A stretch of DNA of 64,000 nucleotides from an uncultured candidate division Zixibacteria bacterium (GTDB lineage: Bacteria > Zixibacteria > MSB-5A5 > GN15 > FEB-12): NCBI GenBank assembly GCA_963735035.1, contig CAVTJJ010000004.1, forward strand, positions 544,001 through 608,000, in the 5' to 3' direction. Positions within the stretch are counted from its first letter, which is position 1; each line of letters starts with the position of its first letter. Under the pieces are notes generated by a model. It was not told where the DNA came from. It did no database searches and was given only the letters and a program-made list of their open reading frames with translations. Positions 1 through 64,000 of this stretch are shown here, piece after piece. The position numbers and the translations under genes were made by a program.

Positions 1-1306
1 GGGTATCGCCGGGCTTCTTGCCATGGTAAGCGAGTTTGTAACCAATGGCCTTGTTCGCATCAGCACCAGCCTTGAATCTTTTCAGATTTCCACTTTGGTC
101 GCCAGACTCAGCACCTCGACTCTCGGAGAAGCGTGGGTTGGCCGGACGGTAACGCTCGCCTGGGATCCGATCTTCATCGCTGCCGGGATGTTTGTAGGCA
201 TGCGGGTGGCGGTCAGTATGATAGTGGGTTCGATAACCTGCTGGATGATCTTCGTCCCCCTGGTACAGCACTATGTACCTGAGGCCGCCGGGTTGTCCGG
301 TTTCCGAACCCTGGTTCAGTGGACCCTCTGGGGCGGTACCGCCTGCATGGTCACCTCGGGGATCCTATCGGTGTTGTTCCAGTGGAGAAGTGCCATGCGC
401 GCGTTCCAGGGACTGGGAGACATGTTCACGAAGAGCAGCGACAAAAAGCGTGACAAACTTGCCGAGATCGAAACTCCCGGCTCGTGGTTCATCATCGGGC
501 AATTCGTGGCGTTGGTCGGCCTCGCTTTCATGGCGAAAGCTACTTTCGGTATGCCCTATTGGCAGAGCTTTATCGCAGTAATTCTGAGTTTTGCGCTGGC
601 TCTGGTGGCCTGTCGTGTGACGGGTGAGACGGACACGACACCGGTGGGAGCGATGGGCAAGATCACCCAGCTCACGTTCGGCGCCCTTTCTCCGGGACAA
701 ATGAATGTGAACCTAATGGCGGCCAACATCACCGCCGGGGCGGCAACTTCCTCGGCCGACTTACTTACCGACCTGAAGAGCGGGTATCTGCTTGGCGCTA
801 ATCCGCGGAAGCAGTTTATCGCGCAGTTTGCGGGAATCTTCATAGGAACGCTTGTTACCGTGGCGGCTTTCCGCATTCTGGTGCCCAATGCGAGTGTGCT
901 GGGCACGGATCAATTTCCCGCTCCAGCGGCGCAGACCTGGAAGGGTGTTGCTGAAGCCATGGCGCTGGGGCTCGGCGCCATGCACCCGGTGAAGATTTGG
1001 AGCATCGTGATCGGAGGTCTTATCGGCCTTATTCTACCGATTCTTTCGCGCTTGTTTCCCAATAAGCAGAAGTGGATACCTTCGGCGGCGGGTATTGGAC
1101 TGGCCTGGATCTTCCAGTGGTTCTACGGCCTGCTGTTCTTCGTCGGCGCTTTGATCGGCTATGGCTGGCAGAAGAAGAATCCGAAACAGAGTGAGGAATT
1201 CCTGTTCCCGGTTGCGTCGGGTATTGTAGCCGGCGGCGCGCTCATGGGAGTGGTCCTGATCTTCTGGGAGAATGGTCCGGAGATTTGGAAGCAACTGTTC
1301 GGATGA
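1..1306 (+). CDS. OPT family oligopeptide transporter (probably 5'-truncated by window edge)
   Basis: Multi-TM protein with OPT/YSL motifs GETDTTPVGAMGKITQ, DLLTDLKSGYLLGANPRKQFIAQ, FPAPAA, ASGIVAGGAL; ORF track start at 23 is likely internal. Confidence 0.88.
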   Translation, partial: GIAGLLAMVSEFVTNGLVRISTSLESFQISTLVARLSTSTLGEAWVGRTVTLAWDPIFIAAGMFVGMRVAVSMIVGSITCWMIFVPLVQHYVPEAAGLSGFRTLVQWTLWGGTACMVTSGILSVLFQWRSAMRAFQGLGDMFTKSSDKKRDKLAEIETPGSWFIIGQFVALVGLAFMAKATFGMPYWQSFIAVILSFALALVACRVTGETDTTPVGAMGKITQLTFGALSPGQMNVNLMAANITAGAATSSADLLTDLKSGYLLGANPRKQFIAQFAGIFIGTLVTVAAFRILVPNASVLGTDQFPAPAAQTWKGVAEAMALGLGAMHPVKIWSIVIGGLIGLILPILSRLFPNKQKWIPSAAGIGLAWIFQWFYGLLFFVGALIGYGWQKKNPKQSEEFLFPVASGIVAGGALMGVVLIFWENGPEIWKQLFG

Positions 1307-1344
1307 TAAGCACCTGAATTTGTGTTGACATCAAGAATGTATTG

Positions 1345-1379
1345 AAAGGGCAGGTCAATTGACCTGCCCTTTTCTTTTT
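1345..1379 (+). terminator. Rho-independent terminator
   Basis: AAAGGGCAGGTC-AATT-GACCTGCCCTTT perfect stem followed by TCTTTTT, just after the OPT stop. Confidence 0.85.
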
Positions 1380-1649
1380 GATACGAATCGACACTAGACC
1401 GCCACCTGATTGCTATTCGTGCGCCAACTTGCCGGTTTGTGTCGAAAACGACGAGCTGGTGGACGGGGACCCCCGATCAAGTCGGGGGCAGGCTCACTTG
1501 CCACGGGGTGGCCGACTATCTGTCTATCCAATAGGTTGAACAGGACCAACTTCCGCGAGCTTCTTCTCATTCTCAAATCCCCCCCTTTTTAGTTGCTTTG
1601 AACCACCCTTTGGCCTACCATCGCCGTCTGTTGTAACAAAGGGTGTATT

Positions 1650-2654
1650 GTGACCGAGACGACCGCAAAAAAAGAAACCATCCTCTCCGGCATGCAGCCG
1701 ACCGGGTCGCTCCATATCGGCAACCTCGAAGGCGCCCTCCGGAATTGGGTCCGCCTCCAGAACGACTACTGGATGTTTTGCTGTATTGTCGACTGGCATG
1801 CCCTGACCGCCGATTTTGAAGATACTTCGGTCCTGAAAGACCGCATCTTCCAGATGACTCTCGACTGGCTGGCCGCCGGACTCAATCCGGACAAGTGCGC
1901 CATATTTATTCAGTCTGAAGTCAAAGAACACGCCGAGCTGCACCTGATTTTCTCAATGCTGACCACGATCCCGACGCTGACCCGTCTGCCGACCTACCTG
2001 GAGAAGAAGGAGCAGGGCTTGGACTCGTACGGGTTCCTCGGTTACCCGGTCCTGCAGGCGGCCGATATCTGCATTTACAACGCCAATAAGGTTCCGGTCG
2101 GCAAGGACCAGGAGAAGCATATCTGGCTGGCAGCCGATCTGGCCAAGCGGTTTAATTCGCTCTACAAGAAGGTGTTCGTTGAGCCGCAGGTTCTGTTAAC
2201 CGAGATTCCAATCATACCCGGCAGTGACAACCGGAAGATGTCCAAATCGCTCGGGAATCATATTCCGCTCGAATTCACTGAAAAAGAGACCGAGAAGCGG
2301 CTAAGAAGTTATTACACTGACCCGAAGAAGCTCCGTCAGGGAGACCCCGGCACGCCGGAAATCTGCCCGGTCTATCTCCTGCATCGGATATACACCGCCA
2401 ACCCGGTCGAAGAAATCGCCCCGGGCTGTCGGAGCGGTGTACTAGGCTGTGTGGACTGCAAGATGAAGCTGGCGGCGAATCTGAACGCCAATCTGCAGCC
2501 GATTAGAGAGCGTCGCGCCGAACTGGTCAAGCAGCCCGATTTCATCTGGGATGTGCTGACGACCGGAGCCGATAGGGCGCGTCAACGGGCACAAAACGTT
2601 ATGGAAAAGGTTAGGTCAGCTATGAAGATGGCCTATCGAGAGAAGAAGAAATGA
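1650..2654 (+). CDS. trpS: Tryptophan--tRNA ligase
   Basis: SGMQPTGSLHIGN (HIGH), YPVLQAADI, VPVGKDQ, KMSKS motifs. Confidence 0.96.
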   Translation: MTETTAKKETILSGMQPTGSLHIGNLEGALRNWVRLQNDYWMFCCIVDWHALTADFEDTSVLKDRIFQMTLDWLAAGLNPDKCAIFIQSEVKEHAELHLIFSMLTTIPTLTRLPTYLEKKEQGLDSYGFLGYPVLQAADICIYNANKVPVGKDQEKHIWLAADLAKRFNSLYKKVFVEPQVLLTEIPIIPGSDNRKMSKSLGNHIPLEFTEKETEKRLRSYYTDPKKLRQGDPGTPEICPVYLLHRIYTANPVEEIAPGCRSGVLGCVDCKMKLAANLNANLQPIRERRAELVKQPDFIWDVLTTGADRARQRAQNVMEKVRSAMKMAYREKKK

Positions 2655-3454
2655 CCGAAGCGATACTCGACAGTCGCACCGACAACTACCGGGTCAACAT
2701 TGATGTCTTCAGCGGTCCGCTCGACTTGCTGCTTCACCTGATCAAGGTCGAAGAGGTTGACATCTACGAAATCCCGATCGCCAAGATCACCAGCCAGTAT
2801 CTCCGCTACATGGATTTGATGCAGAATCTGGACCTGGAAGTGGCCGGCGAGTTCATCCTGATGGCAGCCACGTTGATCCGGATTAAGACACGCCTGCTTC
2901 TGCCCCAGGATGAAAACGATCCGGACGAACCCGATCCGCGCGAAGAACTGATCATGGCGTTGATCGAGTACAAGAAGTACAAAGAAGCCGGCGAGATTCT
3001 GGGTGATCGGGCACGGATCGAAGAGCATTATGTCATACCGCCGTCGCCGCTGGGACAGATCGAAGGAGTGGTAGATCTTCAGCCGATGACTTCGCTCTAC
3101 GATCTGATCATGGCGTACAAAGATGTCACCAAAGTGCGGCCGGTCAAAGATGTTCACGAAGTTATTGCGCAGCGGGTGACGATTGAAGAGCGGATGCAGT
3201 GGGTGGTGCAGATGATTCGTCAGCGGGAGTCGGCGACATTTATCGAATTGTTCGCTGACACTCCGCACAAGATAGTCGCCGTGGTGACGTTCGTAGCGCT
3301 TCTGGAACTGGCACGGACGCATCGAATCAAGATTTGTCAGGCGCTGCCGTTTACCGAAGTACGTGTGTACCCCGGTGAGGCGATCAACGCGCCGTTGAGA
3401 GATATAGACCTAATTGACTATGCCAATAACGATCAACAGGGTGTGACGATATGA
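2651..3454 (+). CDS. scpA: Segregation/condensation protein A
   Basis: FSGPLDLLLHLI, EFILMAATLIRIK, VVTFVALLEL; ATGA overlap with trpS. Confidence 0.93.
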   Translation: MTEAILDSRTDNYRVNIDVFSGPLDLLLHLIKVEEVDIYEIPIAKITSQYLRYMDLMQNLDLEVAGEFILMAATLIRIKTRLLLPQDENDPDEPDPREELIMALIEYKKYKEAGEILGDRARIEEHYVIPPSPLGQIEGVVDLQPMTSLYDLIMAYKDVTKVRPVKDVHEVIAQRVTIEERMQWVVQMIRQRESATFIELFADTPHKIVAVVTFVALLELARTHRIKICQALPFTEVRVYPGEAINAPLRDIDLIDYANNDQQGVTI

Positions 3455-4266
3455 CCGAAGAACAATATCTGACTTCGAAAGTAGAAGCGCTCGTCCTGGC
3501 GTCGCCGGAACCGCTGCCGACCAAGCGCATTGTCGGCGTACTCAACGATCTGACCCCGTCGCAGGTGGCCCGTTCCATCGCGGCGCTGAATACCGCCTAT
3601 GCTACCAGCGGGTCGAGTTTCCGCATTCGCGAACTGGCCGGCGGCTATCAGTACTACATTATGCCGGAATATGAAGGTGTGGTCGAGAGTCTGTTCACCC
3701 GGCGTAGGCAGCTTCGATTGACCCGCGCAGCGCTTGAGACGGCCGCGATTATCGCGTATCGTCAACCTACTACCAAGGTCGATATCGAGCATATCCGCGG
3801 CGTCGCGTCCGATGGCGTCATCCGCACCCTGCTCGAAAAGAATCTGATCCGTATGACCGGCCGCGCCGACACAGTCGGCAAGCCGCTTCAATACGGCACC
3901 ACCGATGAGTTTCTGAAGTTCTTCGGCCTCGCGCGTCTCGAAGATCTCCCCAAGATGTCGGAGATCGAAGAGATGATCCAGGCGGAAGAGCCGCGCCGTC
4001 AGACCGAACTCGAACTGCCGCTTGATCCCGATGAGCAGCCGATCAAATTGAATGTGGCCGATGGCACGTTCGATCCGGAAAGACGCGAGCGGCTGGAAGA
4101 TGGCCTCGGCGAGGAATTTGACGAAGGCGATCCGGATGTTCTGGACAGCGCGGCCCGCTTAGTTTTGAAACGTGGCACTGAGAATATAGAATCACCGGAC
4201 GACGAAATTCTCGAAGACGAAGAGGTCGAGATTTCCGAGCAGCCTGCCGTGGCGGGCGACAACTGA
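3451..4266 (+). CDS. scpB: SMC-Scp complex subunit ScpB with acidic C-terminal tail
   Basis: LTRAALETAAIIAYRQP, IRGV, YGTTDEFLKFFGL..L..LP; ATGA overlap with scpA. Confidence 0.95.
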   Translation: MTEEQYLTSKVEALVLASPEPLPTKRIVGVLNDLTPSQVARSIAALNTAYATSGSSFRIRELAGGYQYYIMPEYEGVVESLFTRRRQLRLTRAALETAAIIAYRQPTTKVDIEHIRGVASDGVIRTLLEKNLIRMTGRADTVGKPLQYGTTDEFLKFFGLARLEDLPKMSEIEEMIQAEEPRRQTELELPLDPDEQPIKLNVADGTFDPERRERLEDGLGEEFDEGDPDVLDSAARLVLKRGTENIESPDDEILEDEEVEISEQPAVAGDN

Positions 4267-4304
4267 GACTCTCATCCGGTGTTATCAGGATTGCATAACC
4301 CGGT

Positions 4305-5039
4305 ATGGCCTTAGTTCGTATCAACAAGTACCTATCGATGTGCGGGATTACGTCCCGTCGGGGGGCCGATGACCTTATTACCCAGGGGAAAGTTACGATC
4401 AATGACCTGCTCCTGACCGAACGGGGTGCGGTGGTTGATACGGACATTGATGTAGTAGCAGTCGACGGCGTCGTGGCCAAGCTGGTCGAAGAATTGATCT
4501 ACGTTCTGCTTAACAAGCCGGTCAGCACGATGACCACGCTGGATGATCCGTATAAGCGACGGACGATTGTCCACTACCTGAAGAATCTAGCACAACGAGT
4601 ATATCCGGTGGGGCGGCTGGATTTCGATTCCGAGGGAGTTTTGATTCTCACCAACGACGGCGATTTGGCGTATCGGTTGGCGCATCCGGGCTTTGAGGTG
4701 CCGAAGATCTACGAGGCGCTCGTGAAGGGACGTTTCCAAAAGGATGGCGCCGAGAAGATCAAGAAGGGGATCACGCTGGAAGATGGCGCGATCGGGCACG
4801 CCAAAGTTTCGGTCCTGGGTTACAACAACGACGAGACGAGAATCCGGTTGATACTGACCGAAGGGCGCAAGCGGGAAGTGAAACAACTGTGCAAGGCGGT
4901 GGGCCATCCGGTGGTGCACCTGCGACGTGTTGAGTATGCGGGGATACAGCTTGGCAGCTTGAAGCCGGGGCAGTTCCGGCATCTCACACCCGGCGAAGTC
5001 AGCCGCCTGCGCAAAATGGTGGGGATGGTAAAAGATTAG
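4305..5039 (+). CDS. rluB: rRNA pseudouridine synthase (RluB/RsuA family)
   Basis: S4 domain (RINKYLS..G..SRR.AD), YPVGRLDFDSEG.LILTNDG, EGRKRE; typical scpAB-rluB synteny. Confidence 0.85.
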   Translation: MALVRINKYLSMCGITSRRGADDLITQGKVTINDLLLTERGAVVDTDIDVVAVDGVVAKLVEELIYVLLNKPVSTMTTLDDPYKRRTIVHYLKNLAQRVYPVGRLDFDSEGVLILTNDGDLAYRLAHPGFEVPKIYEALVKGRFQKDGAEKIKKGITLEDGAIGHAKVSVLGYNNDETRIRLILTEGRKREVKQLCKAVGHPVVHLRRVEYAGIQLGSLKPGQFRHLTPGEVSRLRKMVGMVKD

Positions 5040-5063
5040 CGACGATGGTTTAGGGGAGAAACC

Positions 5064-5856
5064 GGTACCCCACAGCTTGCTGTGGGTGTGACAGCCCTGA
5101 AACAGGACGCCAGTCCTGTCATTCCTGCGAAGGCAGGAACCCAGACAAGACGGAAGATCACTGGAGATTGTGCTCAATAAGCATCTTGCTGCGCAGATAT
5201 TTCTCAATGTGAACGTACAATTCACAGCGGTCTTGACTGGGCCCCCGACGCCTCGGGGGTGACGGCCCATAGGCCGTCTTGTTTCTTGCTCCGGTACCCC
5301 ACCCAACGGGTGGGATTATTCAAGCTAGTAAATCGCTGCTCTCGCAAGGAAATACGCGTTCGTTCTGAACGGCGCGCCTAGCCCCGTCATGCCCGACCTG
5401 GTCGGGCACCCATGACCTCTCGCGTTGGCAGAATGTGAAGGGATTACTTGAGAGTCAGTTGCTGGATAGGAAGGTCTTGTGCGTACGTGACGGTCGATAC
5501 AAGAGAAGAGATTCTACGGTCGTCAGTTCTCTCGATTGCATTGCTTCTATCTCAATCGCGACAGCCCATGGGCCCCCGACGTCTCGGGGGTGACGGCCTC
5601 TCGGCCGTCGACACATTCACCGGTACCCCATCAATCGGGTGGGATTTGGAACCGGGCGTACTTCCCCGTCATGCCCGACTTGGTCGGGCACCCATGACCA
5701 CTCGCGTTGGCAGAATGTGAAGGGATCACTTGAGAGTCAGTTGCTGGAAGGGAAAACCAGGAATGGCAGGTTCTCGCCCCGGCGAGCAGGCGAAGACGGA
5801 CCTGCCCTACACGAACTTGTTTTCGGAGATTCGGCAGGGTTGGAACCCTGCCGATC
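5064..5856. repeat. Cluster of REP-like palindromic repeats (several families)
   Basis: CCCACAGC-hairpin 5064-5087 (inverse copy 13011-13034); CCCCCGACG-CTCGGGGGTGAC units at ~5238 and ~5570; GTCATGCCCGAC-GTCGGGCA units at 5382-5466 and 5664-5748; GTAG-type REP 5765-5811 (inverse copy 13050-13096); CGGCAGGGTT-AACCCTGCCG at ~5830. Confidence 0.85.
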
Positions 5857-5919
5857 AGTAGTGGGTAGAGGGCTCCATAGCCACTATCGCCGCACTCTTC
5901 TATTGCATATATTCCCTAC

Positions 5920-6879
5920 ATGAATCCGCGATGGCTCGCGATTGTTGTTCTCTTGGTCGCTCTTTTCGGCGCAGTGGGTAACGCCGAAACTACGCCCATC
6001 ACGCGAGGCAATTTCACCTACTACTTCGACGTCCCACAGTACATCGATCAAGCTGACTCTGCTCTTCATGCGGCGCACACTCGGCTTCAAACTCTGCTCA
6101 AGAGCGATCTCGATTTCCCATCCGAAGTATTTCTGGTATCTTCCAATACGACGTTCGATAGTCTTCTTGGCGGTCAATTCCCCGATTGGGGCGCGGCGGC
6201 CGCAATCCCGGCCCTGAAGCGCATCGTACTCCGATCTCCGGAAACCTCTCCCGTGAACCGGCCTTTCAATGAACTCCTCAGTCACGAGTATTCTCACTTG
6301 GCCCTCGATTACCGTACCGGCCTGCATTCGGCGCCGCGCTGGTTCGATGAAGGCCTCGCGATGATTGTATCGATGCAATGGTCGTGGGACGACAACCTGA
6401 CGCTTAACCTGGCGTCGGTGACCGGGCAGTTCATCCCGCTCAACGACATCGATCTGGTCAATCGGTTCGGCGAATCGAAAGCCCGCTTGGCGTACGGTGA
6501 ATCGTACATGGCCGTACAGTACTTTTTCGACAATTACGGTGTCGAAGGAGTAAACCAGTTTATCGATCAGGTCGCCCGAGGAGTGTCTTTGGACGACGCT
6601 TTGATGGCTTCGACAGGGTCGAATTATCGTGATTTCGACGAGGAAATCCGCGTATATTTGAGCCAACGTTTCAACCTGATTGGACTGGTGGCTGATACGA
6701 TGTATTTCTGGTTAGGTCTGGCCATAATTGCCATAGTCGGGTTTGTCCTGAAAATGCGGCGGCGGCGTCAATATTATAAGAAGTGGGAAGAAGAAGAGAA
6801 ACTGGCGTCGACCGATTTCGATTACGGCGACCCGGACGATCCGGAAGCGCCGGACGACGAGGAACCATGGCGTCGCTGA
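5920..6879 (+). CDS. Peptidase MA-like metalloprotease, signal peptide plus C-terminal TM
   Basis: HEYSH zinc motif followed by PRWFDEGLA and LAYGES; N-terminal hydrophobic signal. Confidence 0.8.
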   Translation: MNPRWLAIVVLLVALFGAVGNAETTPITRGNFTYYFDVPQYIDQADSALHAAHTRLQTLLKSDLDFPSEVFLVSSNTTFDSLLGGQFPDWGAAAAIPALKRIVLRSPETSPVNRPFNELLSHEYSHLALDYRTGLHSAPRWFDEGLAMIVSMQWSWDDNLTLNLASVTGQFIPLNDIDLVNRFGESKARLAYGESYMAVQYFFDNYGVEGVNQFIDQVARGVSLDDALMASTGSNYRDFDEEIRVYLSQRFNLIGLVADTMYFWLGLAIIAIVGFVLKMRRRRQYYKKWEEEEKLASTDFDYGDPDDPEAPDDEEPWRR

Positions 6880-7781
6880 GTGATCGCCTGGAATATCTGT
6901 TGGCACGTGCGGGGATGGCGCTGGCGTGTAGCCTGAGCGAACGTCAGGCTGCGAAGTTCGGGGCATGCCTGGGGCGCATCGCACATCGAGTGCTGGGTTC
7001 GCGACGGCGTCTCGCACAAGACAACATGCGACGGGCATTGGCGAATTCGTTGACAGAGGATCAGGTGCGGGAGAATGTCCGCAAGGTCTTCATCAATCTC
7101 GGGTGCACAATGATTGAGTTGGCCCGATACCGCAAAGTCGGTACTGACGGTCTGAAAGTTCTCGTAGATGATACCGGTCTTGAGCCTGTTCGCGAGGCGC
7201 TGAGAGGCGGGCGAGGTGTGATTGTGGCGACGGCCCATTTCGGCAATTGGGAAATGCTAGCGGCTGCGATGGCAGTGCATGGGCTTCCTATTGACGCTCT
7301 CGCGCTGACGCAGCAGAATCGGCTGGTCAATGATCTCGTCCAGAACCTTCGCCGCGACATGGGCATTCGAATACTCGAAACGCCGCTCAATGCGCGCCAG
7401 GTGTTTCGTTCGCTGCAGGACAATCGTATCGTTTATATGGCGGCTGATCAGCACGCCCCGGCCGAAACGCTCGTGCTGGATTTCTTCGGAAGGCCGGCGG
7501 CCGTAGTGCGTGGTCCGGCGCTGTTTGCCGTGCGTTGCAAGTGCCCGATTATCCCCATGCTGTTGCGGCGCGATGAAAGTGGGCGTCTGGTGAAGGTTAT
7601 CGGCGATACTCTGTATCCTCCGGCATCAGGCGACGAGGACGCCGATGTCCGGGCTATGACATTTCACTACCTGACATTCCTGGAGAAACAGATCAGAAAA
7701 TGGCCGGATCAGTGGATGTGGACACATAACCGCTGGAAATTGAAACCGGCGGAAAGCAACCAAGACGCAGATCAGACGTAG
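6867..7781 (+). CDS. Lipid A biosynthesis acyltransferase (LpxL/HtrB-like)
   Basis: AHFGNWE, ADQ, FFGRPA, PDQWMWTHNRWK; start moved to ATG 6867 (GAGGA upstream). Confidence 0.88.
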   Translation: MASLSDRLEYLLARAGMALACSLSERQAAKFGACLGRIAHRVLGSRRRLAQDNMRRALANSLTEDQVRENVRKVFINLGCTMIELARYRKVGTDGLKVLVDDTGLEPVREALRGGRGVIVATAHFGNWEMLAAAMAVHGLPIDALALTQQNRLVNDLVQNLRRDMGIRILETPLNARQVFRSLQDNRIVYMAADQHAPAETLVLDFFGRPAAVVRGPALFAVRCKCPIIPMLLRRDESGRLVKVIGDTLYPPASGDEDADVRAMTFHYLTFLEKQIRKWPDQWMWTHNRWKLKPAESNQDADQT

Positions 7782-7868
7782 AAGAATATACCGTGCTCTG
7801 ATACTTAGGCCTATCGGCGTTATTGCCGAAGCGTATGAGCGGGCCAACCTGAGGCAAGAGGTTCGTTT

Positions 7869-9137
7869 GTGAAGAAATATGTTATCGGAATTGTCATAGT
7901 GCTCGTGATCCTGGGCGGGTACCTGGGCGTCAACGCCATCTTTACGAAATCAATCGACATTCCGTCGGTGGTTGTGACATCTGGTCCATTGAATATCACC
8001 CAACAGGCGGCCGGGACCGTGGATGCAGCACGAGCCTACACTATTTCGTCGCCGCGCATTCGAAGCTTGCAGATCACCTGGCTCGCCCCCGAAGGATCCC
8101 AGGCGAAGGTCGGCGACACAGTCATTAAGTTCGACGCCAGTCAGCAGGTGGCCGAGCTGACCGACCATGAATCAACTCTCAAAATCAGCCAAACCTCACT
8201 CGATCGCGCCAAACAGGAGTACGCGCTGCAGAAGAAGAATCTGGAATTGGAGCTTCAGAAAGCGGAGCGCGTATATGACGAGCAGAAGCACGAGGCCCCG
8301 CGATTGGCCGAAGAAGCCCGCCTGGAACTTGACTTGGCGAAGCTCAACTATGAGGGGAAACTCGATCAGCTCACGGCCGATGTGCAAAAGGCCGAGCTCG
8401 AAGTTCAGCGCGCGCGCGACCAAGTGAATGTGGCCCAGAAAGAACTCGAACAGATGACCATTGTAGCGCCGATTCCCGGCATGGTGGTCTACCTGGAAAT
8501 CTGGAAGGGGAACCAGATGTCAAAAGTCCAGGAAGGTGATTCCCCCTGGCCGGGACAAGGGTTGGTCAATTTGCCCGACCTGAACGAGATGATTGTCAAG
8601 GCGGTCGTGTCCGAAGTTGACGCCGCGCGGGTCGATTCCGGCCAGCAGGTCATCGTGACGCTCGATGCCAGCCCTGACAAGAAGTACAAAGGGGAAGTCC
8701 GCAAGAAGAGCACCCTGGCGCGCAAGAAGGACCCCGGCTCCAAGATCAATGTGTTCGATATCGAAATCGCCATTCTCGATAAAGACGATCATCTCAAGCC
8801 GGGGATGTCGGCGTCCTGTCAGGTAATCATGGATCAATTGCCGGATGTGATAAAAGTACCGCTCGAAGCCGTGTTCGAGAAGGAAGGCCGCACGGTGGTG
8901 TATCTCGACAACAAGAAGGAAGTCGAAGTCAAGGTCGGCCGTCGCAACGACATGGAAATTGAGGTCACCGAGGGACTGAAAGGGGGCGAGAAGATTTGTC
9001 TGGTCGACCCGACCCTTCAGGACCTGACCATGCCCGGTGACAAGGCTACCGAACCTGAATTGAATCAGGGGCGGCGTCAACCGCAGGGTGGATCGGGTGG
9101 CGGAGAGCGGCCCGCGGGCGGGCGTCGCGGACATTAG
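7869..9137 (+). CDS. Periplasmic adaptor (MacA/HlyD-like membrane fusion protein)
   Basis: N-terminal TM, EGSQAKVGD lipoyl half, coiled coil, IVAPIPGMV, LKPGMS, VKVG. Confidence 0.88.
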   Translation: MKKYVIGIVIVLVILGGYLGVNAIFTKSIDIPSVVVTSGPLNITQQAAGTVDAARAYTISSPRIRSLQITWLAPEGSQAKVGDTVIKFDASQQVAELTDHESTLKISQTSLDRAKQEYALQKKNLELELQKAERVYDEQKHEAPRLAEEARLELDLAKLNYEGKLDQLTADVQKAELEVQRARDQVNVAQKELEQMTIVAPIPGMVVYLEIWKGNQMSKVQEGDSPWPGQGLVNLPDLNEMIVKAVVSEVDAARVDSGQQVIVTLDASPDKKYKGEVRKKSTLARKKDPGSKINVFDIEIAILDKDDHLKPGMSASCQVIMDQLPDVIKVPLEAVFEKEGRTVVYLDNKKEVEVKVGRRNDMEIEVTEGLKGGEKICLVDPTLQDLTMPGDKATEPELNQGRRQPQGGSGGGERPAGGRRGH

Positions 9138-9148
9138 GTGATTGATTA

Positions 9149-10450
9149 ATGGATTACCGCCATATCCTTCGCATCGCTTCGGACTCGCTCGCCGCGCACA
9201 AACTGCGGACGGCGCTCACCATGCTTGGCGTCATCATGGGTGTGGCCGCAGTGGTGTCCATGCTTTCAATCGGTGAAGGAGCGAAGCAGGAAGCGCTCGA
9301 GCAGATTTCCATTCTCGGCATCAATAACATAATCATTAACGCCCGTATTCCCGAAGAGACCCCCGGAGTGGTGCAGGCGTTGGGGCGGTCACCGGGTCTG
9401 TGTCTGGATGACGGCGCCAATATCGCACAGTTTACGAACCTGGTGTCCAGTGTGGTGCCGCAACGCTTCGAGCCTATCCCGTCGATTTCGTGCGGCGGTA
9501 GCGAGGCTTCAGTGCGGGTGGTAGCCACGGTGCCGTCGTTCGTTAAGTCGTCGTCGATCGACGTAGAACGCGGACGATTCATCACTGATAGAGACAATGA
9601 CGATTTCTCGCAGGTCTGTGTACTCGGCGCCAAAGCCAAGCGCGAACTGTTCGCGTTTGACAATCCAATCGGCCGCTCGGTCAGAATCGGTGATATGGAT
9701 TTCATTGTGATCGGTGTCATGGCCGACAAGTACATCGGGCGGGGCAAAGTCGAAGGACTCGAGCTCAAGAATTTCAACGAGGATGTGTATATCCCGTTTC
9801 AGACGGCGGTCAAGAAATTCGACCGGGCGAGTGGAGGATCAGAAACCAACTTCTGGGGCGGCGGCGTCACAATTAACACGGTGATGCAGGCATACAACAC
9901 GCCGGAGATAGATCAGTTGACGATTACGGTTCCGGACCTTTCCAAAGTACCGGCGGTGTCGAAGTTAGTTGAGCAGGTCATGGCCAGACGGCACTCGGGA
10001 ATTCAAGATTATGAAATAGTCGTGCCGGAATCGCTTCTGCGTCAGTCGCAAAAGACGCAACAGATCTTCAATATCGTCATGGGCGCCATCGCGGGGCTGT
10101 CGCTGCTCGTGGGGGGTATCGGGATCATGAACATCATGCTCGCGACCGTCCTTGAGAGAACGCGCGAGATCGGTGTCCGGCGAGCGGTCGGCGCCTGCCA
10201 GGGAGACATTCTCCGCCAGTTTCTGTTCGAAGCGGTTGTGATTTGTCTGTTTGGCTGTGCGATAGGTCTGGCGGTCGGCTACATCATCTCTCGGGCGATC
10301 GCATTCTATGCTGGATGGACCACGATCGTGTCGCTCTTCTCGATTGTGCTGGCGGTGGGTGTCTCCACGGCGGTCGGAATCATATTCGGTATCTATCCGG
10401 CGCGCAAGGCGGCTCGGCTCGATGTCATCGAGTCGCTCAGGTATGAGTAA
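9149..10450 (+). CDS. MacB/FtsX-like ABC transporter permease
   Basis: KLRTALTMLGVIMGV, SLLVGGIGIMNIML..V.ERTREIGVRRAVGA, YPARKAARLD. Confidence 0.92.
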   Translation: MDYRHILRIASDSLAAHKLRTALTMLGVIMGVAAVVSMLSIGEGAKQEALEQISILGINNIIINARIPEETPGVVQALGRSPGLCLDDGANIAQFTNLVSSVVPQRFEPIPSISCGGSEASVRVVATVPSFVKSSSIDVERGRFITDRDNDDFSQVCVLGAKAKRELFAFDNPIGRSVRIGDMDFIVIGVMADKYIGRGKVEGLELKNFNEDVYIPFQTAVKKFDRASGGSETNFWGGGVTINTVMQAYNTPEIDQLTITVPDLSKVPAVSKLVEQVMARRHSGIQDYEIVVPESLLRQSQKTQQIFNIVMGAIAGLSLLVGGIGIMNIMLATVLERTREIGVRRAVGACQGDILRQFLFEAVVICLFGCAIGLAVGYIISRAIAFYAGWTTIVSLFSIVLAVGVSTAVGIIFGIYPARKAARLDVIESLRYE

Positions 10451-10475
10451 CAAATCATCTGGACAGAGGTAGATC

Positions 10476-11954
10476 ATGCGAAAGTTCGGGTTGCGTATCG
10501 GTTATCGCACATTCATAATTGCCCTTCTGCTGATGGCCACATCTGTATGGGCCCGTGATCTGACTTTGGATCAGGCGCTTGAAATCGCCCTAAATCGTAC
10601 GATGCGAGGGGAAATGATCGAGGGCAATCTGGACGTCGCGCAGCAGTTGTACTCCGCCCGACGGATCAACATGTATTTGCCCGAGATTTCCATCAACGGT
10701 TCGCTGCCCAGTCTGCGTAAGTCCGAGGCTTATGAAGAACTTCGTCTGGGCGAGTTCGGCTGGTCCAACCGCCGGTACTACGATTACACGACGTTTGTGG
10801 AGCTTCAGCAGACACTTATCACCGGTGGCACATTGACCGCGACCGCAGATCTAGCCTCGGAAAATCGTCGGCTCCCGTTTACGTCCCGCAAATCCGGAGT
10901 GTCCGATCTGCAGGATCAGTTCAGTAAGAGCGGCTCTCTTCGATTGAGTCTCGCGCAGCCGTTGTTCCGGCCTTCCTCGGTGAAGAACGAGCTTCACAAT
11001 CGCCAGGATGATCTTGAGATTGCGCGTGTCACGCGGGTCGAGGAAACCGCGAAACTCAAGCGGGAAGTGACCGAAGCGTATCTTGGCACGCTGCAGCTTG
11101 CCTTGAAAGACGACATTGCCTCGCGCAAGCTCGATCAGGCGTCGCTGCAGGAAGGGATCGACTCGGCCAAACTGAGCGATGGGGTTTTGTCGGAAGAGGA
11201 TTATCTGCTGTCGACATCGGCGCGTCTGGACGCCGAATTGGCTGGGCACACCGCCGAGACCGATCTGGGAGAGAAGAAGCGAGAATTGGCGACTCTGCTC
11301 GATGTCGATGCCACCGAAGCGCTCGACTTGCTCATGCCCGAGATTCCCACACATGTGGACAGCGCTACGCGCGCAACATTGATTGCCAATTGGGAGCAGA
11401 CCGCGCCCATTCGCAAGGCGAGTCACACGCTCGACAAAGCGAAGAGAGAGGCCGATTACGCTGCGGCCGGTCACGGCCTGACCGGCGATCTGGCGGCGTC
11501 ATATTCTTTCGGCCAGCAGGATGTGCGGGTCGAAAACATTGATACGGCCACCATCAATAATTACCGCACCAACAACTGGACCGTGGCCTTGCAGTTGAAA
11601 TTGCCACTTTGGGACGGCGGTGCTGGAAGCGCGGCAGTACGAGCCGCGAGGTATCAGGCCGAGCAGGCCAATTACGAGTTTACCCGCGCCCAGCGCTCCG
11701 CCCGAGCCAAAATCATCAATTTGCTTAACCAGCTCGACGTCTCCTATCAGCGCCTCGATATCATAAAGAAACAGATCGGCCTGGCCGAGGAACGCCTCGA
11801 GATCGCCAATCAGCGCTTCGCCGACGGCCGTATTTCAAGGTTGACCCTGCTTAACAGCGAGGTTTTCTTGCTGGAGACTAAAGACCGCTACCTGGAAGAA
11901 TTGAAAAAGTACCTGGTGAATCGAATCGATCTCGACAGCCAGTATCTTATCTGA
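10476..11954 (+). CDS. TolC family outer membrane efflux protein
   Basis: Signal peptide, LTLDQALEIAL, YLPEIS, LSLAQPLF, LPLWDGG, RFADGRIS; operon with adaptor and permease. Confidence 0.85.
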   Translation: MRKFGLRIGYRTFIIALLLMATSVWARDLTLDQALEIALNRTMRGEMIEGNLDVAQQLYSARRINMYLPEISINGSLPSLRKSEAYEELRLGEFGWSNRRYYDYTTFVELQQTLITGGTLTATADLASENRRLPFTSRKSGVSDLQDQFSKSGSLRLSLAQPLFRPSSVKNELHNRQDDLEIARVTRVEETAKLKREVTEAYLGTLQLALKDDIASRKLDQASLQEGIDSAKLSDGVLSEEDYLLSTSARLDAELAGHTAETDLGEKKRELATLLDVDATEALDLLMPEIPTHVDSATRATLIANWEQTAPIRKASHTLDKAKREADYAAAGHGLTGDLAASYSFGQQDVRVENIDTATINNYRTNNWTVALQLKLPLWDGGAGSAAVRAARYQAEQANYEFTRAQRSARAKIINLLNQLDVSYQRLDIIKKQIGLAEERLEIANQRFADGRISRLTLLNSEVFLLETKDRYLEELKKYLVNRIDLDSQYLI

Positions 11955-12997
11955 TGAGCACGAAGATTCTCATACGCACGCCCAATCATCTGGGCGACTG
12001 CATAATGGCGATGCCGATGATCAACGAGACCCGCGAGGCCTATCCGGGGTCGACGGTGACCGTCCTTACCCCTGAGCACCTGTCCGATTTGTTCACCAGC
12101 AATCCCGGCATAGATCGAATCCTGACGATCCCCACGCATCACGTTCATGGCGTGATAGGTGTCTTCAAGGTCAAAGAGATAATTTCTTCGGACGAGTACG
12201 ACATCGGCTACGTCCTGCCTCCTTCGTTCGGGGCGGCCTCGTCGTTCAAGCTGGGCGGGGTGAAAGAGCGGATCGGGTACATTGCCGACGGCCGTCGCAT
12301 GCTGCTTACTAAGCCGCTGCCTTTGCCGACTCCGCTCAACTCGGAACACCGTTCCAAGGTCTATTTTGATTTGCTTCGTCGCGGCGGCGGCGTCTCGCTC
12401 GAATACGTGAAGCCGAAAGTGTTCCTGAGTGAAGCCGACGGCGAAGCGGCTTTCAAGCTGCTGGTCGGATTTGGTGTAAGCGAATCTGACCGTTACGCCG
12501 TAATCGCTTTTCGCGCCGTGGCGGAATCGCGCCGCTGGGGAACCGAAAATTATACCGAGCTGTGTCGTCGTTTGCATTCGGTTTATTCGTTGAAAGTAGT
12601 GCTGGTGGGCACCGAGGAAAATCGCAAAGTGGGGGATGAAATTGCCGGCGCCGCCGGAGGAGCCGAGGGCCTTACCGTAAATCTGGCCGGGAAGACCTCG
12701 CTGCGCGAGTTGGCGGCGGTCTGTTCGCGGGCGGTCGTGTTTGTAGGGAATGATTCCGGCCCGGCCCATCTGGTGGCCGCGGTCGGCGCGCCGCTGGTGG
12801 TTTTGTCAGGGGCGGACGATCCTCAGGAGACGTCGCCCATGGCGAGTAAGAAGCGCCTGATCATTCGCGATCAGTTGGAGTGCATCAGTTGCGTCAAGAA
12901 CAAGTGTCCGCTCAAGGGTGATGCTTTCATGCGCTGCATGACGGAGATTACGGTCGATTCGGTCATGGCCGAGGTGGCGGCGCTGATGCAGGGGTAG
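11954..12997 (+). CDS. waaF: LPS heptosyltransferase II (GT9)
   Basis: PNHLGDCIMAMP, NLAGKTSLREL, VGNDSGPAHL. Confidence 0.85.
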   Translation: MSTKILIRTPNHLGDCIMAMPMINETREAYPGSTVTVLTPEHLSDLFTSNPGIDRILTIPTHHVHGVIGVFKVKEIISSDEYDIGYVLPPSFGAASSFKLGGVKERIGYIADGRRMLLTKPLPLPTPLNSEHRSKVYFDLLRRGGGVSLEYVKPKVFLSEADGEAAFKLLVGFGVSESDRYAVIAFRAVAESRRWGTENYTELCRRLHSVYSLKVVLVGTEENRKVGDEIAGAAGGAEGLTVNLAGKTSLRELAAVCSRAVVFVGNDSGPAHLVAAVGAPLVVLSGADDPQETSPMASKKRLIIRDQLECISCVKNKCPLKGDAFMRCMTEITVDSVMAEVAALMQG

Positions 12998-13010
12998 ATT
13001 GAAACGACCA

Positions 13011-13096
13011 ACCCACAGCAAGCTGTGGGGTACCATGCTTCGACATTCTTGTAGGGCAGGACCGTCCTCGCCTGCTCGCCGGGGCGAGAACCTGCC
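13011..13096. repeat. Two REP-like palindromes
   Basis: 13011-13034 and 13050-13096 are reverse complements of elements at 5064-5087 and 5765-5811. Confidence 0.85.
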
Positions 13097-13214
13097 AAAG
13101 ACCTGACGCAACTTTGGAATTCAATCAGGTATTCGTGTATAAGTTGTTGCCAACGGGGGCTTGTCAGTGTTTCTTTCCGTCGCCTAATTTGGCAATGATT
13201 GCAGGATTGACTGA

Positions 13215-14102
13215 ATGAACAGGGAACTCGCCACAAAAGAAAAGACCACCGTCGCGTTGTCCTCGGTTGTCGCCGCGATCTTTTTGACCGGGTCGAAGAC
13301 CGTCATCGGTCTCTTGACCGGCAGTCTTGGTATCCTGGCCGAGGCGCTTCACTCCGGTTTGGACCTGCTGGCGGCGGTCATTACCTACTTCTCTGTTCGC
13401 ATTTCCGACCGACCGGCCGATCGAGACCATCATTTCGGCCACGGTAAAGTCGAGAACCTCTCCGCCCTATTTGAGACTGTTCTACTACTGGTCACCTGCA
13501 TTTGGATCATATACGAGGCAGTGCACCGCTTGACGACCGGGAAGGTAGAAATCGAAGTCACATACTGGAGTTATATCGTCGTAATCGCTTCCATTCTAAT
13601 AGATTTCACTCGGTCGCGGGCGCTCATGAAGGCCGCTAAGAAGCACAATTCCCAGGCGTTGGAAGCCGACGCGCTTCATTTCTCGACTGATATCTGGAGC
13701 TCGGCGGTCGTGCTGCTCGGCCTGGTCTGCGCCCAAATTGGCTGGCATTCGGCCGACTCCTTCGCGGCCCTGGTGGTGGCGGCGATTGTCATATATGTCT
13801 GCTACAACCTGGGCAAACGCGCCGTCTCGGTGTTGCTCGACCGGGCGCCTGATGGTTCGCTGGAGACAATCTACGAGACCGCCGCCAAGATGCCGGAAAT
13901 TTTCGCCGTGCATGACATACGAATTCGCAATTCGGGGGCGGATGTGTTCGTCGATATGTCAATTCACGTGGACAGCCGGCTGACAATTGCCCAGGCGCAC
14001 GATATTTCGGATCGGCTGGAACTTGAATTGCAGCGGAAGATAGCCCGCTGTCAGGTTCACGTTCATCAGGAACCTCAGGAAGATTCGGAAGCGGACAGCT
14101 GA
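13215..14102 (+). CDS. Cation diffusion facilitator (FieF-like) transporter
   Basis: AEALHSGLD, PAD.DHHFGHGKVE, ADALHFSTD, C-terminal dimerisation domain with HQEP. Confidence 0.92.
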   Translation: MNRELATKEKTTVALSSVVAAIFLTGSKTVIGLLTGSLGILAEALHSGLDLLAAVITYFSVRISDRPADRDHHFGHGKVENLSALFETVLLLVTCIWIIYEAVHRLTTGKVEIEVTYWSYIVVIASILIDFTRSRALMKAAKKHNSQALEADALHFSTDIWSSAVVLLGLVCAQIGWHSADSFAALVVAAIVIYVCYNLGKRAVSVLLDRAPDGSLETIYETAAKMPEIFAVHDIRIRNSGADVFVDMSIHVDSRLTIAQAHDISDRLELELQRKIARCQVHVHQEPQEDSEADS

Positions 14103-14159
14103 GCGGGCCTCCGCTCTCTGGTTCCCTTTTCTTGTTCGGATATCCTCTTCTGTACTTCA

Positions 14160-14462
14160 CTCAACGGGTGGGATTTGGAGCGCGGCGTCCAGCCCCGTCA
14201 TGCCCGACTTGGTCGGGCAACCATGGCCACTCGCACTTGCAGAATGTGAAGCGCCAACTTGAGGGTCAGACGCGGGACGAGACTTCTTGAGCATCCGATC
14301 AATCTTTCACAAGACATTAGTCTCTATCGGTCATCAACTCGCTCGATTGTTATGTACCATTGTCCAGCGCGACAGCCCATGGACCCCCGACGCCTCGGGG
14401 GTGACGGCCTTTCGGCCGTCTATACACGTTTCGGTACCCCACCAACGGGTGGGGATTATTCG
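14160..14462. repeat. ~270-300 bp composite palindromic repeat
   Basis: Collinear homology with ~5382-5647 (GTCATGCCCGAC hairpin ... CCCCCGACG hairpin, GACGGCC hairpin, CCCACC hairpin). Confidence 0.82.
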
Positions 14463-14503
14463 ACGTGTAACCTGCCGCGTTTCATCAACGCGACATTCGC
14501 AAG

Positions 14504-14551
14504 TCACTCCCCAAATGCAAACTGCCAGTACGCCAGCGCGGCGATCACGAT
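14504..14551 (-). pseudogene. Orphan duplicate of the last 15 codons plus stop of the 14670-14894 gene
   Basis: Minus strand reads IVIAALAYWQFAFGE*, identical to the gene's C-terminus but with 7 synonymous codon differences. Confidence 0.75.
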
Positions 14552-14669
14552 TTGAACTCATCAATACGAGCCGGCAGATGTGGGCATCTGCCGGGCACTT
14601 GGCGACATTCGAGATCGCTATCGCTCGCCCGCGAAGCACGGACGAGGCACGTGATAACGGATGCGGATA

Positions 14670-14894
14670 TCACTCCCCGAACGCAAACTGCCAGTAAGCC
14701 AATGCAGCGATTACGATCGAGAACGCCACCCCAGCAATAAACCCAGCCCGGAAATTGTCGTACCGACCAAGAAACGATTTCTTCTTTTCGGCGCGGCTAA
14801 CCAGATCGGCGTGACAGTGCTTGCAGCGGATTGCGCCCGCCGCTATGGGTTCCTTACAAAAAGGACAACGCGTGGTTTCTTTCGCCAGAGACAT
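14670..14894 (-). CDS. Small zinc-ribbon membrane protein
   Basis: CPFCKEPI...A..CKHC plus one C-terminal TM helix. Confidence 0.8.
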   Translation of the reverse strand: MSLAKETTRCPFCKEPIAAGAIRCKHCHADLVSRAEKKKSFLGRYDNFRAGFIAGVAFSIVIAALAYWQFAFGE

Positions 14895-14941
14895 GGTTTA
14901 AGATTGCTCAGGGACAGTGTGCGAATCAACCACAAAACAAA

Positions 14942-15019
14942 GCGTCAGGTCACACCTCGCCCGACTCCGTCAGCCTCGGCAAGACCCCCGATCTGGTCGG
15001 GGGAAAGCTCTGACGCAAC
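14942..15019. repeat. GCGTCAGGTCACACCTC-family palindromic repeat
   Basis: Related copies at 33185-33238 (inverse), 38220-38283, 38467-38509. Confidence 0.8.
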
Positions 15020-15138
15020 AGTATTGGGGAGCAGATGGGCGGTAAGGCAGGGACGCCTGACCGCACGCTTGACAGGTCGCCTGACCGCACGCCCGGCTGG
15101 TGCGGTAGTCGCCGTACTCGGTCCACATTCGAATCATG

Positions 15139-15167
15139 TTGACAAGTGGTCTGTGCGGGAATATTTT
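15139..15167 (+). promoter_or_regulatory. Putative sigma70 promoter, precursor copy 1
   Basis: TTGACA-17 nt-TATTTT; both boxes identical in copy 2 while the spacer diverges. Confidence 0.7.
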
Positions 15168-15358
15168 GGTTGTGAGACAGGGCCAGTGTTCACCAGGTAT
15201 CCGCTCAGAAATTCTCCCACTGGACTCATTTGAAATATTGATCTTTTTCACGCGGCCGGAGCGTTTTGTGTCCGACACCGAATTTGACACTCGACATTGC
15301 AAAAATTATGGGCGTGTATTCGCCCTTACCACTTCACAATATGAAAGGAGAATTTGAA

Positions 15359-15454
15359 GTGAAACTAATCCAACTGCCGGGTTTGGAGTCACATCCGAAA
15401 CCGCCGCTCTGTATCGCCAAGGGTCCGCTGTATATCATCTGCGGGCACTACTAG
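15359..15454 (+). CDS. Putative RiPP precursor peptide A1 (31 aa, MKLIQLPGLESHPKPPLCIAKGPLYIICGHY)
   Basis: AAGGAG RBS 8 nt before GTG; paralogous to 15852-15944; upstream of two rSAM/SPASM genes. Confidence 0.85.
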   Translation: MKLIQLPGLESHPKPPLCIAKGPLYIICGHY

Positions 15455-15475
15455 GATTCATAGTTGAATCACAGT

Positions 15476-15506
15476 CAAGCGCCGGCGGCCTCACGGCCGG
15501 CGCTTG
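15476..15506 (+). terminator. Strong hairpin after precursor A1 (terminator or mRNA-stabilising stem)
   Basis: CAAGCGCCGGC-9 nt-GCCGGCGCTTG perfect 11-bp stem; only weak U-tract. Confidence 0.6.
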
Positions 15507-15633
15507 GCCACTTCGTTTCGACTCACCCACAGACATAAGCTCAGTCGCACGATTACCCCAACCGCTAAAGCACACGGGTACACTCCCTTTTCTAGGAATT
15601 CAAGTTGACTGTGTCACAGTTGATCGAATCAGG

Positions 15634-15662
15634 TTGACAAGCCGCGTGACCGAGAATATTTT
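15634..15662 (+). promoter_or_regulatory. Putative sigma70 promoter, precursor copy 2
   Basis: TTGACA-17 nt-TATTTT, same as copy 1. Confidence 0.7.
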
Positions 15663-15851
15663 GTCTCTAAGACAGGGTCAGTGCGCACCGGGTATCCGCA
15701 TTTATTTTCTTCCACTTGACTCAATTCGAATGAACTTGTTCGCACGGCCGGAGCGTTTTGTGTCCGACACCGAATTTGGCACTCGTTATTGCAGCAATAA
15801 TGGGCGTAAGTGCGCCCATTCTATGAAACCTCACACAATAGGAGACGTCAC

Positions 15852-15944
15852 ATGAAGTTGATCCAACTCCCCGGTATGGAGCCGGTCGAACAGAAGCCCT
15901 GCCCGTCCAAAGGCATTTGGTACATCATCTGTTCAATTCATTAA
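15852..15944 (+). CDS. Putative RiPP precursor peptide A2 (30 aa, MKLIQLPGMEPVEQKPCPSKGIWYIICSIH)
   Basis: AGGAG RBS 7 nt before ATG; below the ORF-track size cut-off; shares MKLIQLPG.E and CxxKGxxYIIC with A1. Confidence 0.87.
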   Translation: MKLIQLPGMEPVEQKPCPSKGIWYIICSIH

Positions 15945-15960
15945 TTGATAGTGTGGTAGA

Positions 15961-15990
15961 GAACATGCGTCGGTTGCCCGGCGCATGTTC
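15961..15990 (+). terminator. Hairpin between precursor A2 and the first rSAM gene
   Basis: GAACATGCGTCGG-TTGC-CCGGCGCATGTTC stem (one G-U pair); no strong U-tract, so read-through is plausible. Confidence 0.6.
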
Positions 15991-16042
15991 CTTAACATCC
16001 AGGCCCCTCAGGTTTCACCCGTAGTATCTCCTGGCATTAGAC

Positions 16043-17383
16043 ATGAAAGCTTCCCCGTATAATCATTTCTTTGAGTTGCTCGACGGCCGAGTTGTCCTCG
16101 CTTACAACAGCTTGTCTGGGAAGGTGGCCGAAATCGAGCCGGAACATTACGCGGCCGTACGAGACCTTCTGAACGACCCGGGACAGTCACGCGACGCAAA
16201 GTCCGAAGAGTTCTATCAGTGTCTGTGCGATGGCGGGTTTCTGATTCCCGACGGCGTCGATCAGCACGCCGCCCTTAGAGTAAACGCTCGGTCCGCGCGA
16301 CTTCAAGGGTCGGCCCTCACCCTGACTATTGCCCCGACCCTGGCCTGTAATTTTGCGTGCGATTACTGCTTCGAAGCGCGTTCCAACATTCTCATGTCGA
16401 AGGATACCCAGGCGGCCCTGTTGTCGTTCGTCGATCAACAACTGTATCGGTTCTCCGGCCTGCGGATCTGCTGGTTCGGCGGGGAACCGACTCTCTGCCT
16501 TCCGGTAATCGAACGGTTGCAACATCAGCTTCGAGCCCTTGCGGAAAAGCACCATGCCAGCCTGCTTCCGGCCATGATCATTACCAACGGCTACCTGATG
16601 GATGCAACCATGGCAACGCGGCTGCGTGAACTCGGTGTGAGACAGGCCCAGATCACGCTCGATGGGCCCGAGGCCGTGCACGACCGTCGACGCAAACTGC
16701 GCAATGGCAAGGGTACGTTCAGCAGAATTATCGAGAACCTTCGCGAAACGGTCGACATTCTGCGGATCAATTTGAGAATCAACATCGACAGGGACAATGT
16801 CGATACGGCCTGCGAAGTGGCCGAGATCCTCCGGCAAAACGGAATACTGGGCAAAGTGAAGGTCAACTTCGCTCAGATCACGGCATCCGACACGGTCTGC
16901 TCGGATGTCAGGGAAAGATGCCAGGACAGTCGCGAGTTCGCCGGAATCCTGGAGAAGATCTACCGCACGTTTCACGAGTCGGGAGTTCACGAAATAAATC
17001 ACCCTCAAGTATCGCCCGAGGGTACCTGTGGGGCCGTATCTGAGGGGTATTACGTGGTATCACCCAACGGTTTCCTGTTCAAATGCTGGGAGGACTTGTC
17101 GGTGACCGGCGACAAATCGATCGGTACCGTCTTTACGCCGGAGCTGAACGAACAGCAGAAGACGAATCTGGAGAGCTACCGGGCATGGCAACCACTTAAA
17201 CTCGAGGGGTGTCAGGCCTGCAAAGTCTTGCCGGTCTGCATGGGCGGCTGTCCGGCCCGCGGCCGCGAGTTGATCAACCCCACCCACGGCGCCTGTACAA
17301 CTTGGAAATATAACCTGAAAGAAATGCTGGAACTGGCTTACATCGCAGCTAACCGTCCGTCCGAGCCACACGGGAATTCATGA
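16043..17383 (+). CDS. Radical SAM/SPASM peptide maturase with probable N-terminal RRE
   Basis: CNFACDYC, WFGGEPTL, ITNGYL, QITLDG...HD.RR; SPASM C..(NG...KC)..CQAC..LP.CMGGCP..C; ~90-aa N-terminal extension (YNHFF..LAYNSLSG..GGFLIP). Confidence 0.92.
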   Translation: MKASPYNHFFELLDGRVVLAYNSLSGKVAEIEPEHYAAVRDLLNDPGQSRDAKSEEFYQCLCDGGFLIPDGVDQHAALRVNARSARLQGSALTLTIAPTLACNFACDYCFEARSNILMSKDTQAALLSFVDQQLYRFSGLRICWFGGEPTLCLPVIERLQHQLRALAEKHHASLLPAMIITNGYLMDATMATRLRELGVRQAQITLDGPEAVHDRRRKLRNGKGTFSRIIENLRETVDILRINLRINIDRDNVDTACEVAEILRQNGILGKVKVNFAQITASDTVCSDVRERCQDSREFAGILEKIYRTFHESGVHEINHPQVSPEGTCGAVSEGYYVVSPNGFLFKCWEDLSVTGDKSIGTVFTPELNEQQKTNLESYRAWQPLKLEGCQACKVLPVCMGGCPARGRELINPTHGACTTWKYNLKEMLELAYIAANRPSEPHGNS

Positions 17384-18414
17384 CTGTGAACACCGCGCCT
17401 ACTACCCCTGAACGAAAGTTTGAAGTCATCGGCTGGGAAATCACCGGTCAGTGCAATTTGAAGTGTGCCCATTGTTTCACGGCCGCCGCGACCCGTCCCC
17501 ATGATGAACTCAGCACGACCGAGTGTCGCCGGGTGATAGACTCACTCCACACACTCGGTGTTGAAATGATCGGCTGGACCGGCGGCGAACCGCTCCTGCG
17601 AGCCGACCTTGAAGAGCTCAGCGCCTACGCCTGGGAAAAGGGGATGCGCAGCACGATTACGTCCAACGGCGTTCTCATGTCCGAGGAGCGTGCCGCGAAT
17701 TTAATCGCAGCCGGTAATCGCACAATTCAGATCAGCCTGGACGGTTCTACGGCTGCCAGGAACCACTTGATGCGCGGCACTACCGACGCCGAGTACGACG
17801 CCGTTGTGAAGGCAATTCGCGTATGTAAGAAGGCGGGCGCCCGCGTGGTGATGGCATCGTTGGTGGGGCGTGAAAATCTCGATGATGTCGCCGCCCTTCT
17901 CGATTTCGCAAAGCGCGAGGGGGTGGATACGATTCGGTTTTGCGGCTTCACTCCGGTTGGTCGGGGCAAACACCAGAAGGTGCAGGATCGGCTCCTCATC
18001 TCGGATCGAATGAAAGAATTGCTCGAATTTATCAGGCAGGCTCAGGAAGAGGTTTCACTTCTGACCGAGTTCGACGTCGGTTTTGGTCCAGTCCCACCGG
18101 TATTTGATTTCCACAAATGTGTCGCCGGGGTCAAGACCTGTTACATCAAAGGGAATGGCGACGTTTATCCCTGTACCGCTCTGTGTGTGCCACAATTCCT
18201 AATCGGGAATGTGCGGGAACGATCGTTGGAAGAATTGTGGGAGATGCCCATGATGAGAGCGGCGTCGGAATATCCGCACGAACAAATTACCGGCCCGTGT
18301 CGGACGTGCGACAATTTTGCCGCCTGTCACGGGGCCTGTCGCGGGGCTACTCTGGCGATGACGGGCGACATCAACGCTTCGTTTCCGCACTGTCTGTATC
18401 GAGCGGCTCTCTGA
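17380..18414 (+). CDS. Second radical SAM/SPASM protein (PqqE/NirJ/AhbD-like architecture, no N-terminal extension)
   Basis: WEITGQCNLKCAHC, TGGEPLLR, QISLDG; SPASM CVAG..NGDVYPC..GNVRE..CRTC..C.GACR..C; ATGA overlap with upstream rSAM. Confidence 0.92.
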   Translation: MTVNTAPTTPERKFEVIGWEITGQCNLKCAHCFTAAATRPHDELSTTECRRVIDSLHTLGVEMIGWTGGEPLLRADLEELSAYAWEKGMRSTITSNGVLMSEERAANLIAAGNRTIQISLDGSTAARNHLMRGTTDAEYDAVVKAIRVCKKAGARVVMASLVGRENLDDVAALLDFAKREGVDTIRFCGFTPVGRGKHQKVQDRLLISDRMKELLEFIRQAQEEVSLLTEFDVGFGPVPPVFDFHKCVAGVKTCYIKGNGDVYPCTALCVPQFLIGNVRERSLEELWEMPMMRAASEYPHEQITGPCRTCDNFAACHGACRGATLAMTGDINASFPHCLYRAAL

Positions 18415-18440
18415 CATCTCAATCTACATAACACAAAGAG

Positions 18441-18720
18441 AACGTCAGGCCCGGGGGCCGTATCGTTTGATCGGCAGGGTTCTAACCCTGCCGTTTTTTC
18501 GGCGGGCCGGGAGGCCTGCCGATCACAGGATGAGGCTGTCTTACCCGAAAAAGAAACGGCAGGCCCGGAGGCCAAATCGTTGATCGGCAGGGTTCCAACC
18601 CTGCCGTTTTTTCGGCAGGCCCGGAGGCCTGCCGATCACGGAATGAGGCTGTCTTACCCGAAAAAGAAACGGCAGGCCGGGAGGCCAAATCGTTTGATCG
18701 GCAGGGTTCCAACCCTGCCG
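18441..18720. repeat. BIME-like tandem array, ~113-114 bp period, ~2.5 units
   Basis: GATCGGCAGGGTT..AACCCTGCCG starts at 18469, 18582, 18696, alternating with CGGCAGGCC..GGCCTGCCGATC; linkers near-identical. Confidence 0.9.
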
Positions 18721-18764
18721 ATTATGTTTGCTGAGATTTGTCGATCAACAATTGAAATCAGTGA

Positions 18765-20501
18765 TCAGACCGGGAACTCGACCTTGGCGAACCATTCCAA
18801 CTCAAGCTCGGGGAAGAGCGAGTCGCGCTGGGAGCAATCGCGAAAATACTGCCACTCGCCTTCGGTGCCGGTTTCTCCGGCTATCAACTTATCCGCCAGG
18901 GCGGCCATCCTCTTGAAGTCTTCGTAATGTTCGGTCAGTCGTAATTCCGCATAATCACGAGCGGCGAAAGTCGAAATCAGGAACTGCCAGTCGGACGCCG
19001 AGAGAACCATCAGCTCGCGGGCGGCCTGTTTCAGGACGTTGGTCAGGTTGTCCGTGCGTTGATCCTTATGGTCGAGCCAGAACCGGGCCAGCTCGCACAT
19101 CTTCGCTTCCGCTTCATAGATGTGCACCCAGGTCCATTCCGTGTGCTGATTGAGCCAGATGAAGTGATGATTCCCCTGGCCCCAGCTTCCTTCGGGGATG
19201 GACACAACTTGCGTCGGCTTGCGGCGGTCCAGATCCTCGGATAGGAAGGTCAGCCCGATATTCTTCGATTCACATACGTCTTTGAGAACCTTCTTGAGGA
19301 AGAGCGGTCCTTCAAACCACCAATGGCCGAACAGTTCGGCGTCATACGGTGCAACCAGAATTCCGGCGCGATCGCTTTCCTTGTTGTAAGCGCACAGGAT
19401 TTCTTCAGCCTTAGCGGCGAAATGGTCGGCGTTTTCATCGAGCCGTCCGAGTGCCCCATTGTAGTTATATTCGACCTTGTCGGCCAGGTCGGACTTTGCG
19501 GATGTGACCGCCCAGTACCGCAGGCCGCCGGGGAAACGCTTCTTGTGAAAGTCCAGATAGTGGCCGTCGCCGGGGTAGCCGTGTTCGCCAGACCAGACCA
19601 GGAGCCCGGTCTCAGGATCACGGGAGAAGATCGCGGTCGGCGCCTTGCCTTCGGTATTCGAAGCGGCGATATAGACCTCGCGTGGGGTCTTGTCGAATTC
19701 TTCCTCACGCGGTAGATACTGCTTTTCGAATTGTGACCAGAGCAACTTAAGGGCGTCGAAACGGTCGACATAAACACCGACCGACTTTCCACCCTTCAGC
19801 AGCGCCGAATCTATGATGAAGAAATCGAGACCGTTCTCGGAGAGAAATTCTTCGCACCCCTTGCGGTGATAGGCGGCCTTGCTGCCATGGATAGGTACAG
19901 GGGGCGCCCAATCATAGCGCGGTCGATAGGCGCATTCGGGGAGCCAGATGCCGCGCGGTTGGCGACCGAAATGCTTCCGGTAATTCTTCACCGCGGCTTT
20001 GGTCTGGGCCTGAAGTGATTCATCGCGGGAAAGCAGCGGATAGTAGCCGTGGGTGGCGCCGCAGGTGATGATTTCCAGGTAGCCGTCGTCCTGGAGTTTC
20101 CGGAATTCGTAAAGGATATCCTGCCCCAGCTCGTTGAATTGCTCCAGGGTACGGGAAAAGAACGTTTCCCACATGTGGGAGTTTTCCAGCATGTTGTTCT
20201 GGCCGTACTTGAAGAATTCCTCGCTGTCGTGCTTTGCCGCCTTGATCTTTTGATTCAAGTAAGAGACAAATTCGGTCTTGAAATCGGCGTCCGACAGCTG
20301 CTCGCACAAGACCGGCGAAAGGCCCATCGTCAGTTTCGGACGGTACCCTTCGGCGATGAGTTCGTGCATGATGCGGAGAAGAGGAAGATAGGTCTCGGCC
20401 GCCGCCTCGCAGAGCCAATCCGTGCCGTGCGGCCAGCGTCCGTGCGAAAGGACGTACGGCAGATGTGAGTGGAGGACGACGCTGAGATATCCTTTTTTCA
20501 T
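18765..20501 (-). CDS. GH57 family glycoside hydrolase / 1,4-alpha-glucan branching enzyme (DUF1957)
   Basis: VLHSHLPYV, ETYLPLL, GIWLPECAY, PYDAELFGHWWFEG, SDWQF. Confidence 0.92.
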   Translation of the reverse strand: MKKGYLSVVLHSHLPYVLSHGRWPHGTDWLCEAAAETYLPLLRIMHELIAEGYRPKLTMGLSPVLCEQLSDADFKTEFVSYLNQKIKAAKHDSEEFFKYGQNNMLENSHMWETFFSRTLEQFNELGQDILYEFRKLQDDGYLEIITCGATHGYYPLLSRDESLQAQTKAAVKNYRKHFGRQPRGIWLPECAYRPRYDWAPPVPIHGSKAAYHRKGCEEFLSENGLDFFIIDSALLKGGKSVGVYVDRFDALKLLWSQFEKQYLPREEEFDKTPREVYIAASNTEGKAPTAIFSRDPETGLLVWSGEHGYPGDGHYLDFHKKRFPGGLRYWAVTSAKSDLADKVEYNYNGALGRLDENADHFAAKAEEILCAYNKESDRAGILVAPYDAELFGHWWFEGPLFLKKVLKDVCESKNIGLTFLSEDLDRRKPTQVVSIPEGSWGQGNHHFIWLNQHTEWTWVHIYEAEAKMCELARFWLDHKDQRTDNLTNVLKQAARELMVLSASDWQFLISTFAARDYAELRLTEHYEDFKRMAALADKLIAGETGTEGEWQYFRDCSQRDSLFPELELEWFAKVEFPV

Positions 20502-20821
20502 TTATACTCTCCAGGGGCCCCGGTTTCGAAGCCGATCGGTTTGGTGGAATTTTGCGGGCCGCCGTGCATCTTGATCTCGCCGAACTGTTCTTCGTGCTTC
20601 TTGATGTTTTGTTCGAGGGTCTGCAAAAGCAGCTTGGCGTGCATGGGGGTCATAATTATCCGCGCGACCACTTTGGCTTTGGGCGCGGCGGGCATAACTC
20701 GGGCGAAATCGAGCACCATCTCGGTGGGGGAGTTATGTATCATCGCCAGGTTGGCATAGGTCCCTTCGGCTTCTTTTTCGCCTAATTCGATATTGATCTG
20801 TTGTCGCGGTGCAGTTGTCAT
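20498..20821 (-). CDS. DUF3467 domain protein
   Basis: EGTYANLAMI.NSPTE.VLDF, ARIIMTPMHAK, N..KHE..FGEI. Confidence 0.85.
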   Translation of the reverse strand: MTTAPRQQINIELGEKEAEGTYANLAMIHNSPTEMVLDFARVMPAAPKAKVVARIIMTPMHAKLLLQTLEQNIKKHEEQFGEIKMHGGPQNSTKPIGFETGAPGEYK

Positions 20822-20967
20822 CGGTTATTTCCCTCCGGGAAACCGGTCACTGGTTCTTCACTTGTAACGGGCTAAGCATTTTAATATATTTGGCCCCCGA
20901 GTCAACCTCTTTGTCTGTCTGGACGGACCCAGGGGAGACGGAGAGATTGAGGTAAAACTGGAGCCCC

Positions 20968-22017
20968 ATGCCTTTAAGCCGTAAGCGAATCAAGGAAATA
21001 ACCGCCGGTATTGGCCATTCCCGGGTACTTATTCTGGGCGATATTATGCTGGACGAGTACCTTGTCGGTAACGTTACCCGCATTTCTCCCGAAGCGCCTG
21101 TGCCGGTAGTGGATATCGACTCAAACTGGCAGCTTCTCGGCGGGGCCGCCAACGTGGCGGCGAACATCAAAGCCCTGGGCGATGAACCGGTGCTGATCGG
21201 AGCGGTCGGCGATGACCGGGCGGCAGAGCAGCTTCGCGACCTCCTGAGACAAAAGAAGATTTCACCCGATTATCTTGTGACCGACAAATCTCGCCGCACT
21301 ACGATCAAAACCCGCATTATTGCTCACAGCCAACAGGTGGTGCGGGCCGACCGTGAGACACGTTCGGAGCTCTCGCCCGCGGTCGAAAGACAGGTCTGGA
21401 CCAGTTTCGAAAAGTCCGCCGCTCGCGCGAAAGGCGTAATCATATCCGATTACGGCAAGGGGATGATCACCCTGTCTCTGCTGGAGCGCCTGATCGACTA
21501 CTGCCTGGATAGAAGAATTTTCGTAGCGGTCGATCCGAAAGAAAACCGGTTCAACAATTACCGCCGTGTATCGCTAATCACCCCGAACCATCACGAGGCA
21601 GGATTTGCTTACGGTCGTCGTATTCAGAGCATGGAAGACCTCCTGGCGGTCGGACAAGGGTTGCTCGACCGGCTCGAAGCCGAGGCAATCTTGATCACGC
21701 GCGGTCCGGAAGGTATGTCGCTCTTCCGCCGGGGCTGTCCGCCGACTCATATTCCGACTTTCGCGCGCAAAGTGTACGATGTCACCGGCGCCGGTGATAC
21801 CGTGATCGCCGTCTTTGTGGCCGCGGTTGCCGCCGGGGCAGACCCGGTCGAGGCCGCGGTCGTTTCCAATGCCGGAGCCGGCGTGACAGTGGCCGAGGTA
21901 GGCACCGCGTCGGTTACGGTTGAACAGCTCAAATCTGAACTTGAACATCATTTAAGCAGCGGCCGTCTGGCGGCAGCCGGTCAGGCGCTGCATATACGAA
22001 AAGGACGCAAATCGTGA
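20968..22017 (+). CDS. rfaE1: D-glycero-beta-D-manno-heptose-7-phosphate kinase (RfaE domain I / HldA)
   Basis: GDIMLDEY..G.V.RISPEAPVPV, GGAANVA.N, SDYGKG, DVTGAGDT. Confidence 0.93.
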   Translation: MPLSRKRIKEITAGIGHSRVLILGDIMLDEYLVGNVTRISPEAPVPVVDIDSNWQLLGGAANVAANIKALGDEPVLIGAVGDDRAAEQLRDLLRQKKISPDYLVTDKSRRTTIKTRIIAHSQQVVRADRETRSELSPAVERQVWTSFEKSAARAKGVIISDYGKGMITLSLLERLIDYCLDRRIFVAVDPKENRFNNYRRVSLITPNHHEAGFAYGRRIQSMEDLLAVGQGLLDRLEAEAILITRGPEGMSLFRRGCPPTHIPTFARKVYDVTGAGDTVIAVFVAAVAAGADPVEAAVVSNAGAGVTVAEVGTASVTVEQLKSELEHHLSSGRLAAAGQALHIRKGRKS

Positions 22018-22946
22018 AGAAACTCGTTTGCCTTGCTTGTCTGGCCTGTCTGGTCCTGGCCGCCTGTTCTAAAGCGCCGGATCAGCCCTACAAATTCACT
22101 TATCACCCGCCGGACTCGGTCAACTTTGTCGTAGAGCTGGCCATGACCCAGTTGTACTCTCAGGGTGATCAGCAGAACCTCGACAGCACCTGGACGCTCA
22201 CCCGCCACTGCCAAAAAGCAGTGCCGGGCGGATATGAACTCTCCGGCATGACCGACTCCGTGGCGGTATTTCGCAACGGGACGCCGATGAACGATCCGAT
22301 TGTCGGGTTGTTCGCCGGAGGGAATATAGTTATGCAGATCGATACGGCCGGAAAGGCGACGGGAGTAAAGGGTTTTGAAGAGCTTATGGCTCGTTTGGAC
22401 ACACTTGTCGGCCCGGATACGGCTGCGATGGTTCGGCAGGTGGTTTCGGTTGACGCTCTCCAACAACAGGAAACGACCACCTGGAATGGCAAGTTCACAC
22501 CTTTCGTAGGCCGCGAGATGAAACTGGGACAAGTCTATTGCGACACGACTTTCCCGGAACTGCCGGTCGAAGGCAAGATGAACGCCTACCGCATCAGCGA
22601 GATAACTGACACGGTCACCATCGGCGACCGTCTCTGCGGCCGCGTCAAAGTAACCACCAGCACCGATCCGGCCGAACTGGCCCGCCTCTCAGGCAAGACC
22701 GAAGCCGATGTGGAGAAGCTATTTGCACTTACTCGGGACGCTTTCACGCAGGCCAGTCAACGTCAGGCAGGGTACTCCTCGGCACGCAACTGGGTGCTCG
22801 AATTCGAAACTATGCTTTCTCACGAAGAATCTTCGAATCAGGAGTATTTCTTCTTTGATCTATCAAACAGTGGCATGCCGGTGAAGAATCGGATGGCTGA
22901 AACTCAGAGCAAGCGATTCGTATATCCGAATGTCAGCAGTTCGTAG
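22014..22946 (+). CDS. Hypothetical lipoprotein
   Basis: Lipobox LAAC after hydrophobic stretch; GTGA overlap with rfaE1; no recognised domain. Confidence 0.75.
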   Translation: MKKLVCLACLACLVLAACSKAPDQPYKFTYHPPDSVNFVVELAMTQLYSQGDQQNLDSTWTLTRHCQKAVPGGYELSGMTDSVAVFRNGTPMNDPIVGLFAGGNIVMQIDTAGKATGVKGFEELMARLDTLVGPDTAAMVRQVVSVDALQQQETTTWNGKFTPFVGREMKLGQVYCDTTFPELPVEGKMNAYRISEITDTVTIGDRLCGRVKVTTSTDPAELARLSGKTEADVEKLFALTRDAFTQASQRQAGYSSARNWVLEFETMLSHEESSNQEYFFFDLSNSGMPVKNRMAETQSKRFVYPNVSSS

Positions 22947-23018
22947 TGTTCGGGTCGGATTGACCGGAAACCACGAACGGGCACCGATTCGTAATACGTT
23001 GTGAAAGGAAATACAGGA

Positions 23019-24926
23019 ATGAACTTCATCGCCCGACATCTCAAGAAACTCCGCACGCTGGTTGCGGCCATTACGCTATGTCTTATCGCCGCCGGTTTGA
23101 TTGCGGCTCCGACCAGTTTGGTCCGGGATTCGATTCCGGACAAGTACAAGTGGGACCTAAGTCCTATCTACGCCGACTGGAACGCCTGGGAAAAAGATTG
23201 TGCAAAAGTCTCGGCTATGATCGACACCCTGGCTAGCATGAAGGGACAGGCATCTCAAGGGGCTGAGTCGCTCCTGAGAGTGCTTCAGTGCGACGACCGG
23301 GTCGGAGAACTGGTCAATCGTGTTTCTCTCTACGCCGACCTGAGCTATGTCACGAATCAGGTGGACAACGACCTGAACGCCAAGACCCAGCGGGCAGCCC
23401 TTCTTACCGTGCGCCGGTCCGACGCTACGACCTGGTTGCAGCCGGAACTGCTCCAGCTCCAATGGGAAACGGTCAAGGGGTGGATCGATCAGACTCCCGG
23501 GCTGGCTATCTACCGATACACTCTCGATAATCTGTTCCGTCTCAAACCGCACACCCTCGATGAGAACGGCGAGAAGCTCCTGTCGTACTTCAGCACTTTC
23601 GACAACACTCCCGACGCGATCTACTCCGGTTTCATTTACTCCGACATTCAATACAATGACTATGTCTCGAAGACCGGCGACACGATTAAGCTGACCGAGT
23701 CACAGATCTGGTATCAGATCCAGACCAACCGGGACCAGGAAGAACGCCGCAAGATGTTTACTACGTTCTACGGGGCCTACAATGATTACGTCAACACTTA
23801 TGCGTCGATGTACAACAGCGTGCTGCAGCGTGATTGGGCGCTGGCGCGGGCCCGCAACTATCCGACTGCGCTTGAGGCGACGCTTAGCGCCAACGATGTC
23901 CCCCCGATCGTGTACGAGAATCAGGTGAGCACTGTCCGCGCCGGAGTTGCTCCTCTGCAGCGGTATCATCGGTTGCGCAAGCAGGCGCTCGGACTGGAGC
24001 ATTACTACTGGTCCGATCGGCAGATTCCGCTGGTCGCAAAGGAAAGCACGTATGAGTACGACTCGATCGTGCCGTGGGTGATGGAATCTTTGAAGCCGTT
24101 GGGCGAAGACTATGCCCTGAAGTTGAAGGACCTGTTCGGAAACCGTCGCATCGACGTCTACGAAAACAGCGACAAGTACACCGGCGGCTTCCAGTCGGAT
24201 ACTTACGGTACACCGCAGTTCATCCTGTTGAATTTCAACGGGACCCTGGGGGAAGTGTTTACGGTGGCGCACGAAGCCGGTCACGCCCTCCACTCCAACT
24301 ATTCCAACGCCAGTCAGCCGTACGTCAATTCCAGCTACACGATCTTCGTTGCCGAAGTCGCGTCCACGTTGAACGAAGCGCTATTTCTGGACTACCTGAT
24401 GCAGAAGGCGAAGACTTCGGATGAGCGGATTGCGATGCTCCAACGGGCGATCGAGGGGATCGAGCAGACGTTCTATCTGCAGACCATGTTTGCCGACTTC
24501 GAGTGGCAGGCCCACAAGCTGGTGGAAGCGGGCGAGCCGGTAACGGCCGACGCGCTTCGCGCCATCTGTGGCAAGCTGACAGCCGATTACTACGGTGATG
24601 CGATCGAGATGGACACGATTCTGCAATCGTACTGGACCCGTATCGGCCATTTCTTCAGCACCCCCTATTACGTATATAAGTATGCCACGAGCTACGCCGC
24701 GTCGGCGCAGATCGTACAGGGGATCCAGTCGAAGAAGTCCGCCGATCGCAAGAAGGCTCTGGAAAACTATCAAGGCCTGCTCAAATCGGGTGGCAGCGAC
24801 TATCCAATGGAACAACTTCGCAAGTGCGGAGTAGACCTGGCCAAACCGGACGCCATCCAGGCCGTGGTCAAAAGGCTCGACAACCTGGTGACGCTACTCG
24901 AAGCGGAGCTCGCAAAACGCAAGTGA
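23019..24926 (+). CDS. pepF: Oligoendopeptidase F (M3B) with N-terminal signal peptide
   Basis: KYKWDLSPIY, TVAHEAGHALHS, IFVAEVASTLNE, YYVYKYATS, GGSDYP; start may be GTG 23001. Confidence 0.9.
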   Translation: MNFIARHLKKLRTLVAAITLCLIAAGLIAAPTSLVRDSIPDKYKWDLSPIYADWNAWEKDCAKVSAMIDTLASMKGQASQGAESLLRVLQCDDRVGELVNRVSLYADLSYVTNQVDNDLNAKTQRAALLTVRRSDATTWLQPELLQLQWETVKGWIDQTPGLAIYRYTLDNLFRLKPHTLDENGEKLLSYFSTFDNTPDAIYSGFIYSDIQYNDYVSKTGDTIKLTESQIWYQIQTNRDQEERRKMFTTFYGAYNDYVNTYASMYNSVLQRDWALARARNYPTALEATLSANDVPPIVYENQVSTVRAGVAPLQRYHRLRKQALGLEHYYWSDRQIPLVAKESTYEYDSIVPWVMESLKPLGEDYALKLKDLFGNRRIDVYENSDKYTGGFQSDTYGTPQFILLNFNGTLGEVFTVAHEAGHALHSNYSNASQPYVNSSYTIFVAEVASTLNEALFLDYLMQKAKTSDERIAMLQRAIEGIEQTFYLQTMFADFEWQAHKLVEAGEPVTADALRAICGKLTADYYGDAIEMDTILQSYWTRIGHFFSTPYYVYKYATSYAASAQIVQGIQSKKSADRKKALENYQGLLKSGGSDYPMEQLRKCGVDLAKPDAIQAVVKRLDNLVTLLEAELAKRK

Positions 24927-25405
24927 AGCAGTCTGAGATATCTGAAATGCTGGTGGCGCGAAAAAACATCACCCGGCTCGCCGACGGACTCCGTCAGCGA
25001 AAGCTGAAGATTGTTTTCACCAACGGCGTCTTTGACATCCTGCATCGCGGTCATGTCCAGTACCTTCAGCAGGCGAAGTCTTTCGGCGATGTGCTCGTCG
25101 TAGGGTTGAACAGCGACCAATCGGTGCGCCGTCTCAAAGGGCGGAATCGCCCGGTGCAAAAGCAACGAGATCGGGCCGAAATCCTGCTCGCCCTCAAGGC
25201 GGTGGACTTCGTGGTGATCTTCGGTGAGGACCGGCCCGAACGGTTGATCGAGCAGATAAGGCCCAATGTGCTGGTGAAGGGCGCCGATTACAAGATGTCC
25301 GAAATCGCCGGCGCCACGTTCGTGAAATCCTACGGTGGCAGTGTGCGACGGGTGCGCCTGACATCGGGACGTTCCACCAGCGGGATTCTCAAGAAACTAA
25401 GTTAG
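24923..25405 (+). CDS. rfaE2: D-glycero-beta-D-manno-heptose 1-phosphate adenylyltransferase (RfaE domain II / HldC)
   Basis: VFTNGVFDILHRGHV.YL, VGLNSD.SVRRLKG..RP, LVKGADY; start set to GTG overlapping pepF stop (ATG 24947 alternative). Confidence 0.92.
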   Translation: MKQSEISEMLVARKNITRLADGLRQRKLKIVFTNGVFDILHRGHVQYLQQAKSFGDVLVVGLNSDQSVRRLKGRNRPVQKQRDRAEILLALKAVDFVVIFGEDRPERLIEQIRPNVLVKGADYKMSEIAGATFVKSYGGSVRRVRLTSGRSTSGILKKLS

Positions 25406-25441
25406 GTCTCCGGTGATCGGAGATCGACCTGCGAGACATAA

Positions 25442-26074
25442 ATGCCTGATACGGCTATAACAAGCGACGTCTCTTTGACCGACCGGCTGGCGTCCGGTGG
25501 TTACTGGACGGCGATTGCCGCCCGGCGTCTCGATCAGGGGAAATATTCCGAAGCGGTCGGAATCTGTCAGGAGAATATTGAGCGCGAGCCTCATTTGCTG
25601 TCGGGGCGCTTAATCTGTGGACGAGCCTTCATGCTATCGGGACAGGCCGAATCGGCGGCTGGACAGTTTCGGCGCGTACTGGCCGCCGATCCGGATAATA
25701 TCGTAGCCCTGAAATACATGGGTGATATCGCGTTCGAAGCGGGCGACTCGGCCGCTGCTCTGGCCAACTATGCCCGCATACTTGAGATCGATCCATCCTG
25801 CCGGGGTTTGAAAGCGGATATTATCCGACGCAGCCAGGCAACTACCCGGACGATTACGCTGGCACGGCGATCAGAATCACGTGCGAACTCCGATGCCGAG
25901 ACCTTGCGCGAAATCCCGTTCTATACGGAGACCATCGGTGACATCTATCTGGCCCAGGGGTACCCGCTTCTGGCCGCTCGAGTGTTTCGCAAACTGAGCG
26001 AGAATATCGATTCGCCCCGAATCGCCGAGAAACTCTCTCTTTCTGAAAGTAAGATCAAAGAAAAGGATAACTAA
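25442..26074 (+). CDS. Tetratricopeptide repeat protein
   Basis: TPR-like helices (VLAADPDN.VAL..MG, ILEIDP), TETIGDIYLAQG. Confidence 0.75.
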   Translation: MPDTAITSDVSLTDRLASGGYWTAIAARRLDQGKYSEAVGICQENIEREPHLLSGRLICGRAFMLSGQAESAAGQFRRVLAADPDNIVALKYMGDIAFEAGDSAAALANYARILEIDPSCRGLKADIIRRSQATTRTITLARRSESRANSDAETLREIPFYTETIGDIYLAQGYPLLAARVFRKLSENIDSPRIAEKLSLSESKIKEKDN

Positions 26075-26076
26075 CC

Positions 26077-27159
26077 ATGTCTGCCACACGCCTCAATCAG
26101 ATCCGTGAAACGCTTCACCGCCAGAACCTGGACGGATTTGTTGTCATCAATCGGAATCAGGTTCGCTACCTGACCGGATTCTGCGGCCACGAAGACCTCG
26201 ACGGTTTGCTGATGCTCTCGGGGGAAAAGGCCCTGTTGCTTACCGATTCCAGGTACACTATCGACGCGAAGAGAACTGTCAAAGGCGCCAAAGTACATAT
26301 CGTTACGGGTGCCAAGACGGCCGCCCTCAAGGATTTTCCAGTTCTGACCGGACGTAATCAGCGTCTTGGCTTTGATCCGGCGACCACCACCCAGGCGGTT
26401 TTGGATCAAGTTCGCAAGTCACTTACGGGAAGCCTTCTGATCCCATCCGACGATGTCCTGGCCGAGCTGGGTTGGGTAAAGGACAAGGGCGAGATTGCCT
26501 CGATCCAGAAGGCCGTCGATGTCTCCGACCGTGCTTTCGAGCGGATTCTCAATATCGTTAAGCCGGGAATCAGGGAGCGGGATTTGGCCGCGGAACTCGA
26601 ATACCAAATGATGATGCTCGGCTCGGAGAGAGCTTCTTTTGAGACCATTGTAGCTTCAGGTCACCGGTCGGCCATGCCCCACGGGCTGGCTTCAGCCAAG
26701 AGGCTCCGCAAGGGCGAGTTTGTGACGATTGACTTCGGGGCGACTGTCGACGGTTACGTTTCTGACATTACACGCACAGTGGTGGTGGGTAAAGCGTCCG
26801 CTCAGCAGAAGAAGGTCTACGGGATAGTGCTGAAAGCCCAGATGGCGGCTATCCGGAAGGTTCGGCACGGGGCTAGCGGCAAGGCGGTAGACAAGATCGC
26901 ACGGGACATTATCACGGCCGCGGGCTACGGCAAGAATTTCGGTCACGGGACCGGCCACGGGATAGGAATCGAGGTCCATACCGGGCCGGGTCTGTCTCCG
27001 CGAATTGATTGTAAGCTCAAGGCAGGCAACGTCGTAACGGTCGAGCCGGGAATCTATATCAGCGGTTGGGGTGGGGTCCGGATTGAGGACGATGTCCTGG
27101 TGACGCGGTCCGGCCACCGGGTGCTTAACCGGGCGCCAAAAAAATTGTTGGAGGTATAA
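26077..27159 (+). CDS. Xaa-Pro aminopeptidase (M24B)
   Basis: SFETIVASG, PHG, IDFGA, SDITRT, HGTGHGIGIEVH, TVEPGIY, GVRIEDD. Confidence 0.93.
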   Translation: MSATRLNQIRETLHRQNLDGFVVINRNQVRYLTGFCGHEDLDGLLMLSGEKALLLTDSRYTIDAKRTVKGAKVHIVTGAKTAALKDFPVLTGRNQRLGFDPATTTQAVLDQVRKSLTGSLLIPSDDVLAELGWVKDKGEIASIQKAVDVSDRAFERILNIVKPGIRERDLAAELEYQMMMLGSERASFETIVASGHRSAMPHGLASAKRLRKGEFVTIDFGATVDGYVSDITRTVVVGKASAQQKKVYGIVLKAQMAAIRKVRHGASGKAVDKIARDIITAAGYGKNFGHGTGHGIGIEVHTGPGLSPRIDCKLKAGNVVTVEPGIYISGWGGVRIEDDVLVTRSGHRVLNRAPKKLLEV

Positions 27160-27246
27160 CGGGAAAGGGGTATTTTTGCGCTTGCCCGGAGAGTATGCTT
27201 TTTAAGGTCCCTGCCAGTCGTTAACAGCCGGCAGGGCGGAGTTTTA

Positions 27247-27741
27247 ATGAGAGAAAAGTACATCAGAAGTTTAATACGTCTGGTTGAAGAGTCAGATATA
27301 GAATCGCTGGAGGTCTCCAGTTGGGGCCGCAAGGTCCGGATCACCCAGCGTCTTGGCGCCAGTCCCAACGGGCACAACAACGGCAGCGGCGGGACTTACC
27401 AGCCGACTGTCTCAGTTGTCGCCTCATCCCCCTCGGCGGCCCCGGTCCGGGAAGTCGCCCTTGAACCAACCCAGCCAGTTGCCGATAATACCAGTAGCCT
27501 GGTGGAGGTCAAGTCTCCGATGGTGGGCACGTTTTACAGGGCTCCGGCGCCTGACGCCGACCCGTACGTCTCGCCTAACGAGCGGATCACCGAAGGCCAG
27601 GTGGTGTGTATTGTCGAAGCAATGAAACTGATGAACGAGATTGAGTCGGAAGTCAGTGGTCGGGTGGTCAAAATCCTGGTTGAAAACGGCAAGCCGGTGG
27701 AATTCGGCCAGGTTCTTTTCTTGATCGATCCCAATAACTGA
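27247..27741 (+). CDS. accB: Acetyl-CoA carboxylase biotin carboxyl carrier protein
   Basis: KSPMVGTFYRAP, EAMKLMNEIE biotinylation motif, PVEFGQ. Confidence 0.95.
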   Translation: MREKYIRSLIRLVEESDIESLEVSSWGRKVRITQRLGASPNGHNNGSGGTYQPTVSVVASSPSAAPVREVALEPTQPVADNTSSLVEVKSPMVGTFYRAPAPDADPYVSPNERITEGQVVCIVEAMKLMNEIESEVSGRVVKILVENGKPVEFGQVLFLIDPNN

Positions 27742-27766
27742 CCCGATTCTCGGGAAAGGGATCTTC

Positions 27767-28936
27767 ATGAATCTCAAGCAAATGCTGGTTGAGATGCTCA
27801 ACCGCAAGGCTTCGGATTTGCATATCCGTGTAGGCATCCGCCCCCATCTGCGCGTCAACGGCACCCTGCAACAGATAGAAACCGATCCGATTACGATCGA
27901 GACCATGGAGCAGGTAGTAGGGCAGATCCTCAACGAAAAGCAGTTCGAGCGTTTCCAGCGCAAGAACGAAATGGATCTGGCCCTCTCGGTCGCCAAGCTG
28001 GGACGATTCCGTATCAACCTGTTTCGACAACGCGGCACGACCGGTATTGCGATCCGTGCGGTTAACACCGTGGTCCCGAGCTTCGAAGAACTCAACCTGC
28101 CCAAAGTAGTGCGCGATCTGTCAAAGGAACGGCGCGGTCTGGTGATTGTCACCGGTACCACCGGTTCAGGTAAATCGACGTCGCTGGCGGCGGTCATTGA
28201 AGAAATCAATGCGACTTCCCCGATGAACATCATGACGGTGGAAGACCCGATCGAATATATCTACCGTGACAAGAGGGCGATTATCTCCCAGCGCGAGGTC
28301 GGGGGCGATACCGAATCGTTCGCTACGGCCCTGCGCCACGCTTTTCGTCAGGACCCGGACGCTATCCTTATCGGTGAGGTCCGCGATCTGGAGACGATGT
28401 CGATCGCGTTGACCGCGGCCGATACCGGTCACCTGGTCATGACCACGCTACATACTCTGAATGTCGTCGAGACGATCACCCGTATCGTCTCGTTCTTCCC
28501 GCCGCACCAGCATCAGCAGATTCGTCTCTTGTTGGCCGGCACGCTCAAGGCGATTGTCTGCCAGCGACTGCTGGCCCGTCACGATATGCCCGGCCGTGTT
28601 CCGGCCCTTGAAATCATGGTAAACCACGGCGCCATCAAAGAGTGCATCATGGATCCGGACAAGACGGTGGATATCCCGGACCTGATGGAAGCGGGCAATG
28701 TCCAATACGGCATGCAGACATTCGATCAATCCATTATGCGGCTGTACAAACAGGGGTTGATATCGTTCGAAGAAGCGATGGCGAACGCCTCCAACCCGGA
28801 CGATCTCGATCTGCGGCTTAAAGGTATCGTGGGAGCGGCCGACCGCTGGGCCGACGAAGGCAACAAGAGCGAATCGGCGGCGCCGTCGCCAATCCAACGT
28901 TCCACGGAATTGCCGGGCGGTTTCGCGAAGTACTAG
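27767..28936 (+). CDS. PilT/PilU family type IV pilus retraction ATPase
   Basis: ASDLH, GTTGSGKST, EDPIE, QREVG.DT, RQDPD.ILIGE.RD, TGHLV..TLH, GMQTFDQ. Confidence 0.92.
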   Translation: MNLKQMLVEMLNRKASDLHIRVGIRPHLRVNGTLQQIETDPITIETMEQVVGQILNEKQFERFQRKNEMDLALSVAKLGRFRINLFRQRGTTGIAIRAVNTVVPSFEELNLPKVVRDLSKERRGLVIVTGTTGSGKSTSLAAVIEEINATSPMNIMTVEDPIEYIYRDKRAIISQREVGGDTESFATALRHAFRQDPDAILIGEVRDLETMSIALTAADTGHLVMTTLHTLNVVETITRIVSFFPPHQHQQIRLLLAGTLKAIVCQRLLARHDMPGRVPALEIMVNHGAIKECIMDPDKTVDIPDLMEAGNVQYGMQTFDQSIMRLYKQGLISFEEAMANASNPDDLDLRLKGIVGAADRWADEGNKSESAAPSPIQRSTELPGGFAKY

Positions 28937-28941
28937 TAGTT

Positions 28942-29022
28942 GTAGGTCAGGCGGACTTGACGCCTGACATTTTCGATCGGCCGCAAATAATAGCAGTCAG
29001 GCCCCGAGTAGGCCTGACCTAC
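28942..29022. repeat. Inverted pair of GTAG-type REP elements
   Basis: GTAG-GTCAGGCG..CGCCTGAC (28942-28968) facing GTCAGGCC..GGCCTGAC-CTAC (28996-29022). Confidence 0.75.
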
Positions 29023-29039
29023 AAATTCTGAACACAAAC

Positions 29040-29082
29040 AAAAAATGCCGTCAGACATCCGTGCCTGACGGCATTTCGTTTT
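29040..29082. terminator. Bidirectional terminator between convergent genes
   Basis: A-tract, AAATGCCGTCAG..CTGACGGCATTT stem, T-rich tail; the same hairpin family recurs at ~38170 and ~38420. Confidence 0.65.
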
Positions 29083-29147
29083 CGCTGACTTCGCTTCCCT
29101 GCGCTACGGTGGGTGGTCTGATGACGTTAACACGGCCAGGTTACTCC

Positions 29148-29972
29148 TCAGTGTTTCCTCATTTGTAGATGCTTACGGATCTTTCCGAGAGTTACTTCGA
29201 AGGCGGTCGGGATCGAATCGGTCAGAGCCGGCAAGGTCGTGATAGACTTCAGATTCGAACGGACGACGAATACCTTGTCAGTCATCGTCACCATGATTTG
29301 GATGTGATATCGTCCACCCTCCTGACCGTTGGGCCCGGTGATGACCGCCCGGCAATAGAGAATGTCATCTTTCATGGGATCGAGGACCGACGCGGCGTCG
29401 CGCACTCGATCGGCCAGGTGGGCCGACTCGTCCATGTGGCAGAAGACCACATCGATCGGCAAGGCCCGATAGTGATCGCTCAGCACCGGCTTGAGTGACC
29501 AGTTGTCACCCCTCGACGGACTAAGGACCAGGATTTCCCGGATGCGCTCAATGAGCAGGTCGATATCAAACGGTTTGTCGAACATCCCCGCCGCCCCCAA
29601 CCGCTCCGCCTGCTGATGGATTTCGTCATTACCGAAGGCAGTGATCAGGATCATGGGGACATACCACTCGGTCTCGTGGATTCCCTCAAGGACTTCAAGA
29701 CCAGTCACACCCGGCATGCGAATATCAGAAACAATCAGATCGAAATCGTCCGGTTCGCCGGACAGAACCGGATGCCCCAGATTGTCGAGCAATTGGTACC
29801 CGTCGGCGCACTCCACCGTGTTGAATCCCGCGTTTTGCAATCTCCAGACAAGCAGCCGCCGCATTTCGGCGTCATCCTCCGCTACTAGGATTCTGGGCAT
29901 ACGAACAGCACTCGGTGAAATTTCAATCCCCTCGGCTTCAGTGGCAGTCTGCTTCCTGGTACGTGTGATCAT
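29148..29972 (-). CDS. Response regulator receiver fused to an HPF/RaiA-like C-terminal domain
   Basis: REC: ILVAEDD, SDIRMPG, ITAFG, KPFD; C-terminal ~105 aa resembles HPF-like fold (IDVVF..M..S.......I..C..VI..P....GRYHIQI.VT.....VV....AF......I). Confidence 0.7.
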   Translation of the reverse strand: MITRTRKQTATEAEGIEISPSAVRMPRILVAEDDAEMRRLLVWRLQNAGFNTVECADGYQLLDNLGHPVLSGEPDDFDLIVSDIRMPGVTGLEVLEGIHETEWYVPMILITAFGNDEIHQQAERLGAAGMFDKPFDIDLLIERIREILVLSPSRGDNWSLKPVLSDHYRALPIDVVFCHMDESAHLADRVRDAASVLDPMKDDILYCRAVITGPNGQEGGRYHIQIMVTMTDKVFVVRSNLKSITTLPALTDSIPTAFEVTLGKIRKHLQMRKH

Positions 29973-30025
29973 GGTGATTTCCTTGGTTATGTGCGATTAG
30001 GTAAGACATTTCAAGCAATTGACAA

Positions 30026-30042
30026 GGCACGTCCCGTGCCGA
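30026..30042 (-). promoter_or_regulatory. Putative sigma54 -24/-12 promoter
   Basis: Minus strand TCGGCACGGGACGTGCC = GG-N10-GC with GGCACG, ~55 nt upstream of the 29972 start; neighbour is a sigma54 activator. Confidence 0.5.
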
Positions 30043-30325
30043 GGGGTAATGTGTTGCGGGATATCAGCTTAATCAATTGACCGGATTGGGGCATTTCGCC
30101 TCGGATCGAGGGAAGGGGAGTAGGCTTTTGGTCCCACGTGTCGATGAAGTCATTGGGGGGCATCAGGGCAGCAGTTATGTGGCAGGATGCCCCACTGGGG
30201 AGGAAAGCTACACTTTGACCGGGCTCAAATCTAGTACCTGAAGGTATAATATGGAGCGTTAAAGTCAGGGAAAGTATTTCGAACGACTTGACCGAATCTC
30301 AAAAGTTTCAAATGGATCGATAAGA

Positions 30326-31792
30326 ATGAAACTAGCCATCAGACTCACCGCCGCCATCATGTTTGCTCTGACCTGCCTCATGGTTGTGCATACGTATCTC
30401 ATAGTTCAGCGAGAGATCGATCTGTTCAGCAATGACATGGATCGTCATGCGTATCTGGTAGGCAAAGCTCTGGCTGCGGCCGTCCCGGAGATGTGGTCGG
30501 CCGGAGGCGCGGAACGGGTGCGCCAGTTGATTCGAGACGCCAATCGTACGGAAGATCCTCTTACGGCGCGATGGGTGTTTGTCGATTCTACGGCGCCGCC
30601 TCCTTTTCGACCGACGCTTCCTATTTCCGATTTGAAATTGCTCTTTTCCGGACAGGAGATAGTGAAACATGTCCGGCCTGAGAACAGCAATCCGAGTATC
30701 GTTGCGTATTTCCCGCTATCCCTCCGTGGGCGCGAGCTTTCGGCCATTGAAGTTACCGAGCCGCTGGCCGCAATGTACGACTACATAAGCAGCACTCTAT
30801 TGCGCAACTCGATTCTCCTTCTGGCGGTCATACTGGTCGGCGGATTGATTGTCTGGATCCTCGGCGTCCGCATGGTCGGACAGCCCGTTCGGGCGATGGT
30901 TCAGTTTGCGGAGAGTGTAGGACAGGGGAATTTCGACCGCCACGTAGACCTGCCCGCCCGAGGCGATGAACTGAACAGCCTGGGTTCGGGCCTCAACAGC
31001 ATGGTGGATCACCTCAGCGAATCACGACGCCGGCTCAATCAGGAAATACAAAAACAACTCGAGACGCTGGAGCAGCTTCACCATGTCGAAAGGCTGACTA
31101 CGGCCGGCAAGATGGCATCCGGTCTGGCCCACGAACTGGGAACGCCTCTTAATGTCGTGTCGGGACGGGCCAAGATGATTGCCTCCCATGATCTGAAACC
31201 CGAGGAGATAAAAGAGAGCGCCTCGATCATTGCTGAGCAGGCTGACCGGATGGCGGGTCTGATTCGCCGCCTGCTCGATTTTGTCCGCCACGGGGGAACT
31301 CTTCGTCAGACCGTGGACACGTCTCAGTTACTGGCTCGCGTCGTAGGTCTGCTCGAACCGATGGCTCAGCAATCCAAAGTCACTCTGAGTCTTCGCGACG
31401 AAGGAGATGATCTGAAGGTTCGGGCCGACCGGGAACAACTTCAGCAGGTAATGACGAATATTATCGTGAATGCGATCAACGCCATGCCTAAAGGCGGACG
31501 GGTGGAAATCAGTGTGTGCGCTCAACGGACCAGGCCGCCGGTTGACATGGGCGGTGATGAAGCCATGTTCGCGTGCATCACGGTCGCGGATGAAGGTGTG
31601 GGCATCCCGGAAGAAAATCTACAGCGCATCTTCATGCCGTTCTTCACGACCATGGAAGTCGGCAAGGGCACGGGTCTGGGGCTCTCCATTGCGCATGGGA
31701 TTGTCCGCGACCACGGCGGATGGATAGAGGTCAAGAGCACCGTGGACAAAGGCAGCGAGTTCACGATACATCTGCCGCTGGAGGAAAAATGA
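30326..31792 (+). CDS. HAMP-domain sensor histidine kinase
   Basis: Two TMs, HAMP (DEL..L...LN.M), H-box LAHELGTPLN, N-box, DEGVGI, PFFTT, GTGLGL. Confidence 0.93.
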   Translation: MKLAIRLTAAIMFALTCLMVVHTYLIVQREIDLFSNDMDRHAYLVGKALAAAVPEMWSAGGAERVRQLIRDANRTEDPLTARWVFVDSTAPPPFRPTLPISDLKLLFSGQEIVKHVRPENSNPSIVAYFPLSLRGRELSAIEVTEPLAAMYDYISSTLLRNSILLLAVILVGGLIVWILGVRMVGQPVRAMVQFAESVGQGNFDRHVDLPARGDELNSLGSGLNSMVDHLSESRRRLNQEIQKQLETLEQLHHVERLTTAGKMASGLAHELGTPLNVVSGRAKMIASHDLKPEEIKESASIIAEQADRMAGLIRRLLDFVRHGGTLRQTVDTSQLLARVVGLLEPMAQQSKVTLSLRDEGDDLKVRADREQLQQVMTNIIVNAINAMPKGGRVEISVCAQRTRPPVDMGGDEAMFACITVADEGVGIPEENLQRIFMPFFTTMEVGKGTGLGLSIAHGIVRDHGGWIEVKSTVDKGSEFTIHLPLEEK

Positions 31793-33165
31793 CCGGACAC
31801 ATTCTGGTAGTGGACGACGATAAGGCCACCTGTGCGATGCTGTCCGAAGGGCTGAAGCGGCACGGGTTCGAAGTCACTTCGTTTTCTTCGGCGGATGAGG
31901 CAGCTGCAGTTCTGACTCAGATCCCGTTCGATGTTCTTCTCACCGACTTTCACATGCCCGGAATTGGCGGGCTCGAACTCTGCAAGCGGGCGGCCGCGAA
32001 TTTCCCGGACAAGCCGGTCGTAGTCGTGACAGCTTTTGGCAGTTTGGAAACAGCGGTATCGGCCCTGAGAGCCGGCGCCTATGATTTTGTCTCGAAACCG
32101 TTCGATATTGACACTCTGGCGCTGTCATTGGAACGGGCAGTCAAGCAACGCGCCCTGCTGGAGCAGATCCGAGTCCTGAGCCGGACAGTCGATGAGACCC
32201 GACGGTTCGATGATCTGATCGGGACCAGTCAACCTATGGAGCGGCTCTATGAACTCATTCAGCGCATCGCTCATTTGGATTCCTCGGTACTGATAACGGG
32301 GGAAACCGGCACGGGCAAGGAGCTGGTGGCGCGTTCGCTGCATACACGTGGCTCGCGTCGCGAGGGTCTGTTTGTCGCCCTGAATTGTGCGTCGGTGCCC
32401 GCAACTCTTCTGGAGAGTGAGTTGTTCGGACACACCGGCGGGGCGTTCACCGGAGCGACTGGCCCGAGGGAAGGCCTCATGGTGAAGGCGAGCGGCGGGA
32501 CGCTGTTTCTCGATGAAATATCGGAAATGCCTCTGGAAGTTCAGCCGAAGATTCTTCGGGCAATCGAACAGCGCACGGTACGGCCGCTCGGCAGCGATAA
32601 GGAGATTCCGTTCGACGTGCGTATCATCGCCGCAACGAACCGCGACCTTGACGATGACGTACAGAAAGGGCGATTCCGACTCGATTTGCTTTACCGGATG
32701 AATGTGATTCAGATCGATCTGCCGCCACTGCGTGAACGAGGTAATGACATTCTTCTGCTGGCCCAGCGGTTTGTGGAGCATTTCTCGGCAATGACCGGGC
32801 GGAAAGTGGATGGCCTCACGGCCCCGGCGGCCGAGAAGATGCTCGCTTATCATTGGCCGGGAAATGTTCGCGAGCTGCGCAACTGTATGGAACGGTGTGT
32901 ATCACTGACGCAGCACTCACGCATCATTGTCGACGATTTGCCTGAGAAGATTCGCAATTATGCTCATGCATCGAGCAGTGCGGGGCCGGGTGATGTTTCG
33001 GAAATAGTGCCGCTGGCAGTAGTAGAGCAACGGTACATCGAGACGGTGATGCAGTTGGTTCAGGGGAACAAAGCGAAAGCGGCGCGTCTGCTCGGACTCG
33101 ACCGGAAGACGCTGTATCGCAAACTGGGGCAGGGGGATGCTGAGGCGGGCGAGAAGTCACCCTGA
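31789..33165 (+). CDS. Sigma54-dependent response regulator (NtrC/AtoC/ZraR-like)
   Basis: REC, GETGTGKE, ESELFGH..GAFTGA, LFLDEI, WPGNVREL, Fis HTH; start set to ATG 31789 (GGAGG RBS, ATGA overlap). Confidence 0.94.
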   Translation: MTGHILVVDDDKATCAMLSEGLKRHGFEVTSFSSADEAAAVLTQIPFDVLLTDFHMPGIGGLELCKRAAANFPDKPVVVVTAFGSLETAVSALRAGAYDFVSKPFDIDTLALSLERAVKQRALLEQIRVLSRTVDETRRFDDLIGTSQPMERLYELIQRIAHLDSSVLITGETGTGKELVARSLHTRGSRREGLFVALNCASVPATLLESELFGHTGGAFTGATGPREGLMVKASGGTLFLDEISEMPLEVQPKILRAIEQRTVRPLGSDKEIPFDVRIIAATNRDLDDDVQKGRFRLDLLYRMNVIQIDLPPLRERGNDILLLAQRFVEHFSAMTGRKVDGLTAPAAEKMLAYHWPGNVRELRNCMERCVSLTQHSRIIVDDLPEKIRNYAHASSSAGPGDVSEIVPLAVVEQRYIETVMQLVQGNKAKAARLLGLDRKTLYRKLGQGDAEAGEKSP

Positions 33166-33272
33166 GCCTGTCGAAGGGACCACAGTTGCGTCAGGTCCTG
33201 CCGAGTCCGACGAAGTCGGAGGAGGTGTGACCTGACGCGTAAGGCTCACGGGGTTCAAGCGCGTCGGGCTTA

Positions 33273-34134
33273 TCACTTGTCCGGGAAGAGAAACGAGTCT
33301 GTAATACCTCGACTCTCAAGATAGCTGGATACATTCTCCTCTGTCCCTGCGGGCAGTATCAGTTCTACGACAATAGTCTCATCGGCTAGTTCCTTCTCTC
33401 GCAATCGCCATTGAGTCTCGAGGTCGTACCTGAGATCCATTTGGGCGAAGTAGACTGCTCGTTGATTGTCAGCCCTGTCGCACGCGATTTGCACTTGTGG
33501 GTGGAACATCAGTGGGCAGCCAAGGGCTTTGCCTGAATTGCCGGTCTCACGCATCTTCTCCAATATTTCGCTTACAGGTATGTTTTGGAAAGTTCTCCCT
33601 GTCGCATACGAATCACAAATAAATACTGCGCCGTCGCCGCATCTATGTAGGTTTGCAAAGTACAGCGCTACATCAGAAGATTGCGACCAATCCATGAGGT
33701 TCGAACCCAAAAGGGGAGGACGGTCCTCTTTAGGATACTGTTGATGCCTCTTCATAAGTTCAAACCATGGGTCGATTCCATGCTCACGCCGGGCAGATTC
33801 GAGTTCACCAGAGGGCACAACCTGAACTCCATATTTGAAGAGATAGAGGTTCAACAATGCGTAGTGTAGCTCCGAGGATTGAGCGACTGGCTCTGAAAAG
33901 CACGGCCCCGATCGGTATCTCAAAAACACGTTCCTTGCACGAGCGGGCGAATTTTGAATCTAGCGTCCAGCCTCTATTGCTGTGACCGCGGTAAACTGGT
34001 AGTGGGTGTGGCCCCGTGCATGAGTTCGTGAGATGGTGGAGTTCTTCAAGGAAGCCATCAAAGGAACAGGGAATCCACTCCTTTGTTTCTTGGTCTACGA
34101 CAGTGTCAGAGCGATTCGGTTTCAAATTCTTCAT
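33273..34134 (-). pseudogene. FRG-domain protein split by a frameshift near 33895
   Basis: Upstream frame has VYRGH....W.L.S; downstream frame has QQY..SNLMDWS....VALYFAN; the frames overlap at 33805-33929. Confidence 0.7.
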
Positions 34135-34508
34135 ATAAGTGCCAATTCCTCTCCAGTCTCAGTTACGTTGGCGTCTGTACCGAGTCCTCCATGCCGTAAC
34201 TCGCACTTGTCTAAAGAGTAGAGAAGCTTGCAGGCTAAGTCAATCACATTGAAAGAATCGAGTTTAGGCCTAAGACCGGCAGATGTGGACATCTGCCGGG
34301 CACGGTTGGGGGCAGACGAGGCCCCCCGATCAAGTCGGGGGGAGGCTCTGCCACCCACTACACTCTTGCCTCTTTGTTGTTGCGCGGCATCGTGGTTTAC
34401 CGCATATAACCCCTATCGCGCTCGAATTGAATCGTTTTCAGCACTGATCGATTTTCTTGAATAAGAGCGCCATCGTCAGGTATTGACAGGACAGAAAGGA
34501 ATCAAACT

Positions 34509-35126
34509 ATGAGAATTGTTGGAATAGTCCTCGCCGCCCTCGTTTTGCTGGCCATTATCGCCGGGTTCTGGATCTGGTCCGGCCGTGGCGGCCTGATCGA
34601 TCGCTCCCAGGGGGTCGATGAAAAATGGGCGCAGGTGCAAAACGTCTACCAGCGTCGGTTCGACCTCGTCCCAAACCTGGTCGCCTCGGTTGACAACTTC
34701 ATGCAGCGACAGCAACAGACCCTGACGGATGTTATTGGCATGCGTCAGCGGGTGATCGATTTGAAAGGTCAAGCGCAGTCGGCTCTTGGTGCACAGAACC
34801 CGGTCCTGCTGGATTCGCTCGCGGGGGCGCTTTCGAAACAGTTGAACTCGTTCATCAACGTGGTGGTGGAACGGTACCCGGAGATCAAAGGAGATCAACT
34901 CTATTCTGATTTGATGACCCAGCTCGAAGGGACCGAAAACCGTATTGCCCAGGAACGTCGCACTTACAACGAATCGGTTCGTGAGTACAATGTCTTCCGT
35001 CAGAAGGGCATCAAGGCGCTGATCGCGGGAAGTATTTTCGGATTCCCGTATGAGAAGACTTTCTTTGCCGCACAGGCCGAGGCGCAGACCGCGCCGAGTG
35101 TGAAAGATATTTTCGAGAAAAAGTAA
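34509..35126 (+). CDS. lemA: LemA family protein
   Basis: WAQVQNVYQRRFDLVPNLV, VERYP, QLEGTENRIA.ER..YN. Confidence 0.93.
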   Translation: MRIVGIVLAALVLLAIIAGFWIWSGRGGLIDRSQGVDEKWAQVQNVYQRRFDLVPNLVASVDNFMQRQQQTLTDVIGMRQRVIDLKGQAQSALGAQNPVLLDSLAGALSKQLNSFINVVVERYPEIKGDQLYSDLMTQLEGTENRIAQERRTYNESVREYNVFRQKGIKALIAGSIFGFPYEKTFFAAQAEAQTAPSVKDIFEKK

Positions 35127-35140
35127 GCGGGTAAGACCCT

Positions 35141-35881
35141 GTGAAGAAATTTCTCTCTGCGATAATTCTGGTTCTGGCGGCGGTTAGTATTCTGACCGCC
35201 GCTGAACTTCCCGCCTATAAAGGATCGATCAACGATCTGGCGGGCGTGCTGAATCGAAGCGATATCGAGAATCTCGAAGCGAAAGTGCTTGGGTATCGTC
35301 AGCAGACCGGCACCGAGATCGGCGTGTTGATCATACCGACTCTCGGCGACCAGGGGCTGGAAGATTACGCTCACGACGTATACAAAGCGTGGGGGATCGG
35401 CCAGAAGGACAAGAACAACGGCGTGTTGTTCCTGGTCGCGGTCAACGACAAGAAGGCTCGAGTCGAGGTCGGCTACGGTCTCGAAGGCGAGCTGACCGAT
35501 CTGGAAAGCGGCCGCCTGGTGAACAAGACGTCGCCGATGGCGCAATTCTTCCGTCAGGGCGATTATGCGGGTGGCGTCGGAGCAGTGCTGGACGGAATCG
35601 TACAGGCCATCGGTGGCGAGTACAATCCACCGCCGGTGAAACCTAAGGCCAAGGATGGGTTCTCGCTTCTGGCGATGCCATTCTTGATCGGCGCGGCTAT
35701 TCTGATGAACCTCTTTCGCCGGAGACGGTTTACCGGGAGTAGATTTGGCGGTCGCGGCGGGTTCGGTGGACCGTTCATAGGTGGTTTTGGTGGGTTTGGC
35801 GGGGGATCGTCCGGAGGTGGGGGCGGGTTCAGTTTTGGCGGTGGAAGTTCAGGCGGCGGCGGCGCCAGCGGCGGCTGGTAG
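35141..35881 (+). CDS. TPM domain protein with Gly-rich tail
   Basis: INDLAGVL, WGIGQKDKNNGVLFLVA, EVGYGLEG, GGGSSGGGGASGGW. Confidence 0.9.
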   Translation: MKKFLSAIILVLAAVSILTAAELPAYKGSINDLAGVLNRSDIENLEAKVLGYRQQTGTEIGVLIIPTLGDQGLEDYAHDVYKAWGIGQKDKNNGVLFLVAVNDKKARVEVGYGLEGELTDLESGRLVNKTSPMAQFFRQGDYAGGVGAVLDGIVQAIGGEYNPPPVKPKAKDGFSLLAMPFLIGAAILMNLFRRRRFTGSRFGGRGGFGGPFIGGFGGFGGGSSGGGGGFSFGGGSSGGGGASGGW

Positions 35882-35895
35882 GAGGCTGACAATTT

Positions 35896-36528
35896 ATGGC
35901 ATCACTTGTTGAAAAATATTTCTCGCAGGCCGATCTCGACTCCATCGAGGCGGCGGTGAAGAAGGCCGAATCCACCACCAGCGGCGAAATCGTGGTTGAG
36001 CTGTCTTCGCATTCCCGGCATTGGAACACCGAGGCGATGGTGCATGCGTTGGTTGTGTGTGTCGTTACCATGATAGCGGTTCTGTACTTCACCTACGATA
36101 TGGGTTGGGGCGTCTATTTCAACACAACTCAGGCGATGCTATGGGGGGCAGTTGCGTTCGTGGCGGCTTATTTCGGCTGGGGCCGGTTCCTCAAGCGCAG
36201 TGAACGACGCAGGCGCATGGTCTGGGATCGGGCGCTCGGAATCTTTCATCATATCACGCCCACCAAAGGCGGGACCGGGGTGTTGATCTTTGCTTCGCTC
36301 GAAGAAGAGCAGGCGGCGATTGTGGCCGACAAGGGGATTGCGGAGAAAGTCCCGGCCGATTATTGGCACAAACCGCACGGAATGATAATCGAGGCTATGA
36401 AGCAGGGTAAGCATGCCGAGGGGATCGTGAAGGCGATCGAGACGATGGCGGTTGAGTTGTCCGCTCATTTCCCGCGCGAGAGCGATGATGTGAACGAACT
36501 CCCGGACAAGCCGAGGATTTCGGATTAG
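35896..36528 (+). CDS. TPM domain membrane protein
   Basis: AE.TTSGEIVV, GVLIF, IVADKGI, D.NELPD; lemA operon. Confidence 0.85.
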   Translation: MASLVEKYFSQADLDSIEAAVKKAESTTSGEIVVELSSHSRHWNTEAMVHALVVCVVTMIAVLYFTYDMGWGVYFNTTQAMLWGAVAFVAAYFGWGRFLKRSERRRRMVWDRALGIFHHITPTKGGTGVLIFASLEEEQAAIVADKGIAEKVPADYWHKPHGMIIEAMKQGKHAEGIVKAIETMAVELSAHFPRESDDVNELPDKPRISD

Positions 36529-36635
36529 AAGATAGTTGCCCCCTGTCCGGGTGGGTGCTCCAAGAATTGATCGGCAGGCCTCCGGGCCTGCCGTTCTTGT
36601 TTGGGTAAGGCCAGCCTCCGCCGAGGCAAGCTTTC

Positions 36636-38021
36636 CTACAGTGCGACTTCCAGAAGTCCGGCGAAACTTGGTTCGGTCATTCTGAAATCTGCCACGGCAT
36701 TGAGCAGTTCGTTGCGGGAGCAAAAAGAGACTCCAATTCCGGCGTGCTTAATCATACAGACATCAGGCTCGCTATCGCCGATCGCGATCACGTCGGACAA
36801 TCCGATTTCATAGCGAGCGGCCACGTCGATCAAGGCGTGAGTCTTGCAGGCGCTGTGATTGCAGATGCTGGCAGAGGATCGCGCGAAGAAGGAAGGTATC
36901 TTAACTTCGCCGGTGGCCACGCTTTGAGAAAACTCCAATTCGTTGGCCAGTGCAAAATCGGCCCCGATCTTCGTTTTGATATGGATGGCGGCGAAATCGT
37001 AACTGTCGCTTATTATTCCTACAATATAACCTCGCTTCTTCATAGCGGCGACGATCTCTGTGGCGTAGTCGGTAAGAGGTATGCCGTCCAGAATGTCGAT
37101 GAGCTCTCCAATATTACGACCGCGAAACAATCGGGCAATTTGCTTTGTTCTTAACCAAGCTTCATGATTGGCGGCGAGGATGTCGACCAGTTCCTTTTCC
37201 AGGCCAAGCTGTCGGATTGCCGTCTCAACGAATCGACCACGGAGTAAGGTGTTGTCCATGTCGAATACGGCCAGCTTCTTCAACGTAAGAAGTGACTCCT
37301 GGATAGCGAATTCCATTTGGTCGCGGATGACATTGATGGTCTGCATCTCGTCAAGATTCAGGTATTGCGACACCGATGCCCGTCGCAGAATGGCACGGGC
37401 TACTTCGCGAGACATCTTGCCGAGCTCGGGCCAGGGCTTCATCTTATTTGTTATTCGTCTGACATCAACTTGTTCAATCCTGGCCTTATTGATATGCATG
37501 TCTATCAACAGACCGACGTCTACGCCGTAGTCGTCATCGAAGACGACTGTCCCCAAAAGGTCTCGCCGGGCGGCGATCATGCCGCTCAGCGGCTGCCGGA
37601 TGTGAAGCAGTTCGGGGAAGAGAAGGGAAAGCAGCGGGCGGGCGACCAATTCGGTTACGCGGCCGGCCTGGCGTGTAAAGCAGGACTTCACGAACTCGGC
37701 GCGGCCCGTCAGGATCGGCTCGGCGAGCAACTCGACCACATTGTCGCCATAATCGGCAATGTCACCGTCGAGAAACACGAGCACGTCGCCCTTTGCAACC
37801 AACAAGCCATCGCGCATCGATGCTCCCTTGCCCAGTCTCGTGCTGGTAATCACGGTAGCTCCCGCCCTTACGGCGTTTGCCGCCGTGTTGTCCACCGACT
37901 TGTCGTCGATCACCAGCACTTCCAGCACGGACGGTGACCCTAGCGCCATGGATACGACGCTGGCGACGGTTTCCTCTTCATTGAGCGTCGGAATAATGAC
38001 CGATATTCGTCTCTCGCTCAT
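36636..38021 (-). CDS. GpgS-like glycosyltransferase fused to a SerB-like HAD phosphatase
   Basis: VIIPTLNEE, GKG, FLDGD, GRVTELVARPLL, QPLSG..A, YGVDVGLLID; HAD FDMDNTL, IISDS, K, GDSEPD. Confidence 0.8.
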   Translation of the reverse strand: MSERRISVIIPTLNEEETVASVVSMALGSPSVLEVLVIDDKSVDNTAANAVRAGATVITSTRLGKGASMRDGLLVAKGDVLVFLDGDIADYGDNVVELLAEPILTGRAEFVKSCFTRQAGRVTELVARPLLSLLFPELLHIRQPLSGMIAARRDLLGTVVFDDDYGVDVGLLIDMHINKARIEQVDVRRITNKMKPWPELGKMSREVARAILRRASVSQYLNLDEMQTINVIRDQMEFAIQESLLTLKKLAVFDMDNTLLRGRFVETAIRQLGLEKELVDILAANHEAWLRTKQIARLFRGRNIGELIDILDGIPLTDYATEIVAAMKKRGYIVGIISDSYDFAAIHIKTKIGADFALANELEFSQSVATGEVKIPSFFARSSASICNHSACKTHALIDVAARYEIGLSDVIAIGDSEPDVCMIKHAGIGVSFCSRNELLNAVADFRMTEPSFAGLLEVAL

Positions 38022-38112
38022 GGCTTAATCTCCTCCGGTTCTATTGTCTCTACCATTATATGTTCAAGTCGGGTCGGGTGCAACCTGGGAATCCAGCTGT
38101 CGTTCGGCATGT

Positions 38113-38630
38113 GTGGAACCCTGCCGATCACTTTTGAACGGCCCCTGAACTAATACAACAGCAAATACGTGCCGTCAGGCGTCTCTGCCTGACGGCATTT
38201 TCACGCCAGGAGATTAGCCGCGTCAGGTCACACCTCGCCCGACTCCGCCGCGGCGGATCAGTCTCGGCAGGACCTGACGCAACCACGAACCACAACAGGC
38301 GGGGAATCCAATAATTGATCGGCAGGCCTCTGGGCCTGCCGTTCTTGTTTGAAGACGGCAGGGGTGGAACCCTGCCGATCACTTCTGAACGGCCCCTGAA
38401 CTGATACGACAGCAAAAGAGTGCCGTCAGGCGTCTCTGCCTGACGGCTTTTTCATTCTGATCGGCCGCGTCAGGTCACACCTCGCCCGACTCCGCCGCGG
38501 CGGATCAGTTCATGTAGGTCGGGTTACGCACGGTAATGAATTGGGTGCGCAACCCGACATTAGGTCACACGTCACGTGATGTCGGGTTTCCTTCGTCCCG
38601 CTTGCAGCGGGTCTCGAAAACCCGACCTAC
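38113..38630. repeat. REP-rich intergenic mosaic with ~150-bp direct duplication and GTAG REP pair
   Basis: 38113-38262 repeats at 38364-38509 (offset ~251); GTAG-GTCGGGTT..AACCCGAC 38514-38558 faces GTCGGGTTT..AAACCCGAC-CTAC 38581-38630. Confidence 0.85.
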
Positions 38631-38707
38631 ACCAAATGGATGTGATTGACAAACCCCCGTATGACTATGGATATTCTCGGGCACGTACGTTATTCAAGGA
38701 GACATTC

Positions 38708-39187
38708 ATGACCGACCGCGAATTTCTCAGACACAATGTCGCCACCATGGCCTATCGCGCCGCCAAGACGTTGCGGGGCGCGCCGGTCGCATTCGCGACT
38801 TTTCATTCGGGGCCGAGTACCAAAACGCCGGTCGAAATTCTCGCTCACATGGGTGACCTATTTGATTGGGCGCTGACCATGACTCAGGGCGAACCGAGAT
38901 GGCACGCCGCCACGCCGAAGGCCTGGGACAAAGAGTGTGAGCGGTTCTTCGAAGCCGTCACTAAGTTCGATGAAGCTCTTGCTTCCCCGACTCCCATTTC
39001 TTACGAATTGACGCGCATGTTTCAGGGGCCGATCGCCGATGCGCTTACCCACACCGGGCAACTGGCGATGCTTCGGCGAATGTTCGGCGCGCCCATGAAA
39101 GGCGAAAGCTACGCCCGGGCGGATATAGTCATCGGGAGAGTAGGCGCCGAGCAGACTCCGGCCGACCCCAGGTACGAGTTCGACTGA
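38708..39187 (+). CDS. DinB-like hypothetical protein
   Basis: AAGGAG RBS; ILAHM.D and DALTHTGQLAMLRR pattern of the DinB/YfiT four-helix family. Confidence 0.7.
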   Translation: MTDREFLRHNVATMAYRAAKTLRGAPVAFATFHSGPSTKTPVEILAHMGDLFDWALTMTQGEPRWHAATPKAWDKECERFFEAVTKFDEALASPTPISYELTRMFQGPIADALTHTGQLAMLRRMFGAPMKGESYARADIVIGRVGAEQTPADPRYEFD

Positions 39188-39223
39188 GCCAGGTAGCGGG
39201 CCAGATTTCGCGACTCGCGATTA

Positions 39224-40636
39224 TTACTTCACCGCTTCAAGGATGCGCTTGGCGATAGTTGTATAATCGCCGCCGAAGTGATGTCCCCCCTGCATGGGGA
39301 CGAGGGTGACAAAAGACGTGTCGAGATCCTGACATATAGAATGCTTTTCGTCTGATCCGTATACACAGACAACCTTCAGGGCCGACAACTTGTCCACTTC
39401 GGGTTTGACGAGCATGCCGTTCTTGTCGGAACCCCCCAGCCAATCGGTCAAGTGGAATTGGAAGTTGATTGTCTCCTCCAGACCGAGCAAAGCCACACCG
39501 ACGACCCGCTGAAGCTGTTCGGGAGGCAGGCGGTTGGTCATGAACGGGAGAACATCAGCACCGCGTGAATAACCGATCAACAAGACCCGCTCCTTCTGCC
39601 ATTTATCCAGATAGAAGGAGATGATTCGAGACAGGTCGCTACTGGATCCGGCCGGAGTGCGAACAGTCCAGAAATATTTCAGGGAATTGAGGCCGACCAC
39701 CGGTATTCCCTGAGTACGGAAGTATTCGCCAATCATCTTGTCTATGCCGGCCCAACCGCCGTCACCGGACACGATAACGGCCATAAAATCAGCCTGTGAC
39801 TGGTCAACGGGCAGTTCTACCAGTGGAAGATCGCTAACCTGAGCGGCTGTCGAACCTGTGGTTGTACCGCTGACTGGTGTGGTTGAGGCTGGAGACGTCA
39901 GCTCGGCGAACACTTTCCGCAATTGTGGCAGCCAGTTTTTCTCTACGGAGAAACCATGACCGACTTTGGGAAGCATCACGAGACGAGAGTTATTACTCTT
40001 CTCGACAAACGCCTGAACTGAATCGGCGTCGCAGACCTGATCGATTGTACCTTGAAATGCAACCCAGGGGTTTTCCAGTTTGCGGGCGGGAAGAAAGACG
40101 AATCCCTTTCCTTTAGGCCCTGCAGTCCATTCCAGACCATTTCCCTTGCACAGTGGCTTGATCAGGGGCAAATCCGGGCAGAAGCCCATGCTGACGGCTC
40201 CGGCGAAAGTATTCGGCGGCGCTTGTACCAATACCGCATACACAAGTGTGGCGCCCGAGGAATAGCCGACTAGAATCGGCGACTCGTAGGTGGGGAGATC
40301 GAGCTTCTTCTGCACGTACTGGCTCAAAGCCTCGAAATCGGCCGCCGGGTAAGTGCATTCCTCGGTAGACTTGTCGAGTTCCTTCGAGTAGTGTACCATG
40401 TCCACACCGACCACCAACGCGCCGTCACCGGCCAGAGTACGAGCCATGTCGACGACTCCCAGATTCCAGCCACCGTCACCCGAGACAAATAGGGCGACGC
40501 TCTTGGGATGGTCCAACTCCCGATACAAGTGCACGGTGCCGAAACGGCCGAAACTAAGCGTGTCTTCTACGGCGAAAACCTGAGTCGATGCGACTACTAT
40601 CAGCAGCCACGGCAACAGTAACCAGTTCTTGCTCAT
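39224..40636 (-). CDS. acvB: AcvB/VirJ family lysyl-phosphatidylglycerol hydrolase
   Basis: Duplicated SGDGGW motifs, GYSSGA and GYSRGAD, GGHHFGGDY; coupled to mprF. Confidence 0.88.
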   Translation of the reverse strand: MSKNWLLLPWLLIVVASTQVFAVEDTLSFGRFGTVHLYRELDHPKSVALFVSGDGGWNLGVVDMARTLAGDGALVVGVDMVHYSKELDKSTEECTYPAADFEALSQYVQKKLDLPTYESPILVGYSSGATLVYAVLVQAPPNTFAGAVSMGFCPDLPLIKPLCKGNGLEWTAGPKGKGFVFLPARKLENPWVAFQGTIDQVCDADSVQAFVEKSNNSRLVMLPKVGHGFSVEKNWLPQLRKVFAELTSPASTTPVSGTTTGSTAAQVSDLPLVELPVDQSQADFMAVIVSGDGGWAGIDKMIGEYFRTQGIPVVGLNSLKYFWTVRTPAGSSSDLSRIISFYLDKWQKERVLLIGYSRGADVLPFMTNRLPPEQLQRVVGVALLGLEETINFQFHLTDWLGGSDKNGMLVKPEVDKLSALKVVCVYGSDEKHSICQDLDTSFVTLVPMQGGHHFGGDYTTIAKRILEAVK

Positions 40637-43188
40637 CTGCTCACCACTCCTTTGAGGCCGCCGGAAATCATGGCGGTCACGTTCGTGAGGACTCCGTAAA
40701 CGGTCAATCCGCCGGGACAGGCCAGATACCGCGGTTCCCAGGTCGGCTTGAACTTTTCTTTGTACTGTCGGAGACCCTGGAAGTTGTAAAAATGCTCACC
40801 GTGTCGGTAGACAAAAGTGCCCAGTTGATTCCAAAATGGTGCTGCTGAAGGGCTTTCCAGACCCGCCAGGGGGGCCATACCGAGGTTGAACCAGCGGTAA
40901 CCCTGCTCTTTGCCCCAGAGCATCATTTCAATAAACATATAGTCCATAACACCGGAAATCGCTTCGGGTTTATGGCGCATCAGGTCGACCGAGACTTCGA
41001 CGTGATTGTCGCTGGGCCAGATATTGGCAAAGGCGACCAGGGAACCATTCTGCTTGACCAGAGCCACCGGAGTTCGGCGGACATAGTTTTCATCGAAGAA
41101 TCCCAGAGAGAATCCCTTCTCTCGCGTGTTCTTAAGCTTGAGCCATTGGTCGGAGATGTCGCGCAACTGCGGCATCAATGATCCGGTTTCTTCGGCGGAA
41201 ACGATTTCGAAAGTGCACCCCTCCGTCTCGGCGCGCTTTCGCCAATGACGCATTGGTTTGTTTTCGTGTCCGTCCAATGAAAAATCCGGAAGTGACACGA
41301 GCGCTTCTTCGCCCAATTTCAGCAGGTTCAAGCCGAGGTCAAGATATAGCGGCAGGTGGACATTTGTCACCTGATAAAAGACGGTCCAGCCGCCGTGACG
41401 GTCGGCCATTTCATGGAACTGCCATATCAGTTCGCGATATTCGGAAGGATCACCGACCGGATCGCCCATGGCCACCCAGCTTCGTCCCGACACCGAGTAC
41501 ATCACAAACGACCGACCGCTGGCGCTCTTGAGCAACGCCTTGTCGCCCAGTAGAGCGAGATATCCTTGCGTGCGGTCGGACTGTCTGACTACCGGGAAGA
41601 TCGTATTCAGTTCACCCTCAGTTGGCGGCACCGGGTCACGGGGGAACGGCTTGAGCAACATCCGCAAAGCGAGCAGCAGAGCCACGCCCCCGACACCGAC
41701 TCCGGCGCGCAAAGACCGAGGCGCGTCGGCCGCCAACTCGAACTGCCAAAGCATTTCATTAGAATAGCTCAAGTGTTTGAAGGAGAAGTAGGTCAGCCAG
41801 AGCGAACAGGCTACGACGATCACGATTGCCCCCACCCAGGCGGGACTCATCGGACGGCCGAGGAGAGAGGAGCGTCGATAGAAAAAGGATCGGGACGGGA
41901 GCAGTACCAAGAACATGATCAGAAGCACGGTAGCTTCTTCGTAGTCAAATCCCTTGGCGAGCGAGACGACGATACCGGCGCCCAGGAAAACGAGGCTCAG
42001 CACGTAGGCACCGTCCAATCGCCGCTGTAGTCCCCGCGCCAACAGCAATAGTCCCAGGCCGATGATGCTACCGATGAAGTGAGAAATCTCGATAGCCGGG
42101 AGGGGGAGAACATCGCGCAGCCAATTCATTCGCTCACTGATCGCCGGGGTGGCGCCTGAAAACAGCAGAATGGCGCCGGTCACAAATATCAGGAGGGCAA
42201 ACAAATGGGGTGCGAACGACGAGGCTACCTGCTGGATGAGTTTCAGGTTCTTCTGAAGGACACCCTTCCGCAAGCGTATTTCGAGGGTGGCGAGGCTGAC
42301 GGCAGCCAGAAAAAGCGGAACGATGTAATAGACTATCCGATAGGCCAGGAGCGAGCCGATAATCGCTGGAGGCGACGCCACCGGGCCGGCCAGGATTAAG
42401 AACACCGATTCGAAGACTCCCAATCCGCCGGGGACATTACTGGCGAGTCCGGCAATTTGCGCCAGGAGATAGATCCCGAGCACATGTATGTAGCTGAACG
42501 ATTCCGAGCTCGGAAGGAGCACGTAGAGGGCCATCGCGGCGGCCAGCCAGTCAAAGACTCCAACCCCGATCTGCGAAAACGTCAAGCCGGGGGAGGGAAC
42601 CTCGGCCTTCCAGCCTCGAAGTTGAAGCGGCTTTCTCAGGACCAGAATCCAGGTGAGATAGACCAGCAGAATCAGGGCGAACAGCAGGCCTATCGGAAGT
42701 GACGACGCAAATGGCAGGCTAATCTGTGCGGGCACCGCCAGCGGCACTGCGACCAGCACACAGGCCGACGTCGTCAGATAGCCTAACCAGAAGGTTGTCA
42801 CCCCGAAACCCATCAGGCTCGTTATTTCGAAGACCGTCAGGCCCCAGGCACCGTAGATGCGGAACCGAAGCGAACCACCGGTGAACAGTGAGAAGCCCAG
42901 GTTATGGCTGATCGCGTAGGTCGTAAACGAAGTTTGCAGAACTCGCAGATACGCCAGCGGATGGCGTATATAACGCAGAGCCAGCATATCATAGCAGGAC
43001 AACGCCAGATAGCTAAGAAGAGTGAATACCAGAGCCAACGCTATCCTGTGTCCGGGGAGGCTTTTGAACTCTGCTACTATATCGGCGAAATGGTGTTGCT
43101 GTAGCAGTCGATGAATGATCAAAAGGGCCACACAGAATAGGCCAATCGATACTACAGTGCCAATGATCTCGATCAGTCTCTTGCCCAT
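40633..43188 (-). CDS. mprF: Bifunctional lysylphosphatidylglycerol flippase/synthase
   Basis: VPGGLGVFE, GDK, MGDPVG, KLGEEA, EKGFSLG, DLMR, NLGMAPL, YNFQGLR.YKEKF.P.WEPRY. Confidence 0.95.
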   Translation of the reverse strand: MGKRLIEIIGTVVSIGLFCVALLIIHRLLQQHHFADIVAEFKSLPGHRIALALVFTLLSYLALSCYDMLALRYIRHPLAYLRVLQTSFTTYAISHNLGFSLFTGGSLRFRIYGAWGLTVFEITSLMGFGVTTFWLGYLTTSACVLVAVPLAVPAQISLPFASSLPIGLLFALILLVYLTWILVLRKPLQLRGWKAEVPSPGLTFSQIGVGVFDWLAAAMALYVLLPSSESFSYIHVLGIYLLAQIAGLASNVPGGLGVFESVFLILAGPVASPPAIIGSLLAYRIVYYIVPLFLAAVSLATLEIRLRKGVLQKNLKLIQQVASSFAPHLFALLIFVTGAILLFSGATPAISERMNWLRDVLPLPAIEISHFIGSIIGLGLLLLARGLQRRLDGAYVLSLVFLGAGIVVSLAKGFDYEEATVLLIMFLVLLPSRSFFYRRSSLLGRPMSPAWVGAIVIVVACSLWLTYFSFKHLSYSNEMLWQFELAADAPRSLRAGVGVGGVALLLALRMLLKPFPRDPVPPTEGELNTIFPVVRQSDRTQGYLALLGDKALLKSASGRSFVMYSVSGRSWVAMGDPVGDPSEYRELIWQFHEMADRHGGWTVFYQVTNVHLPLYLDLGLNLLKLGEEALVSLPDFSLDGHENKPMRHWRKRAETEGCTFEIVSAEETGSLMPQLRDISDQWLKLKNTREKGFSLGFFDENYVRRTPVALVKQNGSLVAFANIWPSDNHVEVSVDLMRHKPEAISGVMDYMFIEMMLWGKEQGYRWFNLGMAPLAGLESPSAAPFWNQLGTFVYRHGEHFYNFQGLRQYKEKFKPTWEPRYLACPGGLTVYGVLTNVTAMISGGLKGVVSR

Positions 43189-43387
43189 AATTTATCTCAT
43201 AATCAATGGGACGGGTCCGGGCCCTGTCAAGCTTGGAATACTTCACAGCTTCTCCTACCGGTAGGTCGCACACTGACCGTCGGGTATCCATCCGGCTCGC
43301 TGCGCCCAACGTTAGTTGAAGCAAAAGGAGGTTGTGCTCGCAGCCGCCAGGGTCCTATATTACCCTTGTCTTCCAAAGGAGCCCCGC

Positions 43388-43729
43388 ATGTCCAAACGGA
43401 TCGAAGAATTCAAGAAAGAGCGTGAACAGCTAAACGAGAACATCCTGGCCCGTGACGACATCAATATTAAACGGTTCTTTGCCCTCGACGGGGCGGTGTA
43501 CCGCGACGGCGCCCTGCCGGCCAAGACCAAGGAGTTGCTTGGGCTGGCGGCATCATTGGTGCTTCGGTGTGACGATTGCATCACTTATCACGTCATCAGA
43601 GCCAGGGACAATCAAGTCACCGAGGCCGAATTTGACGAGGTCATGTCGATCGGATTGGTCGTGGGCGGTTCGATTACGATTCCGCACATTCGACGGGCCT
43701 ATCGTACCTGGAAGGAGCTCGGGGAGTGA
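43388..43729 (+). CDS. Carboxymuconolactone decarboxylase / AhpD-like protein
   Basis: GAL..KTKEL.GL.AS.VLRCDDCITYH; AAGGAG RBS before ATG 43388. Confidence 0.88.
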   Translation: MSKRIEEFKKEREQLNENILARDDINIKRFFALDGAVYRDGALPAKTKELLGLAASLVLRCDDCITYHVIRARDNQVTEAEFDEVMSIGLVVGGSITIPHIRRAYRTWKELGE

Positions 43730-44976
43730 GATTGGGTAGGGCTACAGCAGTGCCCGGCAGATGTCCACATCTGCCGGTTTTGTGGCGAACACTTCTGGCA
43801 ATTCTACTTGTGGTCACATCTGCACAGGCGGCCACGCTTACGGTCGAGCGCGGCACCGATCTGCAAGCGGTGATCGATCACGCTTCAACAGGGGATACAC
43901 TTCGGCTGGGAGCCAAAGTGTTCGAAGCCCGACGAACCCCGTTTACAGACCCGCTCTGCGGCAATTGCGAAGTTGCTCAAACGAATGTGGCCGCATCATA
44001 CGGGTTCATCATAAAAGGTAAGGGATTGGTCTTGATAGGGGTCGGTCGGGCCGAAACGCAATTAGTTACTCGGGCTGGATACGGCCTCTATATTGAGAAC
44101 GCCGACGGTACCGAGATCAGAAATCTTACTATTACCGGTGGTGTACGCGACCGTGACGGCAATGCTACCGACGCCGGAATTGTGGTGCGTGGTTCGCGGG
44201 TCACGATCGACCAGGTAGATATCCGCGACAACAACGACCGGGCATCTGATAGTACAGTAGTGGTTGGCATTGGCGGCATTTGTGGCCGGGAGGGGGCGGA
44301 TATTACGATTCGAAGCTGCAACATCATCAACGGCGGCTGGGACGGGATCGCGCTCTATCGCGGGGCCACGGCTTTTGTCAGTGACTGCGTTATCAAACAG
44401 GGGCGGGGTGCAGGGATCGGTGTCACCTGGGACGCCTACTGTGTGGCGTACCGGAATGAAGTCACCGGATTCTGGAAAGGGATCGGTTCGTTCGGGACAT
44501 CGTCGGTGATTGCCACCAACAATTTCGTTCATGACAACCTCGGCTGGGGGATCATCGGCACCGGGGAGTCGATGATGGAAGCGACCAACAACGTCGTGTT
44601 TCATAACGGCAACTGCGGTGTCGCCCCCTGGTCGACCGGCAGTCGCGGACGATTCATAAACAATATCATAGCGGCCAACGGATGGCGCGACCAGTGGGTC
44701 TGTCCCTGTGTTGGCGTTTGGAATTACGGCGATTGGGCGAAATGGGTCTTTCGTAACAACATCGTTTGGGGAAACAAAGCGGGTAATTACGAGGATATCT
44801 GGGATCAGACCGACATCAACGGCAACTTGAATACCGATCCCTTGTTCATGGGCGAGAATGATTTCCGACTCAAGCCAGAATCGCCGGCCTGGCACGCCGG
44901 GGATTCGACAATCTTCAATCGGGACGGTTCCCGCTCCAATATTGGCCTCGGTGGTGGTCCGAGAGCGGCCCACTGA
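43726..44976 (+). CDS. Secreted right-handed parallel beta-helix repeat protein
   Basis: Signal peptide (SAQA), repeated GI/NN..N turns, DPLF...DFRL...SP; start uncertain (43726/43750/43780). Confidence 0.8.
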   Translation: MRLGRATAVPGRCPHLPVLWRTLLAILLVVTSAQAATLTVERGTDLQAVIDHASTGDTLRLGAKVFEARRTPFTDPLCGNCEVAQTNVAASYGFIIKGKGLVLIGVGRAETQLVTRAGYGLYIENADGTEIRNLTITGGVRDRDGNATDAGIVVRGSRVTIDQVDIRDNNDRASDSTVVVGIGGICGREGADITIRSCNIINGGWDGIALYRGATAFVSDCVIKQGRGAGIGVTWDAYCVAYRNEVTGFWKGIGSFGTSSVIATNNFVHDNLGWGIIGTGESMMEATNNVVFHNGNCGVAPWSTGSRGRFINNIIAANGWRDQWVCPCVGVWNYGDWAKWVFRNNIVWGNKAGNYEDIWDQTDINGNLNTDPLFMGENDFRLKPESPAWHAGDSTIFNRDGSRSNIGLGGGPRAAH

Positions 44977-45083
44977 CCTACATGTCTCAAGATGGATGGG
45001 AGGCTCAATAAAACCGGGCAATCGTCCGATCTATCCCTTAAATGGATATGATGTTTGACTGACTCTATTTTGGGAGGCAAGTT

Positions 45084-46763
45084 GTGAAGAAAGCGTTTGG
45101 CGGACTGTTTGTCTTGTTGTCCCTGACAGCCATGTTGGTCCTGGTGGGTTGTGGCAAAGAAAAAACGACGCCGACCCAACCCGGTGATCCAAATTCACCT
45201 ACTTACGAACTTTTCTCGGGCGAGTTCAAGAATGTAGACAGCCTGGTAGTCCAGATGTTCGGAAACACCTTCGTGCTCATGGACAGCATCACAACCAGCA
45301 CTCCGACTTCACCGAGGTTCAGGTCGCCCATCGCGAGCCCGGCTGCAGTCACCTGGGTCTGGAGCGAGGCCGTTCAGTCGTGGATCTGCACAGCCTCCGA
45401 GACGACCGACAGTGCCACCGTCAGCATAGTTGACACCATTAAGTTCTGGCAAGGCGCGACCGTCGTGCAGTGGCCGAATCTCAATTCGCTGACGCAAATG
45501 ACCAACCACTACTGGATGACGGTCTCGGCGACCGGTGGTGACGGGGGGACTGCCCACCTTCTCACCACGGTAGTGTTCACGGGCGGTATCCACCGCGTCC
45601 TGACGATCGACGCCAGCGGAGCGATCGACGGCAGTTTCGATCATACCGGCACCAGGAATAACGATACCACGCACTGTAACGGGACGATGGCTTTCACGGT
45701 CGCCGCTGACAGCCTGATACTGGATTTCGACGACCTGTGGAACGACAGCGGTCTGAACTGTCCTATGGCCGGTAAGCTGGACTTCACGGGGAGCGTCAGT
45801 CTCGTCTGCACCGGTGCGGGCGCAGGTTCCGTATCGGGTAATTGGACCGTCGGCGAGACGTTTGACAACGGCCAGATGACGCTGGTCTACAGCAACGGCA
45901 CGAATAGCTGGACGGCCACGGAGACCTGTGGTTCGGAGCCTTTTGAGACGGGCACCGACTCGGCGTTTGTCGATCATTACTTCGACGGCCCTGATCAATT
46001 TACGATAGCGTTTCAGACGCTCGATGTCTCGATAGCTCTTATTGATTCGGTTCCCGCGGTGGGTGCGCCGGCTCGATCGAGGAAACAGGCATCCATGCTG
46101 GGCGACCACGAAATCATCATCATTTCGGCGGTGACTTCGTACACCTATTCAGCCGGATGGCATATCTTCAATTTTAGCGCGCTGGTAGTCGATACCGTCC
46201 TGGACGACACCACGTTTGTTGCCGGTGTTGACTCCCTTCAGATATACTCTCAGACCAACCTGGTGCAATTTCCAAGCGGCATGGACGGGGTCGATCAGCT
46301 TCGGGAGCGGATGCATGCCGGCTGGGATCAGTCATCCGGTGTAAATTGGGGACGGATCAACCATTCCAGCATAGTGACCGCGACCGGGGTCGGCGCCGAC
46401 ACCACTTTGTCGCTCAGCGGCACCGTACATGATACGATCTATACGGATATGGGCGGAGAAGCCGGTAGTTGCAACATTACGACGGTTATCAACGAGACTG
46501 TTTCCAACCTGGCCTTGCCTTCCGCCAACACTCTCGGTTGCCCGCTCAGCGGTGAAGTGGTGGTTTCGGCCGAATTCGACGCCCATTGCGACGCCGGTGA
46601 GCTCACGACAGGGCCTTTTGATTACCACGGGACCTGGACGGTTAATGCGACAGTCAATCCGGACCTGACTATAACCCGAACTCTGACAGGTGGAAACTTC
46701 CATTGGGAAACGACCCACGAATGCATCCAGGGGGCATCGGCTCCTTTCTGGAGCGGTCGTTGA
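45084..46763 (+). CDS. Hypothetical lipoprotein with internal two-fold domain duplication
   Basis: GGAGG RBS, lipobox LVGC; two Thr/Ser-rich beta-type halves with matching Cys pattern. Confidence 0.78.
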   Translation: MKKAFGGLFVLLSLTAMLVLVGCGKEKTTPTQPGDPNSPTYELFSGEFKNVDSLVVQMFGNTFVLMDSITTSTPTSPRFRSPIASPAAVTWVWSEAVQSWICTASETTDSATVSIVDTIKFWQGATVVQWPNLNSLTQMTNHYWMTVSATGGDGGTAHLLTTVVFTGGIHRVLTIDASGAIDGSFDHTGTRNNDTTHCNGTMAFTVAADSLILDFDDLWNDSGLNCPMAGKLDFTGSVSLVCTGAGAGSVSGNWTVGETFDNGQMTLVYSNGTNSWTATETCGSEPFETGTDSAFVDHYFDGPDQFTIAFQTLDVSIALIDSVPAVGAPARSRKQASMLGDHEIIIISAVTSYTYSAGWHIFNFSALVVDTVLDDTTFVAGVDSLQIYSQTNLVQFPSGMDGVDQLRERMHAGWDQSSGVNWGRINHSSIVTATGVGADTTLSLSGTVHDTIYTDMGGEAGSCNITTVINETVSNLALPSANTLGCPLSGEVVVSAEFDAHCDAGELTTGPFDYHGTWTVNATVNPDLTITRTLTGGNFHWETTHECIQGASAPFWSGR

Positions 46764-46790
46764 GCCAGGCTGAAATTTGACGGATATTTG

Positions 46791-46819
46791 GGGCGCTCTG
46801 AAGGGCGCCCTTTTCTTTT
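46791..46819 (+). terminator. Rho-independent terminator
   Basis: GGGCGCTC-TGAA-GGGCGCCC followed by TTTTCTTTT. Confidence 0.8.
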
Positions 46820-46968
46820 GCTTCCTGGTCAAGGCCAAGGTGCCGCGTTTAGGGCGAATAGTTCCTAAGGTTGGGTTCCAAACCTCTTGATTTCAGCCGA
46901 ATGATATTCGATCTTTGGCGCTGCAACCGTGGACGTGCCCTGTGGGCGACGGATGTTGGTCTGACCAC

Positions 46969-47056
46969 GGAGGAGTGGCTGAGTGGTCGAAAGCGGCGGT
47001 CTTGAAAACCGTTGTACCGAAAGGTACCGTGGGTTCGAATCCTACCTCCTCCGCCA
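46969..47056 (+). tRNA. tRNA-Ser (anticodon TGA)
   Basis: GGAGGAG/CTCCTCC acceptor, GCGGT-CTTGAAA-ACCGT anticodon arm, long variable arm GTACC-GAAA-GGTAC, GGTTCGAATCC, G discriminator, encoded CCA. Confidence 0.97.
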
Positions 47057-47300
47057 TATTTCATCTGGACGATTCGCTTCGCGTCTTTCTAAGAAGGTTA
47101 GGGGTCAGATACAAGGGTCCGATATGTATCCCAAGTCCACCGCATTGATCGGAAAAGCCCGTGCCGGAAGATCCGCGAGGGTAGTCTCGGAGAATCAAAG
47201 AACCCCCGCAGTGCGTCATGTACGAAACATATGCCCGAGCCACCAATTGAACTTTCAACTAGATTCTTTACATTCCCCGTTGATTTGCTATAGTTAGCCC

Positions 47301-47900
47301 ATGCTTCCAGAATATTACGCGATTATCGGCGCCATAATCGGTTCGCTAGGCGGCTACTATTACTTCTACGAAACCATCGTCGGCAAAGCCCAACCCAACC
47401 GTATTACGTGGCTGCTTTGGGGAATCTTCCCGATGATTATCTTTGTAGCGCAAAGGGCGCAGGGTGTCGAGGGTTTATCGTGGACGTCGTTTGTCGCTGG
47501 CTTTACGCCGCTGCTTATAGTCGCGGCATCTTTCTTCAACAAGAAAGCCTATTGGAAGAGTGAACCGCGCGACTACTACCTGATGGCAGCGGCTATCATC
47601 GGTATCATCCTCTGGGCCATTACCGACAATCCGAACCTGGCCCTACTCTTCTCGCTGCTGGCCGATATGCTGGCGAGCATACCGACACTTATCAAGTCGT
47701 ATCGCCATCCTCATTCCGAGAGTTGGATTGCCTATGCTATCAGCACAGCTGGCTTCGGAATAAGCTTTCTGTCGGTTCAGACCTATAACTTTGAGAATGC
47801 CGCATTCGTAGCCTACGTGTTTATCCTCAACGGCGTCCTTGCGGTGCTGGCCTCACGGAGCCGCAAGCATAAACAGGCAACTGGCGAAGTCTTGCCGTGA
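47301..47900 (+). CDS. Hypothetical multi-pass membrane protein
   Basis: About 7 hydrophobic segments; PNRITWLLW and IPTLIKSY..P.SES motifs. Confidence 0.75.
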   Translation: MLPEYYAIIGAIIGSLGGYYYFYETIVGKAQPNRITWLLWGIFPMIIFVAQRAQGVEGLSWTSFVAGFTPLLIVAASFFNKKAYWKSEPRDYYLMAAAIIGIILWAITDNPNLALLFSLLADMLASIPTLIKSYRHPHSESWIAYAISTAGFGISFLSVQTYNFENAAFVAYVFILNGVLAVLASRSRKHKQATGEVLP

Positions 47901-48088
47901 TGTCGTCAGTGGCCGGGTGGCCCACAAATTGGCGAGTGTTGAAGAAGTCCCTTCTCCGTCATCGCGAGTCCAAACCGTGGGGTGTCTGCCCGGAATCTCA
48001 CCCCAACATCCGTCGCGGACGGATTGACGCACCCGGCTTCGCGTCTCTCTAAGGAGGCAGCGTGACCGAGATCTTGCCCGCCCGAGTT

Positions 48089-49102
48089 TCATCCCTTTTG
48101 GGATTGCAGCTTCCGGAATCTCGTCATCATAGTCAAGGCATTCTTATGATCCGGCGAGTAGTAAAGAATTTTCTCCAGATCTATCATGGCCTTCTCGTAC
48201 TCCTCGAACATTGAGAGGGAATTGGAACGGTACTGAAGCCAGTCGAGCTTGTCCCCGTAAGAAAGTGCCTGCGAATACATTTCCACGGCGCGACGGTGAT
48301 CACCTTCCTGAGCAAGCAAACTTCCCACATCAGCGAACATTGATCCCAGAATTGACCATATCCGTGGATTCAGGTTGGCGTCCTGGGCGCACAGGTACCC
48401 AAACGCTGCCATTGCGTCATAAGATCCACCCCATCTTGGCTCCAGGGATTTCATGTACTGTAGCCGGAGATAGAAAGAACGTTGATCGTGTTTGATCGCC
48501 TCTTGATAGATATCGTCCGGCGAAAATGGCATAGCGGCCATCATGCTGAGGCGAACCAGGCCTAACCAGGCCGGGGTTAATTCAGGATTCTTCCGGACCG
48601 CGACCCGAAAGTCCGCAGCCGCTTCGTCGCAAAACTGTTGCATCGCGTTCACGTCCCTCTGCGGGACGTCTCTTATGGCGTTGGTGCCCCTGGCCGAACC
48701 GGCCTTGGCCATCCGGTAGTAGCCGCGGGCGGCATAGGCGATATCGGATCCGGTTCCGTTGATCCAGGCCTCAAAATATGAGGGAGCAATCTCATTGCCG
48801 GGGGCGAACAAGTCGTACCCCTTCTGAAGAGGAGACTCGTAGTCAGGGTTCTGACGGTAGCTTTCAAGATTTTGTCGATAGTCCTTTTCGATCTGAGCGT
48901 ATTCCTGACGCATCAGCCTTGAGGCCACAGAACTCGGAGAAAGAGTCGGAAGGTCCAAAGATGCTTTGAGAGCGCGGTTTGAGGCATCGGCCCGTTCGGT
49001 GGATGGACCTGGATATTGGACAGACTGACCGGCGGCAGGCCCGGCTGTAATTGCAGTTGCCAGAATACTGCAGACAACGCAGTAACAAACCCTTCTTAAC
49101 AT
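48089..49102 (-). CDS. Secreted DUF4034-like / TPR protein
   Basis: Start reset to ATG 49102 (AGGAG RBS, signal peptide); ARG, LEPRWGGS motif, C-terminal TPRs. Confidence 0.72.
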   Translation of the reverse strand: MLRRVCYCVVCSILATAITAGPAAGQSVQYPGPSTERADASNRALKASLDLPTLSPSSVASRLMRQEYAQIEKDYRQNLESYRQNPDYESPLQKGYDLFAPGNEIAPSYFEAWINGTGSDIAYAARGYYRMAKAGSARGTNAIRDVPQRDVNAMQQFCDEAAADFRVAVRKNPELTPAWLGLVRLSMMAAMPFSPDDIYQEAIKHDQRSFYLRLQYMKSLEPRWGGSYDAMAAFGYLCAQDANLNPRIWSILGSMFADVGSLLAQEGDHRRAVEMYSQALSYGDKLDWLQYRSNSLSMFEEYEKAMIDLEKILYYSPDHKNALTMMTRFRKLQSQKG

Positions 49103-49503
49103 GGGACGTAACTCCTTCAAACGGCTAATGGTTTGAGGCGTGGCTGAAGCCACCGATAGCTCTTCCGGGTCCAATGATAGAATGGCTTCAGGCTCTTGCC
49201 GAAGACCGGCATTATTAGTTATCGGTAGAAAGGCGGGGGTTCTTGAAGGTGAAGTGAGTTGTCCTGACAAGCAAGGTTGAAAGGGATGTTCCTCTGGGGT
49301 CAGTCTGGCAGGGGCCAGTCTTGAACGGAGTCGCGTGAGTCCGGCGTGAACAAATCCCGGATCGCATTGTTACTCTACTTAATCGAACTGGACTTGAAAC
49401 GCAGGTGCGACAGGATATGATCGAAGAAGTGTAATGGAGCGACAAAGAGACACCCCTCGTTCTTTGCACATAAACGACTCAGTGCCAGCTAGGCAGGTTG
49501 CGT

Positions 49504-50097
49504 ATGAGAAAGATCATAATTCTACTGGCGGCGGTGACAATCGGGGTTTCATCGTTAACAGCCAGAGAGCTCCAGGTTGACAAAGCCGCCAAGAATCATG
49601 TGAAGTTCACATCCGATGCCAAGATTGAGAGTTTCTCCGGGGTCACCGACCGAATCGACGGTTACGTTATCTGGAGTGGGAACGATCTCAAGCCCGACGT
49701 TTCTCTTGCCGGCAGCAAGGTGTATTTCGAGGTTGAATTGAACGGCCTCGATACGGGGATCGGCATGCGCAATCGCCACATGCGCGAGAACTTCCTGGAG
49801 ACCGACAAATATCCATATGCGCATTACACGGGGGAAATTGTCCGTGTTGACACGGCCTCCGGGGGCGCTTTCGATATTACCACCAGTGGCAAGCTCTTCA
49901 TCCATGGGAAAGAACAGGCGGTGACCCTGAAAGTACAGGTCTCGCCTCAAGGGAACGAATACCTGGTGCACAGCAGTTTCGAGGTGAAGCTGCCGGATTA
50001 CGACATCAAAGTCCCCACGCTGATGTTCCTGAAAATCAGTGAGACGATTGGGCTTGAACTCGACTTCACTCTAAAAGACGCACAGATGGGAAAGTGA
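49504..50097 (+). CDS. YceI family protein
   Basis: Signal peptide, LDTGIGMRN.HMR..FLETDKYP, GKL.IHG. Confidence 0.88.
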   Translation: MRKIIILLAAVTIGVSSLTARELQVDKAAKNHVKFTSDAKIESFSGVTDRIDGYVIWSGNDLKPDVSLAGSKVYFEVELNGLDTGIGMRNRHMRENFLETDKYPYAHYTGEIVRVDTASGGAFDITTSGKLFIHGKEQAVTLKVQVSPQGNEYLVHSSFEVKLPDYDIKVPTLMFLKISETIGLELDFTLKDAQMGK

Positions 50098-50106
50098 GGA
50101 AGTTAC

Positions 50107-50964
50107 ATGAGAAAGATGATGTTGGTATTGGTCTTGATCGGTGGCCTGACGGTCACAGCCGCCGCTCAACAGGAGCCCGCCTGGCATCGGAGCAGCGATA
50201 CCACTAAGCTGGAACTCCAGTTGTTCCGCTCCTGTCAGGCGTTCAATCTACCTACCGCAGAAACACTTCAGAAACATAACCTGCAATTCGAGGTGGGGCA
50301 TCGGTTGTCCCCACCCGTGCATGACAGTCACAGTCTATACGGACTCGACGGCCCGGCGACCATTCGTCTGGGCCTCAGCTTCGCCGTTTCAAACAAGCTT
50401 ATGGTGACAACGGCCGTAAGCAATGCCAATAACAGTTATGACTTCGGGCTCAAGTACAAGCTTCCGCCGATTCTCCAGGGCGGTTTTCCAGTTACAGCGG
50501 CAGTGCAAGGAGGGTTAGGTTGGAATACGAAAGTCATCGGACGTACCAAAGGGGACTCCCGAAACTCCCAAGCTTACGGTCAGCTCATAGTGAACACCAT
50601 GATTCACAAGAAGCTCGGGTTTGGTGTAGTGCCGTCGTACCTCTACAACAGCATTATAACCGACGATTCAAAGTCGGAACATGCTATCGGGCTGGGAGGA
50701 TATGCCGAGTACTATGTCAACCCGGTTCTGGCGGTGCTGGCGGAATGTAACCCGGTCATAAATGGTTCACACCGACAGTATCAGACGGGCGCTTTCGGAA
50801 TTGAGTTGAATACGGGCGGGCATTTCTTCAAGATCCTGCTCACCAACAGCACCTGGATCAACCCAACTCAGTATCTGGCCGGGTCGGAATACAAGTTCCG
50901 CGGCAATGAATGGCGGTTCGGTTTTACGATCACGAGACTGTTCAGCTTCGAACATCCGAAATAG
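50107..50964 (+). CDS. DUF5777-like outer membrane beta-barrel protein
   Basis: NLPTAETL, HR, GLDGPA.IRLG, NTGGHFFKILLTN, FGFTITRLF. Confidence 0.75.
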   Translation: MRKMMLVLVLIGGLTVTAAAQQEPAWHRSSDTTKLELQLFRSCQAFNLPTAETLQKHNLQFEVGHRLSPPVHDSHSLYGLDGPATIRLGLSFAVSNKLMVTTAVSNANNSYDFGLKYKLPPILQGGFPVTAAVQGGLGWNTKVIGRTKGDSRNSQAYGQLIVNTMIHKKLGFGVVPSYLYNSIITDDSKSEHAIGLGGYAEYYVNPVLAVLAECNPVINGSHRQYQTGAFGIELNTGGHFFKILLTNSTWINPTQYLAGSEYKFRGNEWRFGFTITRLFSFEHPK

Positions 50965-51186
50965 CGCAACCTGGAGGATTATCGATAGAGACGTCCTTGA
51001 ACTGGGATAGGCGGGTCGAAGAGGTGGTTAGGTGGGGGTTGTATGGACCCATGAAGAAATGGCAATTGGTTGTGGTGCAGGAGGTTGGCGAACTTAAATG
51101 ATGGTGACAAACCGGATGAGTCGGAATCATGGGAGAGGGCACTGAGAATGATTGACGTTTGATAGAAGAAATGTTACTTTACAAAC

Positions 51187-52371
51187 ATGCGAGTCAGTTT
51201 CGCGGGGCATCGTCGAGTAATAGGTAAGTCCAGCGACGGGCGGATGATCCGGTCCATGGCCTTCATGGTCTCATTCGCTATGGTGGTTGGTTTCGGACTT
51301 TGTAGTTGCACCAATGACGGCATTCCCGGGGACATTAGGGACGTCTGGAATTCCTACGAAACCGCCTTACGGGCAGGTGACGAGCCGGCCGCCAGGTCAT
51401 TGTGGACAGAGGAATCTGCACGGTTTTGTGAGCTATTGACCGGGGACTCGCTCAGAAATCGAGAGTCTACCTATAGCCTCATCAAGGTCGACAAACATGA
51501 CGCGTATGTAAGATTGCAGGTGTTGGAGGAATGGGGCGAAATGCAGATGGCTCATTTCTTCTACCTGGTCCGACCGGCAGACAAGTATCTCTTTCAATAT
51601 CCCTTCATACTGTTTGCCAATGATTGGCCGACCGTGAAGACCACCCATTTCACGTTTCACCTTCGCCCGTCTGCGGACGAGCTATTCGCCACACAGAATG
51701 GCAGTGCTACACCGTTGGATACACTGCCGTACGAGCGATATGTTTCCCGCCTGCTGCAACTGACGGGTCTCGATCTTCAACAGCCCATAGACTACTATCT
51801 TTGCGATGATACTTCACAAGTCAGCCTGCTTGCTGGGCTCAAGAATGCCTTCCGGATCACCATAGGGTCCTGCTCCATTACGACGCGAGCCAATGACTTC
51901 TCTGAGATAGCCGGGATTGTCCTGAGAAGACAGACTGGTCCAATAGAGTTTCTTCGTATCGGTCTGTGCGGTTCCGGCGAGAGTGAGCGAGTCCTCTCGG
52001 AGAATACGCCGAGCGCGACGATGAGCAACTATTCGTTCTGTGCGAAGTACTTGTCTCGGTTGACACCCGATACTCTCGACATTCTCTTTGATTTGGAGAC
52101 GGCTGATCTGACTTTGTATCGGCGCTTGTACACTATGAGAAAGAACGTTGCCGGTACGCTAGTTTACGAGATGATTCGAAGGGATTCGGCAAATCAATTT
52201 GCCGCGTTATACAGGGGATCGCGAACCGGAGACGATTTCAACCGATTGTTCTTGAGTGTCTACGGTGAACAACCGTACTCGATGCTTAAGGCAGTTAATC
52301 AGCGATATACCGAATACATCAATAAGAATGGGCCGACACTGCAAAACCCTGGGAAAGCAGGTTCGCACTGA
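51187..52371 (+). CDS. Hypothetical exported protein / lipoprotein
   Basis: 394-aa ORF; hydrophobic stretch ending LCSC; true start probably ATG 51244 or 51256. Confidence 0.65.
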   Translation: MRVSFAGHRRVIGKSSDGRMIRSMAFMVSFAMVVGFGLCSCTNDGIPGDIRDVWNSYETALRAGDEPAARSLWTEESARFCELLTGDSLRNRESTYSLIKVDKHDAYVRLQVLEEWGEMQMAHFFYLVRPADKYLFQYPFILFANDWPTVKTTHFTFHLRPSADELFATQNGSATPLDTLPYERYVSRLLQLTGLDLQQPIDYYLCDDTSQVSLLAGLKNAFRITIGSCSITTRANDFSEIAGIVLRRQTGPIEFLRIGLCGSGESERVLSENTPSATMSNYSFCAKYLSRLTPDTLDILFDLETADLTLYRRLYTMRKNVAGTLVYEMIRRDSANQFAALYRGSRTGDDFNRLFLSVYGEQPYSMLKAVNQRYTEYINKNGPTLQNPGKAGSH

Positions 52372-52386
52372 ACCAACAATAGTAAG

Positions 52387-53286
52387 ATGACCGGCTATCT
52401 CAACCGTTACATTAGTATTGCACTTCTTCTATTACTCCCGGTTGCCGCAATTATCGGGTGTTCGAGCGACCGTGGGACTCAGCGGCAATTCACTTCCGAT
52501 GGGCGTGTCTATCAATATCGCGTCCTGGCACAGAACATTACGGATTTGGACGTTGATCTCCTAAATGTAATTCATGTTTCCGCCGAGCACTGTGACCTGA
52601 CTATCAGCAAGTCTCTTGATTCGTCGCTGCCGAAACTGATTCAATGGGCCGAGGACGGATACGCGCGTGTCTCCATGGACCTCGGATATGATATGGCATC
52701 GCAACGGCCGCTTGTTCTCTACCTGACGCATCTTCAATACGGGGCTTTGACTCCGGCCAAGAGCGGTGGCATCATGACGGCAGACCCTCTCAACAAGAAT
52801 CGCATTCTCATCGATGCCGATCGCTTTAAGCCTGGGGACGAGTTGACGCCGACTGTATTCGCGCATGAGTTGTGCCATCTTGTCTGCCATTACTTGAGAG
52901 GCGCGGTCATGCCGCATGCCACTTACGGTTTGAGGGACAATTTGTGGTCTTTTACCAGTTTCGATGAAGCCGTTGCGGAGGAAGAAGAACTTAGTCGGGA
53001 ACCTTTGCCGTCGGAGCTGCAAAAGGCATTCCCGGATAGTGAATACATGACATTCAAAGAGATGGATTCGGCATCGAACACTGGTTATACAAACGGCATC
53101 GTCGAATGTCGTGCACTGGTGCAGCTTCTGTCGGACTCCGGCCGACCCGGCGCACTTCCGAGAATTTGCGCATCACTTGGCAGAATGCCCGTCGAGGCGG
53201 CTATCGAAGCTGAGACCGGGTTGAAAAGTAGCGAATTGTATCAGCGGTGGTTTGCCTACATGGACAGTCTACGTCAGGACCGTTAG
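52387..53286 (+). CDS. Lipoprotein with HExxH zinc-metallopeptidase motif
   Basis: Lipobox IIGC; VFAHELCH followed by FDEAVAE. Confidence 0.7.
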   Translation: MTGYLNRYISIALLLLLPVAAIIGCSSDRGTQRQFTSDGRVYQYRVLAQNITDLDVDLLNVIHVSAEHCDLTISKSLDSSLPKLIQWAEDGYARVSMDLGYDMASQRPLVLYLTHLQYGALTPAKSGGIMTADPLNKNRILIDADRFKPGDELTPTVFAHELCHLVCHYLRGAVMPHATYGLRDNLWSFTSFDEAVAEEEELSREPLPSELQKAFPDSEYMTFKEMDSASNTGYTNGIVECRALVQLLSDSGRPGALPRICASLGRMPVEAAIEAETGLKSSELYQRWFAYMDSLRQDR

Positions 53287-53444
53287 CGGCCATCACACCT
53301 CGCGCCACCTAACCGAAAGAACCACACCCGATTCCGTCTGCCTCGGAGCAGCATAGACTTTTCAGGCCCACTTTACCGTTGGCTTTGAGGAACCTGCGGC
53401 CAGCTTTTCTTGTTTCTCACCTCAGACTATTAAGGAGGTCTACT

Positions 53445-54035
53445 ATGAGTAACGTGTCTTATCCTCGAAGTGGCCCGATGGTGTTGATGCTGGTTCTTGC
53501 CATGCTGTTGCCATCGCTGGCTTTTTCAGCCGGTTCGAAGAGCGTGAAGACCGATGCAAACGCCACCCCCGCTGTCCGTCAGGCGACCGAGAAGTACAAC
53601 GACGGCGTCAAGCACATGAACATGGGCAAGGCGGACGAAACCAAGTGGGGCTCGGCGACCGCGTGGGACTACATGCCGACCAAGGTTGCCAAGGCTGAGG
53701 AAGAGTATGGCAAGGCGGTCACTGATTTCCAGGCGGCCACAGGTCTACGCCCGAACATGATCGAGGCGTTGAACGATCTGGGTTTCTGCCTTCGGAAATT
53801 AGACCGGCTCCCGGAATCGCTTCAGGCCTACAACAAGGCGCTCGCCATCGACAGTCTCAACGTACAGGCTCGCGAGTATCGTGGTGAATTGTATCTCGCC
53901 ATGGGCAACGCGGACGGGGCAAACGGAGATTTGCAGACGCTGGAGCGGTTGAAGTCACCTCTGGCTAAAGAGCTGACGAAATCGATCGAAGAGTTCCAGA
54001 AGGAACATGTCGGCGGCACCGCCGCGAAGAAGTAG
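53445..54035 (+). CDS. Secreted TPR protein
   Basis: TAAGGAGGT RBS before ATG 53445; signal peptide; EALNDLGFCLRK, YNKALAID, AREYRGELYL. Confidence 0.82.
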   Translation: MSNVSYPRSGPMVLMLVLAMLLPSLAFSAGSKSVKTDANATPAVRQATEKYNDGVKHMNMGKADETKWGSATAWDYMPTKVAKAEEEYGKAVTDFQAATGLRPNMIEALNDLGFCLRKLDRLPESLQAYNKALAIDSLNVQAREYRGELYLAMGNADGANGDLQTLERLKSPLAKELTKSIEEFQKEHVGGTAAKK

Positions 54036-54162
54036 CACCTTTTTTCGGCGCTCCGACAACTCCGTGGTGGGTTGTTGGAAGGTATTCAAAATCAGTGCCC
54101 GGCAGACAAGGATGTATGCCGGGCACTTTTGTTTAGCGAGTTCGAAGCGGGCCACACCATTA

Positions 54163-55887
54163 TTAGTCCATCGACGTGTATCGGTACGGATAATAGTGCG
54201 GGTCCCACATAGCGCCGCGAATCAGTTCGGCCAGGTGCTCGTCCGATGTAATCATCCCCAGACCGTCCTCACGCGCCTGCTTTGCAACGGCCATTGCGAC
54301 TGTAAATGACACTTCGCGCGTGTTCTTCAGCGGCGGCAGGAGCGCACCCTTAGCGCGCTGGTCGGCTGTCACCATGTCGGAGATGGCGCAGGTGGCCGCG
54401 TGGAACATCCGGTAGCTGATTTTCTGCGCCTGACAGACAATTGCACCCAGACCGAGACCGGGGAAGACATACAGATTATTGCACTGCGAAATCGCAATCT
54501 CGCGACCATCCGGGCCGGAGACAGGAGCAGACGGGCTCCCGGTGGCTATCAGAGCGCGACCGTTGGTGGCAGCGATGGCAATTTCCGGAGTTGTTTCACA
54601 GCAAGAGGTCGGGTTAGACAACGCCAGGACAACCGGCCGTTCGCAATTTGCCGCCATGGTCTTGAGAATTGTCTCGTTGAACGCCCCGCCCTGGCCGGAC
54701 AGGCCGATCAGTGTCGTGATCCGCGCATACTTGACAACATCATCAAGTTTGGGCGGACGGTCTTTGGCCACTTTCCAGTCCGCTATAGCAGCGCGCGGCT
54801 GGAGGAAATTGACCTGATACGGGTCAGTCGAGTCACCTTCGAGCAGGAGACCGTTGATATCAATCGCGTAGATTCTACGGCGGGCTTCGGCCACCGACAG
54901 GCCCCCTTCGGCCGTCATCAGTGTTACCAGTGCATTGGCGACGCCACTTCCAGCCTGACCAAAACCGAGTATCGCGAAACGTTCTTCCGAGAGAGGTCGT
55001 TTCGTTATCTGAGATGCCGTCCGGAAAGCGGCCGCCGCGGTCGCGCCCGTCCCCTGGATGTCATCGTTGAAACTCAGGATACGATCATGATAGCGCTGAA
55101 GCAGCGTAGCGGCATGTTGTTTGCCGAAATCTTCCCATTGCAGGAGGGCGCGGGGGAAGACCCGCTTTACGCCTTGAACGAAACGCTCGATGACTTCATA
55201 ATACGCTTCACCGGTCAGTCGCTTCTGACGAATTCCAATATAGAGCGGATCGTTCAGCAACCGTTCATTGTTGGTGCCGACATCAATAGTCACCGGGCAG
55301 GTAGAGGCCGGGTGGATACCGGCTGCCGCGACATAAAGAGCGATCTTGCCCACCGGGATACCCATGCCGTCGGCGCCGAGATCGCCCAATCCGAGAATGC
55401 GTTCGCCGTCAGTGGCGACCAATAACGATATGTTGGGTAGTCCGACATTCTTGAGAATCTGCTCGACATTGTCAACGTTGTTCGGCGAAATGTAGATGCC
55501 TCGCCAGCGCCGAATGATATGCGAGAGGGTCATGCAGGCCTGACCGACCGTAGGCGTGTACACGATCGGCAGCATCTCCTCGATGTTCCGCGTCAGTTGG
55601 GCGTAGAAGATCGTCTCGTTGCGATCGAGCAAACCGATCAAGGTGACATATCTCTCGAGGTCAGTGGTCTTCATTCGGAACATGTCGTAGCTGCGCTGAA
55701 GCTGTACGTCGAGTTCCGCGACCGGTTCCGGCAAGAGCCCGGCGAGGTCGAACTCGGCTCGCTCCAACCTGGGGAACGCCTGGCCCTTGTTAAGCAGCGG
55801 ATCAGCCATCAGGGTCTGTCCCTTCTGAGGGACGGCATAATATATTTCGTGGGTCAGAGGATCGACCCGCATTTCAAAACGTTTCAT
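54163..55887 (-). CDS. maeA: NAD-dependent malic enzyme
   Basis: PLLNKG.AF, PIVYTPTVG, TDGERILGLGD, DVGTNN, QWEDF, FNDDIQGT, LSNPT, QCNN.Y.FPG. Confidence 0.94.
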   Translation of the reverse strand: MKRFEMRVDPLTHEIYYAVPQKGQTLMADPLLNKGQAFPRLERAEFDLAGLLPEPVAELDVQLQRSYDMFRMKTTDLERYVTLIGLLDRNETIFYAQLTRNIEEMLPIVYTPTVGQACMTLSHIIRRWRGIYISPNNVDNVEQILKNVGLPNISLLVATDGERILGLGDLGADGMGIPVGKIALYVAAAGIHPASTCPVTIDVGTNNERLLNDPLYIGIRQKRLTGEAYYEVIERFVQGVKRVFPRALLQWEDFGKQHAATLLQRYHDRILSFNDDIQGTGATAAAAFRTASQITKRPLSEERFAILGFGQAGSGVANALVTLMTAEGGLSVAEARRRIYAIDINGLLLEGDSTDPYQVNFLQPRAAIADWKVAKDRPPKLDDVVKYARITTLIGLSGQGGAFNETILKTMAANCERPVVLALSNPTSCCETTPEIAIAATNGRALIATGSPSAPVSGPDGREIAISQCNNLYVFPGLGLGAIVCQAQKISYRMFHAATCAISDMVTADQRAKGALLPPLKNTREVSFTVAMAVAKQAREDGLGMITSDEHLAELIRGAMWDPHYYPYRYTSMD

Positions 55888-56009
55888 CGATACTTCTCCT
55901 TAGTGACCGCCCCTGTTGGCGGTTGGGAGGGAAGATGGACGCAGCAACTCAGGATGTCAAGAGTTGCGTTGACATGGGAAATACAAGAAGAAATGGCGGC
56001 AAATAGGCA

Positions 56010-56426
56010 TTATCTCAGTTCGAGATAGTAGTGAATCGATGCTATCGTGAGACCCAGGCCGATGCCCAAATAAATCGGTGCAATGAACACCTTGGAAATC
56101 GGCAAGTGCCGAAGCGTGTACCCCATCAGGATCATCACCGGGACAATCAGATAGCCGCGCCAGTGTTGAAAGGCGAAAATGCAAACGCGGTCTTTCTCCG
56201 GTGCGAGGTGATGAACCCGGGAGATATTCTCCCGCACGAGTCGCAGGAAGCCGAACCGATAGATGAACCATCCGGCAATGAGGCCAAGGCAGAGTGCGGG
56301 CAGGACATACACAACTGCATTAAGCAGCCAGAACGCGGCGGCGGCGACTAGTCCTAGACCGACCGCTGACCAGACCAGTCCGGCTATCAAGAAGAGGGTT
56401 GTTCTTTTTGCTGCCGGGTCTTGCAT
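56010..56426 (-). CDS. Hypothetical membrane protein
   Basis: Four hydrophobic segments; CIFAFQ.W..Y motif; start may be 56432. Confidence 0.7.
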   Translation of the reverse strand: MQDPAAKRTTLFLIAGLVWSAVGLGLVAAAAFWLLNAVVYVLPALCLGLIAGWFIYRFGFLRLVRENISRVHHLAPEKDRVCIFAFQHWRGYLIVPVMILMGYTLRHLPISKVFIAPIYLGIGLGLTIASIHYYLELR

Positions 56427-56512
56427 GTACAATTTACTCGGTTCAGAAGGTCCAGAAGTTTTTCATAGCGATAATTTGCGACAGCCGGAAGGCTGTCATA
56501 CCTGCGGAGGCC

Positions 56513-56684
56513 TGTTGACAAAATCTCTTTCCTGTCATCGCGAGTCTCGACTGCGCTTCGCGGACGAGACGTGGCGATCTCAAACTATACTGGCACAACG
56601 AGCTTGAGATTGCCACGCTACGATGCCCCGCCTCGCGGCGGACCATCTCCGCTCGCAATGACGAATAGGCATGGTTCTTCAACA
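56513..56684. mobile_element. 172-bp MITE-like element, copy 1
   Basis: Ends TGTTGA..TCAACA; internal GTCATCGCGAG..GCGATCTC / GAGATTGC..CTCGCAATGAC; same-length inverse copy at 61923-62094. Confidence 0.7.
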
Positions 56685-56753
56685 CTTCCCGCCACGGGGG
56701 TGACGGAACCGGTGGTTCCGTATTGTTGTCATCGGCAAATTCGTGACGACCTC

Positions 56754-57275
56754 TCAAAACCAGGTTCCTTCACGGTAGCGACGATAGTCATCGCCGTACC
56801 GTTTCTCCAAAGCATCTTCTTCAACCCATCGCCAATAGAATATGTTTCCGATGCCAAACGTGCCGGCGATTATACTTATGCCGGCAGCCTGATAAAGAAG
56901 CCAGCCCAGAATCCAGAGCATGAACCCGGTGTACATCGGATGACGAAGCCTGGCGAACAGTCCCCCGGTTATCAGATGATCGATATTGTCCACGCCCCTC
57001 AATTGTAGCAGGGCGCCTACTGCCAGGCACCAGCCGAGAATCACGATGCCGAGACCGGCCCACTTTACGATTCCCAGCAGCACCAATGGACGAGGGTCCG
57101 AGGTACACATGATGAACCAACTCAGCCAGAGAATGAGCATGGTCAGGGCGACGAGTGCGAAGACAGGTCGGTTCTCCGCTCTGATCTTGCCGCTTCGCTT
57201 CAGACACTCATAGCCGGACCGGACCACCATACCAATGGTGAACAGACTGAACAGGCACCAATAGTCCGGAATCAT
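56754..57275 (-). CDS. Isoprenylcysteine carboxylmethyltransferase family protein
   Basis: LITGGLF..LRHPMY.G, EE..L...YG..Y..Y. Confidence 0.85.
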   Translation of the reverse strand: MIPDYWCLFSLFTIGMVVRSGYECLKRSGKIRAENRPVFALVALTMLILWLSWFIMCTSDPRPLVLLGIVKWAGLGIVILGWCLAVGALLQLRGVDNIDHLITGGLFARLRHPMYTGFMLWILGWLLYQAAGISIIAGTFGIGNIFYWRWVEEDALEKRYGDDYRRYREGTWF

Positions 57276-57285
57276 GCTGCGCCTC

Positions 57286-59100
57286 TTAGAACACTCCGAA
57301 GTAGAACAGGATCGGCAGGATCAGTCCGGCGATCAGAGCCTCGCCGCCGATGAATCCCGACGCCACAGTCACGTAATTGCGTTCGTATGACTCTGGAGAT
57401 GACTTCTGCCATATCCAGCCAATGATCGACCCGATACCTATCGGTATGTTCAATGTACCCGGTAATATCAACGCGAAACCGAAGCCGCCGGCGCTCGGCA
57501 GCCAATGCCAGCCTAATTTGTCCTTGCAGAGGGCTATCGCCACACCTACGAAAGAGGCGATCACGGTCCACAGGAGTGCGCCGGGTGGAAAAGCAGAATA
57601 CCCCTTGGACATAAGCACCGCCATGTTGGCGAGTTTCAATCCGGTGGGCGCCGCGAGGCCATCGCCGCCGAGGCCGTAGTGCCCGATCAGGATTGGGTAC
57701 ATGATTGCCACCGCGCCCGCCCCAATCGGCACTGCCCAGAACTGCACCCAGGTAAGTACTCTGGGGGTAGAGCCGACCAGTTTGCCGGTCTTGAACACTT
57801 GCATCAACCCTTCACCTTGCGAATTGATATTCCCCGCCATACCGGCCGCCACCAGGTTGTGACCGATGGCAGGCGAGAAGGCGCGGAAAATCGCCTGCAG
57901 CGTGTTGGCCATCAGCGACACCGGACCATTGTTGGTTTCGCCGAGCACCCGCACACCGACCAGAATCAACGGCAGGCCACACACGACCGCAGCCACCGTC
58001 TGCCAGTAGGGCATCTGAAAATGTACGTTCTGTATCCAGGCGAGAAGAATCGTAAACAGAGTGCTCATAATGATGATCGTGCGAAGCGAGACATCGGTTC
58101 TCTCGTGACCGGGTGCTTTGGCCGCCCTTAGCTCGCGGAACATGGAGACGATCGAGCGCCACTTGAGCGCTACTGCTGTCATAGCGGCAAAGATCATGAT
58201 TGCGGTCGCGGGCCACATGAACCAAAGCAGCACGATCGGGAAATGGTCGCCGGCCAGGTAGTTTCTCATCATGCCGCCGTGTTGTGCCAGGAATTCGGTT
58301 TGAGCGGCATCAAGACTGCTTAACGTCGCCAATGACTGTACCTGGTCCCAATATTGAGGTGCGACACTGTTGCGGACTATGAACATGCCCGCTTTTTCCA
58401 TTACCATCGGGCCGAAGAGCCAGACTACCGCCGACCCGAGTAGCATCGACAGGCCGACATTCAAACCGATCAGGAGACCGGTCCCTATGTTCAGGAATCC
58501 CCATTCGAAGCCTACTCGAAAACGGCTGGCGATATTGAGGTTGGGCAGCCACAAGAGGGCGTCGCGGAAGAATGACGCCACTGCACCCACCAACGAGCTT
58601 ACTCCGAGAACTCTCAACCGGGAGCCGGACGCCGCTCCCTGGTCGAGCACGTTGATAGTCTCGGCGGCGGCAACACCGTCGGCGAAAATCATCTCCGGGT
58701 CATCGACAAAATACCGACGGAACATCGCCGAGAAGAACACGCCGATGGCGCCGGAGCAACTCAGCCAGGTGAACATCTCCCATGGCGAGATGTTTACTTT
58801 GACGTCCACCGATTCGTTCATCGAGAGGTAACCGAATGCGGCCGCAACCACGCACATGAAAGCCGTGGACACCGCCGACGTCGCTGCCGACTGAATGATG
58901 TTGTTCTGGATGGCGTTATTGCCTTTGGTCTGCCAGGCAGTGGCGGACAAAAATAGGGCGCCCAGGAACGCGGCCAGGACACTCATGTTCGGCCCCATGC
59001 CGAGCTTCAGAACAATGTACGGGTAAGCCATCGAAATAATGGCCGAGACCACGATCGCGCCGACCACTGATTGCCAGGTGATTTCCGGTTTGTGTGACAT
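57286..59100 (-). CDS. OPT family oligopeptide transporter
   Basis: LKLGMGP, NNIIQS, F.DGVAAAE, GETN, FKTG.LVG.TPR, ASGFIGGEAL; start reset to ATG 59100 (GAGGTG RBS). Confidence 0.88.
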   Translation of the reverse strand: MSHKPEITWQSVVGAIVVSAIISMAYPYIVLKLGMGPNMSVLAAFLGALFLSATAWQTKGNNAIQNNIIQSAATSAVSTAFMCVVAAAFGYLSMNESVDVKVNISPWEMFTWLSCSGAIGVFFSAMFRRYFVDDPEMIFADGVAAAETINVLDQGAASGSRLRVLGVSSLVGAVASFFRDALLWLPNLNIASRFRVGFEWGFLNIGTGLLIGLNVGLSMLLGSAVVWLFGPMVMEKAGMFIVRNSVAPQYWDQVQSLATLSSLDAAQTEFLAQHGGMMRNYLAGDHFPIVLLWFMWPATAIMIFAAMTAVALKWRSIVSMFRELRAAKAPGHERTDVSLRTIIIMSTLFTILLAWIQNVHFQMPYWQTVAAVVCGLPLILVGVRVLGETNNGPVSLMANTLQAIFRAFSPAIGHNLVAAGMAGNINSQGEGLMQVFKTGKLVGSTPRVLTWVQFWAVPIGAGAVAIMYPILIGHYGLGGDGLAAPTGLKLANMAVLMSKGYSAFPPGALLWTVIASFVGVAIALCKDKLGWHWLPSAGGFGFALILPGTLNIPIGIGSIIGWIWQKSSPESYERNYVTVASGFIGGEALIAGLILPILFYFGVF

Positions 59101-59347
59101 CAACACCTCGTCGGTTGTTTGCTTTGTCAGTTGGAAATCATGGTAGCACGAAATTGGTTGCCAAGTCAAGCTTTTGAGTGTTCTGTGGGCGGCAGACCTC
59201 CCGGTCTGCCCCTCAGGGGCACACGGGACCCCCGATCAAGTCGGGGGCAGGCAGTGTGCCGCCCACGAAGGTCGTCAAACGCACCAAGAAAAGAGCGGGC
59301 GATGTTTCCATCACCCGCTCTGGTATTCCCATGAAAGAGTCTAAAAC

Positions 59348-60625
59348 CTAGAACGCGAAATCCAGCAACAACGCAAAATGATTGGTCGTGGATTTCTCAG
59401 TATCTCCTTGGATGCGATGCGTGAACTCGCCATGCAAAGCGACATTCACCGCGGTCCAATCGCCCAGATAATACCGCGCCAGTACCGAGAAAGCGTTAAC
59501 CTTGCTATTCTCGTCAGTGGCGGGCGGCTTCACCCAATTATAAAGCACCGACCCCACGAGCCGGTTATTCATCATGAGGGCACAATCGAGCTGCGCGAAG
59601 CCGCCCGTGAACTTGTAGTCCTCGGCGATGGCGCTGTCGGCCGGGACACCGATATTTCGGATGGCCATGTTGTCGACACCCTGCATGAACATCCCGTGAA
59701 GATTGAAAGTCCGCCAGTTGAAGCTGACATCTCCGCCCAGGCGACGGAATGCCTTGTTGTTGTGGCCGGAACCCGTGCCATCAGGGCTCGTGGTGGTAAG
59801 GAGATGGGTAGTAGGCTGCATGCCGAAATAGCCGAACACCCCGACCCGATGCCCGGCATTCTGGCCTTCGCCGCGCCCAATGACCTGCGCCAGTCGGAAG
59901 TAAACATCCTTGGCATTACTGTTGTCCGGATTGGCGCCATTGCCGTTGACCACGCCGAAGCCGTAGCGGAGACCCTTCTTGAAATGTCCGGTGACTTCAA
60001 TTCCGATCTGGTTGTCATCGAACACGAAATCATTGAATGGGGTAGAGAAGGTGTACACTTCATACGGCTGCATCAGGTAGAACGACCTCTTGCTGCTGAA
60101 CGGGTGATAAGCCGGTTCAAACCGTCCGACCCGAAGATTCACGGCATCCTTCACGATGTTACTGAACACCAGGTTGGCCGATTCGAGAACACCCAGTTGA
60201 CTCGGATTGGAACCGTTGCTTGCTCCGGTGTAGTCGGCGGCTGGTTCGTCCAGTCGAGGTGTGTAGATCATCAGGAACGAGACGTTCTTGTGAAGCACGC
60301 CGGCGGCCAGTAGGTCAAGACCGTTCAAGGCGAAGCTGAAGCTGTCGTCTTTACTCTGATGCGATGACAGCAGGCCGAAACTGGTGCGAAGGGCCAGTGG
60401 GACGGTCGACTCTATCACGTTCTTTTCCATCCCCTCCTGATCCGGCATCTGATAGCCGTAATCGCGGAATCTTTGGCCAAAATCATTCAGCTTGGTGTAG
60501 GCAGTGTGACACATGTTGCAGTTGAAACCGTACTTCCGGGCGAACGCCGGTATAGCCTGACTCAACTGAGGGATCAGCAGAATCAGGCCGAGGGCCATCA
60601 CGCTTGATCGTATTGTTTTACTCAC
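59348..60625 (-). CDS. Cyc2-like monoheme cytochrome-porin fusion
   Basis: Signal peptide then IPAFARKYGFNCNMCHT.Y.KLN.FG..F...GY; beta-strand-rich body ending in Phe (LDFAF). Confidence 0.75.
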   Translation of the reverse strand: MSKTIRSSVMALGLILLIPQLSQAIPAFARKYGFNCNMCHTAYTKLNDFGQRFRDYGYQMPDQEGMEKNVIESTVPLALRTSFGLLSSHQSKDDSFSFALNGLDLLAAGVLHKNVSFLMIYTPRLDEPAADYTGASNGSNPSQLGVLESANLVFSNIVKDAVNLRVGRFEPAYHPFSSKRSFYLMQPYEVYTFSTPFNDFVFDDNQIGIEVTGHFKKGLRYGFGVVNGNGANPDNSNAKDVYFRLAQVIGRGEGQNAGHRVGVFGYFGMQPTTHLLTTTSPDGTGSGHNNKAFRRLGGDVSFNWRTFNLHGMFMQGVDNMAIRNIGVPADSAIAEDYKFTGGFAQLDCALMMNNRLVGSVLYNWVKPPATDENSKVNAFSVLARYYLGDWTAVNVALHGEFTHRIQGDTEKSTTNHFALLLDFAF

Positions 60626-60636
60626 GACTGCCTCCT

Positions 60637-61707
60637 TTACTTCGGTAGTTCGTCCGGCGGGATCGGTTTTTCGTTGGCCACTGAGGGATTCGTGCTGACG
60701 GCCGCCCGATTCAAGAAGGCAACCAGAGCTCCGATCTCTTTTTGAGAGAGTCCCATCGGCAGCATGAGGGGATCCAGGTTGGTGTCATCCGGCCCACCGC
60801 CCCGATTATAGAGACGTATTACGTCATCCAGAGTCTTCTCCGTACCGTTGTGCAAATAGGGTGCGCGCGACGCGACGTCACGCATTGTCGGCGTCTTGAA
60901 TTTGCCCACATCGGACGTATCTTTAGTCACCGCCTGTCGACCTATGTCGGTCTTGGCTCCGGCGGCCGGGGCGACCCCAAGATTGTGGAAACGGCCGTCA
61001 CTGAAATAACTTCCCCAGTGACAAAGCGTACAACGACCCTTGCCGTTGAAAATCTCCAGTCCTTTGGTCTCTAACTTGGTGAGAGCCGATTGATCACCCC
61101 GGACATAGCGATCGAACGGCGAATCGGTGGTCACAATCGTGCGCTCATAAGCGGCGATTGCTTTCGCCACTTGGTCGAGTGTGATCGGAGTGGTGCCGAA
61201 CACGTTCTTGAAGGCGTCGACATACCCCTGGTTGTAACCCACCGTGCGAAGCATGTCATCGTGGGTGTTGCCCATCTCGATAGGATTGGCAATCGGCCCC
61301 TTGGCCTGCTCTTCCAGGCTGGGGGCGCGGCCGTCCCAGAATTGCAGCGGAGAGTAGGCGGCGTTCACAACGGGGGGAGCGCGCCGTCCGCCTCGCTGAC
61401 TCTTGATCCCTTCGCTGGTCGGACCGGCGTCGGACCAACCCATTGTCGGACTGTGGCAGGTGGCGCAGGCGATTGTGCTGTCCTTGGAAAGTCTCTTGTC
61501 GTAATAGAGTTGCTTACCCAGCAGTACCTTGGCGTCGGTTTGCGGGTTGTCGTTAGGCACCATTACCGGTGGCAGATTTCCCAATCTCTCGGGGCCGAGA
61601 GACTGAACATTGACAGTTGTGATTGGGGGAGCCTGGTTGTCGGCGGCGATTACGAATGATCCCATGACCAACCCGCCCAGGACAATCAATGTGAAGTGTT
61701 TTCCCAT
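60637..61707 (-). CDS. Diheme cytochrome c peroxidase / MauG superfamily protein
   Basis: CATCH and CTLCH, QFWDGRA..LEEQA.GP, FKTPT.R, PYLHNG; start reset to ATG 61707. Confidence 0.92.
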   Translation of the reverse strand: MGKHFTLIVLGGLVMGSFVIAADNQAPPITTVNVQSLGPERLGNLPPVMVPNDNPQTDAKVLLGKQLYYDKRLSKDSTIACATCHSPTMGWSDAGPTSEGIKSQRGGRRAPPVVNAAYSPLQFWDGRAPSLEEQAKGPIANPIEMGNTHDDMLRTVGYNQGYVDAFKNVFGTTPITLDQVAKAIAAYERTIVTTDSPFDRYVRGDQSALTKLETKGLEIFNGKGRCTLCHWGSYFSDGRFHNLGVAPAAGAKTDIGRQAVTKDTSDVGKFKTPTMRDVASRAPYLHNGTEKTLDDVIRLYNRGGGPDDTNLDPLMLPMGLSQKEIGALVAFLNRAAVSTNPSVANEKPIPPDELPK

Positions 61708-61922
61708 CTCATCCCTTCCTTTCTGATCGCCGGTTGGCAAGATCAGGCAAAACATCGCCAGAATTGGCGATCTTCTAATCCAAGATCGTTGTGCTGCAAT
61801 ATAAGGTCAACAGTAAACTTAGCAGCTCTACGCGCGACCGTTGTCTTGGTGATCACTTCTCCGTGGGGGCTAGACCTTCCGGCTCGCCCCTCAGCGGCAC
61901 ACGCGGCACTCGATCAATGGCC

Positions 61923-62094
61923 TGTTGAAAAAGCCTGTCTAATCGTCATTGCGAGCGGAGATGTCCCGTCACCAGGCGGGACAGCGTAGCGCGGCAATCT
62001 CAAGTTCGTTGTCGCAGCGTCATTTGAGATCGCCACGTCTCGCCCGCGAAGCGCGGTCGAAACTCGCGATGACGGGGAAGGGACTTTCTCAACA
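61923..62094. mobile_element. 172-bp MITE-like element, copy 2 (inverse orientation)
   Basis: Reverse complement aligns end to end with 56513-56684. Confidence 0.7.
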
Positions 62095-62222
62095 CTCCCT
62101 CAACTCGGGGGCAGGCAGTGTGCCACCGGCGATATTGTCCTTCAGTGGTTCCTAAGGCGAGACTTCCGACATCGTAGATAATTGTAACCCAAGATTGTTT
62201 TCTATCGTATATAGCCACTGAA

Positions 62223-63110
62223 ATGATCAGCGTTAAGTCTCTTGCCAAGAAGTTCGGTGCCATCACGGCTGTCGATGGAATCTCATTCACCATCGCGCCC
62301 GGTTCACTGTTCGGACTATTGGGGCCGAACGGAGCCGGGAAGAGCACGACTATTAATATGATGGTAGGGGCGCTGGCTCCCGACAGTGGGACAGTCAGCA
62401 TCGATGGCACCAATGATCCCACCCAACCGTCAGTGCGGGCGAAAATCGGCAATGCGCCTCAGGCATTGGCGATCTATGAAGACCTTACGGCCGAAGAGAA
62501 CCTGGCCTTTTTCGCCAGGCTCTACGGTTTGCACGGAGCCATGTTGAAAGAACGGGTGGCGTTCTGTCTGGATTTTGCGGGATTGACCGAGCGCAAAGCC
62601 GACCGGGTGGGAACTTACTCCGGCGGCATGAAACGTCGCCTCAACATGGCCTGTGCAATTGTCCACGATCCGCAGATAATCTTATTCGATGAACCGACCG
62701 TCGGTGTCGATCCACAGTCGCGCTATCTAATCTTCGATCAGATCGACCGTCTGCGGCGCGAAGGCCGCACGATAGTCTATACCACCCACTACATGGAAGA
62801 GGCCCAGCGGCTGTGTGACACGGTGGCGATCATCGATCACGGCAAGATCTTAGAATTGGATTCCGTACACAATCTGATAGCGCGACATGGCGGCAAAGCG
62901 GTCGTGACGGCCGAGCTCGATAAAGTTCCCGAGGGTAAGCAACTTCCTGGAGCAGTGATCGAAGGACAACTACGATTCGAGAGCGACCGGCCGTTGGAGG
63001 ATGTCGCTCGACTGCATGCGGACGGGATCGAATTCCACACGCTCAAAGTAGACAATCCCGATCTGGAATCGGTATTCCTGAATCTTACCGGACGGAGGTT
63101 GCGCGACTGA
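62223..63110 (+). CDS. ABC-2 type transporter ATP-binding protein
   Basis: [34 protein letters not shown]. Confidence 0.94.
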
Positions 63111-64000
63111 TGCGGGTTGCCTTTACGATAGCCCTGAAGGACCTCCGTCAGCTCTGGCGCGACCGGTTCGGACTGTTCTGGGTTCTGATGTTCCCGTTGC
63201 TCATGGCACTTTTCTTTGGCGCCATGTATTCCGGGGGGGACGACTCGGTCCGGAAGCTCAGGGTGGCGTGGGTGAATGAGAATGTGTCTGAACCCGCCGC
63301 CAAGTATCGGGGCGAACTGGCTAAATCAAGCGCGCTGACGATGATCGACTTGCCGATGGATTCGGCTCGCCAGGCGGTGGCCTCCGGCAAACTCGTGGCC
63401 TACATTCAGTATCTGCCCACCGATTCGGCAGGCACGACATATTTCGGACCGACACCTGGGAATATCAAGGTGGGGATAGATCCATCGCGCAAAGCCGAGG
63501 CGGGCTATCTCGAAGGCATTCTGACTCAGGCATATTTCAATCGCATGCAGAGCATGTTCACGAATTATTCGGGTGCCCGCGATTGGATTCGACAGGGGAT
63601 GGCGGGAATCGACAGTGCCCCCGGAATGACGCCGGAGCAGAAATCCGGATACTTGAGTTCACTTAAGCTTTTCGACACCGCCATGGCGAGCATCGCCCGA
63701 GTCGACAGCGGTGCCGACTCGAATGCGTCGAACGCTTCCCCGTTCGGGAAAGTGAATCTCAAATTCGAAGATGTTGCCGTGGCGCACCAGGGTCCGCGCT
63801 CAAGCTGGGAGATAACATTCCCGCAATCGCTGCAGTGGGCGATGATCGGCTGCGTGGCGGCGTTTGCTCTGGGGCTCGTGGTTGAGCGCACACGCGGAAC
63901 TTACATGAGACTGAGACTGGCGCCCATTACCCGCACGCAAATACTCGCGGGCAAAGGACTGGCCTGTTTTATGGCCAGTACTTCGGTTTGCCTGCTCCTG
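63110..64000 (+). CDS. ABC-2 type transporter permease (3'-truncated by window edge)
   Basis: ATG overlapping the ATPase stop: [30 protein letters not shown]...; later ERTRGTYMRLRLAP...ILAGK. Confidence 0.88.
   Translation, partial: MRVAFTIALKDLRQLWRDRFGLFWVLMFPLLMALFFGAMYSGGDDSVRKLRVAWVNENVSEPAAKYRGELAKSSALTMIDLPMDSARQAVASGKLVAYIQYLPTDSAGTTYFGPTPGNIKVGIDPSRKAEAGYLEGILTQAYFNRMQSMFTNYSGARDWIRQGMAGIDSAPGMTPEQKSGYLSSLKLFDTAMASIARVDSGADSNASNASPFGKVNLKFEDVAVAHQGPRSSWEITFPQSLQWAMIGCVAAFALGLVVERTRGTYMRLRLAPITRTQILAGKGLACFMASTSVCLLL

Follow-up and report, generated by a model that had tools for sequence, protein, structure and literature searches.

A probable minimal leader-guided RiPP cassette pairing twin precursor peptides with two radical SAM/SPASM maturases, in an uncultured Zixibacteria bacterium

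Based on the analysis reported here, we suggest that two small genes, A1 and A2, and the two radical SAM/SPASM genes downstream of them, rSAM1 and rSAM2, form a minimal leader-guided RiPP cassette in which two precursor peptides are matched with two maturases, and we regard this reading as highly probable. The genes lie in a stretch of 64,000 nucleotides from an uncultured Zixibacteria bacterium, here referred to as the window. Taken by itself, the thioether step that we infer for the chemistry has roughly even chances. The preliminary description had presented the locus as a candidate new RiPP system. This holds in so far as no curated model covers the cassette, but the leader of its peptides appears related to that of the Clo7bot/TIGR04463 superfamily, and the cassette is therefore better described as a new branch of a known kind.

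A1 and A2 are real small genes. Their sequences are as first read, and the good ribosome-binding sites originally noted are strong Shine-Dalgarno sites in both cases (AAAGGAG, 7 nt 5' of the GTG of A1; AGGAG, 6 nt 5' of the ATG of A2). A second in-frame candidate start for A1, an ATG at 15342, overlaps the Shine-Dalgarno site, and the homologues of A1 and A2 all begin M-[KR]-[LI]-I; for these reasons, we place the start at the GTG. Both peptides contain Cys-x9-Cys, the core having a Cys and then, nine residues on, I-I-C, and they end in G-H-Y (A1) and S-I-H (A2). They differ at 13 of 30 aligned positions. Of the 17 identical residues, 6 use the same codon and 11 a different one, and every codon pair listed in the preliminary description (AAA/AAG, CTA/TTG, CTG/CTC, CCG/CCC, TGT/TGC, GGT/GGC and TAT/TAC) is among those that differ. 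As proposed there, this codon pattern indicates purifying selection acting on the peptide. Judged by alignment, the conserved part of the peptides is the first ~9 residues, M-K-L-I-x-L-P-G.

Table 1. Features of the cassette in the window.
Feature	Position	Strand	Description
Sigma-70-like promoter 1, 5' of A1	15139..15167	+	TTGACA-17-TATTTT, 10/12 consensus positions; consensus match only
A1 5' leader	15168..15358	+	~190 nt; copy 1 of duplicated leader
A1 precursor peptide gene	15359-15454	+	31 aa, GTG start; leader MKLIQLPGLE, core ...LCIAKGPLYIICGHY
Hairpin 3' of A1	15474..15508	+	13 bp, GC-rich; no clear U-tract
Sigma-70-like promoter 2, 5' of A2	15634..15662	+	TTGACA-17-TATTTT, hexamers identical to promoter 1; consensus match only
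A2 5' leader	15663..15851	+	Copy 2 of duplicated leader
A2 precursor peptide gene	15852-15944	+	30 aa, ATG start; leader MKLIQLPGME, core ...KPCPSKGIWYIICSIH
Hairpin between A2 and rSAM1	15961..15990	+	13 bp; no U-tract
rSAM1	16043-17383	+	446 aa; RRE-like domain (~7-87), radical SAM core C102-x3-C106-x2-C109, SPASM domain
rSAM2	17380-18414	+	344 aa; radical SAM core C25-x3-C29-x2-C32, SPASM domain, no RRE

The two copies of the 5' leader are 79% identical over 187 nt and share an identical 33-nt block, and no further copy of the leader sequence or of this block is present in the genome beyond the A1 and A2 leaders. The block is also absent, with up to 9 substitutions allowed, upstream of 11 peptides from other loci. 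An Rfam search of 14000-19000 (E up to 1) gave no match in the duplicated leaders, its only hits being two sub-threshold isrK-like matches in downstream repeats. Sigma-70-like sites number 6 in the region against 2.3 expected. A candidate sigma-54 promoter (TGGCAC...TTGCA, ~15783-15799) was rejected; its spacing is one base over, and copy 1 has GA and not GG. The hairpin 3' of A1 folds with -34.4 kcal/mol (z = -5.08; an equally good fold in 0 of 200 shuffles) and is a possible terminator, attenuator or transcript stabiliser, and the hairpin between A2 and rSAM1, in a 104-nt stretch with -34.2 kcal/mol (z = -2.78), is a possible read-through attenuator.

The check for co-occurrence of the motif with the radical SAM pair in other genomes, suggested in the preliminary description, has a positive outcome: the peptides, rSAM1 and rSAM2 are conserved together. 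In a survey of 285 genomes of the phylum, rSAM1 is present in 42, rSAM2 in 47 and both in 41. An rSAM2 orthologue (at least 43% identity) adjoins rSAM1 at 39 of 79 genome loci, and within a tree clade of 56 rows (support 95) rSAM2 is adjacent in 51. A regex search found a leader-bearing small ORF at 44 of 54 loci of this clade, i.e. a short precursor gene is co-conserved beside the enzyme, as is characteristic of a maturase. The "IIC" peptides of the window correspond to a derived subclade (13 tree rows, 100% support), and of its 13 loci, which hold the closest rSAM1 orthologues, 11 have the leader and core 5' of the enzyme gene, the two misses lying at contig ends. On these comparisons, the recurrence of leader and core beside rSAM1 orthologues is more than chance. 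The wider family has its peptide (e.g. MKFIESPSTAIQKPCPCYKKLFLILPPLQD) between the two enzymes; most family loci encode a single peptide, and the Shine-Dalgarno sites are strong on all family peptides listed. The cassette is widespread in uncultured Zixibacteria and extends to MAGs that bear the labels Acidobacteriota and Ignavibacteria. Across 36 loci, no protease, transporter or regulator is conserved beside it: the best non-rSAM neighbour gene cluster is present at 8 of the 36, a CDF metal-efflux gene adjoins the cassette here and in three related loci, and the HlyD/MacB/OEP efflux genes and the M3 peptidase of the window show no conservation with the cassette.

Alignment of 15 type II peptides from 11 loci (A4) has M1, P7, I26 and C28 invariant, and alignment of 22 peptides of both types (A6) has M1, the first Cys and one Ile invariant, with an aromatic residue two positions before this Ile (F/Y-x-I). 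What stays invariant in the wider peptide family is M1, P7, one Cys and, ~9 residues on, an Ile. The cores vary between PCPCYKKLFLILPP, HYIICxxKGPxYIICxxY and hybrids of both, and type I peptides end LILPP. At Cys+3, the 31 Cys of type II peptides have Y (10), K (9), N (7), F (2), W (1), H (1) or L (1), and in some type I cores the position is F, L, M or R. Thus, the CxxKGxxYIIC motif from which the locus was first recognised does recur in the subclade, but it is no more than one lineage's variant within a far larger family of peptides. No curated NCBIfam or Pfam peptide family matches the motif, in agreement with the preliminary description, in which it was not recognised as any described precursor family. 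The N-terminus of the Clo7bot peptide model is weakly matched by 3 of 22 family peptides (best E = 0.0028), and an M-K-x-I-x-x-P leader appears to be common to this family and the Clo7bot peptides.

For the two enzymes, coordinates and domain signatures agree with the first description of two rSAM/SPASM genes downstream of A1 and A2 and joined by ATGA. Through this ATGA overlap, rSAM2 is translationally coupled to rSAM1. Both enzymes have the CxxxCxxC motif and a SPASM domain with auxiliary-cluster cysteines that define rSAM/SPASM maturases. In rSAM1 (PF04055, 57.5 bits; TIGR04085, 51.3 bits against a cut-off of 27), C102, C106, C109 and nine other Cys are invariant in 17 sequences, and an AF2 model (pLDDT 85) has a beta-beta-beta-alpha-alpha-alpha arrangement at residues 7-87, which is RRE-like. 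A model of the complex of rSAM1 with the peptide scored 0.74, against 0.01 for the best control, and passed a mark that 116 out of 157 solved complexes reach, as do 2 out of 215 mismatched pairs; contact agreement in the runs was at least 46% and partner pLDDT at least 46, under 50 in some runs. In this model, peptide residues 1-9 lie on the strand 26-32 and the helices 35-64 of rSAM1, with contacts between peptide residues 1-9 and 11 and rSAM1 residues 20-21, 26-32, 35, 39 and 56-64; only the leader is positioned and the core is unplaced. Because RRE-leader complexes have already been solved for SuiB and ChlB, the pass may partly mirror likeness to known complexes. With this proviso, rSAM1 is predicted to be the leader-binding maturase. 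The original proposal that the small ORFs encode the substrates is supported by the codon pattern, the co-conservation, the RRE-like domain and the modelled docking of the leader.

No NCBIfam family model reaches its cut-off for either enzyme. The top matches of rSAM1 are the Clo7bot maturase model TIGR04334 (307.9 bits, cut-off 600) and TIGR04463, the CrpC family (305.5 bits, cut-off 525), and the ranthipeptide models for PapB (126.9 against 340 bits) and for the SCIFF maturase (73.5 against 425) also stay under their cut-offs. The closest solved structure is CteB (E = 2e-11 by sequence, TM 0.71 by fold). In CteB, the proximity residues of the catalytic site are F112, F152, T186, S210, H363 and Q364 (PMC10288494). 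In a phmmer alignment to 5wgg_A, rSAM1 has F110, F145, I180, T205, W349 and E350 at these sites, i.e. two are identical (F110 and F145) and two conservative, Thr being replaced by I180, Ser by T205 and His/Gln by W349/E350; by this comparison, the catalytic-site profile is not clearly of the thioether-synthase type.

rSAM2 (PF04055, 94.4 bits; PF13186, 42.4 bits against a cut-off of 21.5) has C247, C265, C307, C310, C316, C320 and C338 invariant in 24 sequences. Its nearest NCBIfam families are PqqE, MftC and NirJ2, and it falls below the cut-offs of MftC (TIGR03962, 181 against 265 bits) and PqqE (TIGR02109, 133.4 against 381 bits). Its nearest solved relative is PqqE (E = 9e-23 by sequence), which is the top fold match too.

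In the model that we propose, A1 would be transcribed alone and A2 together with the enzymes, each from its own copy of the duplicated promoter and leader. The N-terminal leader of the peptide would form a strand paired with beta-3 in the fused RRE domain of rSAM1, and this pairing would hold the C-terminal core in the rSAM1 active site. There, rSAM1 would take a hydrogen from an acceptor residue and join the acceptor to the sulfur of a Cys as a thioether. The likeliest targets would be the conserved C-x-x-(K/N) and C-x-x-(Y/aromatic) units, and the outcome would be two small thioether rings per peptide. The C-x-x-(K/N/Y) units have the i to i+3 spacing of the motifs modified by CrpC; we infer Lys, Asn and Tyr as the i+3 acceptors, none of which features in the motifs reported for CrpC. 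rSAM2 probably acts in complex with rSAM1, on the model of TrnC and TrnD in thuricin CD, and would add a second modification, probably at the invariant aromatic-x-Ile/Ile-Ile segment. More boldly, and with a tentativeness that leaves the idea conceivable but on balance doubtful, we speculate that the family defines a new RiPP class, in which a ~30-residue peptide is worked on by a single complex of two rSAMs, one Clo7bot/CrpC-like with an RRE and the other PqqE/MftC-like without. This complex would combine two kinds of cross-link whose joint occurrence has yet to be described, thioethers from Cys to the Lys, Asn or Tyr at i+3 and a modification of the invariant aromatic-x-Ile segment. The product would do without a dedicated protease or exporter and so might have its role within the cell or as a metal-binding peptide.

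The same cassette could instead install a C-C (cyclophane-type) cross-link at aromatic-x-Ile, with the Cys left for metal binding or a disulfide. We consider this unlikely. rSAM1 does match YhhB (61.8 bits), GrrM/OscB (57.9) and AmcB (53.1), but these weak scores are five times lower than those for Clo7bot and TIGR04463. Across both peptide types (A6), no core feature other than one Cys is more conserved than aromatic-x-Ile, and yet the aromatic position varies in type II (Y, K, R or P before I-I-C) while the Cys is invariant. The proximity residues that differ from those of CteB at four of six positions would fit a cyclophane; against this, CrpC (PMC13692751) and CteB, which among characterised enzymes are the closest relatives, form thioethers.

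We also see a poor chance that the cassette, like those for mycofactocin and PQQ, turns its peptides into a small molecule for use inside the cell, a cofactor or a metal binder, and not into a secreted bioactive peptide. Cofactor precursors are near-invariant, whereas the cores here diverge strongly within one genome, as between A1 and A2 and among the three different copies of one other locus (L007). The relationship of rSAM2 to PqqE and its MftC score favour a cofactor, but that score is under the cut-off and the peptides have no Val-Tyr C-terminus; and if Tyr is C-terminal, or at Cys+3 near the C-terminus, in 9 of 15 type II peptides, type I peptides end without it. The lack of a conserved protease or exporter and the CDF gene at 4 of 36 loci, the window included, would also suit such a product; however, neither a dehydrogenase nor any other cofactor-using gene is a conserved neighbour. 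Finally, the small ORFs might not be substrates at all but chance frames or regulatory leader peptides, with the substrate of the rSAMs being something other than a peptide, for example a tetrapyrrole as for NirJ and AhbD. NirJ2 (185.6 bits) and AhbD (180.1 bits) are indeed among the top NCBIfam matches of rSAM2, but far under their cut-offs of 500, and the peptides are kept with the enzymes over wide distances, with leader and core retained despite the change in position. Together with a synonymous-codon pattern indicative of selection on the peptide and an RRE-like domain on which the leader is predicted to dock, this leaves the non-peptide alternative strongly disfavoured and very improbable.

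Radical SAM enzymes acting on peptides rank among the main sources both of new types of cross-link and of peptide antibiotics with a narrow spectrum. The leader-guided cassette proposed here is very small, with a ~30-residue peptide and two enzymes, and lies outside all curated models; it is a good lead for genome mining. Its natural core variation is a ready-made substrate series, and a leader of nine residues, predicted to suffice for docking, would be convenient for engineering peptides. Current understanding is not overturned, because rSAM families of this sort still awaiting characterisation are many. Our literature search found no publication on Zixibacteria with radical SAM RiPPs or ranthipeptides and none on Clo7bot. 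By title or abstract, none of the ranthipeptide radical SAM/SPASM papers since 2023 that it retrieved concerns the cassette family; a search on OhkG/FlmE gave nothing relevant among the matches listed, and the dataset spreadsheet of Precord 2023 contains neither four family accessions (one from UniProt, three from NCBI) nor the terms "Zixibacteria" and "GN15".

Among known systems, CrpC resembles rSAM1 as an RRE, radical SAM and SPASM maturase. CrpC (TIGR04463) of Methanococcus voltae forms ranthionine links in CAGM, CAVD, CAGD and CPLV and thus joins Cys to the residue three downstream, the same spacing as in C-x-x-(K/N/Y) of the window peptides (PMC13692751). By contrast, its substrate CrpA is a large protein, rich in Cys, whose N-terminal 47 residues resemble a leader (PMC13692751), and the substrate here would be a 30-aa peptide with a ~9-residue leader. 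Moreover, a second rSAM is present here, and the acceptor residues would differ. The Clo7bot system (maturase TIGR04334, Cys-rich peptides TIGR04333), with one rSAM and many tandem peptides, provides the best family match of rSAM1, over the full length; however, rSAM1 scores half of the cut-off and the peptide cores are unmatched. CteB/SCIFF and PapB have the domain order of rSAM1 and a leader bound by a fused RRE, as is predicted for rSAM1, but rSAM1 is only 18% identical to CteB and the window peptides lack the six-Cys SCIFF core. The likeness to thuricin CD lies in gene content, two rSAMs and two precursor peptides (TrnA/TrnB) being encoded together; there, TrnC associates with TrnD and the two enzymes work jointly as a complex (PMC12093266), and we use this pair as a working model, by analogy, for the ATGA-coupled rSAM1 and rSAM2. 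Unlike in thuricin CD, most family loci have a single peptide, so that a two-component system is not the rule, and rSAM2 has no RRE. The nearest characterised relatives of rSAM2, MftC and PqqE, act on short peptide substrates as well; by contrast, the cassette has no separate MftB/PqqD protein and no Val-Tyr or Glu...Tyr substrate motif, and its rSAM2 is paired with a second maturase.

The two precursor peptides A1 and A2, which share a CxxKGxxYIIC core, and the adjoining radical SAM/SPASM genes rSAM1 and rSAM2 very probably make up a real, conserved and uncharacterised RiPP cassette. The ORF list and the sequence place all four genes where the preliminary description had put them (see the table). 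The two radical SAM/SPASM genes with an ATGA overlap that it had reported are likewise borne out, and in a profile search both enzymes exceed the curated cut-offs for the radical SAM and the SPASM signatures. In a codon comparison, A1 and A2 have 17 residues in common, of which 6 use the same codon and 11 a different one, and are unlike at 13 aligned positions; every codon pair that had been said to differ is found among these 11. Such a pattern is what one expects if selection acts at the level of the peptide and not of the DNA. Within the same genome, a leader and core of this kind are limited to A1 and A2.

Coordinates of the cassette, its surroundings and related loci (entries that name a locus, L, are numbered within that locus)
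Feature	Position	Strand	Remarks
HlyD, MacB-type permease, outer-membrane efflux, CDF cation-efflux and M3 oligopeptidase genes	7869-11954, 13215-14102, 23001-24926		within 8 kb of the cassette
Zinc-ribbon protein	14670-14894	-	74 aa; C-terminal hydrophobic segment; Pfam 24.4 vs cut-off 27
Promoter-like site TTGACA-17-TATTTT	15139 and 15634	+	consensus match; opens each unit
5' leader, two copies	15168-15358 and 15663-15851	+	~190 nt; downstream of the promoter-like sites
A1	15359-15454	+	GTG start; AAAGGAG 7 nt upstream
A2	15852-15944	+	ATG start; AGGAG 6 nt upstream
rSAM1	16043-17383	+	446 aa
rSAM2	17380-18414	+	344 aa; ATGA overlap with rSAM1
Hairpin repeat, three tandem copies	18435-18724		CGGCAGGGTTCYAACCCTGCCG then T-run; directly 3' of rSAM2
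Peptide with C-terminal extension, L020	5576-5701
Small ORFs beside rSAM2-less rSAM1 relatives	L041 7599-7951, L043 7609-7725, L054 5596-7424, L055 7386-7499 (minus strand)	
L002 (G000:C2:66079-70365), three tandem small ORFs	704-808, 1015-1110, 1289-1390		MIFLIEPN...C..KC...LYGI...
L002, rSAM genes	1492-2847 and 2844-3986		ATGA overlap

Among 8,000 candidates scored, more than 1,000 relatives of rSAM1 were found at E <= 1e-20, and the named ones are for the most part from Zixibacteria MAGs. A scan at one genome per species gave 79 rSAM1-type loci, and an rSAM2 orthologue (43-63% identity) lies directly downstream of rSAM1 in 39 of them. MAGs labelled Acidobacteriota and Ignavibacteria are also among the sources of these loci, which speaks against a restriction to the phylum, with the caveat that such labels may be erroneous. 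Within the phylum, rSAM1 is present in 42 of 285 genomes and 21 of 130 genera (E <= 1e-90), rSAM2 in 47 of the 285 genomes (E <= 1e-70) and both in 41. In G069, the sole genome in this tally with rSAM1 only, an adjoining rSAM2 does turn up by tblastn, while the six genomes with rSAM2 only probably have putative, more divergent rSAM1 copies. When 97 rSAM1 relatives were placed in a tree, the pair-bearing loci grouped as one clade (56 rows, support 95; adjoining rSAM2 in 51), and nested within it is a clade of the loci that, like the window, carry type II peptides (13 rows, support 100). Thus, the window's cassette belongs to a larger family, within which it is derived. No further gene is kept beside the enzyme pair, the commonest cluster other than the enzyme genes and the shadow frames overlapping them being present in 8 of 36 loci. 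In particular, the nearby HlyD, MacB-type, outer-membrane efflux and M3 oligopeptidase genes are not kept with the cassette at other loci. The CDF cation-efflux gene is kept beside it only in three closely related loci.

Upstream of the closest rSAM1 orthologues lie the type II peptides. Examples are MRLITLPGVTFARKPHYIICGVKGPLYIICGHY and MKLIRLPGIDPIEKPHYIICSINGPYKIICSKY, as well as ...PHPIICAVNGPYPIICRDNMYPIICSKF with three repeats, and these define a repeat unit, P-x-x-I-I-C-x-x-(K/N)-G, in two or three copies, the first of which is degenerate in A1 and A2. At more distant loci, the peptide gene is located between rSAM1 and rSAM2 (type I; e.g. MKFIESPSTAIQKPCPCYKKLFLILPPLQD, MKLIQKPQEQAQIPCPCYKKLFLILPPW), and hybrids of the two types exist (e.g. 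...PCPCYKMFFPIICSAD). Across 15 aligned type II peptides from 11 loci, the residues M1, P7, I26 and C28 do not vary. A1 and A2 also fit a joint alignment of 22 peptides of both types, in which M1, the first Cys and an Ile some 9 residues further on are invariant, and I4 and P7 nearly so. The preliminary description had called for a search for co-occurrence of peptide and rSAM genes in other genomes; a regex for leader and core with a required Shine-Dalgarno site identified a small ORF candidate at 44 of 54 loci in the clade, and several of the 10 misses are visibly related peptides left out by the pattern, or short contigs. In some family peptides (L020, L181 and L182), a proline-rich C-terminal extension follows the core (...FFPILPPEPPPPPEPPPIPCPALN). 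Two loci, L012 and L015 (G142:C109 and G143:C55), have two tandem rSAM1 paralogues ahead of a single rSAM2 and up to three different peptides ~1.5-2 kb upstream, of the types PCPCYKM(F/Y)FPIIC, CTVKGVCITKFFPILPPW and CPWKCNNLFFIMP.

In the AF2 model of rSAM1 (pLDDT 85), residues 7-87 fold into three strands and three helices, a layout that we take to be that of an RRE. RREs are described as leader-binding elements of ~90 residues (PMC10288494). A complex model of rSAM1 with A1 scored 0.74 and the best control 0.01; of 157 solved complexes 116 attained that mark, as against 2 of 215 mismatched pairs. Contact agreement between runs was at least 46% and partner pLDDT at least 46. The confident contacts involve residues 1-9 and 11 of A1 and, in rSAM1, residues 20-21, 26-32, 35, 39 and 56-64 of the RRE together with 319-323 and 429-436. 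This model identifies the invariant peptide N-terminus as the predicted docking element on rSAM1, and its high score may stem partly from likeness to solved RRE-leader complexes. By contrast, the structure model of rSAM2 (pLDDT 91) contains no RRE.

By NCBIfam scores, rSAM1 is closest to Clo7bot (307.9 bits, cut-off 600) and TIGR04463 (305.5 bits, cut-off 525), and the next-best models (CefB, FlmE/OhkG, geopeptide and PapB) also stay under their cut-offs. The sole characterised member of the two nearest families is CrpC (TIGR04463), which installs ranthionine thioethers from Cys to the residue at +3 in CAGM, CAVD, CAGD and CPLV (PMC13692751). Among the 31 Cys of the 15 type II peptides, position +3 is occupied by K in 9 cases, N in 7, Y in 10, F in 2 and otherwise by W, H or L, and most type I peptides have Y or K at +3 from the first Cys. 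Based on the +3 linkage of CrpC and these residues, we suggest that rSAM1 would install Cys-to-(i+3) thioethers in the peptide core. [quoted passage not shown] We give thioether formation by rSAM1 roughly even chances. The nearest relatives of rSAM2 are PqqE, NirJ2, MftC and AhbD, all of whose models it matches far under their cut-offs. The thuricin CD enzymes TrnC and TrnD act as a complex (PMC12093266), and rSAM2, translationally coupled to rSAM1 and lacking an RRE, probably acts in a similar complex with rSAM1, in which it may modify the invariant aromatic-x-Ile segment; one role it might have is Ile epimerisation.

A1 and A2 are each preceded by their own copy of one duplicated unit, which consists of a promoter-like site and a 5' leader. 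Over 187 nt, the leader copies show 79% identity and include an identical 33-nt block; they are more conserved than the peptide-coding region. Beyond these two copies, the leader was not found elsewhere in the genome or upstream of related peptides in other genomes, and it matched no Rfam family. A strong GC-rich hairpin (z = -5.08) follows A1 and a second hairpin (z = -2.78) follows A2, both without a clear U-tract. We infer that A1 has a transcript of its own, whereas transcription of A2 continues into rSAM1/rSAM2. On inspection of the sequence, rSAM1 has no obvious Shine-Dalgarno sequence, while the peptide genes have strong ones. The zinc-ribbon gene divergent from A1 is not kept beside the cassette at other loci. 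The CGGCAGGGTTCYAACCCTGCCG hairpin element is REP-like and dispersed through the genome: blastn matches it more than 100 times, spread over 5 of 6 contigs.

The same genome contains a second, distant twin-rSAM cassette, L002, in which the first rSAM is Clo7bot-like and 34% identical to rSAM1 and the second is an rSAM/SPASM protein; it reaches no NCBIfam cut-off.

None of the curated NCBIfam and Pfam models covers the family peptides, 3 of 22 of which weakly match the Clo7bot peptide model at their N-terminus, and we found nothing on this peptide/rSAM family in the literature. In Acidobacteria/Terriglobia, loci with an rSAM1 relative and no rSAM2 have one to four small ORFs, whose peptides combine the same MKF(I/V)VxPQ leader with a quite different Cys-rich core (...LCWLCSEDPRAC...). 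Thus, the leader belongs to a wider superfamily, and the sequences suggest that a single leader type is used for several core families. The cassette is a case of leader/RRE-guided rSAM-SPASM peptide maturation, with predicted chemistry, and to this known principle it adds a second rSAM without an RRE.
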